A DNA stretch of 64,000 nucleotides from an uncultured Gammaproteobacteria bacterium. Lineage in GTDB: Bacteria > Patescibacteriota > Patescibacteriia > S139-126. The stretch is from assembly GCA_964493305.1 (NCBI GenBank), contig CAZBLW010000002.1, forward strand, positions 142,812-206,811, written 5' to 3'. The position numbers and the translations under genes are program-made. Positions 1 to 64,000 of this stretch are shown here, one piece after another. The notes under the pieces are model-generated. The model ran no database searches, had not been told where the DNA came from, and worked only from the letters and a program-made list of their open reading frames with translations. Position 1 is the first letter of the stretch, and the number at the start of each line of letters is the position of its first letter.

Positions 1-785
1 AAAATATACTGAAGCTGATGGACGGCGAAAAAGCTGACATGTGTTTTACAGATCCTCCGTATATTCTTGATTACCTTCATACAAAGTATAAGGGCAAGGG
101 TACAGGCTTCGGGTTCAAACGCAACAGAAAATATCTCGGTACCGACGTTCTTCCTCCCGACTTTACTGAAAGGTGGATGGCAAATATTGCTAAGATCGCC
201 AAACCTGATTTTCACATCATTGTCTACGAGAACTGGAAAAACATCCGAACTATTTGGGGCGAGATGGAAAAATACTGGAAGGTAAAAAACATGCTGGTCT
301 GGCATTTGCCGAATCGTACGCAGGGGTTTGCTTCCAAATACAGATTTTTCTCCAAGCACGACATTGCCATGGTCGGAACTTCAAAGAAAATACGGTTTAA
401 CCTTGAACCGGAAATAGAAGAACTGCAAAACGAATACGAAACCGCGCTTTATGCGATTGCCGGAAAACCTCAATGGGAAGGCTACGAGAAAGGTAAAAGA
501 ATCTGTCCTACTGATTTTATTGAATACAAAGCGGCTGATGAGAAAAATTCCGGACAAGGTGTGGTATTCGGCACTAAACCTATTGAGATCCTTATTCCCT
601 ACATTAAGGTGCTTACCAAGCGCGGCGACTTAATCGTTGAGCCATTCGGCGGATCAGGAAGCACTCTGATTGCGGCCGAGAAAATGAAGCGAAAGTGCTT
701 TGTCATAGAGAAATCGCCAGTATACACAGAGGTGATCATTCATCGCTGGGAAAAATTAACTGGGATTAAAGCTAAAAAGCTATGA
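1..785 (+). CDS. DNA methyltransferase, 5'-partial (C-terminal methylase part of a ParB-domain/methyltransferase fusion; N6A/N4C class)
   Basis: DPPY catalytic motif (motif IV) and C-terminal FGGSGST AdoMet motif. Reading frame stays open to window position 3. Roughly 65-70% identity to the full-length paralogue at 5173..6501, which has an N-terminal ParB domain. Confidence 0.8.
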   Translation, partial: NILKLMDGEKADMCFTDPPYILDYLHTKYKGKGTGFGFKRNRKYLGTDVLPPDFTERWMANIAKIAKPDFHIIVYENWKNIRTIWGEMEKYWKVKNMLVWHLPNRTQGFASKYRFFSKHDIAMVGTSKKIRFNLEPEIEELQNEYETALYAIAGKPQWEGYEKGKRICPTDFIEYKAADEKNSGQGVVFGTKPIEILIPYIKVLTKRGDLIVEPFGGSGSTLIAAEKMKRKCFVIEKSPVYTEVIIHRWEKLTGIKAKKL

Positions 786-1150
786 ACAATGCCAAAAAGA
801 GAAAGACAATCAAAACGCGTCAGGCAAAAGAAAAAGCGGTTTTGATTGAACAGCTGAAGAAATATCCGATTCAGTTGTTGGCCTGCGAAAAAGCAGGCAT
901 AGGAAAAGCCACTTATTATCGATGGCGGAACGAAGATCCGAAATTCGCCAAAGCAATCGAAGAAGCAATGGCTGAGGGTGATGAATTTATCAACGACATG
1001 AGCGAACATCAACTGTTGTCATTGATAAAAGAAAAATTCTGGCCGGCAGTTCATTACCGTCTTGAAAAGCGTCATCCGAAGTACAACAAAACAAAGGTCG
1101 AAATTAATTTACCGCTGGATGTTGAATTTCAGCATCATCAAAAAAATTAA
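782..1150 (+). CDS. Terminase small subunit-like HTH protein
   Basis: HTH with GKATYYRWR motif. Sits immediately upstream of and overlapping the terminase large subunit gene. Paralogue at 6503..7021. Confidence 0.45.
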   Translation: MNNAKKRKTIKTRQAKEKAVLIEQLKKYPIQLLACEKAGIGKATYYRWRNEDPKFAKAIEEAMAEGDEFINDMSEHQLLSLIKEKFWPAVHYRLEKRHPKYNKTKVEINLPLDVEFQHHQKN

Positions 1151-1154
1151 ATCT

Positions 1155-2426
1155 ATGTCTGAAAAATACTTAAGCTTATACAAGCCGAGAACTTGGGCAA
1201 TCCCGTTCCACGAAACCGACAAGCGTTGGATGGTGCTTGTGGTTCATCGACGGGCCGGAAAAACAACCGCGGCTCTAAATTACCTGATATACGATGCGAT
1301 AAAGAAACCCGAAACAAAATACGCGTATATAGCCCCGACCTACAAGATGGCTAAAAGCGTTGCCTGGGGTATTTTGAAAAGATACACAAGATTTCCGGGT
1401 GTAATATGCAAAGAATCTGAATTGACGGTAAATTTCCCCGGAGGATCAAAGATAACGCTGTATGGCGCGGAAAACCCGGATCGGTTAAGAGGGATAGGGC
1501 TAAATGGTGTCGTATTTGACGAATACGGCATGCAACCAGCCAACATATTCACGGAAGTTATCCGTCCGACACTTCTTGAAAACGGCGGATATGGAATCTG
1601 GATCGGAACACCGAAAGGCAGGAATGAATTTTATCTGTTGTATGAAATGCGTAAAAACGACAGCGAATGGTTTACCTGTCATTTGACCGTGGATGACACT
1701 GGAGTTATTGATCAGAAAGAAATAGAGAACTCAAAAAACACAATGTCGCACGAAGAATTCATGCAGGAACTTTACTGCTCGTTCAACTCTTCCATAAAGG
1801 GTGCTGTTTATGCGGCACAGCTTGAGAGGGCAAGGAATGATAACCGGATAGGAACAGTTCCTTGGCAACGCGAGCATAAGGTGTTTACGGTTTGGGATAT
1901 CGGCGTTGGACCGGCAATGGCTATCGGCTTCTATCAGCGCATTGGCGCAAGAATGCATATGATAGATTACTGGCAAGGAACCGAGAATGACGGAATCGAT
2001 CAGGCGGTTCAGGCCGTGAAAAGAAAAGAATATATTTATGGATTGCATTTTGCTCCGCACGATATCAACGCCCGGGAAACCAGTACCGGAAAAACAAGAA
2101 TCGATTTCGCCAAAGACTTGGGATTGCCATTCAGTGTTATTGAACTGAATAAAGTAGATGACGGAATTCAGATGGGGCAATTCATGTTCGACAGATTAAT
2201 GATCGATAAAGAAAAATGCGCACTTTGGATTGATGCGATTTCCGAGTACAAAAGGGAATGGGACGAGAAAAGAAATATGTTCAGAGAAATTCCGTATCAC
2301 AACTGGACTTCCCACGCCGCCGATGTTCACCGCTATGCGGCTGTCGTAGAGAACAGAATGGATGATGGCTATGATGATTATCCCGATATACCCGTGAAAG
2401 AGATTAGCTATGATCCGTACTGGTAA
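1155..2426 (+). CDS. Phage terminase large subunit (ATPase + nuclease domains)
   Basis: Walker A HRRAGKTT and a FTVWDIG nuclease-domain motif typical of TerL. Start chosen at the internal ATG (MSEKYL) after the upstream gene's stop, because the ORF-track start at 1062 overlaps the upstream gene. Confidence 0.75.
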   Translation: MSEKYLSLYKPRTWAIPFHETDKRWMVLVVHRRAGKTTAALNYLIYDAIKKPETKYAYIAPTYKMAKSVAWGILKRYTRFPGVICKESELTVNFPGGSKITLYGAENPDRLRGIGLNGVVFDEYGMQPANIFTEVIRPTLLENGGYGIWIGTPKGRNEFYLLYEMRKNDSEWFTCHLTVDDTGVIDQKEIENSKNTMSHEEFMQELYCSFNSSIKGAVYAAQLERARNDNRIGTVPWQREHKVFTVWDIGVGPAMAIGFYQRIGARMHMIDYWQGTENDGIDQAVQAVKRKEYIYGLHFAPHDINARETSTGKTRIDFAKDLGLPFSVIELNKVDDGIQMGQFMFDRLMIDKEKCALWIDAISEYKREWDEKRNMFREIPYHNWTSHAADVHRYAAVVENRMDDGYDDYPDIPVKEISYDPYW

Positions 2427-2456
2427 ATAAGGGATTTTGAGGGCAAAAAGTTATCA

Positions 2457-2507
2457 ACTCGGGACGCTCTGGACTCCTGGTGAGGGTTGCGTCATCCATT
2501 GTGTTGT
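2457..2507 (+). repeat. Conserved sequence upstream of recombinase copy 1 (candidate att core or operator)
   Basis: 22-bp identical core actcgggacgctctggactcct (2457..2478) plus ~25 bp of ~75% similarity. The same sequence is found at 20347..20396 upstream of recombinase copy 2. Confidence 0.6.
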
Positions 2508-3848
2508 ATGGAAAATACAACATTTACGGCTGGTTTGGGGAGTATTAAGAGGCAGACTGTCCAACCCCAGCCGACCAAAATCAAATACTGCCTCTATGCA
2601 AGGAAATCGACCGAGAGCGAGGAGCGGCAAGTCCTCTCTATTGATAGTCAAGTCAAAGAGATGATGCAGCTCGCCGAACGCGAAGGTCTTGATATCGCCG
2701 AAATCAAACGCGAATCGCATTCGGCAAAAGAAACCGGACAAAGGCCGATCTTCAATGAAATCGTTGAAGAAATCAAACAGGGAAAATTCAACGGCATTTT
2801 AACTTGGGCGCCTGACCGTATTTCCAGAAACGCCGGGGATCTTGGGAAAATAGTTGACCTGATGGATGCAAAACTTTTGCAGGAAATTCGCACTTACGGT
2901 CAGCGGTTTAGCGATTCTCCAAATGAAAAATTTTTGCTGATGATTTTAGGATCGCAGGCAAAACTCGAAAACGACAACCGAGGCATTAACGTAAAACGCG
3001 GACTGAGGACAAGAGTTGAAATGGGATTATGGCCGGGCGTAGCACCCCTTGGATATCTCAATCAAAAACTAATGGATAAAAAGTGCCAGATTATTGTTGA
3101 TCCTGCACGGTCGCCGATGGTAAAGAAAATGTTTGAAAAAGTGGCATACGAACACTACTCAGGCAGAAAGATTTACAACTGGCTCAAATTTGAGCTGAAT
3201 TTTCATACACGCGGAAACAAACCGTTAACACTGTCCGGGGTTTACCGCATACTCGATAATCCGTTTTATTACGGACCATTTGAATATCCAAAAGACAGCG
3301 GTAACTGGTACCAAGGCAAACACCAGCCATTGATTACCCAAGAGCTGTTTGAAAAAGCTCAGGCTCAGTTAAAACGCGACCAAACAGTCAGAGAGAATAA
3401 AGAATTTGCTTTTACAAAACTGTTTACCTGCGGCTACTGCGGATCAGGAATCTCGGCAGAAGAAAAATGGAAAGCACTCAAAGATGGGACATCGGCGCAT
3501 TACATTTACTACGGCTGCAGTCGGGCAAGGGATCGAAACTGCAAAAACAAATACATCCGGGAGGAAGAATTGATTGATGAACTTTTGAAGATTATAGACA
3601 AAGTGAATATCAATGAGTTGGGCATGAGGCAGAAGCTTGAGGATGAGATTAGGCGGTTCAACAAATTACAGAAAATCGTAAACGGCAGAACCGGGCAGGC
3701 ATTAGTCGAGGAAAACGAAGTGAATATACGACAATATGCAAAATATCTTTTGAAAGAAGGCAGCGTGTCAGATAAACGCGAACTGCTGGCGAACTTAAGA
3801 AGCAGATTGAATTATAAAGACAAAAAAATAACCTTGATTGAGGAATAG
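2508..3848 (+). CDS. Large serine recombinase (resolvase/integrase family)
   Basis: N-terminal YARKSTESEERQ...SIDSQ resolvase catalytic domain with the Ser nucleophile. Recombinase domain and C-terminal zinc ribbon (CGYCGS...YYGCSRARDRNC). Start placed at the ATG (MENTTF) that aligns with the paralogue's ATG. The ORF track extends the frame to 2487. Confidence 0.85.
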   Translation: MENTTFTAGLGSIKRQTVQPQPTKIKYCLYARKSTESEERQVLSIDSQVKEMMQLAEREGLDIAEIKRESHSAKETGQRPIFNEIVEEIKQGKFNGILTWAPDRISRNAGDLGKIVDLMDAKLLQEIRTYGQRFSDSPNEKFLLMILGSQAKLENDNRGINVKRGLRTRVEMGLWPGVAPLGYLNQKLMDKKCQIIVDPARSPMVKKMFEKVAYEHYSGRKIYNWLKFELNFHTRGNKPLTLSGVYRILDNPFYYGPFEYPKDSGNWYQGKHQPLITQELFEKAQAQLKRDQTVRENKEFAFTKLFTCGYCGSGISAEEKWKALKDGTSAHYIYYGCSRARDRNCKNKYIREEELIDELLKIIDKVNINELGMRQKLEDEIRRFNKLQKIVNGRTGQALVEENEVNIRQYAKYLLKEGSVSDKRELLANLRSRLNYKDKKITLIEE

Positions 3849-3855
3849 ATCAAAA

Positions 3856-3890
3856 CAAAAAAGAGCGATACGAATCGTTCTTTTTTGTTC
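3856..3890 (+). terminator. Rho-independent terminator-like hairpin after recombinase 1
   Basis: Near-palindrome gagcgatacgaatcgttc followed by a T-run. Confidence 0.45.
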
Positions 3891-3896
3891 AACTTT

Positions 3897-3966
3897 TTAT
3901 AGGCACTCGGGTCGCTGACCGCTCTCGATTACTCGGGTCATGCCGATAAAAAATTGTCTTGGCGGT
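3897..3966. repeat. Imperfect direct repeat of the tRNA-Ser-proximal junction (attL/attR-like), with a degenerate tRNA 3'-end-like fragment at 3958..3990
   Basis: ttat-aggcactcgggtcgc and ccgataaaaaattgtcttggcgg match 23328..23347 and 23376..23397. The second copy abuts the 3' end of tRNA-Ser. Confidence 0.6.
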
Positions 3967-4329
3967 GATCTCGGGTTAAGTACCCGTGACCTCAATGTTT
4001 ATAAGAGTATTTTAGCACGAAAATAGCTAGACTGACTAGGCATGTGGGTCGGGGTCTGATTTAACCAAAATGCGACAAATGCGACAGTACTTAGGACTTC
4101 TGCTTTTCGGCCTTTCCAATGGCTCTTGCTTGGGCTGTTAAGCCCAATCTAGTTAGGCGTAATATGGATATTCCAAACTCGTTTGCCTCCTCTTTACTAA
4201 GATTTTGGCCATAATCTCGCTTAATAATTCTTTGAAGATCTTGGATCGTTTTCTTTTTTAACCGCATATTATTATTGGTTACTAATAAATTATAAAAATT
4301 TCTAACGCCATTTATAGGATCGCGTAAAA

Positions 4330-5034
4330 GTGATAAAATGTAAATATATGGCCGAGAATTTAATTAAAATAGACGACTTCTCCCAAGAAACACGCAATAA
4401 GATTGTGGAGATTTTAGATATCATTTTATACAAACTTGAGTTATTTCTCGTCACCAATAATGATGCTGAAAAAACTGACCACATTGAAACACCTTTCTTT
4501 TACAAAGAGTATAAACATCTTAGTTTGCACGATGTTAAAAAAGTAACTGAGATTTTAGAAAAGCATTTTGGAAGGCTTGGCTTTAAATTTCCCTTGAGAG
4601 GTATTGATAAAACAAAAGCGACCGCGTCTTGGAAAAACCTTTATGACGAAATTAAAAACTTTCGTGATTCCTTAAAATCCAAGAGGCCGATTCTTTCTGG
4701 TGACAATATAGTAGATATTTTAATTGTAAAACCAAACACCGACAGCAATAATTATTTGGTCGTTGTAAATCAAAAATTCAATACACCTATAAAAGCAGAT
4801 CGCGCTAAACCATCATGGGAATTGTTGTTTCAAATTGCAACCGACAAAGAAGTTACCTATTCCGATAATCATAAAACCAGTTTAGATTTTTTTAACTCAA
4901 ATAAGAGATGTAAGATCTATACTCAAACTGGTTTATCTCTAACTAAAATATTACAAAGAGAAAGTCGAAATATTGTGCCGGCTGTTAGGATTGGGATCAT
5001 AACCGAAAAAGCGTACAAACAAAAAATCGCTTAA
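4330..5034 (+). CDS. Hypothetical protein
   Basis: 234-aa ORF in AT-rich cargo. No recognisable motifs. Confidence 0.4.
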   Translation: MIKCKYMAENLIKIDDFSQETRNKIVEILDIILYKLELFLVTNNDAEKTDHIETPFFYKEYKHLSLHDVKKVTEILEKHFGRLGFKFPLRGIDKTKATASWKNLYDEIKNFRDSLKSKRPILSGDNIVDILIVKPNTDSNNYLVVVNQKFNTPIKADRAKPSWELLFQIATDKEVTYSDNHKTSLDFFNSNKRCKIYTQTGLSLTKILQRESRNIVPAVRIGIITEKAYKQKIA

Positions 5035-5060
5035 GCCAACTTAAAAAGTGGATAAATATG

Positions 5061-5092
5061 AGACCGCTTGAAATAAGCGGTTTTTTCGTATT
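5061..5092 (+). terminator. Rho-independent terminator
   Basis: Hairpin accgcttgaaataagcggt followed by TTTTTT. Confidence 0.6.
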
Positions 5093-5172
5093 TAAAAAAC
5101 ATCATTTCGGCCTAAATTAAGCTCTTTTTTCTTGAAATACTAAAGGTATTAATAAGTTAATCAAATAAAATT

Positions 5173-6501
5173 ATGAGCGACACAAAACTCACAATCGTGG
5201 AAGTTCCGATCAATGAACTTCGGGCATCGGAGTATAACCCAAGAAAACACTCCAAAGAGCAAGCAGATCAACTTAAAGAATCTATAAAACGATTCGGGAT
5301 GGTTGATCCAGTAATTTGTAATATTGCGCCAGACCGCAAAAACGTAATCATCGGCGGCCATTTTAGAGTTGAAGTAGCCAAAGAAATGGGCATGGTAAAT
5401 GTACCAGTGGTCTACGTTCAAATCACTGACCTAGATAAAGAAAAAGAGTTGAATCTTCGCCTAAACAAAAATGTGGGAGAATTTGATCTCGAGTTGCTAG
5501 CAGAATTTGACGAAGCATTTTTAAAAGACGTTGGATTTACCAGCGAAGATATTGATAACATATTCCCGACCGAGGAAAGTGTTGAGATATTTGATATACA
5601 AGGTGAGCTAACAAAAATAGGAATAGATAATATTACCGTTCAAAAAGGAGACATTTATGAGTTAGATGGATCAAGATTAATGTGTGGTGATTCAACCATA
5701 GAATCAGACATGAACACCCTAATGAAAGACGTTAAAGCCGACATGTGCTTTACAGATCCACCATACATTCTAGATTATCTCAAAGGTAAAACCAAACAAA
5801 AAGATGGAGTGACTACAGGTTTTGGTGCTAAAAAAAATCGTCGTTACCTTGAGACCGATGTTTTGCCGGACAACTTTACCGAATTATGGATGAAAAATAT
5901 CAGTAATATAGCCAAAGAAAATTTCGCAATTATCGTATACGAAAACTGGAAAAATATTCGCACCATTTGGAATGAAATGGAAAAGTATTGGCGAGTAAAA
6001 AATATGATTGTATGGCATTTGCCTAACAGGGTCCAAGGGTTCTCCTCTAAATATAGATTTTTCAATAAACATGATATTGCAATAACTGGAGCGACTGATA
6101 GATTTGTTCTAAATGATGAGGACGAGGACGAATTACTTGAAAACGAATACGAAACAGCCCTTTACGCAATAAGTGGTAAACCACACTGGGAATCATATGA
6201 GAAAGGCAAAAAGATTTGCCCGACCGACTTTATTGAGTTCAAGTCGGCTGATGAAAAATCGTCAGGACAAGGAGTAATTTTCGGCACCAAGCCAACCGAG
6301 ATATTAATTCCATACATTAAAGTACTTACAAAGAGAGATGATTTGATTGTAGAGCCATTCGGCGGAAGCGGATCAACATTAATCGCCTCAATTAAAATGC
6401 ATCGCCGCTGTTACCTCATGGAGAAGTGTCCTACCTACGCGCAAGTAATACTAAAACGCTGGGAAAAAGAGACTGGCAAAAAACCGATAAAGATAAACTA
6501 G
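5173..6501 (+). CDS. ParB-like nuclease domain / DNA methyltransferase fusion protein
   Basis: N-terminal ParB/Srx-like domain (EVPINELRASEYNPRKHS...VICNIAPDRKNVIIGGHFRVEVAKEMG). C-terminal methyltransferase with DPPY and FGGSGST motifs. This is the typical phage packaging-module ParB-methylase. Confidence 0.85.
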   Translation: MSDTKLTIVEVPINELRASEYNPRKHSKEQADQLKESIKRFGMVDPVICNIAPDRKNVIIGGHFRVEVAKEMGMVNVPVVYVQITDLDKEKELNLRLNKNVGEFDLELLAEFDEAFLKDVGFTSEDIDNIFPTEESVEIFDIQGELTKIGIDNITVQKGDIYELDGSRLMCGDSTIESDMNTLMKDVKADMCFTDPPYILDYLKGKTKQKDGVTTGFGAKKNRRYLETDVLPDNFTELWMKNISNIAKENFAIIVYENWKNIRTIWNEMEKYWRVKNMIVWHLPNRVQGFSSKYRFFNKHDIAITGATDRFVLNDEDEDELLENEYETALYAISGKPHWESYEKGKKICPTDFIEFKSADEKSSGQGVIFGTKPTEILIPYIKVLTKRDDLIVEPFGGSGSTLIASIKMHRRCYLMEKCPTYAQVILKRWEKETGKKPIKIN

Positions 6502-6502
6502 T

Positions 6503-7021
6503 ATGATCAGGGGCAAGATTAAACAAAAATTACTCAAAGAAATTGAAAAATTCGGCAATGTATATTTGTCTTGCCAAAAAATTGGAGTTGATAAAGCGAC
6601 TTACTATCGCTGGAAAGATAATGATGAAGAATTTAAAAAGCGAGCAGAAAGAGCCGAAGAAATTGGTCGGGAAAATATAGGTGAAGTGGCTGAGTATAGC
6701 CTTTTGCAAAACATAAAAGAAAAGAACCAACGAGCTATTGAGTTTGCTTTGGTTAATGTTTCAAAGAAATACAAACAAGACAGGACTACTAATGTCATAT
6801 TCATGCACAAAAAAGATATAATTCCAGACGTACCTCAAAAAACGATCGAGGACATGCTTGATGAGTATGCAGAAAGACGAAGGATTGAATCTATTGGCAC
6901 TGTGGGCTCAAAACACGAGATGGATAAGCCGCCAGTAATGCTTCAAGAGAATCAAACGCTTTCAGATAATCAGAACTCAAATTCTGCCATTCAGGACATG
7001 AAGCTGGATAGTAGTACTTAG
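6503..7021 (+). CDS. Terminase small subunit-like HTH protein (paralogue of 782..1150)
   Basis: KATYYRWKDNDEEFKK HTH motif in the same position relative to the ParB-methyltransferase gene. Its 3' end overlaps the convergent nuclease gene by 131 bp. Confidence 0.4.
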   Translation: MIRGKIKQKLLKEIEKFGNVYLSCQKIGVDKATYYRWKDNDEEFKKRAERAEEIGRENIGEVAEYSLLQNIKEKNQRAIEFALVNVSKKYKQDRTTNVIFMHKKDIIPDVPQKTIEDMLDEYAERRRIESIGTVGSKHEMDKPPVMLQENQTLSDNQNSNSAIQDMKLDSST

Positions 7022-7943
7022 AAGTTCGATATGACGAAGTATAATATTTGCCGGTTGTTTGAGAGCTTGCTGAAGTTTGAGACGAAGATGAATCAGTTGC
7101 ACTTGAAGTCGTGTCGCCATTGCAGGTATCAAGAGACCATAAGCCTCTCAGATTTTCTTGAGCTGATTTCTGAGCCGCCTTAAAGTTTGCTTGATATTTA
7201 TATGGCGTGTTGTATGTGTATTCGTGAGCATAACCTTGTTCAATCATGTATTTGTTGTAGAACAAACCATCTTCGCGATAAATATATGCAAGGCGACGAT
7301 TGTATTTATCAAATTCACCTTGAGTTGAATCTTTTTCAATTCTAACTTTCTTGCCGATCAATAATTCTTTAGCTTTATTTGAAGCTTCTTTACCAAAACA
7401 TTGAACTGGTTTTCTTGGATCGACTACCTCTGGAGTATCCATGCCGATTAAGCGTAATGTCTCAATCGTACCGCCTATATTCACCTTTATAGTGTCGCCA
7501 TCTACAACGCTTGAAACGGAATAATATTCATATTGTGAATTATTTTGAATTGCTGGAGTCGGAACTGTAGTTGTCTTTTCTGTTTGAGTCGTCTGAACAT
7601 TTTTAGTTTGTTGAGCTTCTGTCTTGGGTTGCTCCTCTGCTGTTGTAGTAGGATGATTTTCAATGACTACCTCAGGGTTATTGATTTGCGTTGATTCCTT
7701 GTTTTCACTTTCAACAGAAGCACTCTCATTGCTGATTGGCTTTTCTGTTTTCGGAGTAGTTATACCGATACCAAAGAAAGAAACAATTATTATTGCAGAA
7801 CAAACAATCGCAATGGTTTTCCTTTTAGGAATAATTTTAATTGCCCGTTTAAAAACAGACGGCTTAATTAATCCGACAATTAAAGAGATGATTGATAGCA
7901 ATAATGTTAATAAAAATATGTAGGTCATATGGTTGGAAAACAA
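6891..7943 (-). CDS. Membrane-anchored thermonuclease (staphylococcal nuclease/SNase-like domain) with an S/T-rich C-terminal tail
   Basis: N-terminal TM segment and T/Q-rich linker. SNase motifs VVDGDTIKV...LRLIGMDTPE...YNRRLAYIY. Confidence 0.7.
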   Translation of the reverse strand: MFSNHMTYIFLLTLLLSIISLIVGLIKPSVFKRAIKIIPKRKTIAIVCSAIIIVSFFGIGITTPKTEKPISNESASVESENKESTQINNPEVVIENHPTTTAEEQPKTEAQQTKNVQTTQTEKTTTVPTPAIQNNSQYEYYSVSSVVDGDTIKVNIGGTIETLRLIGMDTPEVVDPRKPVQCFGKEASNKAKELLIGKKVRIEKDSTQGEFDKYNRRLAYIYREDGLFYNKYMIEQGYAHEYTYNTPYKYQANFKAAQKSAQENLRGLWSLDTCNGDTTSSATDSSSSQTSASSQTTGKYYTSSYRTSKYYYPASCPEWQNLSSDYLKAFDSLEALLAAYPSRVLSPQCQ

Positions 7944-7944
7944 A

Positions 7945-7972
7945 AAACCAGCTGTCTTATAGCTGGCGATAG
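7945..7972 (-). terminator. Rho-independent terminator (minus-strand orientation)
   Basis: ccagctgtcttatagctgg hairpin. Read on the minus strand it is followed by TTTTTTG. Confidence 0.5.
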
Positions 7973-7978
7973 AGATAT

Positions 7979-8165
7979 GTGTGGATACACAGAACCCCGC
8001 GCCAGCTAGACCTTACGGTCCCATACCAGTTTCCCGATATGACCCATGGAAGAGTCGCTGAACGCGGGGTTCAGTATCTTCGTTGGGTTTTCCCGACCAT
8101 ATCCTTTGGGGAAACCAAAGGGGTTAGGTCGCTGGCCTTTCGACCAGTAATATTAAATTGTTAAG
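7979..8165 (-). ncRNA. Candidate structured non-coding RNA (unclassified)
   Basis: About 190 nt of locally GC-rich sequence in an AT-rich intergenic region, with nested inverted repeats: gaaccccgcg/cgcggggttc (10 bp), cctttgg/ccaaagg around a ggaaa loop, cgacc/ggtcg, and gccagc..gacc/ggtc..gctggc. A minus-strand intrinsic terminator lies immediately downstream. Strand and identity are uncertain. Confidence 0.25.
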
Positions 8166-8331
8166 TACATTTTACCAGAAAATCCAAAGGATTTAAAGGC
8201 CTCTGTACTTTAGCTTAATAACAGGGGTTTGCGAAGTCGAGTTACCAACAGCTAAATTCTGTGAATATTGGAATTTAATATGTCCATATTTTTGATTTTG
8301 TGATAAAATAATTATAGAGAAATTCAATCTT

Positions 8332-8958
8332 ATGAAGATAAAAATGTCTTATCAAATTACACCAACAAATGACTCAATGATACGAGTTGTTTTGAGAAAA
8401 AAATTAGAGAAAAAACACGCTAAGGATAAACACGTTAGAATTATAGATGAATTAGGATTGCATCATGGTGATGCAAGGGTTGATATTGCCGTGGTGAATG
8501 GTGTTATGCATGGATATGAAATAAAAAGTGATCAAGACACTCTATTTAGGTTACCTGAACAAATTCAAGTATATAATTCTGTGTTTGATAAAATGACACT
8601 CGTAGTTGGTAAAAGTCATTTATACGAAGCAATAAAGATTGTTCCTGATTGGTGGGGCGTCGTAGTCGCGAAAACAGATACTAATGGAAATGTTATTTTT
8701 AACACTATCAGGAAAGAGGAAACCAATAAGGCGCAAAATCAGTTGTCTGTAGCAAGACTTCTTTGGAGAGAGGAAGCCCTTAGAATTCTCGAGGATATTG
8801 ACGAAGCAAAGGGATTACGTTCCAAGCCTAGAGATTTAATTTATACTAAATTATCTACTGTTTTAGATCAGAAAACTTTAAACAAAAAAGTTAGAGAGAC
8901 AATTTTCTTTAGGACAGATTGGCGATCTGAGTCGCCGCTACTGTCATATGGTGGTTAA
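8332..8958 (+). CDS. Hypothetical protein with PD-(D/E)xK nuclease-like motif (possibly sce7726-like)
   Basis: GDARVDIAVV...GYEIKSD matches the D...ExK arrangement of the restriction-endonuclease fold. 208 aa. The family assignment is from memory and unverified. Confidence 0.4.
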   Translation: MKIKMSYQITPTNDSMIRVVLRKKLEKKHAKDKHVRIIDELGLHHGDARVDIAVVNGVMHGYEIKSDQDTLFRLPEQIQVYNSVFDKMTLVVGKSHLYEAIKIVPDWWGVVVAKTDTNGNVIFNTIRKEETNKAQNQLSVARLLWREEALRILEDIDEAKGLRSKPRDLIYTKLSTVLDQKTLNKKVRETIFFRTDWRSESPLLSYGG

Positions 8959-10027
8959 TGCCAGCCACTAACCATGTTTCCGTGCTTCCAGTGCCTTTAA
9001 TATCTACTCCTTTATTTTTTTCTTCCATATATTTAGGAAAATGTTTAGCTTTTTCGGCAATATGTTTATCGCCTGAGCTAAAATCTTCACCATAATATCG
9101 ATTGTCTTTTATTAATTCAGCGGCACTAGCTAAATATAATTCGAATTTTTGTCTTTTTCCTTTCATTATTAACCAATTTTCATCCAGTGTATATTTTATA
9201 CTTGAGGTGGGATGAAAGAATTGAGAGATTTCTTCATATATAGGATATTGAATAGTATAATCGGAAAAGGACGGCTTTCTTTGAACACTTGCATTAGAAT
9301 ATAGTTCCTTCCATTTTTTCCATTCAATACGAGGAATCAGGTTCTCTTCATCAATTTTGCATTGCGACAAGTCTTTTGGAAAAGCGCTACCAGAGAAAAT
9401 AAAAGTTCTCCATTTTAATAAATCAACAATATTTTGACTGAGTTCAAAATATTTTTTATATTTTTCCCCATCTCCCTCAAGCTCTTTTATATCCACCAAT
9501 AAGTCGATGCTGTTTTTATCTATCTTGTTTTTTGAAATAAAATCGGCAATGTCGCTATTTAATTTAGTTAAATCAGAAAAATCTGAACATACTAATCGTA
9601 AGCAAAGACCGCTTTTTATTTCATTGGCCAATGAGCAGACTGTGTCTTTTATCTCAGCATCATCATTTAAATGAACAACTGGAATAAAGATAGCCTGTTT
9701 TTTATTACCTGCCATTAAAATTGATTTTATGCTATCAATTTTTAGTTCGGTGGTGAACAATAAACTAAAATCAACAAAAATAGGACTCTTACCCCAAACT
9801 TCAATTATTCTATCCGGGATCAAGGGTAGTAGTTTTTTGAATTTTGTTACAACGCTCTCCAAAGTATCCTGGGGTTTTTGTTTCGGCATAACAAATTGGA
9901 TCAGTGGGGTAATATTTTTTTTATTTTCCTCAGCCAAACTCTCTAAAGCTCCTTGTTCGGCTCGTTTCCATTTCAATATTGGTATGTAGTGTTTCGAATT
10001 AAACATATTATTTAGTCCATTTTTCAT
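8909..10027 (-). CDS. Hypothetical protein, third gene of the higB / XRE-ImmA operon (possibly Beta-protein/sce7725-like)
   Basis: 372-aa ORF whose start overlaps the stop of the upstream peptidase gene by 20 bp. No confident motif. Its size and its adjacency to the PD-(D/E)xK protein resemble the sce7725/sce7726 pair, but that match is from memory. Confidence 0.35.
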   Translation of the reverse strand: MKNGLNNMFNSKHYIPILKWKRAEQGALESLAEENKKNITPLIQFVMPKQKPQDTLESVVTKFKKLLPLIPDRIIEVWGKSPIFVDFSLLFTTELKIDSIKSILMAGNKKQAIFIPVVHLNDDAEIKDTVCSLANEIKSGLCLRLVCSDFSDLTKLNSDIADFISKNKIDKNSIDLLVDIKELEGDGEKYKKYFELSQNIVDLLKWRTFIFSGSAFPKDLSQCKIDEENLIPRIEWKKWKELYSNASVQRKPSFSDYTIQYPIYEEISQFFHPTSSIKYTLDENWLIMKGKRQKFELYLASAAELIKDNRYYGEDFSSGDKHIAEKAKHFPKYMEEKNKGVDIKGTGSTETWLVAGINHHMTVAATQIANLS

Positions 10028-11240
10028 CAGGAAAGTAATTTCTTACTTTAGCCTCGTTGATAATTTTATTAAGATAAACGTATTTGTTGCCTTTGTGTCT
10101 AATTTGACCAGCAATAATGGCAACATGCACCCCCAGTTCTTTAGCGAGGCTATTTGCCGCCATTGAAGACGGAATTAGTCTTGCTGGACTGATTTCCCAT
10201 TTAGCTTTAGGCAACAACGATTCTTCGGCCAAGAAATCTGCCTCTTTTTCTTTTTCATCCAAATCAACTGGAGTTGTTTCTAATTCGTCATAGAACAAAC
10301 TAACATCTTGATTGTAGTGCAATGAAATATGAGCCAATTCGTGCATTAATGTAAACCAGAAATTATCTAGGCGGTCATATCTTAAAGTTAATCCAATAAT
10401 AGGATTTTCTTTGTTGACTAGAATCGCGGCTCCGTCTAAATACGTTTTAGAAAAATGAGGTTCGACCACCAAAATAATACCGATATCCTTAAGGTGTTTT
10501 TGCGCTAAAATAACCCCACCTTCTTTAGAACTTAATTTTACAAATTCTTGCATAAAATTAAGATCGACGGTGCCATCTTTGTATTTTTTTGTAGCTTTTA
10601 TTTTTTTAGCTTTTTGAATTACGCGATTTGACCAAGCGATTAACGCTCTTTTATCTGTAAGAGGAGACGATCTATAGTTTGATTTACGTAGCATTACTGC
10701 CATTTGTGGCTGAGCGCCAATTGAAGAAAAGAAATCTTTAAGCAAATCTAGTTTGCTAGATTTTTTAAGTGATTTATCACCAAAGTAGCCACGAGATTCC
10801 ATTTCTGTGACCAAACGATTATCCCAACCTTGATATTCGGAATTACTTTCTATCTCAGGTTTTCTTATTAAGACTTTTGCTGGAATTCCAAGCCCAACTT
10901 CTAAAGCCCTTACCATTTCTAGGGTGAGTGGACGTTTGCCTGAAAGTATTTCGGAGACTCTTCCTCTGCTTCCAATATATGGTATTAAGTCGGCAGGTTT
11001 AAGATCAGCTTGCTCCATTCTAAATTTAATTGCATCAATAGGATTAGGAAACGTTTCTGGCAAAGTGCGGGATTCATAGTCTTGAACGAGAGCGCTAAGC
11101 AAAGAAAGTTGTTCGCCTTCATCAGAATTAGGATCGGGGTCATGGCTTAATAGCACTTTGATTAAATCAAGCGCTTCTTTGTAGTCTGATTCAGTTTTTA
11201 TAAATTTAATTTTGCTCATATTTTTTAATTTAAATTCCAT
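10008..11240 (-). CDS. HigA-like XRE-family HTH fused to an ImmA/IrrE-family zinc metallopeptidase
   Basis: N-terminal HigA-type antitoxin HTH. C-terminal HEXXH (LMHELAHISLH) of the ImmA/IrrE (DUF955) peptidases. Overlaps the higB stop by 16 bp. Confidence 0.7.
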   Translation of the reverse strand: MEFKLKNMSKIKFIKTESDYKEALDLIKVLLSHDPDPNSDEGEQLSLLSALVQDYESRTLPETFPNPIDAIKFRMEQADLKPADLIPYIGSRGRVSEILSGKRPLTLEMVRALEVGLGIPAKVLIRKPEIESNSEYQGWDNRLVTEMESRGYFGDKSLKKSSKLDLLKDFFSSIGAQPQMAVMLRKSNYRSSPLTDKRALIAWSNRVIQKAKKIKATKKYKDGTVDLNFMQEFVKLSSKEGGVILAQKHLKDIGIILVVEPHFSKTYLDGAAILVNKENPIIGLTLRYDRLDNFWFTLMHELAHISLHYNQDVSLFYDELETTPVDLDEKEKEADFLAEESLLPKAKWEISPARLIPSSMAANSLAKELGVHVAIIAGQIRHKGNKYVYLNKIINEAKVRNYFPDEKWTK

Positions 11241-11512
11241 TTATCATATTCTTTATGAGTACCAATTTTTTCAACTAAAATTATCTTATTTTTATAATTG
11301 ACCGTGGTCAGCAACCTATACTTATTCCAACAAAAATTAAATACAACTTGCAGACCACCGACGAAGCTTGCCTTAGGATACCTCGACTTTAATTGGTGGG
11401 GAGTATCCCATTGAGCTTCCTCAACTTCCGCTTCCCATGACTCAATACTAGGCTTAGCATCGGCGTGTCTAGCTTTAAAATCGTGCAGTGTTGTTTTTCC
11501 TAGTAACTTCAT
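11225..11512 (-). CDS. higB: HigB-family type II toxin (RelE/ParE superfamily mRNA interferase)
   Basis: C-terminal ...VNYKNKIILVEKIGTHKEYDKW resembles the E. coli HigB/YgjN signature (...CYIREVMTHKEYD). 95 aa. First gene of the operon. Confidence 0.6.
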   Translation of the reverse strand: MKLLGKTTLHDFKARHADAKPSIESWEAEVEEAQWDTPHQLKSRYPKASFVGGLQVVFNFCWNKYRLLTTVNYKNKIILVEKIGTHKEYDKWNLN

Positions 11513-11595
11513 GTTTATTAATAATTACATTATGATATGCTCCCATATTGGGAATGATATACCATGTAATTAAATAAGTCAATAGGTTGCCCCAA

Positions 11596-11625
11596 AAATA
11601 CAAAATAACGCCGATACTGGCGTTA
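11596..11625 (-). terminator. Bidirectional rho-independent terminator ending the R-M operon
   Basis: aataacgcc-gatact-ggcgttatt hairpin flanked by A/T runs. Confidence 0.55.
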
Positions 11626-11654
11626 TTTTGTATAAAATTAACTGAATTTTTAGA

Positions 11655-12224
11655 TTATATAAACTTTATTCCGCTCCTCTTTAACTCATTTCTTATCTCA
11701 AGATAATCAGGCATCATCTTGGCGACCAAATTCCAAAACTTTTGTGAATGATTAAACTCTTTCAAGTGACAAAGCTCATGGACGATAATGTAATCGGCCA
11801 ACCTTTCGGGAAGCAGAGCAATTTTATAGTTAAAATTCAAATTACCTTTTCTTGAACAGCTACCCCAGCGAGTCTTCTGATTTTTAATATTAATCTTGTT
11901 GAATTTAAAGCCGTAAGTTTTGTTGAAATATTCAATTCGTTTTTCAGCCAAAGCCAACGCCTGATCTTTATATTCCGCGTAATCTTTTTTTGTACCTTTC
12001 GCAAACACCTGTCCAGAAATACTTTTAAAATAATCCAACTTATCAAGTATCCACTGCGATTTTCTAATTATGAATTGCTCAATGATATTCTCATTCATAT
12101 TCCGCGGAGCAGTTACCACAAAATTACCATCGCAATAGATAGCCAATCTCATTCGTCGAGCTCGCTTGCTCACCTTAAGGGTGTATTCTACTTTCTTTTT
12201 ATGTAGCTCGATTTTCTTCTTCAT
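11655..12224 (-). CDS. DUF45/YgjP-family (M48-like, WLM) zinc metallohydrolase
   Basis: HEXXH motif IVHELCHLKEFNHS. This family is commonly encoded next to type I hsdR genes. Gene start abuts the hsdR stop. Confidence 0.7.
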   Translation of the reverse strand: MKKKIELHKKKVEYTLKVSKRARRMRLAIYCDGNFVVTAPRNMNENIIEQFIIRKSQWILDKLDYFKSISGQVFAKGTKKDYAEYKDQALALAEKRIEYFNKTYGFKFNKINIKNQKTRWGSCSRKGNLNFNYKIALLPERLADYIIVHELCHLKEFNHSQKFWNLVAKMMPDYLEIRNELKRSGIKFI

Positions 12225-12226
12225 AA

Positions 12227-15139
12227 TTAAAATCGCTTAATCACTACATCCACTAATCTATTAAGATATTTGTGGAAATCAGAAACTTTTATTTTATCTT
12301 TGTAGTCTTTGAGAATTAATTCTTGCAGAGTTCGTTTTGCTTCTTTCAAAAATTCTTCTCTCTTAGATGAATCTTGCCAGTTTTCATCGAGAACATCTTC
12401 AAGTCGTGCGGCCATTTCTTTTACAAATTCCTTAACAATATCCTTATCAGATTCGCTGATAAATTCATCAGAGATTACAAATAGGCCGTATTCGCGGAGA
12501 GTGTAGCCCAATTCTTTAGCTTCTTCGGTCTTTGTCTTTATATCGTTTAGAAGTTCATAGTAGCGCTTTATTCTTTCTGCCAAATCAATCTGGTGCTTTT
12601 CAAATTCAACACGGATCGCGATAAGTCGCTCACTAAATTTCTTAAATGCCGGATGAGTATCAATGTTAATTGAAATCTCACGCTTTAACATCTTTTCAAG
12701 ATTAAGAGCCTTCTCTTCTTCGGGAAGTTTATCAAGCTTATTCAAAGTAGCTAAGTCGTGGATATTTAGTTCTCGGAAGTTTTTAGTGATACCTTCGTAG
12801 TCAATCTTCTGTTGAATTAAGCTCTTTATTTTCTCTCCGTATTCAGCAAGAGAAAAGGCGTCTACATCATCAATTTGGAATTCTTTGACGAACGCTAAAT
12901 AAAAACTGGTGATCCATTCAAACTTGCGTAGATATTCCATCAAGAATGGATCGGGTGAAAGAATCTCAAAAAGCATTTTTAGTCTGCCATATTTGTCTTT
13001 GAAGTATTGCTGTTTGCTTTGATTTTCAATAAATATCTTCAAGCATCGGCGTAAATTATCGATTGACGGATCTTCAATATTAACCCCGACGAACAATTCC
13101 ATTATTTCGCCAATAACTTTGGAGAATTCTTCTTTAAGGCGGTTGATATCCACCATCGCACTATCAACCACACTCTCATCAAAATTAAGAGCGTCGTAAA
13201 GATTTTTAGTCACGCCGTAGTAATCAATAATCTTGCCGCATCCTTTGTTTGGAAATACTCGATTTGTACGGGCGATCGCTTGAAGTAGGTTGTGATCACG
13301 AAGCGGTTTGTCCAAATACATCACTTGTTCAACTGGAGCATCAAAACCAGTTAAAAGCATGTCGCAGACAAGTAAGAATTTAAGTGGATGATTTGGATCT
13401 TTGAATTGATCAATAATTTTCTCTCGCTTCTGTTTATTAGTATTATATTTTTTCAAATCGTCGCTTTCGCTGTTCGGATCGCCTGGGGAGTAGACAACCT
13501 CTAACCATTCAGCAGGGACAAGCTTATCAAAAAGTTGTTTGTATTTAGCTGTGGCTTCGCGGTCATAACAAACCACTTGAGCCTTGAATCCGTTTGGCAA
13601 AACATAAAGCTTGTAATGCTCAATAATATCTTGAGCAACCGCCTCCATTCTTTTATCTAACTTAACAAGAGCTTCTTTTTTGCCGTATTTTTTAGTGAGT
13701 AATTCTTTTTGCTTGTCATTCAAGTCAACAGTTAATTCGTTGAATTGCTTGTCTACTTTTTCCTCATCAATAAAAAATTTGGAGAGACGAGCTTCGTATG
13801 TAACCGGCAAAGTAGCACCATCATCAATAGCCTGCTGAATAGAATAGTAATCAAGATATCGTTCGCCCTCTTCGCCAAAGTTTCTGTGAGTATTGAGGGT
13901 TAGCTTATCAATCGGCGTTCCTGTAAACCCAAAGAAGAATGCATCTTTAAAAGCATTACGCATCTTAATGGCCGAAATGCCTTCGTTATCTCGGTGGGCT
14001 TCATCAGAAAGCACAATAACATTGCCATCAATATTTTCTATATCTTCCAATTCGCTAAATTTCTGAATGGTTGAAATAAAGATACCTCGGTCGGCTCCTT
14101 TGATTTTCTTTTCAAGGTCTTTGCGTGATTCTATTCTGACGAGATTTTGTCCGCCCCAGCTTTCAAATTCTTCGTACACCTGATCATCAAGATCAATACG
14201 GTCAATCAAAATAAACACCTTAGGATTTTTTAGTTCTGGATTATAGCGAAGTTTCCAAGCAGTGAAAAACATTGTTAAGGTTTTACCAGATCCCTGAGTG
14301 TGCCAAATCAAACCTTTCTTTCTCTCGCCATCCTGAACACGAGCCACTATTTTATTGGCCGCGTAAAATTGCTGGTATCTAGTGATTTTCTTTGTGACTC
14401 CATCTTTCTTTTTCTCAAAAACTATAAAGTTTTTAATAAGATCAAGAATCTGCTTTTGATCCAGCAAAAAGAAAAGCGTGGAATCAAGTTCTTCTTCAAA
14501 TTTCTTCTCTTTTACCTGAGGGTCTTCACGCCACGCAAGGAAGTACTGTTTTGGGGAATAAGTCGTTCCATAAACGGTTTTAAGGCCATCGGTGGCGATA
14601 TTTAGACAGTTGGGTAGGAATAACTTAGGTGCTACTTTCTCATATCGCTTTAGCTGGTCAATAGCGTTCTCGAAACTGACACTGCTTGAAGCGGTGGGGC
14701 TTTTGGCCTCTATGTCACAAACCGGCAGACCATTAAGGAAAATCATCACATCAGGTCGAATGTTTTCAGTTACCCCTTCAAAATAGAATTGATTGGTAAC
14801 AACAAAGTGATTATTTTCAGGATTATCAAAATCAACAATCTTATAGTCACGGAAGTTGCCAGTGTTTGGATCTTTCAAATTGATACCATTTCGCGTCGCG
14901 AGCAAGAAAGCTTCATTTGTATCAAGCTTCTTAACTTCGCGCACCACACTTTGTGCAACAGTATCATCAACATCGTTTATTTTCTTAACTGCTTCTAAGA
15001 GATGGGTGGTGATAATAAACTCGGTTTCAAAAGCGCGAAGTTTGGAAAATTCTTCGGCCGGAATGTATTCATAGCCGAGCTTTTCTCGTATGAATTTTAT
15101 TATGTGATATTCAATTGTGTATTGTTCGTTAAATTTCAT
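12227..15139 (-). CDS. hsdR: Type I restriction enzyme R subunit (HsdR)
   Basis: SF2 helicase motifs HTQGSGKT (Walker A), DEAHR and QAIARTNR. 970 aa, typical HsdR size. Confidence 0.9.
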   Translation of the reverse strand: MKFNEQYTIEYHIIKFIREKLGYEYIPAEEFSKLRAFETEFIITTHLLEAVKKINDVDDTVAQSVVREVKKLDTNEAFLLATRNGINLKDPNTGNFRDYKIVDFDNPENNHFVVTNQFYFEGVTENIRPDVMIFLNGLPVCDIEAKSPTASSSVSFENAIDQLKRYEKVAPKLFLPNCLNIATDGLKTVYGTTYSPKQYFLAWREDPQVKEKKFEEELDSTLFFLLDQKQILDLIKNFIVFEKKKDGVTKKITRYQQFYAANKIVARVQDGERKKGLIWHTQGSGKTLTMFFTAWKLRYNPELKNPKVFILIDRIDLDDQVYEEFESWGGQNLVRIESRKDLEKKIKGADRGIFISTIQKFSELEDIENIDGNVIVLSDEAHRDNEGISAIKMRNAFKDAFFFGFTGTPIDKLTLNTHRNFGEEGERYLDYYSIQQAIDDGATLPVTYEARLSKFFIDEEKVDKQFNELTVDLNDKQKELLTKKYGKKEALVKLDKRMEAVAQDIIEHYKLYVLPNGFKAQVVCYDREATAKYKQLFDKLVPAEWLEVVYSPGDPNSESDDLKKYNTNKQKREKIIDQFKDPNHPLKFLLVCDMLLTGFDAPVEQVMYLDKPLRDHNLLQAIARTNRVFPNKGCGKIIDYYGVTKNLYDALNFDESVVDSAMVDINRLKEEFSKVIGEIMELFVGVNIEDPSIDNLRRCLKIFIENQSKQQYFKDKYGRLKMLFEILSPDPFLMEYLRKFEWITSFYLAFVKEFQIDDVDAFSLAEYGEKIKSLIQQKIDYEGITKNFRELNIHDLATLNKLDKLPEEEKALNLEKMLKREISINIDTHPAFKKFSERLIAIRVEFEKHQIDLAERIKRYYELLNDIKTKTEEAKELGYTLREYGLFVISDEFISESDKDIVKEFVKEMAARLEDVLDENWQDSSKREEFLKEAKRTLQELILKDYKDKIKVSDFHKYLNRLVDVVIKRF

Positions 15140-17322
15140 ATATTACTAATTCCTTCTAATTTCTTATAATGAAGCGGATCCAAGATTTTTACCAACTGAA
15201 ATGCTTCTTGAATTCGTTGATGGGCATTCGTTAATATTGAGTCATCAATTGATTCGGGATCGATGAATCCATGGGACCCATGATTGATAAAACGATACAT
15301 TTCCAGAGGATTAGCGCTAAAGGGGTTAGTCTCTTTTTCAGTAGTTTTAGTGGCTGACGAATATGCGCTTTCAAGAGTAGACCGCAAATCTCCAGTCGTA
15401 GAAAATTTGAATTCCAGAAAAGTTTCTAACCAGCGACGTAATAAATTAACAACCAAATGAGCATCTTCTAGATCACATGTATCCTTGTGTTTTGCCAAGA
15501 CGCTAAAAACATAATAATAATCTGACCTATGATCTCTGAGTAAGGGGTGTATGGCTTCAATAATGCATCCATTGCTTGTAGCCGCGAAACTAAACAATCT
15601 AACATCGCCACTTCCTATTTTTGATCTGAAATGCTCTCTTAGGTGGCCTAAAAAGTCTAAGTTGTGTGTTAATACAAAATATTGTCGCCCAGCATGATTT
15701 TTTATTTCATTTACAATAATTGAAAAAATTTGAAATATAGCTTGCTTATCTAAACTTGATACAGGATCATCAATCACAACAACACCGTCATCGGGAAGTT
15801 TATTTTGAGCATCGTTAATCGAATAAATGAAATAAGCCAGTGCAATAAAATTCTTCTCTCCTTCACTTAAACTAGAAAACGCACAGTTTGTTTCATCTCT
15901 TTTTAAGGCATATCCCTTACCATCATCAGCATCGGTAATTTCTATTTTTCTATAGGGGAATACGACTTTAAAGAGACGATTTAATGCTTGAGCTGGTTCA
16001 AGTGTATTTTTTACTTTTTGCTTTAATTCTTTAACTTGTGTATCTAATTTAGAAATCTCAAGAGTTATGGCTGACCTTTGATCTGTGGCTTTTGCAAAAA
16101 GCTCCTTTGCTCTGGCATATTCTTCGTATTGCTGTGCAACGAAATGTGTCTCAATAGCATAAGCAACAGAGGTAGCATCAGTTGAAGTTGGGTTTGTCAT
16201 TGGGGTTAATTTTGTTATATCGAGAGTATATGCAGTTTTTATCACGGAGATGGAAGTTCTCTTCTCTTTCAGGATCACTGCTAAGGCATCAAATATAGCT
16301 CTAACAAAATCAACATTTTGCTGTTGAGATTTGGATAATGAATCTAATTTAGCAAAACTGGTGGTATATCCTTCAATAATCTTTAAATATTCATCAATTG
16401 AGTTTATTGTCTTAACGACTTCGTCTGAAAAATGCTTGATTAGCTCTTCTGTGTTTGAAATATCAGAATTACAAAATAAACATTTCGCGAGTGGTTTTTC
16501 TTGATTAAAATGCAAACTGACACCCTGTTTAATCCAGCCAGTTTGGGTTTCATTTAGATCATCTATTCTTTTTGAGTGGACTTGTACTGGTTGTGATCCT
16601 AACCCATTATTTATATTTTCAATATTATCGATAAGCCATTTAGCGGCATTAGCTATTTCATTGTCATTTTTCGCCAACCTTTCAGTATTCATTAACTGAC
16701 CTTTTAATGAATCAACGTCTGCGCGTATTAATTCGGCGTGACTTTTAATTTTTCCATCAGCTATCTTTTTCTCTATATCTGCGATCCGCTTCTCAAAATC
16801 AGTTTTTGAATAACTGGCATAAGTACCAGCACCCACGAGTTGTTTCTTTATACTGTTTATTCCACCGACTTCTTTAATTACAACTGCGGTAGCGCTAGCA
16901 ATGTCATCGTGTTTTGTTGGTAGAATTATTTTATTTAATTCATCCTTTTTATCTTTTAATTTTTGTTCTTCAGCGTCGTAGCTCACCGCTTCTTTGCCAG
17001 CAAAAAAGATATAAGGAATTGTTGAACTTCCACGCAACGTTTCTTCAATATAGTTGCCATTAAAAATTCTTATATTGTTTTTTGTTAAATTTAAATCACA
17101 GGTATCGGTAATTTGCGAGGATTCAGTTTTAATCTTAAAGGTACAGCTATTTTCAATAATTCCATTTTCAAGACTACGCAACACATTTGAAAAAGTAGTT
17201 TTACCTGATCCGTTCCATCCAAAAAGTAAATTAACCCCATCAGCAAAATCAACCAAGGTTGGACCCCAGGAATAATTATGAAATCTTGCATGATTAAGTT
17301 TTTCGACTTTTTGAATCTTCAT
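15136..17322 (-). CDS. RloC/PrrC-like ABC-type ATPase (candidate anticodon nuclease) embedded in the type I R-M operon
   Basis: Walker A GWNGSGKTT, Walker B/D-loop VVVIDDPVSSLD and H-loop THN. A ~450-aa coiled-coil-like insert contains a CxxC motif (CLFCNSD), which is zinc-hook-like as in RloC. Its position between hsdS and hsdR matches prr locus architecture. C-terminal R-x3-E and His residues are consistent with an ACNase domain. Confidence 0.5.
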   Translation of the reverse strand: MKIQKVEKLNHARFHNYSWGPTLVDFADGVNLLFGWNGSGKTTFSNVLRSLENGIIENSCTFKIKTESSQITDTCDLNLTKNNIRIFNGNYIEETLRGSSTIPYIFFAGKEAVSYDAEEQKLKDKKDELNKIILPTKHDDIASATAVVIKEVGGINSIKKQLVGAGTYASYSKTDFEKRIADIEKKIADGKIKSHAELIRADVDSLKGQLMNTERLAKNDNEIANAAKWLIDNIENINNGLGSQPVQVHSKRIDDLNETQTGWIKQGVSLHFNQEKPLAKCLFCNSDISNTEELIKHFSDEVVKTINSIDEYLKIIEGYTTSFAKLDSLSKSQQQNVDFVRAIFDALAVILKEKRTSISVIKTAYTLDITKLTPMTNPTSTDATSVAYAIETHFVAQQYEEYARAKELFAKATDQRSAITLEISKLDTQVKELKQKVKNTLEPAQALNRLFKVVFPYRKIEITDADDGKGYALKRDETNCAFSSLSEGEKNFIALAYFIYSINDAQNKLPDDGVVVIDDPVSSLDKQAIFQIFSIIVNEIKNHAGRQYFVLTHNLDFLGHLREHFRSKIGSGDVRLFSFAATSNGCIIEAIHPLLRDHRSDYYYVFSVLAKHKDTCDLEDAHLVVNLLRRWLETFLEFKFSTTGDLRSTLESAYSSATKTTEKETNPFSANPLEMYRFINHGSHGFIDPESIDDSILTNAHQRIQEAFQLVKILDPLHYKKLEGISNI

Positions 17323-17330
17323 ATGCTTTT

Positions 17331-18539
17331 CTATTTGTTTGGTTTTACCCTAACCTTACCGCTCAACAAATCCTGCATCAGACCTTTTTTTAGCTTTATT
17401 AATGTCTCTTTGTACTTGGTATTAACTGAAATTTTTTCATCTGTTGAAGAAAGAATATCAGCAATCTTTTTTTGTTCGTTTTTCGGTGGCACTTTGATCA
17501 AAAGTGGATTTAATTTTTCTAGATTTATATTTTTCTGAGCAGATTGGGTGGAAATACTATTCAAGTATTCCTTTTGTGTTCGGAGATAATATTCTAGATA
17601 TATGGGATCAATTATTTCTGAGGGAGTAATACCTATCAAGCTATCTGGAAAGCATGAATCAAATTGTAATATTCCAGTGTCACCAATATTTGCCGCGATA
17701 GTAATAACTATTGTACCTTTCTTAAATAATCTGCTAACAGATAACCCTTTTTCATTTAGAGTTTGAGTATATGAAGAAATTTTGCCATTTGAATTAACAA
17801 CATCTCCTGTTTGAATAAAAGGAATATTGCCCCCATAAAATTCAGGAGCATTACGTGGTCGATGAGAAAACTTTCCACGCTCTACAGTCGCAATTTCAGA
17901 TAATTTTAAAATGTTCCATTCCTCGGGAATGGTGCCAATTGCTGTCTTTTTAAAATTTTTATGCCCAATACCCCTTATAAGGAGATCCTGCATCAATCCA
18001 TTTTTTAACTCTGTTGTTTGTTCTATGATGGAGTCTATTTTTTTAACCTCATCATCAACAGATGTTAATATCTCTACAATTCTCTTTTGCTCAGTCAAAG
18101 ACGGTTCCAAAACCTCGTACATTTTTCGTATCACACTTGGGTGTGCTTTTGTTTGATAGTCGAACTTAAAAAAAGAGTGCTCCCAGTCCAAAAGAAAAAA
18201 TAAGTACTTGTATATCAATCTGTCTTTTTTAAGAATACGTAATATTCCACTAACATTGGTCACTGAAAACTTATGTTTTGGTCGGTAAAAAAAATTACCA
18301 CCTCCATCAACTGACCACGTTATTAACTCTTCATCAAACATGAAAGGGTTGTATCTTCCAAACAAGGCTTCCTTATGAACTGAAGAAGAATATATGGGAT
18401 TATCACCTGGATTATTCCGAATATCATTTTTTGAAATTACATTTCCACGCGTTAATTCAATAACACCCGATGCAATATAATCATCGAGAAGCGAATGCCT
18501 CCAGTCATTGGGTATTGTTTTTTGATCTATTGCTCGCAT
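17331..18539 (-). CDS. hsdS: Type I R-M specificity subunit (HsdS)
   Basis: Two TRD halves each followed by the conserved LMQDLL repeat regions (KNGLMQDLLIRG, KKGLMQDLLSGKV). Confidence 0.85.
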   Translation of the reverse strand: MRAIDQKTIPNDWRHSLLDDYIASGVIELTRGNVISKNDIRNNPGDNPIYSSSVHKEALFGRYNPFMFDEELITWSVDGGGNFFYRPKHKFSVTNVSGILRILKKDRLIYKYLFFLLDWEHSFFKFDYQTKAHPSVIRKMYEVLEPSLTEQKRIVEILTSVDDEVKKIDSIIEQTTELKNGLMQDLLIRGIGHKNFKKTAIGTIPEEWNILKLSEIATVERGKFSHRPRNAPEFYGGNIPFIQTGDVVNSNGKISSYTQTLNEKGLSVSRLFKKGTIVITIAANIGDTGILQFDSCFPDSLIGITPSEIIDPIYLEYYLRTQKEYLNSISTQSAQKNINLEKLNPLLIKVPPKNEQKKIADILSSTDEKISVNTKYKETLIKLKKGLMQDLLSGKVRVKPNK

Positions 18540-18540
18540 G

Positions 18541-20286
18541 TTAATAATTTAATTCAGAAAGAAAACCGTCTAATTTCTTATTTATTGATTCGCGCTCTTT
18601 TTCAAGAGATTTCAGTTCCGTCCATACAGTTTTTACGTTTATAAATTCTTTATCTTCTGATGAATCAATATACTGACTTATGTTTAAGTTGTAATCATTT
18701 TCAGTGATTTCCTTTATATCAACTACCCGAGTATATTTTTCAATATCGGAATATCCATCGTATGCTTTTACGATTTTATTTATATCTTGTGGTCGTAAAG
18801 AATTCTGATTTTTTCCCTCAAGAAAATCTTTTTCTGCATCAATAATCAAAACCTTATTCTTTTTGTTTTCTGGCTTGTTTTTATTGAGGATAAGAATAGC
18901 CGCTGGGATGCCCGTGCCATAGAAAAGTTTAGCTGGTAAAGCAATAACAGCTTCAATTAAATCATTCTTAAGAATTTGCTCACGAATACGACCTTCGGCA
19001 CCACTACGGAATAAAACACCATGCGGAAGAACAATGCCAGCTCGGCCGTTTACATTCATCGATTTAATAATATGCAAAACAAAAGCATAGTCGGCATTTT
19101 TTTCTGGAGGCATATCATAACCTTCAAGTCGACCATATTTATTTGTCTTAAATATTTCTGATTCCCAGTCCTTGATCGAGTAGGGTGGATTTGCAACGCA
19201 GATATCAAATGTTTGCAAATTGCCATTTTGTGTTAGAAATTGAGGATTCGCGATTGTATCGCCACGACGAATATCAGCACTATCAAGACCGTGCAAAAAC
19301 ATATTAATTTTTGCAATAGCAAAAGTACTGATATTTAATTCTTGTCCGTAGAGATAAAGTGTTTTAGCAATTTTCTCGCCAGATTTTTGCTTTAGATAGT
19401 CGTATGCTTCAAGCAGGAAACCGCCTGATCCAGCCGTTGGGTCATAAATGTGATCTTTTTGATGAGGCTTTAAAATTCCGATGATAACTTTTTCAACTTC
19501 ACGAGGTGTGTAGAACTCTCCACCTTTTTTCCCTGCATCTGCGGCGAATTGTTTAATGAGATATTCATAGGCATCACCTAAAAGATCGGAACTGATATAG
19601 GTGTTACCAAAATTATATTGAGAAAAATGATTGATAAGTCTTTGAAGTGTTTCGTTTGGAAAACGATCTCTGTTTGAGAAATCAAGATCATCAAAAATTT
19701 TGTCCAGTTTCGGACTATTGGCATTAGCAAGTTTTTCAAAAATATCATTTAACTTTTGACCGATACTTTCCGCTTGTTCGGTAATAACATTCCATCTACA
19801 ATCTTTTGGAACTTGAAAACGGTGGTTATAGTCAGCGCCGGCAATTGTCTTATCGTTATACTCTTTCATTATCGACTCGTACTCTTCGTCCCACACATCA
19901 CTCATTCTTTTATAAAACAAAAGCCCGAAGATGTATTTTTTATAATCCGAGCTGTCTATTTTTCCTCGAAGGATGTCGGCACTCTTCCAAAGAAAAGCTT
20001 CAAGCTGAGGTAAGGTAAGTTTGCTACCCATTTTATCCACGATCGCTTGAATATCCTGTGGGCGATATTTGCGATCTTTGCGTGGACCAACTCTAAGGGG
20101 AACAAGTGTGCCGTCCTTTTCCCAGTTTCTTAAAGTATCTTGGTGGATGCTAAAAATCTCTGCTACCTGACCGATAGAGAGTAACTCTGGCATTCCTTTG
20201 AGTTTTTCTTGGATGTCTTTTCTCATATTGTTTAATATAAGTCTATCAGACTCCAAATATAAAGTCAAATGTTCATAGGTTTTCAT
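18541..20286 (-). CDS. hsdM: Type I R-M methyltransferase subunit (HsdM) with N-terminal excisionase/MerR-type HTH extension
   Basis: HsdM N-terminal domain (LEAFLWKSADILRG) and N6-adenine methyltransferase motif NPPY (VANPPYS). An extra ~85-aa N-terminus has an HTH_17-like sequence (LSIGQVAEIFSIHQDTLRNWEKDGTLVPLRVG). Confidence 0.9.
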   Translation of the reverse strand: MKTYEHLTLYLESDRLILNNMRKDIQEKLKGMPELLSIGQVAEIFSIHQDTLRNWEKDGTLVPLRVGPRKDRKYRPQDIQAIVDKMGSKLTLPQLEAFLWKSADILRGKIDSSDYKKYIFGLLFYKRMSDVWDEEYESIMKEYNDKTIAGADYNHRFQVPKDCRWNVITEQAESIGQKLNDIFEKLANANSPKLDKIFDDLDFSNRDRFPNETLQRLINHFSQYNFGNTYISSDLLGDAYEYLIKQFAADAGKKGGEFYTPREVEKVIIGILKPHQKDHIYDPTAGSGGFLLEAYDYLKQKSGEKIAKTLYLYGQELNISTFAIAKINMFLHGLDSADIRRGDTIANPQFLTQNGNLQTFDICVANPPYSIKDWESEIFKTNKYGRLEGYDMPPEKNADYAFVLHIIKSMNVNGRAGIVLPHGVLFRSGAEGRIREQILKNDLIEAVIALPAKLFYGTGIPAAILILNKNKPENKKNKVLIIDAEKDFLEGKNQNSLRPQDINKIVKAYDGYSDIEKYTRVVDIKEITENDYNLNISQYIDSSEDKEFINVKTVWTELKSLEKERESINKKLDGFLSELNY

Positions 20287-20346
20287 AGGTCTGTATAGTA
20301 GCTTAACCCTGAAAATACGGGTAATTTACTTGTCTACAGGTTATCT

Positions 20347-20396
20347 ACTCGGGACGCTCTGGACTCCTTTGGGGATTGGCGTCATTCATTAGATAT
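20347..20396 (+). repeat. Conserved sequence upstream of recombinase copy 2 (second copy of 2457..2507)
   Basis: Identical 22-mer actcgggacgctctggactcct at 20347..20368. Confidence 0.6.
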
Positions 20397-21722
20397 ATGA
20401 AAATAACAGCCCCAAAGGGCTATGAGGTGGCCCAAATACAGCCTCAAACGGTCAAAGTTAGGTATTGCCTGTATGCCCGTAAATCAACAGAATCGGAGGA
20501 AAGACAGGTACTTTCCATTGATTCGCAGATAAAAGAGATGCTTCAGCTCGCTGAAAGAGAGAATTTGGAGGTGGTTTGTATGAAGCGTGAGAGTCATTCA
20601 GCCAAGGAAACTGGACAAAGACCGGTCTTTAACGAGATCATTGAAGAAATACGAGTCAAGAAGTATAACGCTATCCTCACCTGGGCACCCGATCGTATTT
20701 CAAGAAATGCCGGGGACTTAGGAAAGATTGTGGATTTGATGGATGCAGGACTTCTACAAGAAATCAGAACCTACGGACAAAAGTTTTCAAACAATCCAAA
20801 TGAAAAATTCTTGCTGATGATTCTTGGATCACAGGCAAAACTTGAAAATGATAACAGAGGCGTAAATGTAAAACGCGGACTACGAACAAGAGTGGAAATG
20901 GGATTGTGGCCAGGAGTGGCACCGCTCGGATATTTGAATCAAAACTTAATGGATAAGAAATGCCAAGTGATTATTGATCCGCAACGTGCGTCGACAATTA
21001 AGAAAATGTTTGAGAAAGTGGCGTATGAACATTACTCAGGTAGAAAACTATATAATTGGTTACGCCATGAACTTAATTTCTATACCCGAGGAAACAAACC
21101 ATTAACACTGAGTGGAATATATAGAATCTTGGATAATCACTTCTATTACGGAACGTTTGAATCGCCGAAAGGTAGTGGTAATTGGTATCAAGGAAAACAC
21201 GCACCGATCATAACACAAGAATTATTTGAAAAAGCTCAAGCGCAACTAAAACGAGATAATATACAGCGCGAAAATAAAGAATTTGCCTTTACTAAACTAT
21301 TCACTTGCGGATACTGTGGAAGTGGAATATCTGCCGAAGAAAAATGGAAACAACTCAAAGATGGAACGCACGCAAAATACATCTACTACTCTTGTAGTAG
21401 AGCGAGAGATAGAAACTGTAAAAATCACTATATACGAGAAGAAGATTTAATAACCGAATTACTTAAAATACTGGATAAAGTAAACATTAATGAGTTGGGT
21501 ATGAGACAAAAATTGGAAGATGAGATAGCGAGATTCAATATTTTTCAAAGATCGGTACTTGGTGCAACGGAAAAGATTAAAAATAACCAAGATACTGATA
21601 TACGAAACTTCGCCAAGTATATTTTGAAAGAAGGTACAGTTGGCGAGAAAAGAGAGCTACTGGCGAATCTGAGATCGAGAATAATTTACAAAGACAAACA
21701 ACTTACGCTGATTGAGGAATAA
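20397..21722 (+). CDS. Large serine recombinase (paralogue of 2508..3848)
   Basis: The same domain set as copy 1: resolvase domain, recombinase domain and zinc ribbon. About 80% aa identity. ATG start chosen by alignment with copy 1. The ORF-track start at 20376 is a TTG. Confidence 0.85.
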   Translation: MKITAPKGYEVAQIQPQTVKVRYCLYARKSTESEERQVLSIDSQIKEMLQLAERENLEVVCMKRESHSAKETGQRPVFNEIIEEIRVKKYNAILTWAPDRISRNAGDLGKIVDLMDAGLLQEIRTYGQKFSNNPNEKFLLMILGSQAKLENDNRGVNVKRGLRTRVEMGLWPGVAPLGYLNQNLMDKKCQVIIDPQRASTIKKMFEKVAYEHYSGRKLYNWLRHELNFYTRGNKPLTLSGIYRILDNHFYYGTFESPKGSGNWYQGKHAPIITQELFEKAQAQLKRDNIQRENKEFAFTKLFTCGYCGSGISAEEKWKQLKDGTHAKYIYYSCSRARDRNCKNHYIREEDLITELLKILDKVNINELGMRQKLEDEIARFNIFQRSVLGATEKIKNNQDTDIRNFAKYILKEGTVGEKRELLANLRSRIIYKDKQLTLIEE

Positions 21723-21761
21723 TAAAAATACACGAGTTGATCGTGTATTTTATTTAACTAT

Positions 21762-22229
21762 TTAGATATGTATAGCTTGCTTAATAGCTGATTCTAGTTC
21801 GCTTGGAACATCTGTTCCTATGCGATAAATTTTTCCATTTCTCATGATTATTTCTACCGCATCAAAACCAGAAACATTGTAAATACATATACGTGGCCAA
21901 AACCAAACCCTCAAACCCCAGCCGTAATACCAATGATTCTTTACTTGCTTGACTGATGCAATTTCACTTAATAGAAACTTTTTTCTAAAAAGTCCATAAC
22001 CAAATTTAATTCCAATATATTTTTCATCAATAGATACCGTTAGCGTTGTAACTGATGAAAGAGTAAACAAAATTAAAACCATTATGGCCGTAACGAGAAA
22101 ATTTGCGCCAGAATCAGTAGATGGTGGCTCAGATCTTACCGTATACTGAGCCCATGCAAAAAGAACCAGCACAGCTAATGTGACTATTATCATCAGGTAT
22201 CCAATTTGAGTGTGTTTATATGAAGTCAT
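21762..22229 (-). CDS. Hypothetical membrane protein (two TM + possible bacterial PH-like domain)
   Basis: ORF with two hydrophobic segments. No catalytic motifs. Confidence 0.35.
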   Translation of the reverse strand: MTSYKHTQIGYLMIIVTLAVLVLFAWAQYTVRSEPPSTDSGANFLVTAIMVLILFTLSSVTTLTVSIDEKYIGIKFGYGLFRKKFLLSEIASVKQVKNHWYYGWGLRVWFWPRICIYNVSGFDAVEIIMRNGKIYRIGTDVPSELESAIKQAIHI

Positions 22230-22232
22230 ATT

Positions 22233-23042
22233 TTAATTAATTGTCTGCACTATCCGATCAACAGTGGAATCAATATCAAAAGCTTCTCTTTCATTGGTGC
22301 ATGCTTTTCTTGGTTCCTCGTCGTAATTATTACAATTAGGATATTGTAGAGTAAAATTAATTTTTATAAGTTTGCCATTCTTAGCGATAGTGTAAACATA
22401 GGAGGAATAAACACTACCGGCCGCACCCTCGTTTTTTATGTTTACACAATAAGTTCTGTCATCAACCATCCTCTCCGAAGTTATATCCGACATACTACTT
22501 ACTTCCTGTGGTGTAGTTTTACATGAATATGTTCCAGTCTCAATTTTTATACTCGGTGGCCATTCCGTAACGCTTACATATTTCGCCAATAACTCTTTCG
22601 GATATTGAAACGTTATGCCCTGATCATTAGTGGTCGTTGTCCATAGATTATGGTTGGAATTATTGTTGTTTTCAGTAATAGTCCAGAGCGAATAATAGCG
22701 ACTGTAATATCTGTGAGTAGCAACGGCGGTTTGTCCTGTTGTAGACTTAAAAAAATAACCGGAACCCATTTGCTCGGTGAATTCGTATCCCTTGGCTTTC
22801 ATAAAATCATGTATCACAGTCCCGTTTTTACTTTCGGTCATAAATTTGCTATCCGAACCCGACAACTTCACGATATCACTATCGCTAAATTTTAATTTAA
22901 CTATGCCCTTAATCTGTGGCCAAGGATTGCCTTCTTGAAAAATTACTGAGGAATATAAAGATAGAAAAATACCTGCAATTAAAATGATTGCGGAGACAAG
23001 CAATAATATCTTTTTATTTTTTGAGGAATGTTCAAAAATCAT
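22233..23042 (-). CDS. Hypothetical membrane-anchored/secreted protein
   Basis: N-terminal hydrophobic anchor. N/T/S-rich and Cys-containing extracytoplasmic region. Confidence 0.35.
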   Translation of the reverse strand: MIFEHSSKNKKILLLVSAIILIAGIFLSLYSSVIFQEGNPWPQIKGIVKLKFSDSDIVKLSGSDSKFMTESKNGTVIHDFMKAKGYEFTEQMGSGYFFKSTTGQTAVATHRYYSRYYSLWTITENNNNSNHNLWTTTTNDQGITFQYPKELLAKYVSVTEWPPSIKIETGTYSCKTTPQEVSSMSDITSERMVDDRTYCVNIKNEGAAGSVYSSYVYTIAKNGKLIKINFTLQYPNCNNYDEEPRKACTNEREAFDIDSTVDRIVQTIN

Positions 23043-23047
23043 AGTGA

Positions 23048-23230
23048 CTATTTTTTATTCTTGCCTCTGATCACAATAACAACAGTGGCAATAATTAGAA
23101 TAAGACCTATTCCTTGTAATCCAGGGCTATCGTCAAATTCACCAAATACAATAAAAAATACTCCCAATAATATTGCTAAAACTTTTGGGATCCAATATAA
23201 GATCTTGGTTTTTATATTAGAGTTGTTCAT
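23048..23230 (-). CDS. Small hypothetical membrane protein
   Basis: 60-aa ORF with two hydrophobic helices. Confidence 0.25.
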   Translation of the reverse strand: MNNSNIKTKILYWIPKVLAILLGVFFIVFGEFDDSPGLQGIGLILIIATVVIVIRGKNKK

Positions 23231-23327
23231 TCACTTATATTATATCTCAAAAATTGACTTTATTAAAGAACCACTTTTTTACAAAAATAAAAATAGCGAT
23301 CACAAAGTCGTTGTTTTTATTTACAAT

Positions 23328-23397
23328 TTATTAGGCACTCGGGTCGCACATTCGTCATAGACAAATGGGTTGACTCCGATAATAAATTGTCTTGGCG
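23328..23397. repeat. tRNA-proximal copy of the att-like direct repeat
   Basis: Matches 3897..3966 at both ends. Overlaps the 3' end of tRNA-Ser. Confidence 0.6.
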
Positions 23398-23485
23398 GAG
23401 AGGGAGGGATTCGAACCCTCGATAGGGATTTAAACTCCTATAACAGGTTAGCAACCTGCCGCCTTCAGCCACTCGGCCACCTCTC
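23392..23485 (-). tRNA. tRNA-Ser (anticodon GCT), class II with long variable arm, CCA encoded
   Basis: Reverse complement folds into a cloverleaf: GGAGAGG acceptor, anticodon loop UUGCUAA, T-arm GAGGGUUCGAAUCCCUC, 3' CCUCUCCGCCA. Confidence 0.8.
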
Positions 23486-23562
23486 CGTAATTAGAATATT
23501 GAATCTAGAATAAAGAATATTATTAAAATACCAGGTTATTGTAATGAAAAATATTATTGGTG

Positions 23563-24222
23563 TCAATTTTTAGCCAATACCAGCCCGATTACTTTGATTG
23601 CTCCATTTTGTCGTAAAACTTTAGCTGCTTCATTAAGACTCACCCCAGTCGTAACTACATCATCAACTAAAAGTATTTTTTTGCCAATAATTTTTTGTTT
23701 ATCTACTATCGTAAAAACACCACTGATATTTTTTAAGCGTTTTATTATATTTAGTTTAGTTTGATGTTTGGTGTATTTTTTTCTGATCAAAGTTTCACCA
23801 ACCACTGGTATATTTAAGTATTGGCCAATAAATTCGGCCAAAATTTTACTTTGATTGAAACCTCTTTCCAAATAGCGCCGTCGGTGCAGAGGCAGGGGAA
23901 TAATTATAAAATCAGCTAAAGTGTGGTTTAATTTATTTTTTTTCAAATAGCTAACCGTCAAACTAGCCAAAATTTCTCCCAAGTGTTCTTGGTAGTGAAA
24001 TTTAAAAAGGTCAATAAGTCTAGCTAAGATTTTATTGGCATAGAAACTAGTTACATGGACTTGATCCAAGTAGTCCTGAAATCTAATTTTTTCCGGAGGC
24101 TGACTTGATCTAATGGGAATTTGTTTTAGACAGTGAGGACAGATAAATTCGCCCAAAACTTGACAGCCCAAACATTCTTTTGGGAAGAAAAGAGATTGTA
24201 AAAATGAAAAAAAATTTTTCAT
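23563..24222 (-). CDS. comF: ComF family protein (phosphoribosyltransferase domain with N-terminal zinc finger)
   Basis: CLGCQ...CPHC zinc finger and PRTase motif ILLVDDVVTTGVS. Confidence 0.7.
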   Translation of the reverse strand: MKNFFSFLQSLFFPKECLGCQVLGEFICPHCLKQIPIRSSQPPEKIRFQDYLDQVHVTSFYANKILARLIDLFKFHYQEHLGEILASLTVSYLKKNKLNHTLADFIIIPLPLHRRRYLERGFNQSKILAEFIGQYLNIPVVGETLIRKKYTKHQTKLNIIKRLKNISGVFTIVDKQKIIGKKILLVDDVVTTGVSLNEAAKVLRQNGAIKVIGLVLAKN

Positions 24223-24230
24223 TAACCTTA

Positions 24231-26702
24231 TTATTTTATTGCCAGTTTTTTGTTACGTAGGGAGATGTGGAAGGTTTTTTTATCAGCATGTTGCAAAAAA
24301 GCATCAGCCAACAATTGTCCTAAATATTTTTCTATGTTTCGTCTGATTTCTCTAGCGCCTTTGTTTTCACCCGCACTGATGTTAGCCAAATAATTTATGA
24401 CCGAGGGAGTAAAATTTATAGTGAGTTGTCGTTGTTGTAAATTGCTGATAAGTTCAGCCATTTGCAATTTAACAATTCTCTTTAAGCTGGTTTGGTCTAA
24501 AGGATTGAAAACTAAGATTTTATCTAAGCGATTTAGTAGTTCTGGTTTAAACTCTTGTTCCAATTCTTGAATGACCTGTTGTTTGACTTGTTGGGTAGAA
24601 AATTTTTGGCCTTTTTTATCTTGATCAAAGCCAAAAGTTTGGGCTTGATTGAATTTGTCTGAAGCTAAGTTGGACGTCATAACAATAATACTGTGTTTGA
24701 AATTTATTTTTCTACCCTCAGCATCAGTCAAATTACCTTCATCCAAAATTTGCAATAGTAGATTGAAGACATCGGGATGTCCTTTTTCTATTTCATCAAA
24801 AAGTATGACGGTATAAGGACGACGTCTGACTGCATCAGTTATTTTTCCGCCTTCTTTGTAGCCAACATAGCCAGCTGGAGCACCGATTAGTTTGGATATA
24901 TTGAAACTTTCGGAAAATTCTGACATATCGATTCTAATCAGCGCTTGTTCACTACCAAAGTATTCACTGGCCAAACGTTTGGCTAATTCAGTTTTACCAA
25001 CTCCTGATGGACCCAAGAACAGAAAACTACCAATTGGTTTATTTTGTGTAGCTAATCCCAGTTGCGCTCTTTTGATAACCGCACAAACTTCAGCTATTAC
25101 TTCATTTTGTCCAATAATATATTTGTTGAGATTTTTTTCCAAATTGGCAATTCTTAAATCAGTTTGTTGATTTAAATAGGTTAAAGGGATGTTGGTTATC
25201 TGAGTAACTACTTGACTGATATCTAATCCAGTAATTTTCGGTTTTTGTGGTGGGTTGGCAACAAGTTTTTTTTCTATAGTTTGGTATTCTTTTTTAAATT
25301 TATATTCCTCATCTTTCAACTTTATCGCCAAGTCATAGTTTTCTTCAGTGATAGCTTGATATTTACGTTGGGTCACGTCTTTGATTTTGTCTGCCAAAGC
25401 AAATAATTTTTTTTGTAAATTTGAATGTTTATGTCTGATTTTTGCCCGGCTAGCAGCTTCATCTATCAAATCAATGGCTTTGTCAGGTAAAAATTTTTCT
25501 GGTTGATATCTGATAGATAGATCAACCGCCAATCGTAGGGCTTCATCCAGGATTTCTACTTGGTGAAACGATTCATAATATTGTTTTAAGCCTTGTAAAA
25601 TTGCAATAGTCTGTTCGCGATCAGGCTCATTTACTTGAATGGTTTGAAAGCGACGTTCCAAGGCTGGATCTGATTCGATATATTTTCTATATTCATTCAT
25701 AGTGGTAGCACCGATACATCTTATTTCGCCGCGGGCTAGGGCGGGTTTAATAATATTGGCCGCATCCATAGTGCCGCCGGTAGTTGAACCAGCGCCAATT
25801 ATATTGTGCAATTCATCGATAAAGATAATAATGTCCGGATTTTGTTTTATTTCCTCTAAAACGTTTTTTAGTCTGGCTTCAAATTCGCCCCGGTACATGG
25901 TACCGGCTAACATCAATCCTAAATCCAAACTAAGAATTTTTTTGTTTTTCAAAATTTCCGGAACATCACCCAAGGATATTTTTTTGGCCAACCCTTCAAC
26001 TATAGCAGTTTTACCTACGCCGGGATCACCCAAGAGTAAAGGGTTGTTTTTATTGCGTCGTGAGAGAATTTGAATCAGACGATCAATTTCAGTTTGTCGG
26101 CCAATCACCGGGTCAATCCGTTCTTGGATTTGCTGATTGGTTAGATCGGTAGAAAATAGTTCCAACAAACTTTTTTCTCTGGTTAGATTTTTTTGTTCAA
26201 ACATTTTTTCATCTTGCATTGGTCCTCCCATAAGATCGGAAAAAACATCATTAATATCAGAAAAATTTGAAGTTGAATGCAAAACCGCTTCTAAATTGTT
26301 TTTTAGTCTGGCAAAAGAAATGTTTTTATTTTTAAATAGTGTCAATATTTTATCATCCGGCATAATTATCAAAGCCATGAGCAAATGTTCAGTGCCCACA
26401 TAAAGGTGACGATACTCAAAAGCTAAATTTAGCATTTTGGTAATAATTTTTTGAGCATCAGCTGAAAGTTCCAAAGTGATGATGCGATTGTTCAACGGCT
26501 GATCAGAAGCCGTGGTGTTTTCTGCCAAGCCGTTTTTGTGTAGTATTTCGGCCGCTAGACTACCGGGTTGTTTGAGAATTCCTTGCAACAGATGAATTGG
26601 CTCCACAGCAGTTAGGTTTTCTTGTTTAGCCAAGAATCCCGCAATTTTTAAGACGTTTTTTAGATGTTTGGTAAATTTGTTGAATATATCGGAAGTAAGC
26701 AT
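24231..26702 (-). CDS. ATP-dependent Clp chaperone ATPase subunit (ClpC/ClpB family, two AAA+ domains)
   Basis: Clp_N domain. NBD1 LLGDPGVGKTAIVEGLA. NBD2 FLFLGPSGVGKTELAKRLA. 823 aa. Confidence 0.85.
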   Translation of the reverse strand: MLTSDIFNKFTKHLKNVLKIAGFLAKQENLTAVEPIHLLQGILKQPGSLAAEILHKNGLAENTTASDQPLNNRIITLELSADAQKIITKMLNLAFEYRHLYVGTEHLLMALIIMPDDKILTLFKNKNISFARLKNNLEAVLHSTSNFSDINDVFSDLMGGPMQDEKMFEQKNLTREKSLLELFSTDLTNQQIQERIDPVIGRQTEIDRLIQILSRRNKNNPLLLGDPGVGKTAIVEGLAKKISLGDVPEILKNKKILSLDLGLMLAGTMYRGEFEARLKNVLEEIKQNPDIIIFIDELHNIIGAGSTTGGTMDAANIIKPALARGEIRCIGATTMNEYRKYIESDPALERRFQTIQVNEPDREQTIAILQGLKQYYESFHQVEILDEALRLAVDLSIRYQPEKFLPDKAIDLIDEAASRAKIRHKHSNLQKKLFALADKIKDVTQRKYQAITEENYDLAIKLKDEEYKFKKEYQTIEKKLVANPPQKPKITGLDISQVVTQITNIPLTYLNQQTDLRIANLEKNLNKYIIGQNEVIAEVCAVIKRAQLGLATQNKPIGSFLFLGPSGVGKTELAKRLASEYFGSEQALIRIDMSEFSESFNISKLIGAPAGYVGYKEGGKITDAVRRRPYTVILFDEIEKGHPDVFNLLLQILDEGNLTDAEGRKINFKHSIIVMTSNLASDKFNQAQTFGFDQDKKGQKFSTQQVKQQVIQELEQEFKPELLNRLDKILVFNPLDQTSLKRIVKLQMAELISNLQQRQLTINFTPSVINYLANISAGENKGAREIRRNIEKYLGQLLADAFLQHADKKTFHISLRNKKLAIK

Positions 26703-26765
26703 ATAAATAAATTAGTTTTGGTATAAAGATTATAGAAAAATATAGCTATTTTGGCAATCAATATA

Positions 26766-26793
26766 AAAAAACCCTGAAATGTATCAGGGTTTT
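26766..26793 (-). terminator. Rho-independent terminator after htpX
   Basis: aaaccctga..tcagggttt hairpin. Read on the minus strand it is followed by a T-run. Confidence 0.5.
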
Positions 26794-27667
26794 ATGCCAT
26801 GTTTCGTAAAGCTTTTATACGGTCTTCAATAGGCGGATGAGTTGAAAATAGTTTAGTTATAGCTGCCTTATTACTAAATGGATTAGCAATATACAGATGA
26901 GCAGTAGCTTTGTTGGCGCGTTTGATGTCTGGTTGGTAAGAGATTTTTTCTAGCGCCCTAGCTAAACCTTCTGGGTATCTAGTTAGTAGTGCTCCCGAAG
27001 CATCAGCTAGAAATTCTCTTTTTCTGGAAATGGCCAATTTTATCAATTCAGCAAATAGGGGAGAAAGTATTGCTAGCACTAGTCCAACCAAAGCAAAAAT
27101 TGCCCCGTTGTTTTGTCTATTGTTAGAGCTGCGAAAAAAATTGAAACGTAAAAACCAATCAGCCAGCAAAGTCACGACGCCCACCAAAACAATCACTAGC
27201 ATCATTAGTCTAATATCATAATTTTTTATGTGTGATAATTCGTGAGCAATTACTCCTTCCAGCTCTTCATTTTCTAAAGCTTGGATAATACCAGTAGTCA
27301 AAGCAATTGAGGCGTGTTCTGGGTCTCGGCCAGTAGCAAAAGCATTTAAAGCAGAATCATTGATGATGTAAACTTTAGGTATAGGAACCCCGGCAGTGAT
27401 TGCCAGGTTTTCTACCAAGCGATAAACATAAGGATTGTCGTTTTGCGCGATGGGTCCAACGGCACCAGCTGTTTTTAGAGCTATAGTATCACCTTTATAA
27501 TAGCTAGTTAAAGTCATCACAATTGATACAACCACTGCTACAATCAAGCCATTGTAACCATAACCAGTCGCTTGACCGATTACATAACCCAAAAAGATTA
27601 CCAAAATAGTAAAAATGGTAACTAAGAGTAGACTTTTTCTTTTATTGGTATCAATTTGGGAATACAC
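26792..27667 (-). CDS. htpX: Zinc metalloprotease HtpX (M48)
   Basis: HEXXH HELSHI, multiple TM segments, typical size. Confidence 0.85.
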   Translation of the reverse strand: MYSQIDTNKRKSLLLVTIFTILVIFLGYVIGQATGYGYNGLIVAVVVSIVMTLTSYYKGDTIALKTAGAVGPIAQNDNPYVYRLVENLAITAGVPIPKVYIINDSALNAFATGRDPEHASIALTTGIIQALENEELEGVIAHELSHIKNYDIRLMMLVIVLVGVVTLLADWFLRFNFFRSSNNRQNNGAIFALVGLVLAILSPLFAELIKLAISRKREFLADASGALLTRYPEGLARALEKISYQPDIKRANKATAHLYIANPFSNKAAITKLFSTHPPIEDRIKALRNMA

Positions 27668-27761
27668 AAAAAATTATAAATTTTAAATTATCCCGCCACT
27701 TCAATATATTATAATAAAGCGGGATCCCGCCAAGGCGGTGATAAATTTTACAACAGATAAA

Positions 27762-28316
27762 TTAGAATTGGACTTTGACGTTGTCGCGCTCTTTAGCTTC
27801 AGCCACTTCAAAAAATTCGCGTGATTTGAAACCCAAAGTACCAGCTATGATATTGTTGGGAAAAACTTGAATTTTGGTGTTGAAATCTCTGACCATGCCA
27901 TTATAAAAACGTCTAGCTGCTTGGATTTTATTTTCGGTGTCAGATAGTTCATCTTGCAGTTTGGCAAAATTTTCACTAGCTCTGAGCTGTGGGTAGTTTT
28001 CCGCCACCGCAAATAGTGACTTCAAAGTGTCTGAGAGCATATTTTCTGCCTCGGCTTTATCTTTTAGAGAACCAGCTTGCATAGCTTTGGATCTGGCTTC
28101 AGTTACTTTGGTAAACAATTCTTTTTCATGAGTAGCATAACCTTTGACTGTTTCTACCAAATTGGGAATCAAGTCATAACGCCGTTTAAGTTGGACATCA
28201 ATATCACTCCAAGCTTCATCGACGCGATTTTTTAGTCTGATTAAACTGTTGTAGATGCCAATTAGCCACAGAACTATGGCTACTAAGACACCAACGAGAA
28301 TAAATGTTGTTTGCAT
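27762..28316 (-). CDS. lemA: LemA family protein
   Basis: N-terminal TM followed by the characteristic LemA helical domain. Sits upstream of htpX as is common. Confidence 0.75.
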
Positions 28317-28322
28317 ATGTTT

Positions 28323-28949
28323 TTAATTATTAATTATTTTACTTTGATAATGGGTGGTCTCAACATAAAGGGCGGCGTAAGAATCGCTATTGATCATCTG
28401 TTGCGCTCGGACATTGATATTGTCATCTATTTTTAGATCACTTAGCTTACCTTTACTATTTGAGGTTTTAACATCAACCGGATCGGGCGAATTGGCATCA
28501 GCATAGGTTTGACTGATAGTAGTAATTTGGATATCAGTTTTTTCATCAACATAAACTTTGTAAAGTTTTTCTTCAAAAGTCATGTCCAGAAAAGAGAAAC
28601 TAGAGTCAGTCAAATTTATCTCAGTAATTCTACCCGAACGATTGTAGGCCGGAGAAATATCAGGATTAGTAATAATCTTTTCATTAATCAGCGGTTCTGG
28701 TAAATCAAATTGTGCTAGGTCAGTATTGGGAGCTATTTGTTCAATCAGTTTTTGTTTATCAGTTTTTTGCGTATCAGTGTCAAATTCCAGTTGATTGGTA
28801 GTAGTTGTTGGGTTGGCAGATTGATTGTTACTGGGCTTATTTAGCAGATTGTTTTTTTGCCAAGTTAAAAACAAAATCAGCACAACTAGTATTACCACCA
28901 AAGCAGTAGTCATATAAATTATTTTTTTTTGTTGACTTTCCAGGGGCAT
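28323..28949 (-). CDS. Hypothetical membrane-anchored protein
   Basis: N-terminal TM followed by a Q/N/T-rich linker. Confidence 0.35.
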   Translation of the reverse strand: MPLESQQKKIIYMTTALVVILVVLILFLTWQKNNLLNKPSNNQSANPTTTTNQLEFDTDTQKTDKQKLIEQIAPNTDLAQFDLPEPLINEKIITNPDISPAYNRSGRITEINLTDSSFSFLDMTFEEKLYKVYVDEKTDIQITTISQTYADANSPDPVDVKTSNSKGKLSDLKIDDNINVRAQQMINSDSYAALYVETTHYQSKIINN

Positions 28950-29010
28950 TGATTTTATTTTTTTACGATTTTATTGTATAATTTATATAGCTTTAAGTCA
29001 ATTAAAAAAC

Positions 29011-32000
29011 ATGAAAAAAATATATTTTTTAATCACTTTATTGTTTGGTTTTAGTATTGGTTTATTTATTTTTTCATATCAAGAAGTAAAAGCTCAAGTA
29101 GGTACAGGCAATCAGTGTTATGCGGGTACTTGGATGCAACCGACCTGCAATCCGGTTACTTCGGATCCAAGTTCTTGCAATATTCTGCCACCACTTTTTT
29201 CTGGGGCAGCTTGTGATCAACACACTGGCTATTTGCGTGTGCAAGATGAAGCCAATGGAACTGCTCAAGCTAATTGGACCCAATTATTTCCGGGAAAGAT
29301 TTTAGTTGGTGATGTTGCTGGTGGTTGGGTTACACCCGGAGGTAGTATTGAAATTTATGGCCCAGTGGTATCGGGAAATTTTGCTCTGGCTACTGATGTA
29401 CCAGTTGGTTTCAAAGAATCTGGTGATTTTGCTGCTCAGCGTGACATTTATGCCGGTGGTTCATTACGGGTAGCTGGGAATTCAAGTTTTTATGGCTCGA
29501 TCAATGCTTACAATAGAGTAAATATTACTGCTTCAGCCAATACTGGTAATTTGATGACGATTACCAATTCAGCTGGTATAGGAACCAATGCTACTACTGT
29601 GGCAATTATTCAAACACCTGGAAGTGTTGGTAATATTTTAAGTTTGGATACAGCCGACAATAACAGAGTTTATGTAGATCAGCTTGGTTATCTCAATGCC
29701 ACCAAGGATTTTCAAATCAGGATAGATACTGACAATAATTTCACCCAAAATTATTTTCGTATCAATGACGGTGCCAATGCTACTGTGTTTCAAGTTGCCG
29801 AAGATGGTAGCGCGCAAATTGCTGGTGATGCTAGTGTAGCTAAAAATTTGTCGGCTGGTTCAATAGTAGCCAATAGCCCTAGTGCTGGTAGGGGAAAAAT
29901 TTGGGGAAACTTTACTGATTTGAATAACAACAACTGCTCAGCTGATCAGCTGTTGGTTTATCGGGGAGCGCCTTTTACGCCTGGTTGGTACTGTGTTTCA
30001 GCTACCAATGTTGGTACCACTACGGTGGGAAATTTATTGCAGACCTTGCAAGCTGGCGCTGATGCTTCAAGTTTTGCTGGTGCCGTTTCTATAGGTACTG
30101 ATTCCAATGGGTTTACATTAGTTGGTCCAGAAGTTGGCGTATCAGGGCCAGTAAATTTTATTATAAAAAATCGGGAAAATGTTAATTTGAATAATCAATT
30201 GATGGGTGCAATATACTTTAGTGACGCTTATAATTTTATTTCGCAAGCAAAAATAGAAGTAGCAAGAGGTGCTTCTGGTAGTGGCGGTGATTATCCCACT
30301 AAAATGTCTTTTTGGACTACACCAGATGGATCTTCCGTTGCTCAAGAAAGATTAACAATTTTAGCCAATGGTAATGTTGGTATTGGTAACACCTTCCCAA
30401 ATTCAAAGTTGAATATTAATGTGCCGGTTAATACAGAAGGCATTAAAATAGTAAATAACAATTATTCTCCTTTGGTGATTAGAAATAATGCTGATGTATT
30501 TGACTTATTTCGTGTTAATGAAACAGGCAATGTAACAGCTTATGGTACTATCAGAGGTCGTTTTACTGATGGCGATGGTAATCTTTGTGCTAACAACCAA
30601 ATATTGGTTTACAATAGCGGTACTAGTAAGTGGGTTTGTAGCAACAGTATTCCTGGAGGATCGCAAGATTTATTATCAGTTTTAGGTGCAGGTTCCAATG
30701 CTTCAACTTATACCGCCAATACCAGCATCGGTGGAAATTTAGGACTAGGTGGTATTTCCAATCCAACTTACTCAATACATCTAAGTAAAAGTGCCACTTC
30801 TAACGGTTATGGCTCATTGGCTCTGGAAACTGCCGCTACAGGACGTAATTCATATATTGAAATAAGGAATTCCGACACCAGTCAGATACCATACATTGAT
30901 TTAACCAAAGGTTGGACTGGTGGCAATACACCTGACTTTAGCGGTCGCATTGCTTATTGGAGTGATAATGATTTTCAAATTATCCAGGCCAACAACAATC
31001 CTTTAAGTTTTTGGACAAACAATACTAAACGCATGACTATTGCTGGCAATGGTTTCGTTGGTATTGGTATAGACCCAACCAGCATGTTCCAGATAAATGG
31101 TGCGGCTGGTACGGGATGGAACTCAGGACTGAAAATTACTCGCGCTGACCAAATAGGTGCTGATTTTCGTATCAATGTTACTACTGGAGACACCTTGTTT
31201 AGGAATTTTTCAGCTGGGACGGGTTATGCATTTAGAAATTCAGCTGATGCGAGCTTATTGAATATTTTAAGTGATGGTAAAGTAGGCATCGGTTATAATC
31301 CACCAACATCTAAATTAACCGTTGGGCCTACAAACAATGTAGAAGGGGTTAGAATTATCAGTAGTAATTACTCACCATTAATTATAAGAAATACAGCCAA
31401 TGATAAAGATATATTTAGAATTAAACAAAATGGTGAGCTTACTCATTTTATAAATGGTTCTCCCGCTATGAGTATGGATACAAATTTAGTTTTATCCGTA
31501 AACAATAAAGTTAAAACAAATATTGTCGAGACGCAATTATTAACCCATTATGAGGACACTGGTACTAATTCAACTTACTATACTTGGGGTGATGATGGTT
31601 TGGATTTTTGTGGTTCAGGCCCAGCTTATTTGGATTGTCAGGACACGAAATTAGCCAGAGTTATTTTTGATTATATTAGTAATTTTTTTAAAATTTCACA
31701 AGCTTTAGCTGAACCAGTAAGAGAGTTTGAAAATAGTGCTCCAACTAATGCCGCGCCATGTAATGTTGGTGATGTTACGTTATATACTGCTCCATCACAA
31801 CCAAAAATTTATTTTAACTGTAGTGATAATTGGGATCAGACCGCTCCTTATATTTCATATCGTTTATGTCAAGCCACCACTTCTACACCAAGTGAAGTAA
31901 CTAAAATTCAGTTTGAAGGCACGCCAGGACTAGCAAAACCTGGTTTAACCAAAGTTAAAGACAATTTAGTGGTAGAGCAAAATTTATGGGGTAACGGTAT

Positions 32001-32130
32001 AACAAGTGGTTGTCATAATGTAGGAACGAGTGGCGTTCCTACAAAACAATGTCCTGATGGAGAATTTATGGCTGGTATCAATATAGTTACTAATATGTAT
32101 GATAGTACAATTATTTGTTGTCCGTTATAG
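29011..32130 (+). CDS. Large secreted repeat protein (tail-fibre-like/adhesin-like beta-repeat surface protein)
   Basis: Signal peptide. Internal repeats containing a GNVGIG...P.SKL.V motif. Repeated paired-Cys modules (C..DQLLVYRG...WYCVS, C.NNQILVYNSG..WVCSNS). Cys-rich C-terminus. Confidence 0.55.
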   Translation: MKKIYFLITLLFGFSIGLFIFSYQEVKAQVGTGNQCYAGTWMQPTCNPVTSDPSSCNILPPLFSGAACDQHTGYLRVQDEANGTAQANWTQLFPGKILVGDVAGGWVTPGGSIEIYGPVVSGNFALATDVPVGFKESGDFAAQRDIYAGGSLRVAGNSSFYGSINAYNRVNITASANTGNLMTITNSAGIGTNATTVAIIQTPGSVGNILSLDTADNNRVYVDQLGYLNATKDFQIRIDTDNNFTQNYFRINDGANATVFQVAEDGSAQIAGDASVAKNLSAGSIVANSPSAGRGKIWGNFTDLNNNNCSADQLLVYRGAPFTPGWYCVSATNVGTTTVGNLLQTLQAGADASSFAGAVSIGTDSNGFTLVGPEVGVSGPVNFIIKNRENVNLNNQLMGAIYFSDAYNFISQAKIEVARGASGSGGDYPTKMSFWTTPDGSSVAQERLTILANGNVGIGNTFPNSKLNINVPVNTEGIKIVNNNYSPLVIRNNADVFDLFRVNETGNVTAYGTIRGRFTDGDGNLCANNQILVYNSGTSKWVCSNSIPGGSQDLLSVLGAGSNASTYTANTSIGGNLGLGGISNPTYSIHLSKSATSNGYGSLALETAATGRNSYIEIRNSDTSQIPYIDLTKGWTGGNTPDFSGRIAYWSDNDFQIIQANNNPLSFWTNNTKRMTIAGNGFVGIGIDPTSMFQINGAAGTGWNSGLKITRADQIGADFRINVTTGDTLFRNFSAGTGYAFRNSADASLLNILSDGKVGIGYNPPTSKLTVGPTNNVEGVRIISSNYSPLIIRNTANDKDIFRIKQNGELTHFINGSPAMSMDTNLVLSVNNKVKTNIVETQLLTHYEDTGTNSTYYTWGDDGLDFCGSGPAYLDCQDTKLARVIFDYISNFFKISQALAEPVREFENSAPTNAAPCNVGDVTLYTAPSQPKIYFNCSDNWDQTAPYISYRLCQATTSTPSEVTKIQFEGTPGLAKPGLTKVKDNLVVEQNLWGNGITSGCHNVGTSGVPTKQCPDGEFMAGINIVTNMYDSTIICCPL

Positions 32131-32146
32131 ATTTTGATTAATAATA

Positions 32147-32178
32147 AACCCTTTTCTAAATGAAAAGGGTTTTTTATT
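32147..32178. terminator. Bidirectional terminator between convergent genes
   Basis: aaccctttt-ctaaatg-aaaagggtt hairpin followed by a T-run. Confidence 0.6.
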
Positions 32179-33062
32179 TATCTAAGAAGTGTCATTTTTT
32201 TGGTCAGTTTTTGACCGTTAGCAGAGAGGATATAGAAATAATTACCGCTAGGTAATTGTAAAGAGTTGAACTCATATTCATATGTACCATAAGGTAATTC
32301 TTGATTGACCAAAGTGGCTACAGGTTGTCCCAATATATTATAGACAGTGAGATTAGTGAAATTTGAGATAGGAATAGTGAATCTTATTTTAGTACTGGGG
32401 TTGAAAGGATTAGGATAGTTTTGTAACAACGAATAGTTGTCAGGTATGGGATTTTCTATATTTTCCAATCCAGAAAGTATATCGCCAAATCCACAATACA
32501 GAATGGGTGTGCCACCATAGTTTTGATAGTACCACGTATCTAGTAAAATCGTATTGTTTTGTTGAGCGTAAAGTAGTTGGAGTACGCAAGTATCTATTGT
32601 TGCACTATCGGCGGGAAATGGTTGTCCAGTAGTTACACTAGTCCATGAATGGTTTTCAATTTTTAACCAGTTATTAAAAATATTTGTTGAACTATAAATT
32701 GGATAATACCATTCATTTTCGTGTTTTATTATTAATACTACATACGTAAAAGGAACGTTTGATTTAATAATAAAATGACAATTTACTAATTGCATAGTTA
32801 TCGGCTGGGGTAAGATACAATTGAGAAAATGGTAACCCGATCCATTATAAGAAATATCTGCTTGTAAGCTATATTGGTTGTTATAACCTGGTATGATCGG
32901 TATATTTGTATTTACATCTGAGCATGCAGATAAAGTAGAATTGTCATTGGTAGAAAACGGTGTAATATTAGATGATTGCCAGCCAAAAATTCCTTGAGCA
33001 TTTAATTGGAATGAAATTATACTTAAAAGTATAATTATTGATGTAATTATTATTTTTTTCAT
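32178..33062 (-). CDS. Secreted protein with T9SS-type (Por_Secre_tail-like) C-terminal sorting domain
   Basis: Signal peptide. C-terminal LLQNYPNPFNPSTKIRF...VYNILGQPVATL...SGNYFYIL...KKMTLLR matches the type A CTD consensus. Confidence 0.55.
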   Translation of the reverse strand: MKKIIITSIIILLSIISFQLNAQGIFGWQSSNITPFSTNDNSTLSACSDVNTNIPIIPGYNNQYSLQADISYNGSGYHFLNCILPQPITMQLVNCHFIIKSNVPFTYVVLIIKHENEWYYPIYSSTNIFNNWLKIENHSWTSVTTGQPFPADSATIDTCVLQLLYAQQNNTILLDTWYYQNYGGTPILYCGFGDILSGLENIENPIPDNYSLLQNYPNPFNPSTKIRFTIPISNFTNLTVYNILGQPVATLVNQELPYGTYEYEFNSLQLPSGNYFYILSANGQKLTKKMTLLR

Positions 33063-33196
33063 GACAAGCCTCCTTTGGGCAATTATTTGAAAATACTTTA
33101 TTTAATTTTGAAAGTTCATAATGTAATTAAATAATACCATATTAAGCAAGAAAAATTAATGTTTGTCAATATTTAAAAATATAAATTATTTATTAA

Positions 33197-33220
33197 AAAC
33201 CGCCATAGTTATGGCGGTTT
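33197..33220. terminator. Palindromic terminator
   Basis: aaaccgccat-agtt-atggcggttt. Confidence 0.55.
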
Positions 33221-33223
33221 ATT

Positions 33224-34294
33224 TTAGGAATTTAATATCCCTAAGACGAGTTCGTCTATCAGTTCTTGAACTGAAAGAATTTTATTGACTCGGTGCACAT
33301 TGGCACCAGCAAAAATTAAACCTTCATCTATTTTCCCTTTGAAAGAGTCAACGAGTTTTACAGCTATACAATAGCCAGCTTGATCTCTTTCACAAGAGTC
33401 GATGCAGTGATAAGGACAAATAGTTTTGGTAGGTTTGTCTTCGTTTAATTTTTTCAAGAAGGGATTCATAATCGCGCGTCCCGGCATACCCACTGGGCTT
33501 TTGATAATCATAATATCTTCTGGTTTGGCATTAATATAGGCTTGTTTAAATTCTTCTGCTACTGGGCATTCACGGGTGGCTACAAAACGAGTTGCCAGTT
33601 GTGCTCCACTAGCACCAAGAGAAAGAAAATGAGCAATATCATTGCCAGTATAAATTCCCCCAGCTACGATAAGGGGGATTTTTCTGCCAATTTTTTGTTC
33701 ATAAGGCTCAATGATTTTTATGGTGTCTAGTAAAATTTTTTCCAAATTATAATTAACCGGATCAGCCAGTTGTTCCAAAGAGAAGCCTAAATGCCCACCA
33801 GCTAGAGGGCCTTCTATAATGAAAGCATCAGGAGTTCGCTTATATCTTTCCCAGTAAGTGATAATAATTTTGGCAAGGCGTGCAGAACTAATGATTGGCA
33901 CTAAAGCCACGTCTGGGTCGGGTACAATTTCCGGTAGGGTTTTAGGAATACCCGCACCATAAACAATTATATGAGCACCAGCCGCAACGGCGGTTTTGAT
34001 AAGTTCATTTCTATTGGATAGTACTCCCATAACATTGATCGCAAACGGTTGCGAGGTGAGACTTTGTAGAGTGGTAATATTTTTTAGCAATGAATCATTG
34101 GAAATTCTGATATAATCAGCGGCTTTGACGCCTTTATAAAGGTCCATCAGACCAATAGTAGTTAATGTACCCAAACAATCAGCCTGGGCCACAGCTGCTA
34201 CCAGTGTTGGTCCGGTAATCCGAACACCCATTGAACCCATAACAATTGGCAACCGAAAAGTATGTTGCCCAATAGTAAGTTTTGGTATTTTCAT
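33224..34294 (-). CDS. Nitronate monooxygenase / FabK-like FMN-dependent oxidoreductase
   Basis: NMO-family signature GASGAQLATRFVATRE and glycine-rich FMN-binding segments. Confidence 0.7.
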   Translation of the reverse strand: MKIPKLTIGQHTFRLPIVMGSMGVRITGPTLVAAVAQADCLGTLTTIGLMDLYKGVKAADYIRISNDSLLKNITTLQSLTSQPFAINVMGVLSNRNELIKTAVAAGAHIIVYGAGIPKTLPEIVPDPDVALVPIISSARLAKIIITYWERYKRTPDAFIIEGPLAGGHLGFSLEQLADPVNYNLEKILLDTIKIIEPYEQKIGRKIPLIVAGGIYTGNDIAHFLSLGASGAQLATRFVATRECPVAEEFKQAYINAKPEDIMIIKSPVGMPGRAIMNPFLKKLNEDKPTKTICPYHCIDSCERDQAGYCIAVKLVDSFKGKIDEGLIFAGANVHRVNKILSVQELIDELVLGILNS

Positions 34295-34599
34295 GATATA
34301 ACTTCCTTGTATTTTGATGTTTTTAATGTAAAATTGCCTTTAGTTTGTCATTAATTAAATTACTGGTCAAGCAGTAGATTTGACATTATTTTAAAAAATG
34401 TTAAACTGGTTTTACAATTTTATATACCTTTAGTATGTGTATCGATAAGTTTATTTTTGCCTTTGGAACGATACGCAGAAGCAATAAGGAATCTCTAAGC
34501 CCTTATTGGGCTTTTTTTGATAAATTTTTAAAGTTTGGTTTTTGATTTTTATTTACAATTATTTAAAAATTAAAAATTAAAAATTAAAAATTGTAATTT

Positions 34600-35028
34600 A
34601 TGCCCACAATTCACCAATTGATTAGAAAGCCGAGAAAAACTCAAAAAGTAAAATCAAAGTCTCCGGCTTTGCAATCAACTTTCAATGTTTTACGTCGTCA
34701 TCGTACCAAACTGCCTAAAGGTAGTGCTTTTAAGCGCGGAGTTTGTGTTAAAGTGACCACGACTACACCAAAGAAACCAAATTCAGCTTTGCGCAAAATT
34801 GCCAGAGTTAGATTGTCCAATGGGATGGAAGTAACAGCTTATATACCAGGCGAAGGACACAATTTACAAGAACACAGTGTGGTGATGATTCGCGGTGGTC
34901 GTGTCAAAGATTTGCCAGGTGTGCGTTATAAAGTTGTACGCGGTGTGTTTGATACTCAAGGTGTACAAAATCGTAAACAGAGCCGATCTCGTTATGGCGC
35001 CAAACGCCCCAAAGAGGCTAAAAAATAG
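34600..35028 (+). CDS. rpsL: 30S ribosomal protein S12
   Basis: [13 protein letters not shown]... and [10 protein letters not shown] motifs. Confidence 0.95.
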
Positions 35029-35072
35029 TTAACTACTTCTAATTTTTATTCTTAATTCTAAATTCAAATATT

Positions 35073-35552
35073 ATGCGTGGAAAAAGAGCACCCAAAAGAA
35101 AAATTGATCCAGATCCAAAGTATCATTCTTTGGAAGTGGCAAAATTTATCAATCATATTATGTTGGGCGGTAAAAAAACGGTTGCGCAAAAAATTATTTA
35201 TGACTGTTTTGATTTAATGGCAGCCAAGACCAAACAAAAACCCTTAGATTTATTTGAAAAAGCTGTGCGCAGTGTGGCGCCAGTGGTGGAAGTAAAAGGA
35301 AGACGGGTTGGTGGCGCCAACTATCAAGTACCAATTCCTGTAACTGGAGAGCGAAAAAACAATCTAGCTTTTCGCTGGTTAATCGAAGCCGCTCGCAATA
35401 AAAAAGGTCGCTCAATGTCAGCTAAGCTAGCTGAAGAAATGTTAGCTGCCATCAACAACGAAGGCGATGCTATCAAGAAAAAACAGGATGTTCAAAGGAT
35501 GGCCGAAGCTAACCGAGCTTTTGCTCATTTTGCCAATTTTATCAAACGATAA
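35073..35552 (+). CDS. rpsG: 30S ribosomal protein S7
   Basis: Typical S7 sequence, positioned after rpsL. Confidence 0.95.
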   Translation: MRGKRAPKRKIDPDPKYHSLEVAKFINHIMLGGKKTVAQKIIYDCFDLMAAKTKQKPLDLFEKAVRSVAPVVEVKGRRVGGANYQVPIPVTGERKNNLAFRWLIEAARNKKGRSMSAKLAEEMLAAINNEGDAIKKKQDVQRMAEANRAFAHFANFIKR

Positions 35553-35582
35553 ATTAATTTAAATTATAAATTATAAAAAAAT

Positions 35583-37679
35583 ATGGCTAGGGAATACAGT
35601 TTAGAAAAAACCAGAAATATCGGGATTATCGCCCATATTGATGCGGGTAAAACCACCGTGTCAGAAAGAGTTTTGTATTATACTGGTAAAAAACATAAAA
35701 TTGGTGAGGTGCACGAGGGTCAAGCAGAAATGGATTGGATGGAACAAGAGCGCGAACGTGGCATCACTATTACTTCAGCAGCCACTACTTGTTTTTGGAA
35801 AGACTGTCGGATCAATATCATCGACACTCCGGGACACGTGGATTTTACAGCTGAAGTTGAGCGGAGTTTGCGAGTATTGGATGGTGGTGTCGTCGTCTTT
35901 GATGGCGTCGCCGGTGTGGAATCACAATCAGAAACTGTTTGGCGCCAAGCGGATAAGTACAATGTTCCGCGCATTGCTTTTATCAATAAAATGGATAGAA
36001 TGGGTGCGGATTTTTATTATGATCTAAAAACCATTCATGAACGTTTAACCAAACATGCTCATCCCATTCAGTTGCCTATAGGTGCAGCCGAAACTTTTCA
36101 AGGATTAATAGATTTATTGGAGCAAAAAGCTTTTTACTACCGTGATGATTTGGGTGTAAATATTGATGAAGCTGAAATTCCGGCTGACATGCAGGACAAA
36201 GTTGTCGAATTCCGAGCTCAGTTGATTGAAGCGATTGTAGAAAATGATGAAGAATTAATGCACCAGTATTTGGAAGGTAAAGAAATTTCGATTGAGGATT
36301 TACGCCGAGTTTTAAGACAGGCAACAATTGAAAGTAAAATCGTCCCAGTACTTTGTGGTAGTGCTTTAAAAAACAAAGGAGTCCAACGCATGTTGGATGC
36401 CGTGATTTATTATTTGCCATCACCATTGGATGTTGATTCCCCCTTGGCCCATGATGTTGATGATACTACTAAAGAAGTGCCAATTGTTATTGGAGATGAT
36501 AAACCGTTGGCGGGTTTGGCTTTCAAAATTGCGACTGACCCTTATGTTGGCAGACTTACTTTTTATCGTATTTATAGTGGTACTATCAAATCTGGTAGTT
36601 ATGTTTTAAACAATACCACCGGTGATAAGGAAAGAATTAGTCGTCTGTTACGAATGCATGCCAATCACCGAGAAGAAATCGACGAAGCTTATGCCGGTGA
36701 AATAGCGGCTATTGTCGGATTGAAAAATACGACTACTGGCGATACTTTGACTGATGTTGATCATCCATTGTTGTTAGAAAAAATCGAGTTTCCTGAGCCA
36801 GTTATTTCTATTGCCGTGGAACCGAAAACTAAACAGGATCAAGAAAAAATGGGTATTGCTTTGCAAAGATTAGCTGAAGAAGATCCGACCTTCAGGGTCA
36901 AAACCGATGAAGAAACTGGTCAGATGATTATTTCTGGTATGGGAGAACTTCATCTTGATATTATTGTGGACCGCATGAAGCGTGAATTTAAGGTTGAAGC
37001 CAATATTGGTAAACCCCAAGTGGCTTACAAAGAAACAATTAAAACTCAAGCTGAAGCCGAAGGTAAATATATTAGACAATCAGGTGGACGTGGTCAGTAT
37101 GGTCATTGTTGGGTTAGAGTGGAGCCCAATGAAGCTGGTAAAGGTTATGAATTTATTGATCAGATTAAAGGTGGTGTCATCCCCAGAGAATATATCCCCG
37201 CGATTGATAAAGGTATCAAAGAGGCTTTGGAAAACGGAGTCTTGGCAGGATATCCAGTTATTGATGTCAAAGCCACGGTTTATGATGGATCTTATCATGA
37301 AGTTGACTCTTCGGAAGCGGCTTTCAAAATCGCTGGTAGTAAAGCTTTTCAAGATGCATTTAAAAAAGCCAGTCCAATTTTATTGGAGCCAATTGAAAAA
37401 ATTGAAGTGGTTGTTCCCGAAGAATATATGGGTGATGTTATTGGTGATTTAAATGCCAAGCGTGGTCAAATTTTGGAAATGATTGATCGTGGTAACAACA
37501 AAGTAATCTATGCTAATGTCCCGTTGGCTTCAATGTTTGGTTATGTCACTACTTTACGTTCGATGACCCAAGGACGTGGTACTTCTACTATGGAGTTTGC
37601 CCATTATGCTGAAGTGCCCAGCAATGTAGCCAAAGAGATTATTGAGGGTAATTCCACCAAGATTAAAAAAGACGCTTAA
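35583..37679 (+). CDS. fusA: Elongation factor G
   Basis: GTPase motifs AHIDAGKTT and DTPGHVDF. 698 aa. Confidence 0.95.
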
Positions 37680-37700
37680 TTATTTATTAAATAATATTCT

Positions 37701-37988
37701 ATGGATTGGCATAATATTATTACTACACTAAAAAAAATTGGTCGGGAGTTGGTGGTGATGGATCAATCTGATACCTATGTCTTGATGACTCTCGAACGAT
37801 TCAATGAGCTAGTCGATCAGGGTAAAGATGTACGCCATCTCAGTGAGGAAGAATTGATTCAGCAAATAAACCAACAAGTGGCTGATTGGCGAGCTAACCA
37901 GGACCAGTGGTCAGATGCTGTCAAGTCAGAAAAGCCTTTGAAAACTGACCTTGATGACGATACTTTCTATATCGAACCAGTTGAATAA
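37701..37988 (+). CDS. Small acidic hypothetical protein
   Basis: 95-aa ORF between fusA and tuf. No motifs. Confidence 0.35.
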   Translation: MDWHNIITTLKKIGRELVVMDQSDTYVLMTLERFNELVDQGKDVRHLSEEELIQQINQQVADWRANQDQWSDAVKSEKPLKTDLDDDTFYIEPVE

Positions 37989-38093
37989 GTTTCCACATGT
38001 TTTCAATAGATTATGCAAAATTGATTAATTTTGCCTAATATTAGATAAAAAAATATTATTTAGGGCAGTATTTTTGAGTCCAGCTAAAATACT

Positions 38094-38130
38094 TGCCAAA
38101 TAAAAATAAGTTTGTTATAATCACCAAGCG
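38094..38130 (+). promoter_or_regulatory. Sigma70-like promoter for tuf
   Basis: TTGCCA, a 17-bp spacer, then TATAAT. A structured leader with nested inverted repeats lies downstream. Confidence 0.5.
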
Positions 38131-38237
38131 TATTTATAAAATTTAATCATTTAATTATTAAGTTTTTCAATTAACGGCTGGGTAAAACCCACAACTAATA
38201 TTTACAGTTTGGGGCCGTTAATAAGGTAATAAACAAT

Positions 38238-39428
38238 ATGGCAGAAATGTTTGATCGTTCCAAGGAACACGTCAATGTTGGTACTATTGGTCACGTTGAC
38301 CATGGTAAAACAACTTTAACCGCTGCAATGTTGACTGTACTTGGTGCCAAGGGTTTTGCAGCCCAAACAAAAACCGTAGACCAAATTGACAACGCTCCCG
38401 AAGAAAAAGAGCGTGGTATTACTATTGCTACTGCTCACGTTGAATATCAAAGTGAGAAAAGACATTATGCACACGTTGACTGTCCCGGACACGCTGACTA
38501 CGTAAAAAATATGATTACCGGAGCGGCTCAAATGGATGGTGCTATTTTGGTAGTAGCAGCCACTGATGGTCCAATGCCTCAGACTCGTGAACACATCTTA
38601 CTTGCCAAGCAAGTCGGTGTGCCTTATATTGTCGTATTTTTAAACAAAACTGATCAAGTTGACGATCCTGAGTTGGTTGATTTGGTAGAAGAAGAGGTAA
38701 GAGATTTATTGAAAAAATATGAATTCCCTGGTGACAAAACTCCTATCATTAGAGGTAGTGCTTTGAAAGCTTTGGAAAATCCCAATGATGAAGCGGCTTC
38801 CAAGCCAATTATGGATTTGGTCAAAGCTTTGGATGAATATATTCCTACCCCGGTGAGAGAAATTGATAAACCATTTTTGATGCCAATTGAAGATATTTTC
38901 TCCATTGAAGGAAGAGGTACAGTTGTCACTGGTAGAATTGAACGTGGTATTGTTAAAGTCAATGAAGAAGTTGAAATCGTCGGACTCAGAGACACTCAAA
39001 AGACCACTGTCACTGGCGTGGAAATGTTTAACAAGACCTTAGACCAAGGTCAAGCTGGTGATAATGCCGGTATTTTGTTACGCGGTGTCAAAAAAGAAGA
39101 TGTTGAAAGAGGCCAAGTTTTATGCAAACCCGGTTCAATTACTCCTCATACTGAATTTGAAGCTGAAGTTTATATTTTATCCAAAGAAGAAGGTGGTAGA
39201 CACACTCCTTTCTTCAAAGGTTATAAACCACAGTTTTATATCAGAACTACTGATGTAACCGGTGATGTTATTTTGCCTGAAGGTACTGAGATGGTAATGC
39301 CCGGTGATACTGTCAATTTAAAGGTCACTTTGATTTCACCAGTTGCTATGGAAGAAAAAATGAGATTTGCTATTCGTGAAGGTGGTCGAACAGTAGGAGC
39401 TGGAGCAGTGACTAAGATTATAAAATAA
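38238..39428 (+). CDS. tuf: Elongation factor Tu
   Basis: [18 protein letters not shown] and NKTD motifs. Confidence 0.95.
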
Positions 39429-39502
39429 TTGATTACACTAATTCCCGCCAAGTTATTTGGCGGGATTAACGTGGAATTAATAATAAAGAAATTGTTAAAA
39501 GT

Positions 39503-39856
39503 ATGACCGAACAAAAAACTAAGAAAGCCACACTGACCGGTGAAGAAGAGGTAAAACCCCGTATTCGTATCAAGATCAAGGCTTATGATCACAAAATTAT
39601 TGATCAAGCGGCCAAGAAAATTATTGAAACTGCGGAAAGAAATGGTTCGAGTGTAGTCGGCCCAGTACCATTGCCTACTGCCAAGAGAAAATTTACGGTA
39701 CTAAATTCCACATTTGTTCATAAAGATTCCCGTGACCAGTATGAAATGCGTATTCATAAGAGATTGATTGATATTAGTCAACCCAACGCTAAAACAGTTG
39801 AAGCACTGTCCAGTCTAAATTTACCAGCGGGAGTTGATATTGAAATAAAAATGTAA
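39503..39856 (+). CDS. rpsJ: 30S ribosomal protein S10 (with N-terminal extension)
   Basis: [16 protein letters not shown] core. Confidence 0.9.
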
Positions 39857-40051
39857 CCCTATTGTCTGGTAAAGGTCCAACTTTGGAAACCTATCAGACC
39901 AATAGTTAGTTATATAAGAAAGGATTAACATTTTAAAAAAATTTGAGAACAATCAGGGTTTGTTTCTCAAAACCGATTCCGCGTTTACTTCTAAATTTTT
40001 TGGAATTAGACGTGGGAGCGGTTTTTACTTATCCCAAGAAATAGCAAACAT

Positions 40052-40894
40052 ATGCAAGACAAATCAGAAAAATTTATTATCGGTCTAAAGCGTGGTATGA
40101 CCCAGCTATTTTTAGATAATGGTGAAGCTGTACCAGTGACGATGGTTGAGGCTGGTCCTTGCCAAGTAGTGCAAGTAAAGACCAAAGCCAATGACGGCTA
40201 CAGCGCCGTGCAGTTAAGTTTTGGTCAAAAACGTAAGTTGACCAAATCTTTATTGGGACATCTAAAAGGTTTATTGCCTGGCCGTTATTTAACTGAATTT
40301 AAAATAACTAGTGAAGAATTGGCAGCTAAACTCCAACGGGGTTTAGAAATCAAAACCGATAGTTTTAGTGAAGGTGATTTGGTTAAAGTTGTAGGTACCA
40401 GTAAGGGTAAAGGTTTTCAAGGTGTAGTTAGACGACACGGCTTTCACGGAAGTCCAGCAACTCATGGTCATAAAGATCAATTACGGATGCCTGGTTCTAT
40501 TGGTGCTGGCGGTGTGCAACATGTCTTTAAAGGTACTAAAATGGGCGGACGCATGGGTCATGATCAAGTAACCGTAGCCAATTTGCAGATTGTAAAAATT
40601 GATTCAGAGAATAATTTATTATATCTTAAGGGAGCTGTACCGGGAATTCGGGGTGGTATGATCAAGATAATTGGTAGTGGTGAATTAAAATTACATCAAC
40701 CAAACACTACCCAAATAGCTGATCAACCAGCTGCGGCTGCTACAACTGATACCAAAGTTGCTGAAGAAAAACCAGTTGTTGATTCAGCGACTATAACCGC
40801 TGATACCAAAGTTGAATCAACCCCAACTCCAGAGGTCAATCAACCAAGTGATAAACCGGAAGTTGTTACCAATACCGAATCAATTGAAAAATAG
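40052..40894 (+). CDS. rplC: 50S ribosomal protein L3 (with low-complexity C-terminal extension)
   Basis: L3 core. Operon position. Confidence 0.9.
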   Translation: MQDKSEKFIIGLKRGMTQLFLDNGEAVPVTMVEAGPCQVVQVKTKANDGYSAVQLSFGQKRKLTKSLLGHLKGLLPGRYLTEFKITSEELAAKLQRGLEIKTDSFSEGDLVKVVGTSKGKGFQGVVRRHGFHGSPATHGHKDQLRMPGSIGAGGVQHVFKGTKMGGRMGHDQVTVANLQIVKIDSENNLLYLKGAVPGIRGGMIKIIGSGELKLHQPNTTQIADQPAAAATTDTKVAEEKPVVDSATITADTKVESTPTPEVNQPSDKPEVVTNTESIEK

Positions 40895-40897
40895 TTT

Positions 40898-41536
40898 ATG
40901 ACAGATATTAAAATATACAATCAATCTGGAAAAGAAATTAAAAGCGCAACTTTGTCAGTGCAAGTTTTTGGAGTAGAAGTAAAACCAGCTTTGGTAGCTG
41001 AAGTGGCTGTTGCCCTGTCAGCTAACCAACGACAGCCCTTGGCTCATACCAAAGGTAGGAGCGAGGTAAGAGGTGGCGGTCGCAAGCCGTGGAAACAAAA
41101 AGGGACTGGACGGGCCAGACACGGTTCAATCAGATCACCTTTGTGGATTGGCGGTGGTGTTACTTTTGGACCAACTAATAATCAAAATTTTACCAAAAAA
41201 ATAAATAAAAAAGTTAAAGCCCAAGCTATCCGAATGGTACTAACCGATCGGGCTAAACAGAACAATTTAATAATTTTTGATGATTTAAAATTTTCCGATA
41301 TAAAAACCAAAGCTGTGGCTGATTGGTTGCAAATAAAACCATTGGCCAATAAAAAAGTTTTGTTGGTTTTAGAGCGTTTTGATAAAAATATTGATAGATC
41401 TGCCCGCAATTTGCCCCAGGTCCAGGTTACCACTTTAGACAGTTTGAATTTATTGTCTTTGCTGGCTTATCCTTATTTGGTTATGACCGAGTCTACTTTG
41501 GAAAAATTAGTCAAAAAGTATAGCAATTCCATATGA
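40898..41536 (+). CDS. rplD: 50S ribosomal protein L4
   Basis: L4 core. Operon position. Confidence 0.9.
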   Translation: MTDIKIYNQSGKEIKSATLSVQVFGVEVKPALVAEVAVALSANQRQPLAHTKGRSEVRGGGRKPWKQKGTGRARHGSIRSPLWIGGGVTFGPTNNQNFTKKINKKVKAQAIRMVLTDRAKQNNLIIFDDLKFSDIKTKAVADWLQIKPLANKKVLLVLERFDKNIDRSARNLPQVQVTTLDSLNLLSLLAYPYLVMTESTLEKLVKKYSNSI

Positions 41537-41955
41537 GTATAAAAGATTTATTTACTAAACAAGATCAAACTCAGCAGTCAAAGGTTAAACCAGTAACTGC
41601 TAAGTCAGCTAATGTACCGGCCAAAAAATCTGAGTCAGCTGGGGAAGTTGCTATGTCTAAAAAGATAGCCGCTATGTCTCATCGGGTTTTAATTAAACCA
41701 TTGGTTACAGAAAAAGGAGCTAAACAAACTGAACAGAATAAATATTTTTTTATGGTAGCACCGCAAGCCAATAAAGTTATGATTAAACAAGCCATGATGG
41801 AAACTTATGGTATCAAACCGCAAACCGTAAATATTTTACAGGTAAAGGGTAAAAAGGTTAAATTTGGTCGTCGCGAAGGTATGCGCAAAGATTGGAAAAA
41901 AGCGATTATCACCCTACCTGCCGGCAAGAGTATTGATGTATATAAAGGAGTATAA
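41533..41955 (+). CDS. rplW: 50S ribosomal protein L23 (N-terminal extension)
   Basis: LIKPLVTEK...FMV...NK L23 core. Confidence 0.85.
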   Translation: MSIKDLFTKQDQTQQSKVKPVTAKSANVPAKKSESAGEVAMSKKIAAMSHRVLIKPLVTEKGAKQTEQNKYFFMVAPQANKVMIKQAMMETYGIKPQTVNILQVKGKKVKFGRREGMRKDWKKAIITLPAGKSIDVYKGV

Positions 41956-41956
41956 T

Positions 41957-42790
41957 ATGGCAATAATTAAATACAAACCAACTTCAGCAGGTCGTCGTAT
42001 TTCCTCGGTTAATAAACAGGTATTAGTTAAAGCTGATTTAAAAAAGTTGAAAGTTAAAAAAATCAGAACTACTGGTCGCAACAACCAAGGAAAAATTACT
42101 ATTCGTCATCGGGGTGGTGGAGTTAAGCAGCATTATCGGGTAGTTGATTTCAAGCGAGATAAGTTTGATATACCAGCCAGAGTTATTGAATTGTGTTATG
42201 ATCCGAATCGCAGCGCCAATTTGGCACTCTTGCAGTATGCTGATGGAGTAAAAACTTATATTGTAGCTCCAGATGGTTTACAAGCTGGTCAAAAAGTAAT
42301 AGCAAGTCAAAATAGTGTGGAAATAAAGATTGGCAATAACCTGCCGTTACGATTTATTCCTGATGGACAAGCTATCAACAATGTTGAACTTTATACTGGA
42401 GGTGGTGCCAAACTAGGACGATCGGCTGGAAATATGATTGTTTTGATGGCCAAAGAAAACGGCTTTGCTCAATTGAAGATGCCTTCGGGCGAAGTTCGTT
42501 TAGTACCTGATAATTGTCGTGCTACAATTGGTTCAGTAAGTAATACCGAACATCGTAATGTGCGTTGGGGAAAAGCCGGCCGGACACGTTATCGCAATAT
42601 TAAACCAACTGTCAGAGGTAAAGCGATGAATCCGGTTGATCATCCTCATGGTGGTGGTGAAGGTAATCAACCAATTGGCTTGAAACATCCTAAGACTCCT
42701 TGGGGTAAACCAGCTTTGGGAGTTAAGACCAGGAAACAAAAACACAGTGATCGTTTAATTATCAAAAGAAGAGTAGCTAAGAAAAAATAA
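41957..42790 (+). CDS. rplB: 50S ribosomal protein L2
   Basis: [14 protein letters not shown] start. HPHGGGEG motif. ORF-track start at 41864 rejected because it overlaps rplW. Confidence 0.9.
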
Positions 42791-42798
42791 TAAATTAT

Positions 42799-43098
42799 AT
42801 GAGTAGAAGTTTAAAAAAAGGACCATTTATTGATGATAAGCTATTGAAAAAGATAGCCAAAGCAAAACAGAGCGGTGATAAAAAACCGATCAAGACTTGG
42901 TCAAGAGATTCAATGATTGTACCAGAAATGGTAGGTTTTAATTTAGCCGTTCACAATGGTAAAAATCACTTACCAGTTTTTATAGTAGAAAATATGGTTG
43001 GTCATAAGCTAGGTGAATTTGCTCCAACCAGAAAATTTTATAAACACGGTGGTAAAATGCAAAAAGAACAAGAGAAGGCCGCCACTGAAACCAAATAA
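42799..43098 (+). CDS. rpsS: 30S ribosomal protein S19
   Basis: [10 protein letters not shown] start. Confidence 0.9.
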
Positions 43099-43101
43099 TA
43101 T

Positions 43102-43647
43102 ATGAGTCAAACAACCGTTAAAGCAGTATTAAAATATTCTCGTTTATCTCCTCGTAAAGCCCGGATGATAGCTACTTTAGTGCGCGGTAAAAAAGCCACT
43201 GTAGCTGAAGCCCAACTCAAATGGCGCGCCGGAAAAGTTGCTCCGATATTGTTGAAGTTGTTACAAAGCGCTATGGCCAATGCTGTTCACAATTTTAAAT
43301 TGGAAAAAGAAGGTTTGGTTATTAAATCACTGACCGTGGATAGTGGCCCAGTTTTAAAAAGATATACCCCCAAGGCTTTTGGTCGAGCAACACCGATTAG
43401 AAAACCAACTAGCCATATTAATATTGTTTTAATTAGTACCAAAGAACCGGTTAAAAAAGATAAAGTCACAGCGGAACAAGACAAGTCAAAGCAGGTAGGT
43501 GAAAAAAAAGCAGATAATCAAACGGTAACAAATAAAAAAGTAGATAAAAAAATAAGCAAAAAAGATAAACCAGTAACGACAGCACCAGCTGGCAAAAAAT
43601 TAACTGCCAACAAACCAATTAGCAAAACTACTAAGCAAAAAGTTTAA
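43102..43647 (+). CDS. rplV: 50S ribosomal protein L22 (K-rich C-terminal extension)
   Basis: L22 core. Operon position. Confidence 0.9.
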   Translation: MSQTTVKAVLKYSRLSPRKARMIATLVRGKKATVAEAQLKWRAGKVAPILLKLLQSAMANAVHNFKLEKEGLVIKSLTVDSGPVLKRYTPKAFGRATPIRKPTSHINIVLISTKEPVKKDKVTAEQDKSKQVGEKKADNQTVTNKKVDKKISKKDKPVTTAPAGKKLTANKPISKTTKQKV

Positions 43648-43658
43648 AGTAATATTAT

Positions 43659-44324
43659 ATGGGACAGAAAGTAAATCCAAAAATATTTCGTACTAATATC
43701 ATTTTTTCCTGGTCATCTAAATGGTTTAGTCAACACAATTATGCTGAAAATCTGCAGCAGGATATTAAGTTGCGAAAATTTTTACGTAATAAATTGAAAG
43801 AAGCAGCTTTAGCTAAAATCGAAATTGAGCGTTCAGTAGGCAAGTTGGATATAAATTTATATACCGCTAAACCAGGTTTAATTATTGGTAAAGGCGGTAA
43901 AGCAGTGGAGGATTTGAAAAAAGAGCTACAGCAAAAGATAATTCATAACCCTAAATTGCAGATTAATATCAATATCAAAGAAGTAGATAAGCCCAACTTA
44001 TCGGCGGAAATAATGGTTCAACAGATGGCTCAAGAAATTGAAAAGCGGGTTCCATTTAGACGAGTAATGAAACGTACTATTGATATGATTTTGAAAGCTG
44101 GAGCTAAAGGTGTGAAAGTGCAGGTATCCGGTCGATTGAACGGTGCTGAAATTGCTCGTACGGAAACATTAGCGGAGGGAAAAATTCCTTTACATACCAT
44201 GCGTGCCAATATTGATTATTCTCGCGGTGTCGCAGTTACTACTTATGGTACTATTGGTATTAAAGTTTGGATTTATACCGGCGAAGTATTTAAAGCCAAA
44301 GAACAAGAAATAAACAATAATTAA
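43659..44324 (+). CDS. rpsC: 30S ribosomal protein S3
   Basis: MGQKVNP start. KH domain. Confidence 0.9.
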
Positions 44325-44325
44325 T

Positions 44326-44736
44326 ATGTTAGCACCAAAAAAAGTAAAACATAGAAAATGGCAACGAGGACGTATCCGGGGTAATGCTACTAGCGGTGAC
44401 CGTTTACATTTTGGTAGTTTTGGTTTAAAATCTCAGGAACCACGTTGGGTTAGTTCTAGACAAATTGAAGCTGCTAGACGAGCGATGACTAGATATGTAC
44501 AAAGAGGAGCAAAAATTTGGATTAGAATTTTTCCTGATAAACCTATTACCAGCAAAGGCAATGAAATTCCTATGGGTAAAGGTAAAGGGGCACCTGATCA
44601 TTTTGTAGCCGTAGTTAAGCCCGGCACTATGATTTTTGAAATGGAAGGCATTGATGAAAAGACCGCTCGAGAAGCGATGAGATTGGCTGCTCATAAATTG
44701 CCTTGTAAAACCAAGTTTGTGACCAAGAATTTATAA
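44326..44736 (+). CDS. rplP: 50S ribosomal protein L16
   Basis: L16 core. Confidence 0.9.
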
Positions 44737-44740
44737 AAAT

Positions 44741-44971
44741 ATGGATTTAAAAGAATTAAAAACTAAAAGCATAGCAGAATTGCAAAAGTTATTGTCCGAA
44801 GAACGGGCCCGATGGCGAGATTTGCGTTTTCAGGTAGCCGCCGAGCAGCATAAACAAGTTCACGAACTGAAACAGAGTCGCTTGACTATTGCTCGGATTT
44901 TGACTTTATTGAAACAGTTGCATAAAGATTCATCTCAAGTTAAAACTGAGTCCAATAAAACGGAAAAATAA
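44741..44971 (+). CDS. rpmC: 50S ribosomal protein L29
   Basis: L29 helical core. Position. Confidence 0.8.
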   Translation: MDLKELKTKSIAELQKLLSEERARWRDLRFQVAAEQHKQVHELKQSRLTIARILTLLKQLHKDSSQVKTESNKTEK

Positions 44972-44991
44972 TTTAACTATAATTAATCAAT

Positions 44992-45267
44992 ATGGTAGAA
45001 GAAAAAAATACAAATGAGAAAAAGATGGTTAGAAGTTTTACTGGTACCGTAGTTTCAGCGGCAATGGATAAAACCGTAGTAGTGCAGGTAGCTGATATTA
45101 AGATTCATCCCAAATATCGCAAACGTTATCAAGTTTCCAAAAAATATCACGCTCATGATGCAAAGAATGAATATCAAGTTGGTGACGAGGTTGTGATTGT
45201 AGAAGTTAGGCCAATGGCCAAAACCAAAAAATGGCGAGTAGTAAGTAAAATAAATAAACAAGTATGA
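44992..45267 (+). CDS. rpsQ: 30S ribosomal protein S17
   Basis: S17 OB-fold core. Confidence 0.85.
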
Positions 45268-45635
45268 TTCAAGTCGGAACAAGATTAAAAGTAGCTGATA
45301 ATTCTGGTGCCCGCGAGGTCCAGTGTATTAGAATTTTAGGCGCCTCTTATCGACGTTATGCCGGTATTGGTGATTTGATAATTGTGGCGACTAAAAATGC
45401 CCAACCCCATTCACAAGTTAAAAAAGGCGAAGTCCTAACAGCAGTAGTGGTGAGAACTAAACAAAGTATTAAACGCAAAGATGGTTCTGCCTTGCGCTTT
45501 GATGAAAACGCCGTGGTGATTATTGATAAAAAATCCAAGGAACCCAAAGCGTCACGTATTTTTGGACCAGTGGCTAGAGAATTACGCAATAAAGGTTTTA
45601 TGAAAATTATATCATTAGCACCTGAAGTATTATAA
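45264..45635 (+). CDS. rplN: 50S ribosomal protein L14
   Basis: [16 protein letters not shown] start. Confidence 0.9.
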
Positions 45636-45639
45636 ATAT

Positions 45640-45948
45640 ATGAAATTCAAAAAGAATGACAATGTCAAAGTAATAGTCGGTAAAGATAAGGGTAAACAAG
45701 GTAAAATTACCCAGGTCTTTCCGGTGGAGAAAAAAGTTGTCGTAGAAGGTGTAAATGTGGCCAAAAAACATCTGCGTCCTCGTAAACAAGGCGAAGGCGG
45801 TCAGGTAATAGAATTTTTTGCTCCGTTATTGATCAATAAAGTTCAATTAGTTTGTCCCAAGTGTGGTAAGTTAACCAGAATTGGAATCAATATCACACCA
45901 GAAGGCAAAAAAACCAGAGTTTGTAAAAAATGTAAAGCTAGTATTTAA
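45640..45948 (+). CDS. rplX: 50S ribosomal protein L24 (C-terminal zinc-ribbon extension)
   Basis: KOW motif. C-terminal CPKCG...CKKC. Confidence 0.85.
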   Translation: MKFKKNDNVKVIVGKDKGKQGKITQVFPVEKKVVVEGVNVAKKHLRPRKQGEGGQVIEFFAPLLINKVQLVCPKCGKLTRIGINITPEGKKTRVCKKCKASI

Positions 45949-45950
45949 AT

Positions 45951-46493
45951 ATGAATAAATTACAACAAGAATTTAATAAAACCATCAGACCAGCTTTGTT
46001 TAAAGAATTGGGTTTAAAAAGTATTATGGCTGTACCACGTTTGCAAAAAGTTATCTTGAACGTGGGTGTGGGCAAAGGATTGAAAGATGAAAAATATGTT
46101 GACGCAGTTGAATCGACCATTGTACGTATCACTGGTCAAAAACCAGTTCGTACCAAAGCCAAAAAATCAATTGCCGCTTTCAAAATTAGAGAAGGCAATA
46201 CCGTTGGTTTAAAAGTAACTTTACGAGGTCGGAGAATGTACGATTTTGTTGAAAAATTGATCAATGTTAGTTTACCTCGGGTACGTGATTTTCAGGGATT
46301 GAAAACCAACAGTTTTGATGGACAGGGTAATTATACTTTGGGTATTAAGGAACACATAATTTTTCCTGAGATAAAAGCTGATGAGGTAGAAAATTTACAT
46401 GGTTTAGAAATAATTATTGTTACTTCTACTGACCAGGATGAATTAGCTAAAAAATTGTTGACAGCATTACATTTTCCTTTTAATAAAAAATAA
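45951..46493 (+). CDS. rplE: 50S ribosomal protein L5
   Basis: L5 core. Confidence 0.9.
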
Positions 46494-46497
46494 ATTT

Positions 46498-46692
46498 ATG
46501 GCTACGAAAGCACAAATTGCTAAATCAAATAGATCAATTACTAAACCAAAATTTTCCACCCGAGTGGTTCGACGTTGTTGGCGTTGCGGTCGTAAACGTT
46601 CTTATATGCGTGATTTTAAGATATGCCGCATTTGTTTTAGAGAGTTAGCCGCCAAAGGTGATTTACCAGGAGTTACTAAAAGTAGTTGGTAG
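46498..46692 (+). CDS. rpsZ: 30S ribosomal protein S14 type Z (zinc-binding)
   Basis: 64 aa with CWRCG...CRIC. Confidence 0.85.
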
Positions 46693-46732
46693 TTTATAAA
46701 TTAAAGAATAAATTAAATTTAAAAGATTCAAT

Positions 46733-47119
46733 ATGACAGATCCTATCGCAGATATGCTTACCAGAATTAGAAACGCTTTGCGCGTAAATAAAAGCGAAGT
46801 AACTATCCCTTACTCAAAATTGAAGGTAAGAATTGCCGAAATTTTGAAAAACGAAGGGTATATTAGTAGTTACAGTGAACAGATAGAAAATCGTCAATTA
46901 AAGTTAAAATTGAAATATCAATCTGATGGTCGATCAGCTATAAATTCGTTGCGCCGAATTTCCAAACCAGGCAGACGAGTTTATTGTCAGGCTGACAAAT
47001 TACCTAGAGTATTGAATAATTTAGGTATTGCTATCATATCTACTCCTGCCGGTTTAATGACTGTTGCTGATGCGAAAAAGAATAAAATTGGCGGAGAAAT
47101 TATTTGTGAAATATATTAA
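46733..47119 (+). CDS. rpsH: 30S ribosomal protein S8
   Basis: MTDPIADMLTRIRN start. Confidence 0.9.
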   Translation: MTDPIADMLTRIRNALRVNKSEVTIPYSKLKVRIAEILKNEGYISSYSEQIENRQLKLKLKYQSDGRSAINSLRRISKPGRRVYCQADKLPRVLNNLGIAIISTPAGLMTVADAKKNKIGGEIICEIY

Positions 47120-47121
47120 TT

Positions 47122-47667
47122 ATGAGCAGATTAGCCAAAAAACCAATTATTATACCCAGCGGAGTAACAGTTGCAATTTCCGATAAGTTATACGTGGTCA
47201 AAGGTCCCAAAGGTGAGCTATCCAAACCTAAGGTACCTAAAGTTAAAATAGAACAAACTGAGCAACAGCTTGTTTTACAAGTTGCTAATTTGGAAAAAAG
47301 TGAAGAACGCGCTTTCTTGGGCACAGCGGTGCGGGTGATACAAAATATGATTATCGGTGTTACCCAAGGTTATACTAAAAAGTTAGAAATAAATGGTGTT
47401 GGTTATCGAGCAGAAATGAAGGGAAAAAATTTAGTATTGAATGTTGGTTATTCGCACCCGGTTGAGTTTAAGGAAACACCAGGTATTACTTTGCAAGTTG
47501 AAAAAAATGTTATTACCGTTAGTGGTATTGATAAGGTATTAGTCGGTCAAGTGGCTGCCAATATTAGAAAAATAAGAAAACCCGAGCCTTATAAAGGAAA
47601 AGGTATTAAATATAGTGATGAGGTTATTATTCGTAAAGAAGGCAAACAAGTTAAAGCTCAAGCTTAA
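47122..47667 (+). CDS. rplF: 50S ribosomal protein L6
   Basis: MSRLAKKPI start. Two-domain L6. Confidence 0.9.
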   Translation: MSRLAKKPIIIPSGVTVAISDKLYVVKGPKGELSKPKVPKVKIEQTEQQLVLQVANLEKSEERAFLGTAVRVIQNMIIGVTQGYTKKLEINGVGYRAEMKGKNLVLNVGYSHPVEFKETPGITLQVEKNVITVSGIDKVLVGQVAANIRKIRKPEPYKGKGIKYSDEVIIRKEGKQVKAQA

Positions 47668-47677
47668 ATAAAATTTT

Positions 47678-48016
47678 ATGTTAAAGAAACAATTATTAAG
47701 AAAACATCGACACAATCGAGTACGAGCCAAAGTTAAGGGTACAAACCAAAGACCTAGGTTGGTGGTTTTTCGTAGCTTAAAGCACATCGAAGTTCAAGTT
47801 ATTGATGACACTAAAGGCGTGACTATTTTGTCTAGCCGTGATTTAAAAATGAAAGGAGCTAAGTTATTAAGGGCGGAAAAAATTGGTACCGAAATTGCCA
47901 AAGCTTGTTTAGCTAAAAAAATAACCACAGTAGTTTTTGATCGCAATGGTTATAAATTTCAAGGCAGAGTCAAAGCGTTAGCTGAAGCTGCTCGTAAGGA
48001 AGGATTAATTTTTTAA
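47678..48016 (+). CDS. rplR: 50S ribosomal protein L18
   Basis: L18 core. Confidence 0.85.
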   Translation: MLKKQLLRKHRHNRVRAKVKGTNQRPRLVVFRSLKHIEVQVIDDTKGVTILSSRDLKMKGAKLLRAEKIGTEIAKACLAKKITTVVFDRNGYKFQGRVKALAEAARKEGLIF

Positions 48017-48021
48017 TATTT

Positions 48022-48537
48022 ATGGTGAATAAAACTGACAACAAAAAAAATAATAAACCGGTTGAGATAGTTAAATCAGCTGAAGAGTTTGAGCAAAAAA
48101 TTATTGATCTAGCCAGAGTCACTAGAGTAATGGCTGGTGGTAAGCGTATGCGTTTTCGCGCTTGTGTAGTTATTGGCAACAAACGCGGTCAAATTGGTTA
48201 TGCTATTGCTAAGGGAGCCGATGTTACTTTAGCGGTCAATAAAGCCGTGGCCAAAGCTAAAAAGCATTTGTTGACAGTCAATATCTATCAGGAAACTATT
48301 CCTCATGAAGTTAGGTTGAAATACAAAGCGGCTAACATCATTTTAAAACCAGCACCATTGGGAACCGGAGTAAAAGCCGGTGGAGCTGTTCGAGAAGTTT
48401 TGGCTTTATCAGGTATTCCCAATGTCGTGGCCAAAATTTTAGGTTCAAACAACAAAATCAATAACGTCAAAGCTACCTTTTTGGCATTACAAAGTTTGAA
48501 AAAATCTTCTGGCAATAGACAACTAACAGATAAATAA
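48022..48537 (+). CDS. rpsE: 30S ribosomal protein S5
   Basis: S5 dsRBD core. Confidence 0.9.
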   Translation: MVNKTDNKKNNKPVEIVKSAEEFEQKIIDLARVTRVMAGGKRMRFRACVVIGNKRGQIGYAIAKGADVTLAVNKAVAKAKKHLLTVNIYQETIPHEVRLKYKAANIILKPAPLGTGVKAGGAVREVLALSGIPNVVAKILGSNNKINNVKATFLALQSLKKSSGNRQLTDK

Positions 48538-48542
48538 TTTTT

Positions 48543-49004
48543 ATGTTGACTTTAAATAATTTAGTAAAAACTACTCCCAAAAAATCCAAACGTTTAGGCC
48601 GTGGAAACGCTAGTCGGGGCAATTATTCGGGTCGCGGTATGAAAGGACAAAAGGCAAGAAGCGGTGTGGGTGGTTTGAAACAGAAAGGTATTAAATCTTG
48701 GTTGATGAAAGTACCAAAGAATCGAGGTTTTGCCAGTCCCAATTTAGCCAAAGAAAATGTATCATTACAACAGTTAGAAATTCATTTTTCTGACGGTGAT
48801 AAGGTAACTCCATTTATCCTTAAACGTAAAGGCTTAATCGATAATCATAAGGCTGGGATCAAGATAATAGGTAATGGCAAGTTAACAAAAAAATTGACTG
48901 TCCAGGTACACGCACTAAGTGCCAATGCCAAACAGGTCATTACCAAAGCCGGAGGTAGTGTTGAATTGATAGTTAAGAAAAAAATTGAAAAAAAATCTAA
49001 ATAA
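48543..49004 (+). CDS. rplO: 50S ribosomal protein L15 (no L30 gene precedes it)
   Basis: KRLGRGNASRGNYSGRG motif. Only a 5-bp gap to rpsE. Confidence 0.85.
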   Translation: MLTLNNLVKTTPKKSKRLGRGNASRGNYSGRGMKGQKARSGVGGLKQKGIKSWLMKVPKNRGFASPNLAKENVSLQQLEIHFSDGDKVTPFILKRKGLIDNHKAGIKIIGNGKLTKKLTVQVHALSANAKQVITKAGGSVELIVKKKIEKKSK

Positions 49005-49010
49005 TTTCTT

Positions 49011-50297
49011 ATGAATTGGTGGCAAAGAATTCAACAGGTATGGCAGACAAAAGAGGTTCGCAATGACATCTTATTTGTTTTATTGATCTTAGTTATTTTT
49101 AGAGTTGGTGCGCATATACCAATTCCTGGCATAGATACCGGAAATTTGCGAGATTTTTTTGCTTCCAATCAAATATTGGGATTGTTGAATCTTTTTTCTG
49201 GCGGTGGTTTGGAAAATTTTTCTATCATGATGTTAGGCGTTGGTCCTTACATTACTTCCTCAATCATCTTTCAACTATTGGTCATGATTGTACCCAAGCT
49301 TGAAGAACTATCCAAAGAAGGTGAGAACGGGCAAAGAAAAATCAATCAGTACACTCGTTGGGCAACTATTCCCTTAGCTGTTTTACAAGCCTATGGTTTT
49401 ATAACCTTGATGCAGCGCCAGGGTGGTAGTATTGGTTTATTGGGTGAATTAACTTTATTTCAATACGTAACTGCGATTGTGACCGTTACTGCTGGGACCA
49501 TGCTATTAACTTGGTTGGGTGATTTGATTTCCGAACGGCATATTGGCAATGGCGTGTCATTACTTATTTTTGCTGGTATTGTTGCTGGTTTACCCACTGC
49601 TCTACAGCAAACATTATTGGCTTTTGATATTTCTCAATTGACCACCATGATTTTATTTGGTGTTATAGCTTTGATTACGGTGGTGGGCGTGGTGTTTATT
49701 ACTGAGGGACAAAGACAAATACCAGTGACTTATGCTAGACGAGTACGCGGCATGAAGCAGTATGGTGGTACAAATACTCATTTACCCTTACGGGTCAATC
49801 AAGGGGGAGTAATTCCAATTATTTTTGCAATTTCAGTAATCATATTTCCTTCCATGATTGCCCAATTTTTTGTACAAGCTAAAAGCGCTTGGCTAGCAAA
49901 TGGAGCGGAAAATATTATTCAACTATTCAATAATCAAATTTTTTACGGAGTTTTTTATTTTATTTTGGTTGTAGCTTTTACTTATTTTTATTCAGCGGTG
50001 GTATTTAAACCAGACCAAGTTGCTGAAAATTTACAAAAACAAGGTGGCTTCATCCCGGGTATTAGACCAGGTCGCCCGACCGCCGAGTATTTACAAGCTA
50101 CGGTCAATCGTATCAATTTAACTGGATCAGCTTTTTTGGGTATTATTGCTGTTTTACCTCTCATCTTGAAGGCTTACTCCGGTTTGAATACCCTGGTAGT
50201 CGGTGGTACCTCATTGTTGATCGTAGTTTCGGTGGTTATTGAGTCGGTCAAGAAAGTTGAGGCCCAACTGGAAATGCATGATTATGATGCTTATTAA
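49011..50297 (+). CDS. secY: Preprotein translocase SecY
   Basis: 10-TM SecY. Operon position. Confidence 0.9.
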   Translation: MNWWQRIQQVWQTKEVRNDILFVLLILVIFRVGAHIPIPGIDTGNLRDFFASNQILGLLNLFSGGGLENFSIMMLGVGPYITSSIIFQLLVMIVPKLEELSKEGENGQRKINQYTRWATIPLAVLQAYGFITLMQRQGGSIGLLGELTLFQYVTAIVTVTAGTMLLTWLGDLISERHIGNGVSLLIFAGIVAGLPTALQQTLLAFDISQLTTMILFGVIALITVVGVVFITEGQRQIPVTYARRVRGMKQYGGTNTHLPLRVNQGGVIPIIFAISVIIFPSMIAQFFVQAKSAWLANGAENIIQLFNNQIFYGVFYFILVVAFTYFYSAVVFKPDQVAENLQKQGGFIPGIRPGRPTAEYLQATVNRINLTGSAFLGIIAVLPLILKAYSGLNTLVVGGTSLLIVVSVVIESVKKVEAQLEMHDYDAY

Positions 50298-50310
50298 GTT
50301 CTTTTATTTT

Positions 50311-50339
50311 GCCCCGACGTTAGGTCGGGGCGTTTTTTA
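50311..50339 (+). terminator. Rho-independent terminator after secY
   Basis: gccccgac-gttag-gtcggggc hairpin followed by TTTTTT. Confidence 0.7.
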
Positions 50340-50391
50340 TTTTTAGTAAAATTAGTTACAATATAATAAGATAAATTAATCATCCAAAAAA

Positions 50392-51033
50392 ATGTATAAT
50401 ATCGTTATTATTGGACCGCAAGGTTCAGGAAAAGGCACTCAAGCTGATTTAATTGCGGCTAAGTATTATCTAGCCAACATTTCCACTGGAGTGATGTTTC
50501 GCGAGGCAGTAAAAAACCAAACAGATTTAGGTCAGGCGGTTAAGGCGATTATTGATCGGGGTGATTTGGTACCTGATGACTTAACCAACGAATTGGTAAA
50601 AGAACGCTTACACAAACCAGATTGTGACAGCGGTTTTATTCTTGATGGTTATCCGAGAAATTTATTGCAAGCGGAGTATTTGTTAACCCATCAAACTATT
50701 ACTCATGTTTTGGAAATATGGATTTCTGATGAAGAAGCTATTAAAAGGATTTCTGGTCGTCGTGTTTGTAATTGTGGAGCTACTTATCATATTTTATACA
50801 ATCCACCTAAACAAAATGGTATTTGTGATCGTTGTGGCGGTAAATTAATGCAACGAGATGATGATGTAGAAAAGTCAGTTAAACAAAGATTAAAAATTTA
50901 TCATCAACAAACCGAATCTATTATCAGCTTTTTTCAAAAAAAAGGTTTACATTATCGTATAAATGGTGAGCAAAGAATACCTGATGTCGCTGATGATGTT
51001 TATTCAATATTAGATAAGTCCCATGATAGTTAA
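50392..51033 (+). CDS. adk: Adenylate kinase (zinc-finger lid)
   Basis: GPQGSGKGTQ P-loop. CNCG...CDRCG lid. Confidence 0.9.
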   Translation: MYNIVIIGPQGSGKGTQADLIAAKYYLANISTGVMFREAVKNQTDLGQAVKAIIDRGDLVPDDLTNELVKERLHKPDCDSGFILDGYPRNLLQAEYLLTHQTITHVLEIWISDEEAIKRISGRRVCNCGATYHILYNPPKQNGICDRCGGKLMQRDDDVEKSVKQRLKIYHQQTESIISFFQKKGLHYRINGEQRIPDVADDVYSILDKSHDS

Positions 51034-51772
51034 ATCAGATTCAGATTTAAAAAAATTGCAAGCGGGTGGTAAAATACTGTCTCAAGTTTTACAACTAGTA
51101 TCAACTCAAGTAGCAGTAGGTATAACTACCAGAGAATTGGACGAGATAGCTAGAAAAGCCATTAAAAGTTTTGCGGCGCAGCCATCATTTTTGGATTTTG
51201 AAGGTTATCCAGCCGCACTTTGTACTTCAGTTAATGATCAGTTGGTTCACGGTATACCCAGTGATTATCAATTGCAAACAGGGGATATTATTGGCATTGA
51301 TTGTGGGGTGTGGTATGAAGGTTTTTGTACCGATATGGCTCTAACTGTGGGCGTGGGTAAAATAGACTCAGTATCACAAAAGTTGATAACCGTTACTAAA
51401 CAATCACTAAGTGAAGGTTTAAAAAAAATTAAAGCCCAGCGCACGACTGGTGATTATGGAGCTGCTGTGCAGCAATATGTCGAACAACAAGGTTTTAGTG
51501 TGATTAGAGGGCTAGTTGGTCATGGTGTTGGTCTGGCTGTGCACGAAGAGCCCCGGATACCAAATTTTGGTTCTAAAGGTAAAGGAGAAGTTCTAACTGA
51601 AGGATTGGTGATAGCCTTGGAGCCCATGGTAGCCATTGGTTCTTATCAAGTTGAGACATTGACTGATGGTTGGACTATAGTTATGAGTGATGGCAGTCGC
51701 TCGGCTCATTTTGAGTTAACTGTTATGGTAACACCTGCTGGTTACGAGCTGATAACCCCACCAATTTGGTAA
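51023..51772 (+). CDS. map: Methionine aminopeptidase type I
   Basis: Pita-bread fold metal ligands (D..D..H..E..E pattern). Confidence 0.9.
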   Translation: MIVKSDSDLKKLQAGGKILSQVLQLVSTQVAVGITTRELDEIARKAIKSFAAQPSFLDFEGYPAALCTSVNDQLVHGIPSDYQLQTGDIIGIDCGVWYEGFCTDMALTVGVGKIDSVSQKLITVTKQSLSEGLKKIKAQRTTGDYGAAVQQYVEQQGFSVIRGLVGHGVGLAVHEEPRIPNFGSKGKGEVLTEGLVIALEPMVAIGSYQVETLTDGWTIVMSDGSRSAHFELTVMVTPAGYELITPPIW

Positions 51773-51787
51773 TTCTAAATTTATTAC

Positions 51788-52165
51788 ATGAAAATATTGG
51801 GAATTGATTATGGGACAAAAAAAATTGGTTTGAGCTTAGCCGCTGGTAAATTAGCTTTACCTTGGAAAATTTTGGATAATTTTTCTTCCCCAGCTGAAGT
51901 TGTTACCAGAATTACTGAAATAATTGCACAAGAGAAAATTGACACTGTAGTCATTGGTTGGCCTGTATCCTTGTCAGGTAAAATAGCCAAACAAGCAACT
52001 ACCGTCCAAAATTTTATTACACTATTGCAACAGTCAGTTGATATTCCAATTTTACAAATGGATGAAAGATATTCGAGTCAAATGGCCCAGAAGCAAAACA
52101 GTGGTAAATTTGATGATGCGCAAGCCGCTGCCAATATCTTACAAACTTTTTTAGACAAGCAATAA
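51788..52165 (+). CDS. ruvX: RuvX/YqgF Holliday-junction resolvase-like pre-16S rRNA nuclease
   Basis: MKILGIDYGTKKIGLSLA N-terminus. Confidence 0.7.
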   Translation: MKILGIDYGTKKIGLSLAAGKLALPWKILDNFSSPAEVVTRITEIIAQEKIDTVVIGWPVSLSGKIAKQATTVQNFITLLQQSVDIPILQMDERYSSQMAQKQNSGKFDDAQAAANILQTFLDKQ

Positions 52166-52168
52166 TTT

Positions 52169-53251
52169 ATGTGGCGTGATACTATTTGGTTTTATATTAT
52201 ACCTTTTCTGACTGCTGTGTTGGTAGTTCAGCCCTTAGTTTGGTTGGTTCGAAAATTTGCTTATCGGTTCAAGATTTTGGACTGGCCAGATAGTGGTCGA
52301 AAATTACACCAACGGCCAATTCCGTTAATGGGTGGGGTGGCTTTGGGATTAGGTTTTATTTTTTGTCTTGGTTTATTTTTACGTTTTAATTTTTTACTGG
52401 ATGGAAGATTACAGTGGCCATACATTTTAGCCCTAGTAATTGCTACTTTTCTGCTAATATTAGGCGGAATTTTAGATGATAAATATCGTCTTTTACCTTG
52501 GCAACAATTTGTTTGGCCACTACTTGCTGTAGTGGTTATTTTGCTTAGCGGCATCCAGGTTCATTTTATAACCAATCCTTTAGGCGGTATTTTACCTCTT
52601 GATGCTTGGCAGATTGACTGGGGAAATTTTAAATTTGCTCCCATATCTTTGGGTTTATCTTTTATCTGGTTGCTGGGAATGATTTATACCACCAAATTTT
52701 TAGATGGCCTTGATGGTTTGGTTTCTGGTATGACTTTTTTGGGTGCTACTTTTATATTTTTTGTTTCTTTGGCTTGGGATATTCCTTATTCGGGAACATC
52801 TGTTTTAGCTTTACTGGTAGCTGGTTTGATGTTTGGTTTTTTATGGTGGAATTTTTTTCCAGCAAAAATATTTTTGGGTGAAACAGGCTCTACTTTAGCC
52901 GGTTTATGGTTGGGGGTGTTGGCAATCATTTCGGGAGGTAAAATTGCTACCGCTTTATTGGTAATGGGTTTACCTATTTTGGATGTAGTCTGGGTAATTA
53001 TGCGTCGTATTTGGGAAAAAACTTCTCCGACCAAAGGCGATCGTAAACATCTCCATTTTAGATTACTTGATGTTGGTTTTTCTCACCGCCAGGCGGTTTT
53101 GTTTTTGTATTTATTGGCCACTTTATTTGGATCAGTGGCTCTATTTCAAAATTCCAAAGGTAAATTAATTTTATTTTTGATTTTACTTGCCGTTATGGCC
53201 ATTATTGGCTCTGTGTTGGTTTTGGTTTATAAAAAAAATGAGACAAAGTAA
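52169..53251 (+). CDS. Glycosyltransferase family 4 polyprenyl-phosphate sugar-1-phosphate transferase (MraY/WecA-like)
   Basis: Multi-TM protein. PIPLMGG and DDKYRL motifs. Confidence 0.65.
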   Translation: MWRDTIWFYIIPFLTAVLVVQPLVWLVRKFAYRFKILDWPDSGRKLHQRPIPLMGGVALGLGFIFCLGLFLRFNFLLDGRLQWPYILALVIATFLLILGGILDDKYRLLPWQQFVWPLLAVVVILLSGIQVHFITNPLGGILPLDAWQIDWGNFKFAPISLGLSFIWLLGMIYTTKFLDGLDGLVSGMTFLGATFIFFVSLAWDIPYSGTSVLALLVAGLMFGFLWWNFFPAKIFLGETGSTLAGLWLGVLAIISGGKIATALLVMGLPILDVVWVIMRRIWEKTSPTKGDRKHLHFRLLDVGFSHRQAVLFLYLLATLFGSVALFQNSKGKLILFLILLAVMAIIGSVLVLVYKKNETK

Positions 53252-53702
53252 ATTTATAATTTTTATATTTTTATTTTTTATCCTAACCGGTTGTTTTGCT
53301 AAACCAGCAGCTGACTCGACTGCTCTACCTAAGCCAACAGAGATTAAGTCAGTAGTGATAGGTGGACAAACTATCAGTGTTGAATTAGCTATTACCAAAG
53401 AAGAACAAGTCCAAGGTTTAGCCAATAGAGAAGCAATACCGGAAAATCATGGCATGTTATTTGTTTATCCCAATTATCAAATGTCTGGTTTTTGGATGAA
53501 GGGTATGCAGTTTCCTTTGGATATTATTTGGATTAAAGATGAACGTATCGTTGGTTGGGTAAGCGCTCAACCAGTGTCCGCCTCTGAGGAATTAGAAATT
53601 TATTATCCGCCAGAACCAGTTGATAAAGTATTGGAATTAAATTTTAGTTTAGTAGAAAAAAATAATTGGCAAATAGGAGAAAAAGTTATTTTTAATTATT
53701 GA
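53238..53702 (+). CDS. DUF192 domain lipoprotein
   Basis: Lipobox LTGC. DUF192-like MLFVYP...GFWMKGMQFPLDIIWI. Internal ATG chosen over the overlapping ORF-track start at 53187. Confidence 0.55.
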   Translation: MRQSKFIIFIFLFFILTGCFAKPAADSTALPKPTEIKSVVIGGQTISVELAITKEEQVQGLANREAIPENHGMLFVYPNYQMSGFWMKGMQFPLDIIWIKDERIVGWVSAQPVSASEELEIYYPPEPVDKVLELNFSLVEKNNWQIGEKVIFNY

Positions 53703-53749
53703 CAAAATCTTTATAATATGATATAATTATATAATATTTAATTATATTT

Positions 53750-55384
53750 ATGGAAAAAAATTTTTCTAGTTTAGAAAAAATTAAAAAATTAAAGAAAGAA
53801 TCAGCAGAGAAAAAAGATTTAATTGAGCAAACAAAAAAAATTCAAACCGAAAAAGAAGAAAGCGCAAAATTTGATTTGTATAATACAGCAAAAGATAAAT
53901 TGGAATTTTTAAAAACTAGAAAACTTGATATTGAAAAGCGTTTAGAAGAAATTTCTCATCGTCGTAATGAGATTATGAATATTGGTCATCAAGCTCGTGT
54001 TGAAGCAGCAGCAGATCCAGAAGTAGAAGCAGTATTGCACACCCCAGAAGGATTTAATGAAGTATTTGCTACAGAAAAAGATGAGTGGCAAGTTTTGCGT
54101 AGCGAAGTAGATAATCTCAATCAAGAGTTGAAAGAATTATCGTTAAATATTTCTGAGCAAGAAGTATTAGTCAGTAACTTATATACAGACACCAAGGAAG
54201 GTAGAGAATTATTGGCTCAACAGGCGGCTGAGGAAAAAAATGAGAAATTAACCAATCTTAAAAAACAACTAGCGCCAGAATTAAAAGATTCAATTTATTA
54301 TTACAATAATAACTTATCTCAATCCACTCGTTGGTCCCAAGGATTACATGATACTTTTACTTCCACAGATGATTGGCGCCACAATATAGATTCTTTGGCC
54401 TATATACATTTACGGGGTATTCCTCGAATTTTAGCATCAGACCAAGCCGAAGCAAAAGCAGCTAATACCAATACTAATATTGGTTACGAAGCATTTGCTG
54501 ATTTAATGTATGAAAAGTTGGGCACAATAAAAAGTGAATATGAGTCCAAAAATGTTGTTACTGAAGTTAAACAAGAAATGGCTAGTCGTTTAGAACGTTC
54601 TCTATTTAAAAATAAATACAATGATGAATTGGATAAAATAACATCTATGCAAAGAGTAAATAATTTTATTGAAAAGAATAAAGATGATATTCAATTAGCA
54701 CAAGAAAAATTACAAACTTCTTTGCAGGCATTAAAAGATCAGTTAAACAGTATATTCACCCAAGCTGAACAAAGTGAGGAATATAAAAATAAATTTTCTG
54801 ATTTGAATTTAGAACAATATAGACAACTTATTCCTGAAGCTGAAAAAATAGAAATTAATTTATATAACTACAGTTCTCATCGTATTGAAGTGCCAATGGT
54901 GAAACAGTTAGCAGAAAAATTAGCCATTGCCAGGAATAAATTGGACAAAGATATTGAGATGATCAATAAGGAAATATTTGAAAAAAATAATAAATTGATT
55001 AAATTTGGCTTAGATAAATTACGTAAAGAGAAAGAAAATCTTGAAAACAAACGTGAATTTTTATCACAACTTGTAAGTAAAGTAGTTGAGAGTGAATATA
55101 ATATTCCTGATTTTTATCCTCACGGAAAAGAAAAAAATTTAGCCTTGCTAAACAAATTAGGAAATTTGATTCACAGTTTTAATATGACCTATCCTCATAA
55201 AGATTTGTTTAATAAAAACGCAATCCCTGATTTTAATGTGAATTTAACCAAAGAAAGAATATTTGGCCAGATGAAAATGATAGATTTTTCAGAGGAACAA
55301 CGGGAAGTTTTACTAAAAAAAGAAGAGTTGGATAAGGCAGTAAAAACCGCTTCCCAGCTTTGGGAAGAAAAATTAAAATCATAA
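53750..55384 (+). CDS. Hypothetical coiled-coil protein
   Basis: 544 aa, E/K/L-rich heptad-like sequence. No enzymatic motifs. Confidence 0.4.
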   Translation: MEKNFSSLEKIKKLKKESAEKKDLIEQTKKIQTEKEESAKFDLYNTAKDKLEFLKTRKLDIEKRLEEISHRRNEIMNIGHQARVEAAADPEVEAVLHTPEGFNEVFATEKDEWQVLRSEVDNLNQELKELSLNISEQEVLVSNLYTDTKEGRELLAQQAAEEKNEKLTNLKKQLAPELKDSIYYYNNNLSQSTRWSQGLHDTFTSTDDWRHNIDSLAYIHLRGIPRILASDQAEAKAANTNTNIGYEAFADLMYEKLGTIKSEYESKNVVTEVKQEMASRLERSLFKNKYNDELDKITSMQRVNNFIEKNKDDIQLAQEKLQTSLQALKDQLNSIFTQAEQSEEYKNKFSDLNLEQYRQLIPEAEKIEINLYNYSSHRIEVPMVKQLAEKLAIARNKLDKDIEMINKEIFEKNNKLIKFGLDKLRKEKENLENKREFLSQLVSKVVESEYNIPDFYPHGKEKNLALLNKLGNLIHSFNMTYPHKDLFNKNAIPDFNVNLTKERIFGQMKMIDFSEEQREVLLKKEELDKAVKTASQLWEEKLKS

Positions 55385-55455
55385 GCAAAATCATTAGTAT
55401 TGACAGTAATATTAATTTTGTTATAATTTCTATACTATTTTTAAATTATTAAAAT

Positions 55456-55767
55456 ATGAATTTAGCAGTTATCAAGACCGGTGGTAAACAATACGTGGTT
55501 ACTCAAGGTCAAAAATTGAAAGTTGAAAAATTGCCAGTCAATGTTAAAGACAAAGTTGAATTGGCCGAAGTTTTATTGTTGGGTGATGAAAAAAAATTAC
55601 AAATTGGTACACCGTTTTTAGCTAATGCCAAGGTTACTGCCACAGTTTTAGCACAAGGCAAGTCAGACAAAGTAGTTGGCCATCATTATAAACCCAAAAC
55701 TCGAAATAAGAAAAAATTTGGTCATCGTCAACCTTATAGCGAGCTGGAAATTACTAAACTAGGTTAA
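55456..55767 (+). CDS. rplU: 50S ribosomal protein L21
   Basis: MNLAVIKTGGKQYVV start. Confidence 0.85.
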   Translation: MNLAVIKTGGKQYVVTQGQKLKVEKLPVNVKDKVELAEVLLLGDEKKLQIGTPFLANAKVTATVLAQGKSDKVVGHHYKPKTRNKKKFGHRQPYSELEITKLG

Positions 55768-55782
55768 TAATACAATTTTAAA

Positions 55783-55812
55783 AGCCCCAATCTATGGGGC
55801 TTTTTTATTTTT
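55783..55812. terminator. Bidirectional terminator between rplU and recR
   Basis: agcccca-atcta-tggggct followed by a T-run. Confidence 0.65.
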
Positions 55813-55822
55813 TAAATTTTGA

Positions 55823-56431
55823 TTATTTTAATTGTTGCCGATTGTCTAAAGCTTCAGCCAGTGTAATATCGTCAGTGTATTCTAAATCAGCTCCAACCGG
55901 CAGACCTCTAGCAAGCTTGGTCATTTTCATCTGCAAGGGTGAGAGTATTTTTTGTAGATAGAGAGCAGTAGTTTCGCCACTGATATCTGGATTGAAAGCC
56001 AAGATAATTTCTTTAAATTTAGGATTAGCAGCTTTAATTCGTTCTAGAAGTTCAGGGATTTTAATTTCTTGGGGCCCCAAATTTTGCAATGGTTCTAAAC
56101 AACCATCCAGAATAAAATACAAACCTCGGTAGTGACCAGTTTTTTCTATCGAACGTTGTTCAGTATAACCGCTCACAATACACAACATATGCTTATCGCG
56201 ATCCGTAGCCTGGCAAATATTACAGGGTGACTGTTCGGTAAAATTGCGACAGAATTGACAACGTGTTAAGTTGGTTTGTAAATTTATTAGATTATCTCCC
56301 AAATCAGCTAATAAGCTATTGGGCTGTTGTAACAAATAAAAAACTATTCTAGCCGCTGTGCGCGGGCCGACTGAGGGTAGCTTAGCAAAAGCATCAATAA
56401 CTTTTTGAATAATAGCCGGATAATCTGCCAT
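55823..56431 (-). CDS. recR: Recombination protein RecR
   Basis: C4 zinc finger CQFC...CNIC. Toprim domain. Confidence 0.85.
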   Translation of the reverse strand: MADYPAIIQKVIDAFAKLPSVGPRTAARIVFYLLQQPNSLLADLGDNLINLQTNLTRCQFCRNFTEQSPCNICQATDRDKHMLCIVSGYTEQRSIEKTGHYRGLYFILDGCLEPLQNLGPQEIKIPELLERIKAANPKFKEIILAFNPDISGETTALYLQKILSPLQMKMTKLARGLPVGADLEYTDDITLAEALDNRQQLK

Positions 56432-56434
56432 ATT

Positions 56435-56731
56435 TTATTTTAGATTAGGCAGGCTGTAGCCAGAGTCTTTTATTTTTTTGGCCATGACACGATGAATTTT
56501 TTTTATCAACTCTTCGTGTGCTTTGATAATGTTTTTTTCCAATTGTTGTTTCTTATCGCGACTTAAGAGTTCACTATCTATTTCACAGGCGGTCAGATTT
56601 TGGTTGCCATCCATTTTCAATTTAACACCACCATAATTTACCTCTTCACTTTCTTGGCCAAGAGTTTTTTGCATCTCTTTGGCTTGAGAACGTAGTTCTT
56701 TAATTTGATTTAGTTTGGAGAACATTGACAT
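56435..56731 (-). CDS. ybaB: Nucleoid-associated protein YbaB/EbfC
   Basis: 98-aa YbaB-type sequence immediately upstream of recR. Confidence 0.8.
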   Translation of the reverse strand: MSMFSKLNQIKELRSQAKEMQKTLGQESEEVNYGGVKLKMDGNQNLTACEIDSELLSRDKKQQLEKNIIKAHEELIKKIHRVMAKKIKDSGYSLPNLK

Positions 56732-56803
56732 ATAAATTTTAGAATTATGAATTATGAACTATGAATTATGATATTAACAACATAATTCATATTTCACTAT
56801 TCA

Positions 56804-58177
56804 TTATTCAAAATCTGGTTGGGGAGTGTCCGAGCGGGCTTTGTTTTCAAATCTAACTTTTTCTTCATTGAAGACCAGTTCTAACCAACCAGTAGGACCA
56901 TTGCGATGTTTGGCAATAATTATTTCGGCAATATTTCTTTTATCCGGATCTGTTTCGTCTCGTTTGTACATATATTCGCGATAAATAAATAATACCACAT
57001 CAGCATCTTGTTCAATGGAACCAGATTCACGTAAATGAGCCAGTTTTGGTTTGGGTGGGCGTTCGGTTTCCACTGCCCGTGATAATTGCGACAGAGCTAG
57101 TACTGGTACATTTAATTCTCTAGCTAAGGCCTTGAGTGCCCGAGAAATTTCACTAACTTCTTGTACGCGATTGTCAGAATTTTTACTTCGTCCTTCCATA
57201 AGTTGTAAATAATCAATCATAATCAATTCCAATCCGTGCTCAGCTTTTAACCTTCTCGCTTTGGTACGAAGCTCCATAATATTGGCAGTAGCACTATCAT
57301 CAATAAAAATTGGTGCTTCTGATAAAACTGACATAGCGTGACCAATTCTAGGAAAGTCATCATCTTCTTCGCGGTCCGACAGACGGCCGGTACGCATACG
57401 CCATAAATCAACCCCAGCTTCAGCACAGAGCATACGATCAACTAATTGTTCCTTACTCATTTCCAAGGAAAAAATACCCACGGGATGTCCAGCTTTGCCA
57501 ATTTGTCTGGCAATATCAAGGGCAAGTGTAGTTTTTCCCATTGAAGGACGAGCAGCCAGTATAATAAGATCTGACTTTTGTAAACCAGCCAACTTACTAT
57601 CCAAATCATAGTAGCCAGTTGGTAGTCCTCTAATACGTCCACCTTCACGATGCATTTCGTCAATTCGTTCAAAAGTGTCATCCAATATTGATCTTACTGG
57701 AATAAAGTTTTGTTTCAGGTGTTTCTGAGAAATTTGAAATATTTTTTGTTCAGCTTCATCTAGTAGTGCATCAACTTTTTCTTCTTCACTAAAACCAAGT
57801 GCTGTAATTTCTTGTGCGGCTCTAATTAATTTGCGCAGGGCCGCTTTTTTTTGCACAATCTGGGCGTAAGATAAAATATTACTGGAGGTAACTACTGAGT
57901 TAGTAAGTTCAGCCAAGTAAGCACGACCACCAATTTTTTCTAAAATTTGTTTTTCTTGCAAACGATTGGTCAAGCTCAACAAATCAATTGGTTCCCGTTC
58001 GCTATAAAGCTCTAACATGGTTTCAAAAATTTGTTGATGAGATTCTTTATAAAAATCATCACTCGATATAGTATCAGCGATTTTGGAGATAGCTTCTTGA
58101 TCAATCAAAATTGATCCCAAAACATTGGTTTCCGCTTCTAGATTTTGGGGTGGAAGTTTGTTTAAGTCATCAGACAT
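56804..58177 (-). CDS. dnaB: Replicative DNA helicase DnaB
   Basis: N-terminal DnaB domain and RecA-like domain with Walker A PSMGKT and the IDYLQLM motif. Confidence 0.9.
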   Translation of the reverse strand: MSDDLNKLPPQNLEAETNVLGSILIDQEAISKIADTISSDDFYKESHQQIFETMLELYSEREPIDLLSLTNRLQEKQILEKIGGRAYLAELTNSVVTSSNILSYAQIVQKKAALRKLIRAAQEITALGFSEEEKVDALLDEAEQKIFQISQKHLKQNFIPVRSILDDTFERIDEMHREGGRIRGLPTGYYDLDSKLAGLQKSDLIILAARPSMGKTTLALDIARQIGKAGHPVGIFSLEMSKEQLVDRMLCAEAGVDLWRMRTGRLSDREEDDDFPRIGHAMSVLSEAPIFIDDSATANIMELRTKARRLKAEHGLELIMIDYLQLMEGRSKNSDNRVQEVSEISRALKALARELNVPVLALSQLSRAVETERPPKPKLAHLRESGSIEQDADVVLFIYREYMYKRDETDPDKRNIAEIIIAKHRNGPTGWLELVFNEEKVRFENKARSDTPQPDFE

Positions 58178-58309
58178 AGTAGTATCTTACTGGAAAAAAA
58201 CCAATTTTTCAAGACAATATTTTACAGAGGAAATCCACTTGTCATTCACATTTTTAATGCTAAGATATATTCAAAGATCATTAAAAAACAATAAACAAAG
58301 GAGTCAGTC

Positions 58310-59350
58310 ATGAAAAAAACCTATTTTTTAATTCGTTTATGGTTATTGGCCTTGAGTGTTGTGGTAGTCGGGCAAAGTATCGTGCTGTTTAATTTATCTA
58401 AAACCAATCAAACCCTTGAGTCTACCAGTAGCGAACGTTTTACCTCTATGGAAAATTTAATCGATACCTTGTGGTCAGATTTTTATCTGCAGAATATTAA
58501 TATTCCGGAAAAAATTGTTTTTGCCGATAAGGAAATTTATTTGGATGAAGTAATTAGAGAAGAATTATGGCAGCGAGTTATGCGTTTTCAAAGTGAACGT
58601 TGGCGGTGGCCAATGTTGAATTATCGTTTAGATAAATATGCTTTTGTCTTTGATACTTTGCAAGCGATGTCAGCTCCGGCTGATTTGAAATATGTGGCTA
58701 TTCAAGAAAGCTTTTTAAATCCCAGAGCAATTTCTTGGGCGCAAGCTGCTGGTTTTTGGCAATTTATTCAATCAACCGGGAGAAAATTTGGTTTAAAAAT
58801 CGATTGGTATATTGACCAACGTTATAATCCTGGTTATGCCACTATAGCCGCAGTCAAATTTTTCAATTATTTATTGCAACGATTTGATGGCGATTGGGCT
58901 TTATCAGCTGCTGCTTATAACGCTGGTGAAAGTAGAATTTTGCAAAGTATAAAATTGCAAGGCACGGATAACTATTTTGGTTTGATTTTAAATAAAGAAA
59001 CAACCGATTACTTTATAAATATTTTGACTTGGAAGATTGTTATGGAAAAAGCAGATAATTTTGTCCGCAGATTTAAACCGCAGGTGGATTTTTCCATACC
59101 TACTGTCGAGGTTAAATTAACTTTATTACATCCCCTTAAAGCCAAGGATATGTTGGTAGTTTTTAAAAATAGTTATCGAGTATGGCGAAGTTTAAACCCT
59201 ATGTATGTTAGAGACCAAGTGCCCACAGGCAGTCATTTAATTCGTGTTCCTAAAGAAAATTTAACTATTTTCAATCAGATATTGGCAAGCAAAAAAGCAT
59301 TTTATGTAGTGGTTGATGCTGAACAAAACACACGAGATTTAGGTGGTTAA
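58310..59350 (+). CDS. Lytic transglycosylase (SLT domain) with N-terminal membrane anchor
   Basis: SLT catalytic motif QESF...AAGFWQFI and AYNAGE. Confidence 0.7.
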   Translation: MKKTYFLIRLWLLALSVVVVGQSIVLFNLSKTNQTLESTSSERFTSMENLIDTLWSDFYLQNINIPEKIVFADKEIYLDEVIREELWQRVMRFQSERWRWPMLNYRLDKYAFVFDTLQAMSAPADLKYVAIQESFLNPRAISWAQAAGFWQFIQSTGRKFGLKIDWYIDQRYNPGYATIAAVKFFNYLLQRFDGDWALSAAAYNAGESRILQSIKLQGTDNYFGLILNKETTDYFINILTWKIVMEKADNFVRRFKPQVDFSIPTVEVKLTLLHPLKAKDMLVVFKNSYRVWRSLNPMYVRDQVPTGSHLIRVPKENLTIFNQILASKKAFYVVVDAEQNTRDLGG

Positions 59351-59371
59351 AAACCATTCATTATTTCATCA

Positions 59372-59399
59372 ACCCAAGACAAATTGTCTTGGGTTTTTC
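59372..59399 (+). terminator. Rho-independent terminator
   Basis: acccaagac-aaatt-gtcttgggt followed by TTTTT. Confidence 0.6.
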
Positions 59400-59543
59400 T
59401 CTTGCCAAAATTATCTAAGTTTGATATATTATGTTTTGTTATCAAGTTAGGATACAGGATATAGGAGATAGGGTTTTAGGATTAATTACAAAATTAAAAT
59501 AAATTAGTAATTAATAATTAGTAATTAGTCATTTTACTTTTAT

Positions 59544-59619
59544 GGGTCGTTAGCTCAGTTGGTAGAGCGCCAGGCTTTTAACCTGGGCGTCACAGGTTCG
59601 AATCCTGTACGACCCACCA
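59544..59619 (+). tRNA. tRNA-Lys (anticodon TTT), CCA encoded
   Basis: Cloverleaf: GGGTCGT acceptor, D-arm GCTCAGTTGGTAGAGC, anticodon loop CTTTTAA, T-arm ACAGGTTCGAATCCTGT, 3' ACGACCCACCA. Confidence 0.85.
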
Positions 59620-59626
59620 CTGTTTA

Positions 59627-59660
59627 CTCCACCCTAATTATCAGGGTGTTTTTTTATTGA
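59627..59660 (+). terminator. Terminator after tRNA-Lys
   Basis: caccct-aattatc-agggtg followed by a T-run. Confidence 0.55.
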
Positions 59661-59743
59661 CAAAATTAATATTTTTGCTAGCATAAGTAAATTGCGATCT
59701 TTTATAATTAACAAAAATAAACACAAATTGACGGAGGTCATTC

Positions 59744-61123
59744 TTGGAAAATCTATCTTTTTCTTGGTTGGTTATTTTGCCTTTTGCTTTTATGCTCGGC
59801 ATAATTGCCATTTTTCCTTTATGGAAAAAAACTACCCACAGTTGGGAAAAAAATTTATTTAAGCTATCACTAGCTTTAGTATTAGGTATCCCGGTAGCTA
59901 TTTGGATGTTAGTAATTGGTCAAAGCCAAGCGGTTATTCATGCGCTAGTTGAATACGGTCAGTTTATTATCTTACTTACAACTTTATTTGTTATTTCTGG
60001 CAATGTTTTTTTGCAAGGCGATATTGAGGCCACACCAATAACCAATGTAAAATTTTTAGCTGTCGGCGGAATCCTAGCTTCTTTTATTGGTACTACTGGA
60101 GCAGCCATGATACTAATTAGACCCTTGCTCAATACCAACAAAGAAAGAAAGTATGTAGTTCATACGGTGGTATTTTTTATTTTTATTGTGGCTAATTGTG
60201 GTGGACTACTTACTCCTTTGGGTGATCCACCTTTGTTTTTGGGTATGCTCAGAGGCGTGCCTTTTAGTTGGACGTTTAATCTATGGTTAGAATGGTTATT
60301 TGTAGTCGGAATATTGTTGTTATTGTATTTTTTAATGGACGGTTATTATTATCAACATGAACCAACAAGCAATATCATCAGAGATCAAACTAATATCTTA
60401 CCAATCAAGTTGATTGGAAAAAGAAATTTATTGCTGTTGTTTGGAGTAGTTTTAGCCGTTGCTTTTGCTCCATCAATTGATTTGACTGCTTATCATCATA
60501 GCCATGATATGGCCAAGCTTATACCAGTTAGAGAAATAGTTATGGGACTTCTGATATTATTATCTCTACGTGGTCCCCAGGTAGCTCGCCGACAAAATGA
60601 ATTCAATTATCACGCCATTCAAGAGGTAGCCGCTTTGTTTATTGGTATATTCCTTACCATGATTCCCGCCCTGATGTTTTTACGGCAAATTGCTCCCACT
60701 TTACCATTAAACGAAATAACTTTTTTTATTTTTACTGGCGGTTTGAGTTCAGTACTTGATAACGCCCCAACTTATTTAACTTTTTTTGAAATGGCTCAAG
60801 CAATGGGCGGTGAACCAGCGGTAGCTGGTGTTTACGAACCGTATTTGATTTCCATTTCTTTGGGAGCAGTATTTTGTGGAGCGATGACCTATATTGGCAA
60901 TGGTCCAAATTTTATGGTTAAAGCCATAGCTGAAGAAAGAAATATTAATATGCCTTCTTTTGTAGGTTATTTAAAGTGGTCACTAACTATTTTAGTTCCT
61001 TTGTTTACTGCGCTGGTAATGATATTTATTGCTGGTGGTTGGTGGATGGTGATTGGCTCTAGTTTTTTGACACTTTATATTTTGTTCTTTTTTTATTTGA
61101 GTTATCAAAAAAAACGCGTATAG
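59744..61123 (+). CDS. Polytopic membrane transporter (ArsB/NhaD-like ion transporter superfamily, tentative)
   Basis: 459 aa with about 11-13 hydrophobic segments. Family call is from overall architecture only. Confidence 0.35.
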   Translation: MENLSFSWLVILPFAFMLGIIAIFPLWKKTTHSWEKNLFKLSLALVLGIPVAIWMLVIGQSQAVIHALVEYGQFIILLTTLFVISGNVFLQGDIEATPITNVKFLAVGGILASFIGTTGAAMILIRPLLNTNKERKYVVHTVVFFIFIVANCGGLLTPLGDPPLFLGMLRGVPFSWTFNLWLEWLFVVGILLLLYFLMDGYYYQHEPTSNIIRDQTNILPIKLIGKRNLLLLFGVVLAVAFAPSIDLTAYHHSHDMAKLIPVREIVMGLLILLSLRGPQVARRQNEFNYHAIQEVAALFIGIFLTMIPALMFLRQIAPTLPLNEITFFIFTGGLSSVLDNAPTYLTFFEMAQAMGGEPAVAGVYEPYLISISLGAVFCGAMTYIGNGPNFMVKAIAEERNINMPSFVGYLKWSLTILVPLFTALVMIFIAGGWWMVIGSSFLTLYILFFFYLSYQKKRV

Positions 61124-61200
61124 TGAAATCTCAGCCCTGATCAATCAGGGCTTTTTTATTTGTTTTTAAATTATATGTTATACTTTATTTAGAAAATATT

Positions 61201-63954
61201 ATGGATAAAACAATTTTACAAAAAGATTTTCATAGTTTGGAAACTGACCAAGTCATAGAAATTTTGGCTAGTTCAATATATGGTTTAGCAAATGATGAAG
61301 TTGCTGCCAGGTTGAAGAATTTTGGAACCAATGTTTTACCAGAGCAAAAAAAGACGTCGAAGTTGCTGATGTTTTTTTCCCAATTCAATAGCTTGTTAGT
61401 TTATTTATTGTTGGGAGCGGCGGTTTTGTCATTTTATTTTGATCATCTGGTTGATGCAGTAGTTATTTTTATTGTGGTGATATTTAATGCTGTTTTTGGT
61501 TTTGTACAAGAGTATCGTTCGGCCAAAGCAATTGCTGCTTTGAAAAAATTAGTCAAAGATACAATCCGAGTTTTACGCAATGGCCAACAGATTGAGATTG
61601 AGGTGGCCCAGTTAGTTCCCGGCGATATTATGCTGGTGGCAGAAGGTGATAAATTACCGGCTGATGGGCGGGTAATTGAAGCTAAGAATTTACTTATCAA
61701 TGAAGCTTCACTGACTGGGGAATCTTTGCCACAAAGAAAGTCAGCGGCTGAGGTTAAACCCAAAACCGCCCTGCAAGAAAGAACCAATATGATTTATAGC
61801 GGCACAGTAGTGGTAGCCGGTGAGGGTAAAGTTATAGTTACTGCCACTGGGATGTATACTGAGTTAGGAAAAATAGCTACGCAAGTACAAAGTTCCAAAA
61901 AAGGTAAAAGTCATTTTATGGACAAAGTTGATCACTTGGGTAAACAATTGGCAATTATTGCTATAATTGGTTCTTTATTGGTAGTTTTAATCGGCTGGTT
62001 CAATGATTTTGCTTGGTTTGATTTATTGTTATTTGGTATTGCCTCAGCCGTATCCGGTATTCCTGAGGGTTTGCCAGTAGTATTGGTAGTAGTTTTGGCA
62101 ATTGGTGTACAAAGGATGGCTAAGCGTCAAGCTATTGTTAAACATCTGGCCTCGGTAGAACCATTGGGAATGGTCGATGTCATCTGTACTGACAAGACCG
62201 GTACGTTGACTAAAAATGTTATGACGGTGACGAATATTTTTTATGGTGGTAAGGATGTAGCTGTCAGCGGCACGGGTTATAAATTGGTGGGAGATTTTTG
62301 GTTGGATAAAAATAAAATTGTACCCCTGACTGATCCTTGGTTATCACGTATCTTGCTGGCTGGTTCAATCGTACATCATTCTTCTTTGGTATTGAAATCA
62401 GATGAAGACAATAAAGAAGAAGCGGCAGCGGTGGTGGGCGATCCCACTGAGGTAGCTTTGATGATTGCTGCTCACAAGGCCGGACTTAGTAAGGAACAAT
62501 TGTTGGTTGATAATAAAGTAATAGATAATTTGCCCTTCAATTCTGATTATAAATTTCAATCAGCTCTGGTAAGTAGTAAATTACCCGATGATTCTTGGGA
62601 AAACAATTTATATACCATTGGTGCTTTGGAGTCGTTATGGCCACGTTGTAAAAAAATTTTATGGCAGGGTGAAGAAAAAAAGCTAAGCAAAGATTTAGCT
62701 GAACAATATAATAAAAAACATAAAGAATTGGCTCAAGCCGGCCATCGACTGATTGCCATTGGTTATAAAAAAGTTAGCATTAAACAAAGTGAAATCAATC
62801 ATGAAGATGTCGATAGTTTAACTCTACTTGGCTTATTTGCCATTATTGATCCGCCCAGGGAGGAGGTAAAAGTTGCTATTGAATTATGTCAACGAGCTGG
62901 CATCAGAGTGGTGATGATTACTGGTGACAACATCGATACGGCTACTGCCATTGGCAATCAAATTGGTTTGCTGCAAAAAAAGGATAACCCAGGGCAAGTT
63001 TATACTGATATGGAAATAGCTGATTTCAACGACAAACAGTTTGCTGAGATGGCTAGTAAGGTAAAAATTTTAGCTAGAGTATCGCCGACAACCAAAATGC
63101 GTCTTGTCAAAGCCCTTCAGGCTACAGGACACACTGTGGCAATGACCGGTGATGGAGTTAATGACGCCCCGGCTTTACAACAAGCTGATATAGGTGTAGC
63201 TATGGGTAAGGTAGGTACTGACGTTGCTCGAGAAGCAGCAGAGATTATATTGGCCGATGATAATTTTGCCACCTTAGTTAAAGCAGTTGAAGAAGGCAGA
63301 GCAGTATTCAATAACGTCAGAAGAACCTCGGCTTTTTTGGTAACTACCAACGTGGCTGAGTTTTTAACATTGATAGTCATGTTGTTATTGGGCGTTGGTA
63401 TGCCACTGTTACCAATTCAAATTTTGTGGCTGAATTTGGTGACCGATGGGTTTGCCGGCATTTCACTGGCTACGGAAAAAACTCACGGAGATGTATTGTA
63501 CCGAGAACCGTTTCCTCGGGGTACAAAAATTTTAAATAAAGAGGTATTTGATTTGATTTTTATTGTTGGTTTGTTGATGGTTATGTGTGCGATAGTAATT
63601 GGTTATCCTATCCTCAAAGCCGGTTTGCCTGAGTATGGTCGCAGTTTGATTTTTGCCAGTATGTCACTGTTGCAGTTGTGGAATGTCTATAACTTGCGAT
63701 CAATGAATAAATCTATTTGGCGAGTCGGTTGGTTCAACAACAATTATATTAATATCGGTATCCTAGCATCATTGTTTATGATGTTGGTAGTAATGTATGT
63801 TCCATTTTTACAAGACGTATTTTCTTTTGTGCCTTTAACCTTTAAGGATTGGTTGATGATTGTACCTCTGACTTTCTCGGTGGTCATCGGAGTGGAGATT
63901 TATAAATATTTTAAATTTTATGATAAACGTTTATTTAAAAAGACAGATGCTTGA
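61201..63954 (+). CDS. P-type cation-transporting ATPase (type II, Ca2+/Mg2+-type)
   Basis: DKTGTLT phosphorylation motif, TGDGVNDAPAL hinge motif, TGES actuator motif. 917 aa. Confidence 0.85.
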   Translation: MDKTILQKDFHSLETDQVIEILASSIYGLANDEVAARLKNFGTNVLPEQKKTSKLLMFFSQFNSLLVYLLLGAAVLSFYFDHLVDAVVIFIVVIFNAVFGFVQEYRSAKAIAALKKLVKDTIRVLRNGQQIEIEVAQLVPGDIMLVAEGDKLPADGRVIEAKNLLINEASLTGESLPQRKSAAEVKPKTALQERTNMIYSGTVVVAGEGKVIVTATGMYTELGKIATQVQSSKKGKSHFMDKVDHLGKQLAIIAIIGSLLVVLIGWFNDFAWFDLLLFGIASAVSGIPEGLPVVLVVVLAIGVQRMAKRQAIVKHLASVEPLGMVDVICTDKTGTLTKNVMTVTNIFYGGKDVAVSGTGYKLVGDFWLDKNKIVPLTDPWLSRILLAGSIVHHSSLVLKSDEDNKEEAAAVVGDPTEVALMIAAHKAGLSKEQLLVDNKVIDNLPFNSDYKFQSALVSSKLPDDSWENNLYTIGALESLWPRCKKILWQGEEKKLSKDLAEQYNKKHKELAQAGHRLIAIGYKKVSIKQSEINHEDVDSLTLLGLFAIIDPPREEVKVAIELCQRAGIRVVMITGDNIDTATAIGNQIGLLQKKDNPGQVYTDMEIADFNDKQFAEMASKVKILARVSPTTKMRLVKALQATGHTVAMTGDGVNDAPALQQADIGVAMGKVGTDVAREAAEIILADDNFATLVKAVEEGRAVFNNVRRTSAFLVTTNVAEFLTLIVMLLLGVGMPLLPIQILWLNLVTDGFAGISLATEKTHGDVLYREPFPRGTKILNKEVFDLIFIVGLLMVMCAIVIGYPILKAGLPEYGRSLIFASMSLLQLWNVYNLRSMNKSIWRVGWFNNNYINIGILASLFMMLVVMYVPFLQDVFSFVPLTFKDWLMIVPLTFSVVIGVEIYKYFKFYDKRLFKKTDA

Positions 63955-64000
63955 CCAAGTAAAAAATTTTTGCTATAATTAATATATGGTGAGACAAATA

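What the first reader, a model, noticed from the sequence alone, without database searches (positions are those of the whole stretch)
11655..20286. prr-like type I R-M operon: hsdM-hsdS-[728-aa RloC/PrrC-like ABC ATPase with CxxC insert]-hsdR-DUF45 metallohydrolase
Five minus-strand genes are packed with overlaps of 4 bp or less or gaps of 8 bp or less. A large ABC-type ATPase lies between hsdS and hsdR. It has Walker A GWNGSGKTT, Walker B VVVIDDPVSSLD and H-loop THN.

This is the position PrrC occupies in the E. coli prr locus. Its ~450-aa insert between the ATPase halves, with a CxxC (CLFCNSD), resembles the Rad50-like zinc-hook/coiled-coil of RloC anticodon nucleases. A C-terminal region with an R-x3-E and a conserved His would fit an ACNase domain.

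Such tRNA-suicide modules wired to type I R-M systems are rare. Finding one in a Patescibacteria-like genome would be notable. A DUF45/YgjP HEXXH hydrolase is co-transcribed at the 3' end.
Basis: partly seen in the sequence, partly recalled or inferred. Interest (0 to 1): 0.62.

Follow-up and report, generated by a model that had tools for sequence, protein, structure and literature searches.

The report
RloC tRNA nuclease inside restriction operon
A candidate-phyla-radiation (Patescibacteria) bacterium carries, on a mobile island, an ordinary type I restriction-modification operon with an RloC-family "suicide" tRNA-cutting enzyme between its S and R genes. This arrangement has been described in other bacteria, so it is a clean new example, not a new kind of system.

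Summary
Five tightly packed minus-strand genes (11655-20286) encode HsdM, HsdS, a 728-aa ABC ATPase, HsdR and a YgjP-like HExxH protein. A terminator closes the unit.

The 728-aa protein is a full-length AAA_13 protein (E 1e-86) and meets every sequence criterion published for RloC:
- Size and intact ABC motifs.
- A CxFC zinc-hook motif whose surroundings match the characterised Geobacillus RloC.
- A C-terminal R629-x3-E633-x50-S683-H684 triad.

The CxxC, Arg and Ser-His positions are conserved in 154-156 of 156 relatives; the Glu position is E in 142 and D in 12. IMG already names homologs "wobble nucleotide-excising tRNase".

It is RloC, not PrrC. It carries the coiled-coil insert, and the PrrC model matches only its ATPase part.

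The hsdM-hsdS-rloC-hsdR order recurs in 7 of 80 sampled genomes and in prophage contigs. Close orthologs also occur alone or in a type III-like operon. RloC-like genes are common in Patescibacteria.

The operon is cargo of a ~19 kb element integrated at tRNA-Ser, next to a PD-Lambda-2 system.

Verdict: a new member of a known kind, of low to moderate interest. Nuclease activity and coupling to the R-M enzyme are inferred, not shown.

The parts
18541..20286 (-). hsdM: type I R-M methyltransferase with an extra N-terminal MerR/HTH_17 helix-turn-helix (residues ~35-85). An alternative start at M21 is possible.
   Evidence: N6_Mtase E 8.5e-110, HsdM_N 1.2e-26, MerR_1 5e-8. TIGR00497 274 bits, above its cutoff. 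EcoR124II M E 7e-70 versus EcoKI M 3e-26.
17331..18539 (-). hsdS: specificity subunit with two target-recognition domains.
   Evidence: Methylase_S E 6.9e-37, two stretches. PADLOC Specificity_I 4.8e-54.
15136..17322 (-). rloC-like gene: 728-aa Rad50-like ABC ATPase with a zinc-hook insert and a C-terminal anticodon-nuclease-type domain.
   Evidence: AAA_13 E 1e-86, full length. PDC-S06 9e-96. Homologs are named 'wobble nucleotide-excising tRNase' by IMG. AF2 model pLDDT 86.4.
17194..17220 (-). Walker A, GWNGSGKTT (residues 35-43; K41).
   Evidence: Read directly. G35, N37, G40, K41 and T42 are invariant in A1. K41 is present in 154/156.
16471..16482 (-). Zinc-hook motif C281-L-F-C284.
   Evidence: C281 and C284 are present in 156/156 relatives and F283 in 145/156. 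The surrounding W263..G267..LH..CxFC..L294..H297-F298 matches the Geobacillus kaustophilus RloC row of Suppl. Fig. S1 of PMC2610378.
15748..15870 (-). ABC signature LSEGEKN (485-491) and Walker B/D-loop VVVIDDPVSSLD (514-525).
   Evidence: S486, G488, E489, D518, D519 and D525 are invariant or nearly so.
15664..15666 (-). H-loop (switch) histidine H553.
   Evidence: H553 is present in 156/156.
15139..15555 (-). C-terminal predicted anticodon-nuclease domain (residues ~590-728). Its triad is R629 (nt 15436-15438), E633 (nt 15424-15426) and S683-H684 (H684 at nt 15271-15273).
   Evidence: The pattern R-x3-E-x50-(S)H fits the published RloC definition R-X3-E-X36-52-H with Ser often before His. 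Counts among 156 relatives: R 155, E 142 plus D 12, S-H 154. The domain model has pLDDT 89.8. A profile of this domain finds 1,919 cluster representatives, almost always at the C-terminus of ~720-790-aa proteins.
12227..15139 (-). hsdR: restriction/translocase subunit. Its start overlaps the rloC stop by 4 nt (ATGA).
   Evidence: TIGR00348 553 bits. HSDR_N, SWI2_SNF2 and T1R_D3-like domains. The closest solved relative is EcoR124I HsdR, E 9e-36.
11655..12224 (-). YgjP-like (formerly DUF45) HExxH metallohydrolase, the last gene of the operon.
   Evidence: PF01863 E 2e-47. Weak similarity to the minimal metallopeptidases proabylysin and projannalysin. Conserved after hsdR in L089, L090 and L072 only.
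11594..11629 (-). Intrinsic-terminator-like hairpin plus T-run (AAAATAACGCC-AGTATC-GGCGTTATTTTGTATTTTT) that closes the operon. A TTGACT-17-TATCAT promoter-like site for the next unit follows at 11582-11554.
   Evidence: Read directly. The promoter-like site is listed.
20287..20375 (.). Divergent intergenic region between hsdM and the serine recombinase. Positions 20340-20390 are 82% identical to the region upstream of the second recombinase copy (2450-2500).
3986..23392 (.). Context: a ~19.4 kb integrative element that carries the operon as cargo. It is bounded by a degenerate tRNA-Ser 3' fragment (3943-3985) and the intact tRNA-Ser(GCT) gene (23393-23486), with a large serine recombinase at 20376-21722.

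Best explanation
The locus is a complete type I restriction-modification operon. An RloC-family anticodon nuclease gene sits between hsdS and hsdR and is translationally coupled to hsdR.

The R-M enzyme is the first line of defence: it methylates host DNA and cuts unmodified incoming DNA.

The 728-aa protein is a Rad50-like ABC ATPase. Its two head halves are separated by a helical insert carrying a CxFC zinc hook. Its C-terminal helical domain carries the Arg-Glu-(Ser)His catalytic triad of the PrrC/RloC tRNases.

By analogy with the characterised Geobacillus RloC, the nuclease is held off by the zinc hook and ATPase. It is released when the ATPase head senses DNA ends or damage, or possibly loss of the R-M complex. 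It then cuts tRNA anticodon loops, stops translation and aborts the infection.

The operon ends with a YgjP-like metallohydrolase of unknown role. It travels as cargo of a tRNA-Ser-integrated element, next to a PD-Lambda-2 system.

Shown here: gene identities, motif and triad conservation, operon packing, recurrence of the architecture and mobility. Inferred: tRNase activity, its trigger, and any physical coupling to HsdMSR.
For: Family assignment:
- Full-length AAA_13 match, E 1e-86. PADLOC PDC-S06 E 9e-96.
- Homologs are named 'wobble nucleotide-excising tRNase' by IMG.

Published RloC criteria (PMC2610378), each met:
- Size 658-897 aa: this protein is 728 aa.
- ABC motifs are intact.
- The CxxC is invariant in 156/156 relatives, and its context matches the Geobacillus RloC sequence.
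- The triad R-x3-E-x50-SH has R in 155/156, E or D in 154/156 and SH in 154/156.

Structure:
- The AF2 model (pLDDT 86.4) has 40-residue helices at 203-242 and 399-438 and a beta-knuckle at the CxxC.
- Top Foldseek hits are SMC, Rad50, Lamassu LmuB and AriA heads with coiled coils.
- Heptad signal flanks the CxxC at 191-243, 283-367 and 399-455.

Operon and context:
- Gaps of at most 8 nt, an ATGA overlap with hsdR, and a terminator after ygjP.
- The same five-gene cassette occurs in orthologous loci L089 (90% identity) and L090 (76%).
- The M-S-RloC-R order occurs in 7 of 80 unrelated genomes and in 4 viral/prophage contigs.

The mechanism of the family comes from PMC3458546.
Against: - No experiment has been done on this protein or on any Patescibacteria homolog.
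- The C-terminal domain alone gives no hit to the PADLOC PrrC model.
- The C-terminal domain model has no significant Foldseek match in the PDB, HEPN folds included: best E 0.27, and Las1 only at E 1.0. The nuclease assignment therefore rests on the conserved motif pattern and the family annotation.
- Close orthologs occur without any R-M genes: P0011 (77%), P0028, P0059 and P0020. Functional coupling to this R-M system is therefore not obligatory.
- The hook geometry (CxxC at a coiled-coil apex) could not be inspected, and the insert is ~80 aa shorter than in Geobacillus RloC.
Confidence: 0.72

Rival explanations
1. PrrC-style external control. The nuclease is physically masked by the HsdMSR complex encoded around it. 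It is unleashed when a phage anti-restriction protein inactivates that complex, and not by RloC's own DNA-end-sensing switch.
For: - The gene sits exactly where prrC sits, between hsdS and hsdR, and overlaps the hsdR start by ATGA, which favours co-production.
- The cassette is conserved at 76-90% identity.
- HsdR and HsdM are nearer to the type IC enzyme EcoR124I than to EcoKI. prrC is always linked to type Ic systems.
Against: - The protein retains the invariant zinc hook and full ATPase, which form RloC's internal switch.
- Orthologs at 62-77% identity are encoded alone, so an external silencer is not needed for viability.
- The PrrC model matches only the ATPase C-lobe.
Confidence: 0.3
2. 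Functionally independent neighbour. The rloC gene is a self-contained defence gene that landed in the operon by cassette shuffling within a defence island. It shares only transcription with the R-M genes.
For: - Close orthologs sit in quite different contexts: alone beside the same recombinase/SNase/ParB-MTase module (L082), in a type III-like operon (L087/L088), or next to PD-(D/E)xK and GIY-YIG genes (L091).
- An alternative order M-S-R-RloC also exists (L062, L066, L134, L135, L139, L140).
- RloC is known to spread without an external silencer.
Against: - The identical insertion point between hsdS and hsdR recurs in distant phyla and in prophage contigs.
- The gene is translationally coupled to hsdR here and in L089.
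Confidence: 0.3
3. Non-nuclease accessory. The protein is an SMC/Rad50-like DNA-binding ATPase that assists restriction or DNA-end handling. Its C-terminal domain is a regulatory or RNA-binding module without catalytic activity.
For: - Structural matches are to DNA-handling SMC, Rad50 and LmuB heads.
- The C-terminal domain has no significant structural match to known RNases.
- The HEPN-type Arg (R677) is only moderately conserved: R 85, K 29 and S 26 of 156.
Against: Near-invariance of exactly the three residues whose mutation abolishes nuclease activity in Geobacillus RloC, plus the preceding Ser. Such conservation across phyla is hard to explain without catalysis.
Confidence: 0.07
4. Member of another ABC-ATPase defence family (OLD/Gabija-like, AbiEii, PARIS AriA, Septu PtuA or MADS mad3) and not RloC.
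For: Weak hits to AriA (8e-12), mad3 (7e-14), AbiLi (1.5e-10), PtuA (2e-5) and AAA_21 (2.5e-8). AriA is the best sequence match in the PDB, E 8e-6.
Against: - All of these matches cover only generic ATPase segments and are 70-80 orders of magnitude weaker than AAA_13 and PDC-S06.
- No TOPRIM, HNH or partner gene is present.
- The hsd genes score far better against type I models than against MADS models.
Confidence: 0.02

Closest known systems
RloC (Geobacillus kaustophilus GkaRloC; Campylobacter jejuni rloC/E/G; Acinetobacter baylyi RloC)
   Same: - Size class: 728 aa, within the 658-897 aa range.
- ABC ATPase motifs.
- A helical insert with an invariant CxFC hook, in the same sequence context (W..G..LH..CxFC..L..HF).
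- The R-x3-E-x36-52-(S)H triad.
- Occasional embedding in type I or type III R-M loci, and carriage on mobile elements or prophages.
   Different: - Only ~25% identical to typical proteobacterial, archaeal and Firmicutes-type members. It belongs to a distinct Patescibacteria-centred subclade: hits at >=35% identity, then a gap down to 28%.
- The insert is ~80 aa shorter than in GkaRloC.
- It is linked in cis to a full hsd operon plus a YgjP-like gene, which is the minority situation for RloC.
- No biochemical data exist for it.
PrrC / EcoprrI (prr locus of E. coli CT196)
   Same: - Gene order hsdM-hsdS-ACNase-hsdR.
- An ABC NTPase plus a C-terminal Arg-Glu-His tRNase triad.
- The role of a translation-disabling backup to a type I R-M system.
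   Different: - PrrC is 341-416 aa, has no coiled-coil/zinc-hook insert and carries a PrrC box.
- PrrC nicks 5' of the wobble base and does not excise it.
- The PrrC HMM matches only residues 479-651 here (E 1.3e-9) and does not detect the C-terminal domain alone.
PADLOC candidate system PDC-S06
   Same: It is the best-scoring defence-database model: PDLC04894, E 9e-96, covering the protein to its C-terminus. It is a single-gene candidate made of AAA_13 ATPases.
   Different: PDC-S06 is an uncharacterised bioinformatic category. It does not state the RloC relationship or the R-M linkage.
Rad50/SbcC, SMC, Lamassu LmuB and PARIS AriA
   Same: The fold of the split ABC head with a helical or coiled-coil insert (Foldseek E 1e-7 to 1e-4). 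Rad50 also has a CxxC hook.
   Different: These proteins lack the C-terminal triad domain and work with separate nucleases (Mre11/SbcD, LmuA, AriB). Sequence similarity is limited to the P-loop, signature and Walker B regions.

Membership tests
RloC | [quoted passage not shown] | tested here: met
   728 aa. The range comes from PMC2610378.
RloC | Complete ABC ATPase motif set: Walker A, signature, Walker B/D-loop and switch His | tested here: met
   GWNGSGKTT, LSEGEKN, VVVIDDPVSSLD and TH553N are present. They are invariant or nearly so in 44 and in 156 relatives.
RloC | CxxC zinc-hook motif inside a largely helical insert that splits the ATPase domain | tested here: met
   C281 and C284 are present in 156/156. 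The context aligns with GkaRloC: '...EWVREGLGLHKGLECAFCGNKI....LDRHFT' against 'GWIKQGVSLHFNQEKPLAKCLFCNSDI....LIKHFS'. Helices flank the motif.
RloC | The insert folds into an antiparallel coiled coil with the hook at its apex | tested here: inconclusive
   AF2 secondary structure shows 40-residue helices at 203-242 and 399-438 plus shorter helices around the CxxC. A crude heptad score is elevated on both sides of the motif. Foldseek hits are SMC/Rad50 heads with coiled coils. Model coordinates and hook geometry could not be inspected.
RloC | C-terminal Arg-X3-Glu-X36-52-His triad, with Ser often before the His | tested here: met
   R629-x3-E633-x50-S683-H684. Counts among 156 relatives: R 155, E 142 plus D 12, S-H 154.
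RloC | Anticodon nuclease activity with wobble-nucleotide excision, controlled by Zn, ATP and DNA | not testable with these tools
   Biochemical property, known only for GkaRloC.
PrrC | 341-416 aa with an uninterrupted ABC NTPase domain and a PrrC box | tested here: not met
   The protein is 728 aa with a ~340-aa insert. The PrrC box was not examined.
PrrC | Sequence match to PrrC across the nuclease domain | tested here: not met
   The PADLOC PrrC model matches residues 479-651 only (E 1.3e-9). It gives no hit when the C-terminal 157 or 200 residues are scanned alone at E<=10.
PrrC | Gene located between hsdS and hsdR of a type Ic hsd locus | tested here: inconclusive
   The position is met. 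HsdR and HsdM are closer to EcoR124I/II (type IC) than to EcoKI, but the type I family was not formally assigned.
HEPN superfamily RNase domain | Helical fold with an Rx4-6H motif | tested here: inconclusive
Type I restriction-modification system | HsdM, HsdS (two TRDs) and HsdR (nuclease plus SF2 motor) encoded together | tested here: met
   TIGR00497 and TIGR00348 score above their curated cutoffs, and Methylase_S matches twice. PADLOC MTase_I, Specificity_I and REase_I also match.
OLD / AbiEii / PARIS-type ATPases | ATPase fused to or partnered with a TOPRIM or other nuclease; best profile match to those families | tested here: not met
   AAA_21 scores 2.5e-8 and AriA 8e-12, against AAA_13 at 1e-86. 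No TOPRIM domain and no partner gene are present.

The most novel reading that the evidence does not exclude
The conserved five-gene cassette (HTH-HsdM, HsdS, RloC, HsdR, YgjP-like protease) may be an integrated two-layer device. In this reading the RloC nuclease is guarded by the R-M complex as well as by its own zinc hook, and the YgjP-like metalloprotease is part of the switch, for example through HsdR turnover or restriction alleviation. The cassette would spread among Patescibacteria as cargo in a fixed 'bay' between the terminase genes and the serine recombinase of small elements that integrate at tRNA-Ser and lack structural genes. Those elements resemble phage satellites and have not, to my knowledge, been described for this group.
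Probability: 0.15. Interest if true: 0.55.

Novelty: new member of a known kind. Interest (0 to 1): 0.25.

Why it matters
The locus adds a well-preserved natural example of an RloC-type tRNA nuclease wired in cis to a complete type I R-M operon, in an ultra-small-genome lineage that cannot be cultured alone.

An old question from the Kaufmann laboratory remains open: does RloC respond to the state of an associated restriction enzyme, as PrrC does, or only to DNA damage? A compact, conserved and translationally coupled cassette like this one is a convenient construct for testing that in E. coli.

It also shows that Patescibacteria, often said to be poor in defence systems other than R-M, carry abortive-infection modules (RloC and PD-Lambda-2) on mobile islands.

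It does not reveal a new mechanism.

Tried and rejected
1. Sequence search of the PDB with the 728-aa protein found only generic P-loop matches to AriA and Rad50. No solved RloC or PrrC was found.
2. Foldseek of the separately modelled C-terminal domain (pLDDT 89.8) against the PDB gave only noise: Cys-loop receptors at E>0.2, and Las1 at E 1.0. The HEPN fold could be neither confirmed nor refuted.
4. Scanning the C-terminal 157 and 200 residues alone against PADLOC gave PDC-S06 only and no PrrC hit.
5. No full reference sequence of GkaRloC or EcoPrrC could be obtained. The HEPN paper's supplement held no alignments. Only the zinc-hook region of GkaRloC was recovered, from the 2008 supplement.
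6. Literature searches on a YgjP/DUF45 link to type I R-M returned nothing useful. The recollection that COG1451 is R-M-associated remains my own knowledge and is untested here.
7. MADS, PARIS, Septu, AbiL and OLD readings were considered and rejected on profile scores.
8. The idea that an RloC in Patescibacteria is unusual was rejected. Homologs occur in Buchananbacteria, Doudnabacteria, Pacebacteria, Nomurabacteria, Saccharibacteria and Absconditabacterales assemblies.
Full report
OBSERVATION. ORF listing reproduces the five minus-strand genes exactly as described: hsdM 18541-20286, hsdS 17331-18539, a 728-aa ORF 15136-17322, hsdR 12227-15139 and a 189-aa ORF 11655-12224. The junctions, read from the sequence, are a 1-nt gap, an 8-nt gap, a 4-nt ATGA overlap (rloC stop / hsdR start) and a 2-nt gap. 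Directly after the last stop codon lies a hairpin plus T-run (11594-11629). A promoter-like TTGACT-17-TATCAT follows for the next gene set. The five genes therefore form one delimited transcription unit.

GENE IDENTITIES. HsdM matches N6_Mtase at 8.5e-110 and TIGR00497 above its cutoff. HsdS matches Methylase_S twice. HsdR matches TIGR00348 at 553 bits, with HSDR_N, SWI2_SNF2 and T1R_D3-like domains. The last gene matches the YgjP-like family PF01863 at 2e-47. Among solved structures, HsdR is closest to EcoR124I (9e-36). HsdM is closer to EcoR124II M (7e-70) than to EcoKI M (3e-26). This leans towards the type IC branch without settling it.

THE 728-aa PROTEIN. It matches Pfam AAA_13 over essentially the whole model (positions 9-708 of 713, E 1e-86). 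Matches to SMC_N, AAA_21 (AbiEii-type) and ABC_tran are far weaker. In PADLOC the best model is the candidate single-gene system PDC-S06 (9e-96, reaching the C-terminus). PrrC matches only residues 479-651 (1.3e-9). AriA, mad3, AbiLi and PtuA give weak ATPase-only hits. No solved structure shares more than P-loop similarity. A database search found 285 homologs. A close group at 35-100% identity comes from Patescibacteria assemblies, and beyond a gap lies a large group at ~25% identity. IMG names many of these 'wobble nucleotide-excising tRNase', which is RloC. Members of the same 90% cluster are annotated from Candidatus Buchananbacteria.

TEST AGAINST THE PUBLISHED DEFINITION OF RloC. Davidov and Kaufmann (PMC2610378) define RloC by four features: size 658-897 aa; PrrC-like ABC motifs; a CxxC zinc hook in a helical insert that splits the ATPase; and a C-terminal Arg-X3-Glu-X36-52-His motif, often with Ser before the His. 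Mutating any triad residue abolishes nuclease activity and toxicity.
- In a 44-sequence alignment spanning 23-77% identity, the invariant columns include G35, N37, G40, K41 and T42 (Walker A), C281, F283 and C284, S486, G488 and E489, D518, D519 and D525, H553, N626, R629, and S683-H684. E633 is present in 43/44.
- The spacing is R629-x3-E633-x50-H684.
- Extending to 156 full-length relatives from genome and viral collections gives C281 156/156, C284 156/156, R629 155, E633 142 plus 12 Asp, and S683-H684 154. The exceptions are alignment gaps.
- The zinc-hook region of the experimentally characterised Geobacillus protein was recovered from the paper's Supplementary Fig. S1: '...LQEWVREGLGL HKGLECAFCGNKIDVSRWELDRHFTREV'. 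It aligns residue for residue with 'GWIKQGVSLHFNQEKPLAKCLFCNSDISNTEELIKHFSDEV' here. It shares every column that is invariant in my alignment: W263, G267, C281, F283, C284, L294, H297 and F298.
On sequence criteria the protein is an RloC.

STRUCTURE. An AlphaFold2 model built on the alignment is confident (pLDDT 86.4). It shows an N-terminal head lobe, then helices including two of 40 residues (203-242 and 399-438). The CxxC lies in a short beta-knuckle between helices. The C-terminal head lobe follows, and then a mostly helical C-terminal domain. Foldseek against the PDB returns SMC, Rad50, condensin, cohesin, Lamassu LmuB, AriA and retron PtuA heads with coiled coils (E 3e-7 to 1e-4). A simple heptad score is elevated on both sides of the CxxC: 191-243, 283-367, and 399-455 with z up to 4.3. 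I could not inspect coordinates, so whether the hook is at a coiled-coil apex is unresolved.

IS THE R-M LINKAGE SPECIAL? The name rloC means 'restriction-linked orf'. Eight of the 72 original orthologs lay in type I or type III loci. The HEPN survey lists PrrC/RloC as 'often found in R-M operon', with some members in prophages. My samples agree:
- Seven of 80 relatives from one-genome-per-species contigs have hsdM-(hsdS)-rloC-hsdR in that order and on one strand: L006, L008, L012, L020, L072, L076 and L079. They span Proteobacteria, Omnitrophica, Spirochaetia and Nitrospirota.
- Two more genome loci have M-S-R-RloC (L062, L066), and several have partial links.
- Four IMG/VR contigs have the prr-like order (L092, L093, L094, L114), and four have R-RloC.

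Within the close Patescibacteria clade the context varies:
- The identical five-gene cassette, including the HTH-bearing HsdM and the YgjP-like gene, occurs with orthologs of 90% and 76% identity (L089, L090).
- Orthologs of 77%, 66%, 62% and 42% identity stand without any R-M genes nearby.
- A 37% relative sits in a type III-like operon: an N6_N4 methylase, a ResIII helicase, RloC and a DUF2779 protein.
The architecture is recurrent but facultative, as the literature describes.

MOBILE CONTEXT. The operon lies between a large serine recombinase (20376-21722) and a set of phage-type genes:
- a ParB-methylase (5173-6501);
- a small-terminase-like HTH protein (6503-7021);
- a staphylococcal-nuclease homolog (6891-7943);
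- a P4 cII-like gene (8332-8958);
- a three-gene PD-Lambda-2 system (8909-11512).

A second, cargo-free copy of the module lies at 18-3848: methylase, TerS, TerL and recombinase. Its recombinase is 81% identical and its methylase 72% identical to the first copy. The ~110 bp after the first recombinase resemble the ~110 bp that abut the tRNA-Ser(GCT) gene at 23393-23486. The resemblance includes the first nucleotides of the tRNA 3' end. This indicates two related elements integrated in tandem at tRNA-Ser. The second element (~3986-23392) carries the defence cargo. The HsdR 90%-identity cluster has 54 members, mostly in Patescibacteria/Parcubacteria assemblies, which fits horizontal spread.

MECHANISM. 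The best-supported reading is that the type I enzyme restricts unmodified DNA. RloC is a co-expressed abortive-infection backup: a DNA-responsive Rad50-like ATPase with a zinc-hook switch that releases a tRNA anticodon nuclease. This was shown for Geobacillus RloC with ATP plus linear DNA, and with hook mutants. The trigger here is open; it could be DNA ends, loss of the R-M complex, or both. The ATGA coupling to hsdR and the prr-like position favour some cross-talk. The existence of solo orthologs shows that cross-talk is not required. The role of the YgjP-like hydrolase is unknown. It accompanies hsdR only in L072, L089 and L090 among the sampled R-M-linked loci.

COMPARISON AND VERDICT. The protein works like RloC and passes every sequence-level membership test for it. 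It fails the PrrC tests on size, insert and HMM match over the nuclease domain, although it occupies PrrC's genomic position. Membership of the HEPN fold is unconfirmed here. The finding is real and correctly interpreted, but it is a new member of a known kind. The protein family, its R-M linkage, its presence on mobile elements and its occurrence in Patescibacteria are all already visible in public annotation and literature. Interest is low to moderate. The most useful aspect is a compact conserved cassette in which cis-regulation of RloC by a type I enzyme could be tested.

Noticed in passing
window 8909-11512 (-): A complete three-gene PD-Lambda-2 defence system lies directly downstream of the operon, with its own promoter-like site. 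Gene A is a HigB-like toxin (95 aa, E 1e-35). Gene B is an HTH plus M78 peptidase (410 aa, E 1e-142). Gene C is a Beta_protein (372 aa, E 1e-39).
   Followed up: partly
window 1-23486: Two related integrative elements appear to sit in tandem at tRNA-Ser(GCT) (23393-23486). Each has a ParB-methylase, a TerS-like gene, (TerL) and a large serine recombinase; the recombinases are 81% identical. A degenerate tRNA 3' fragment at 3943-3985 marks the junction. No capsid or tail genes were seen, so the elements look satellite-like. The defence genes occupy the slot between the terminase genes and the recombinase. Relatives L089 and L090 have the same layout.
   Followed up: partly
window 8008-8130 (-): An Rfam LOOT RNA (RF03000, 71 bits against a gathering score of 46) lies inside the mobile element, between the staphylococcal-nuclease homolog and a P4 cII-like gene (8332-8958; PHROG 984, E 1e-36). 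Its role there is unknown.
   Followed up: no
window 20032-20184 (-), HsdM residues ~35-85: HsdM carries an extra N-terminal MerR/HTH_17-type helix-turn-helix, conserved in the orthologous cassettes L089 and L090. It may be a built-in controller of operon expression on entry into a new host. The solved HsdM relatives align only from residue ~90.
   Followed up: no
window 1-4000: GC content is 0.43, against ~0.35 for the rest of the island. This suggests the first element copy was acquired from a different background.
   Followed up: no
L087 3046-10718 and L088 645-8316: A 37%-identical RloC homolog is embedded in a type III-like operon: N6_N4 methylase(s), a ResIII/SWI2_SNF2 helicase (with an overlapping stop/start), RloC, and a DUF2779 protein. 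A serine recombinase follows.
   Followed up: no
L062, L066, L134, L135, L139, L140: A second recurrent architecture places the RloC-like gene after hsdR (hsdM-hsdS-hsdR-rloC) instead of before it. It occurs in both genome and viral contigs.
   Followed up: no
L082 7001-13673: A 77%-identical ortholog stands alone on the far side of the same recombinase/SNase/TerS-like/ParB-methylase module, with no hsd genes. This shows the gene is shuffled as an independent cassette around these elements.
   Followed up: partly
L002 5065-5627: A Candidatus Buchananbacteria genome holds only the first ~188 residues of a 76%-identical copy. It may be a truncated or disrupted rloC.
   Followed up: no
window 12227-15139 (HsdR cluster): The 90%-identity HsdR cluster has 54 members, against 8 for RloC. 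It includes bins labelled Methanoregula and Marinimicrobia. This points either to wide horizontal spread of the R-M genes without RloC, or to mis-binning.
   Followed up: no
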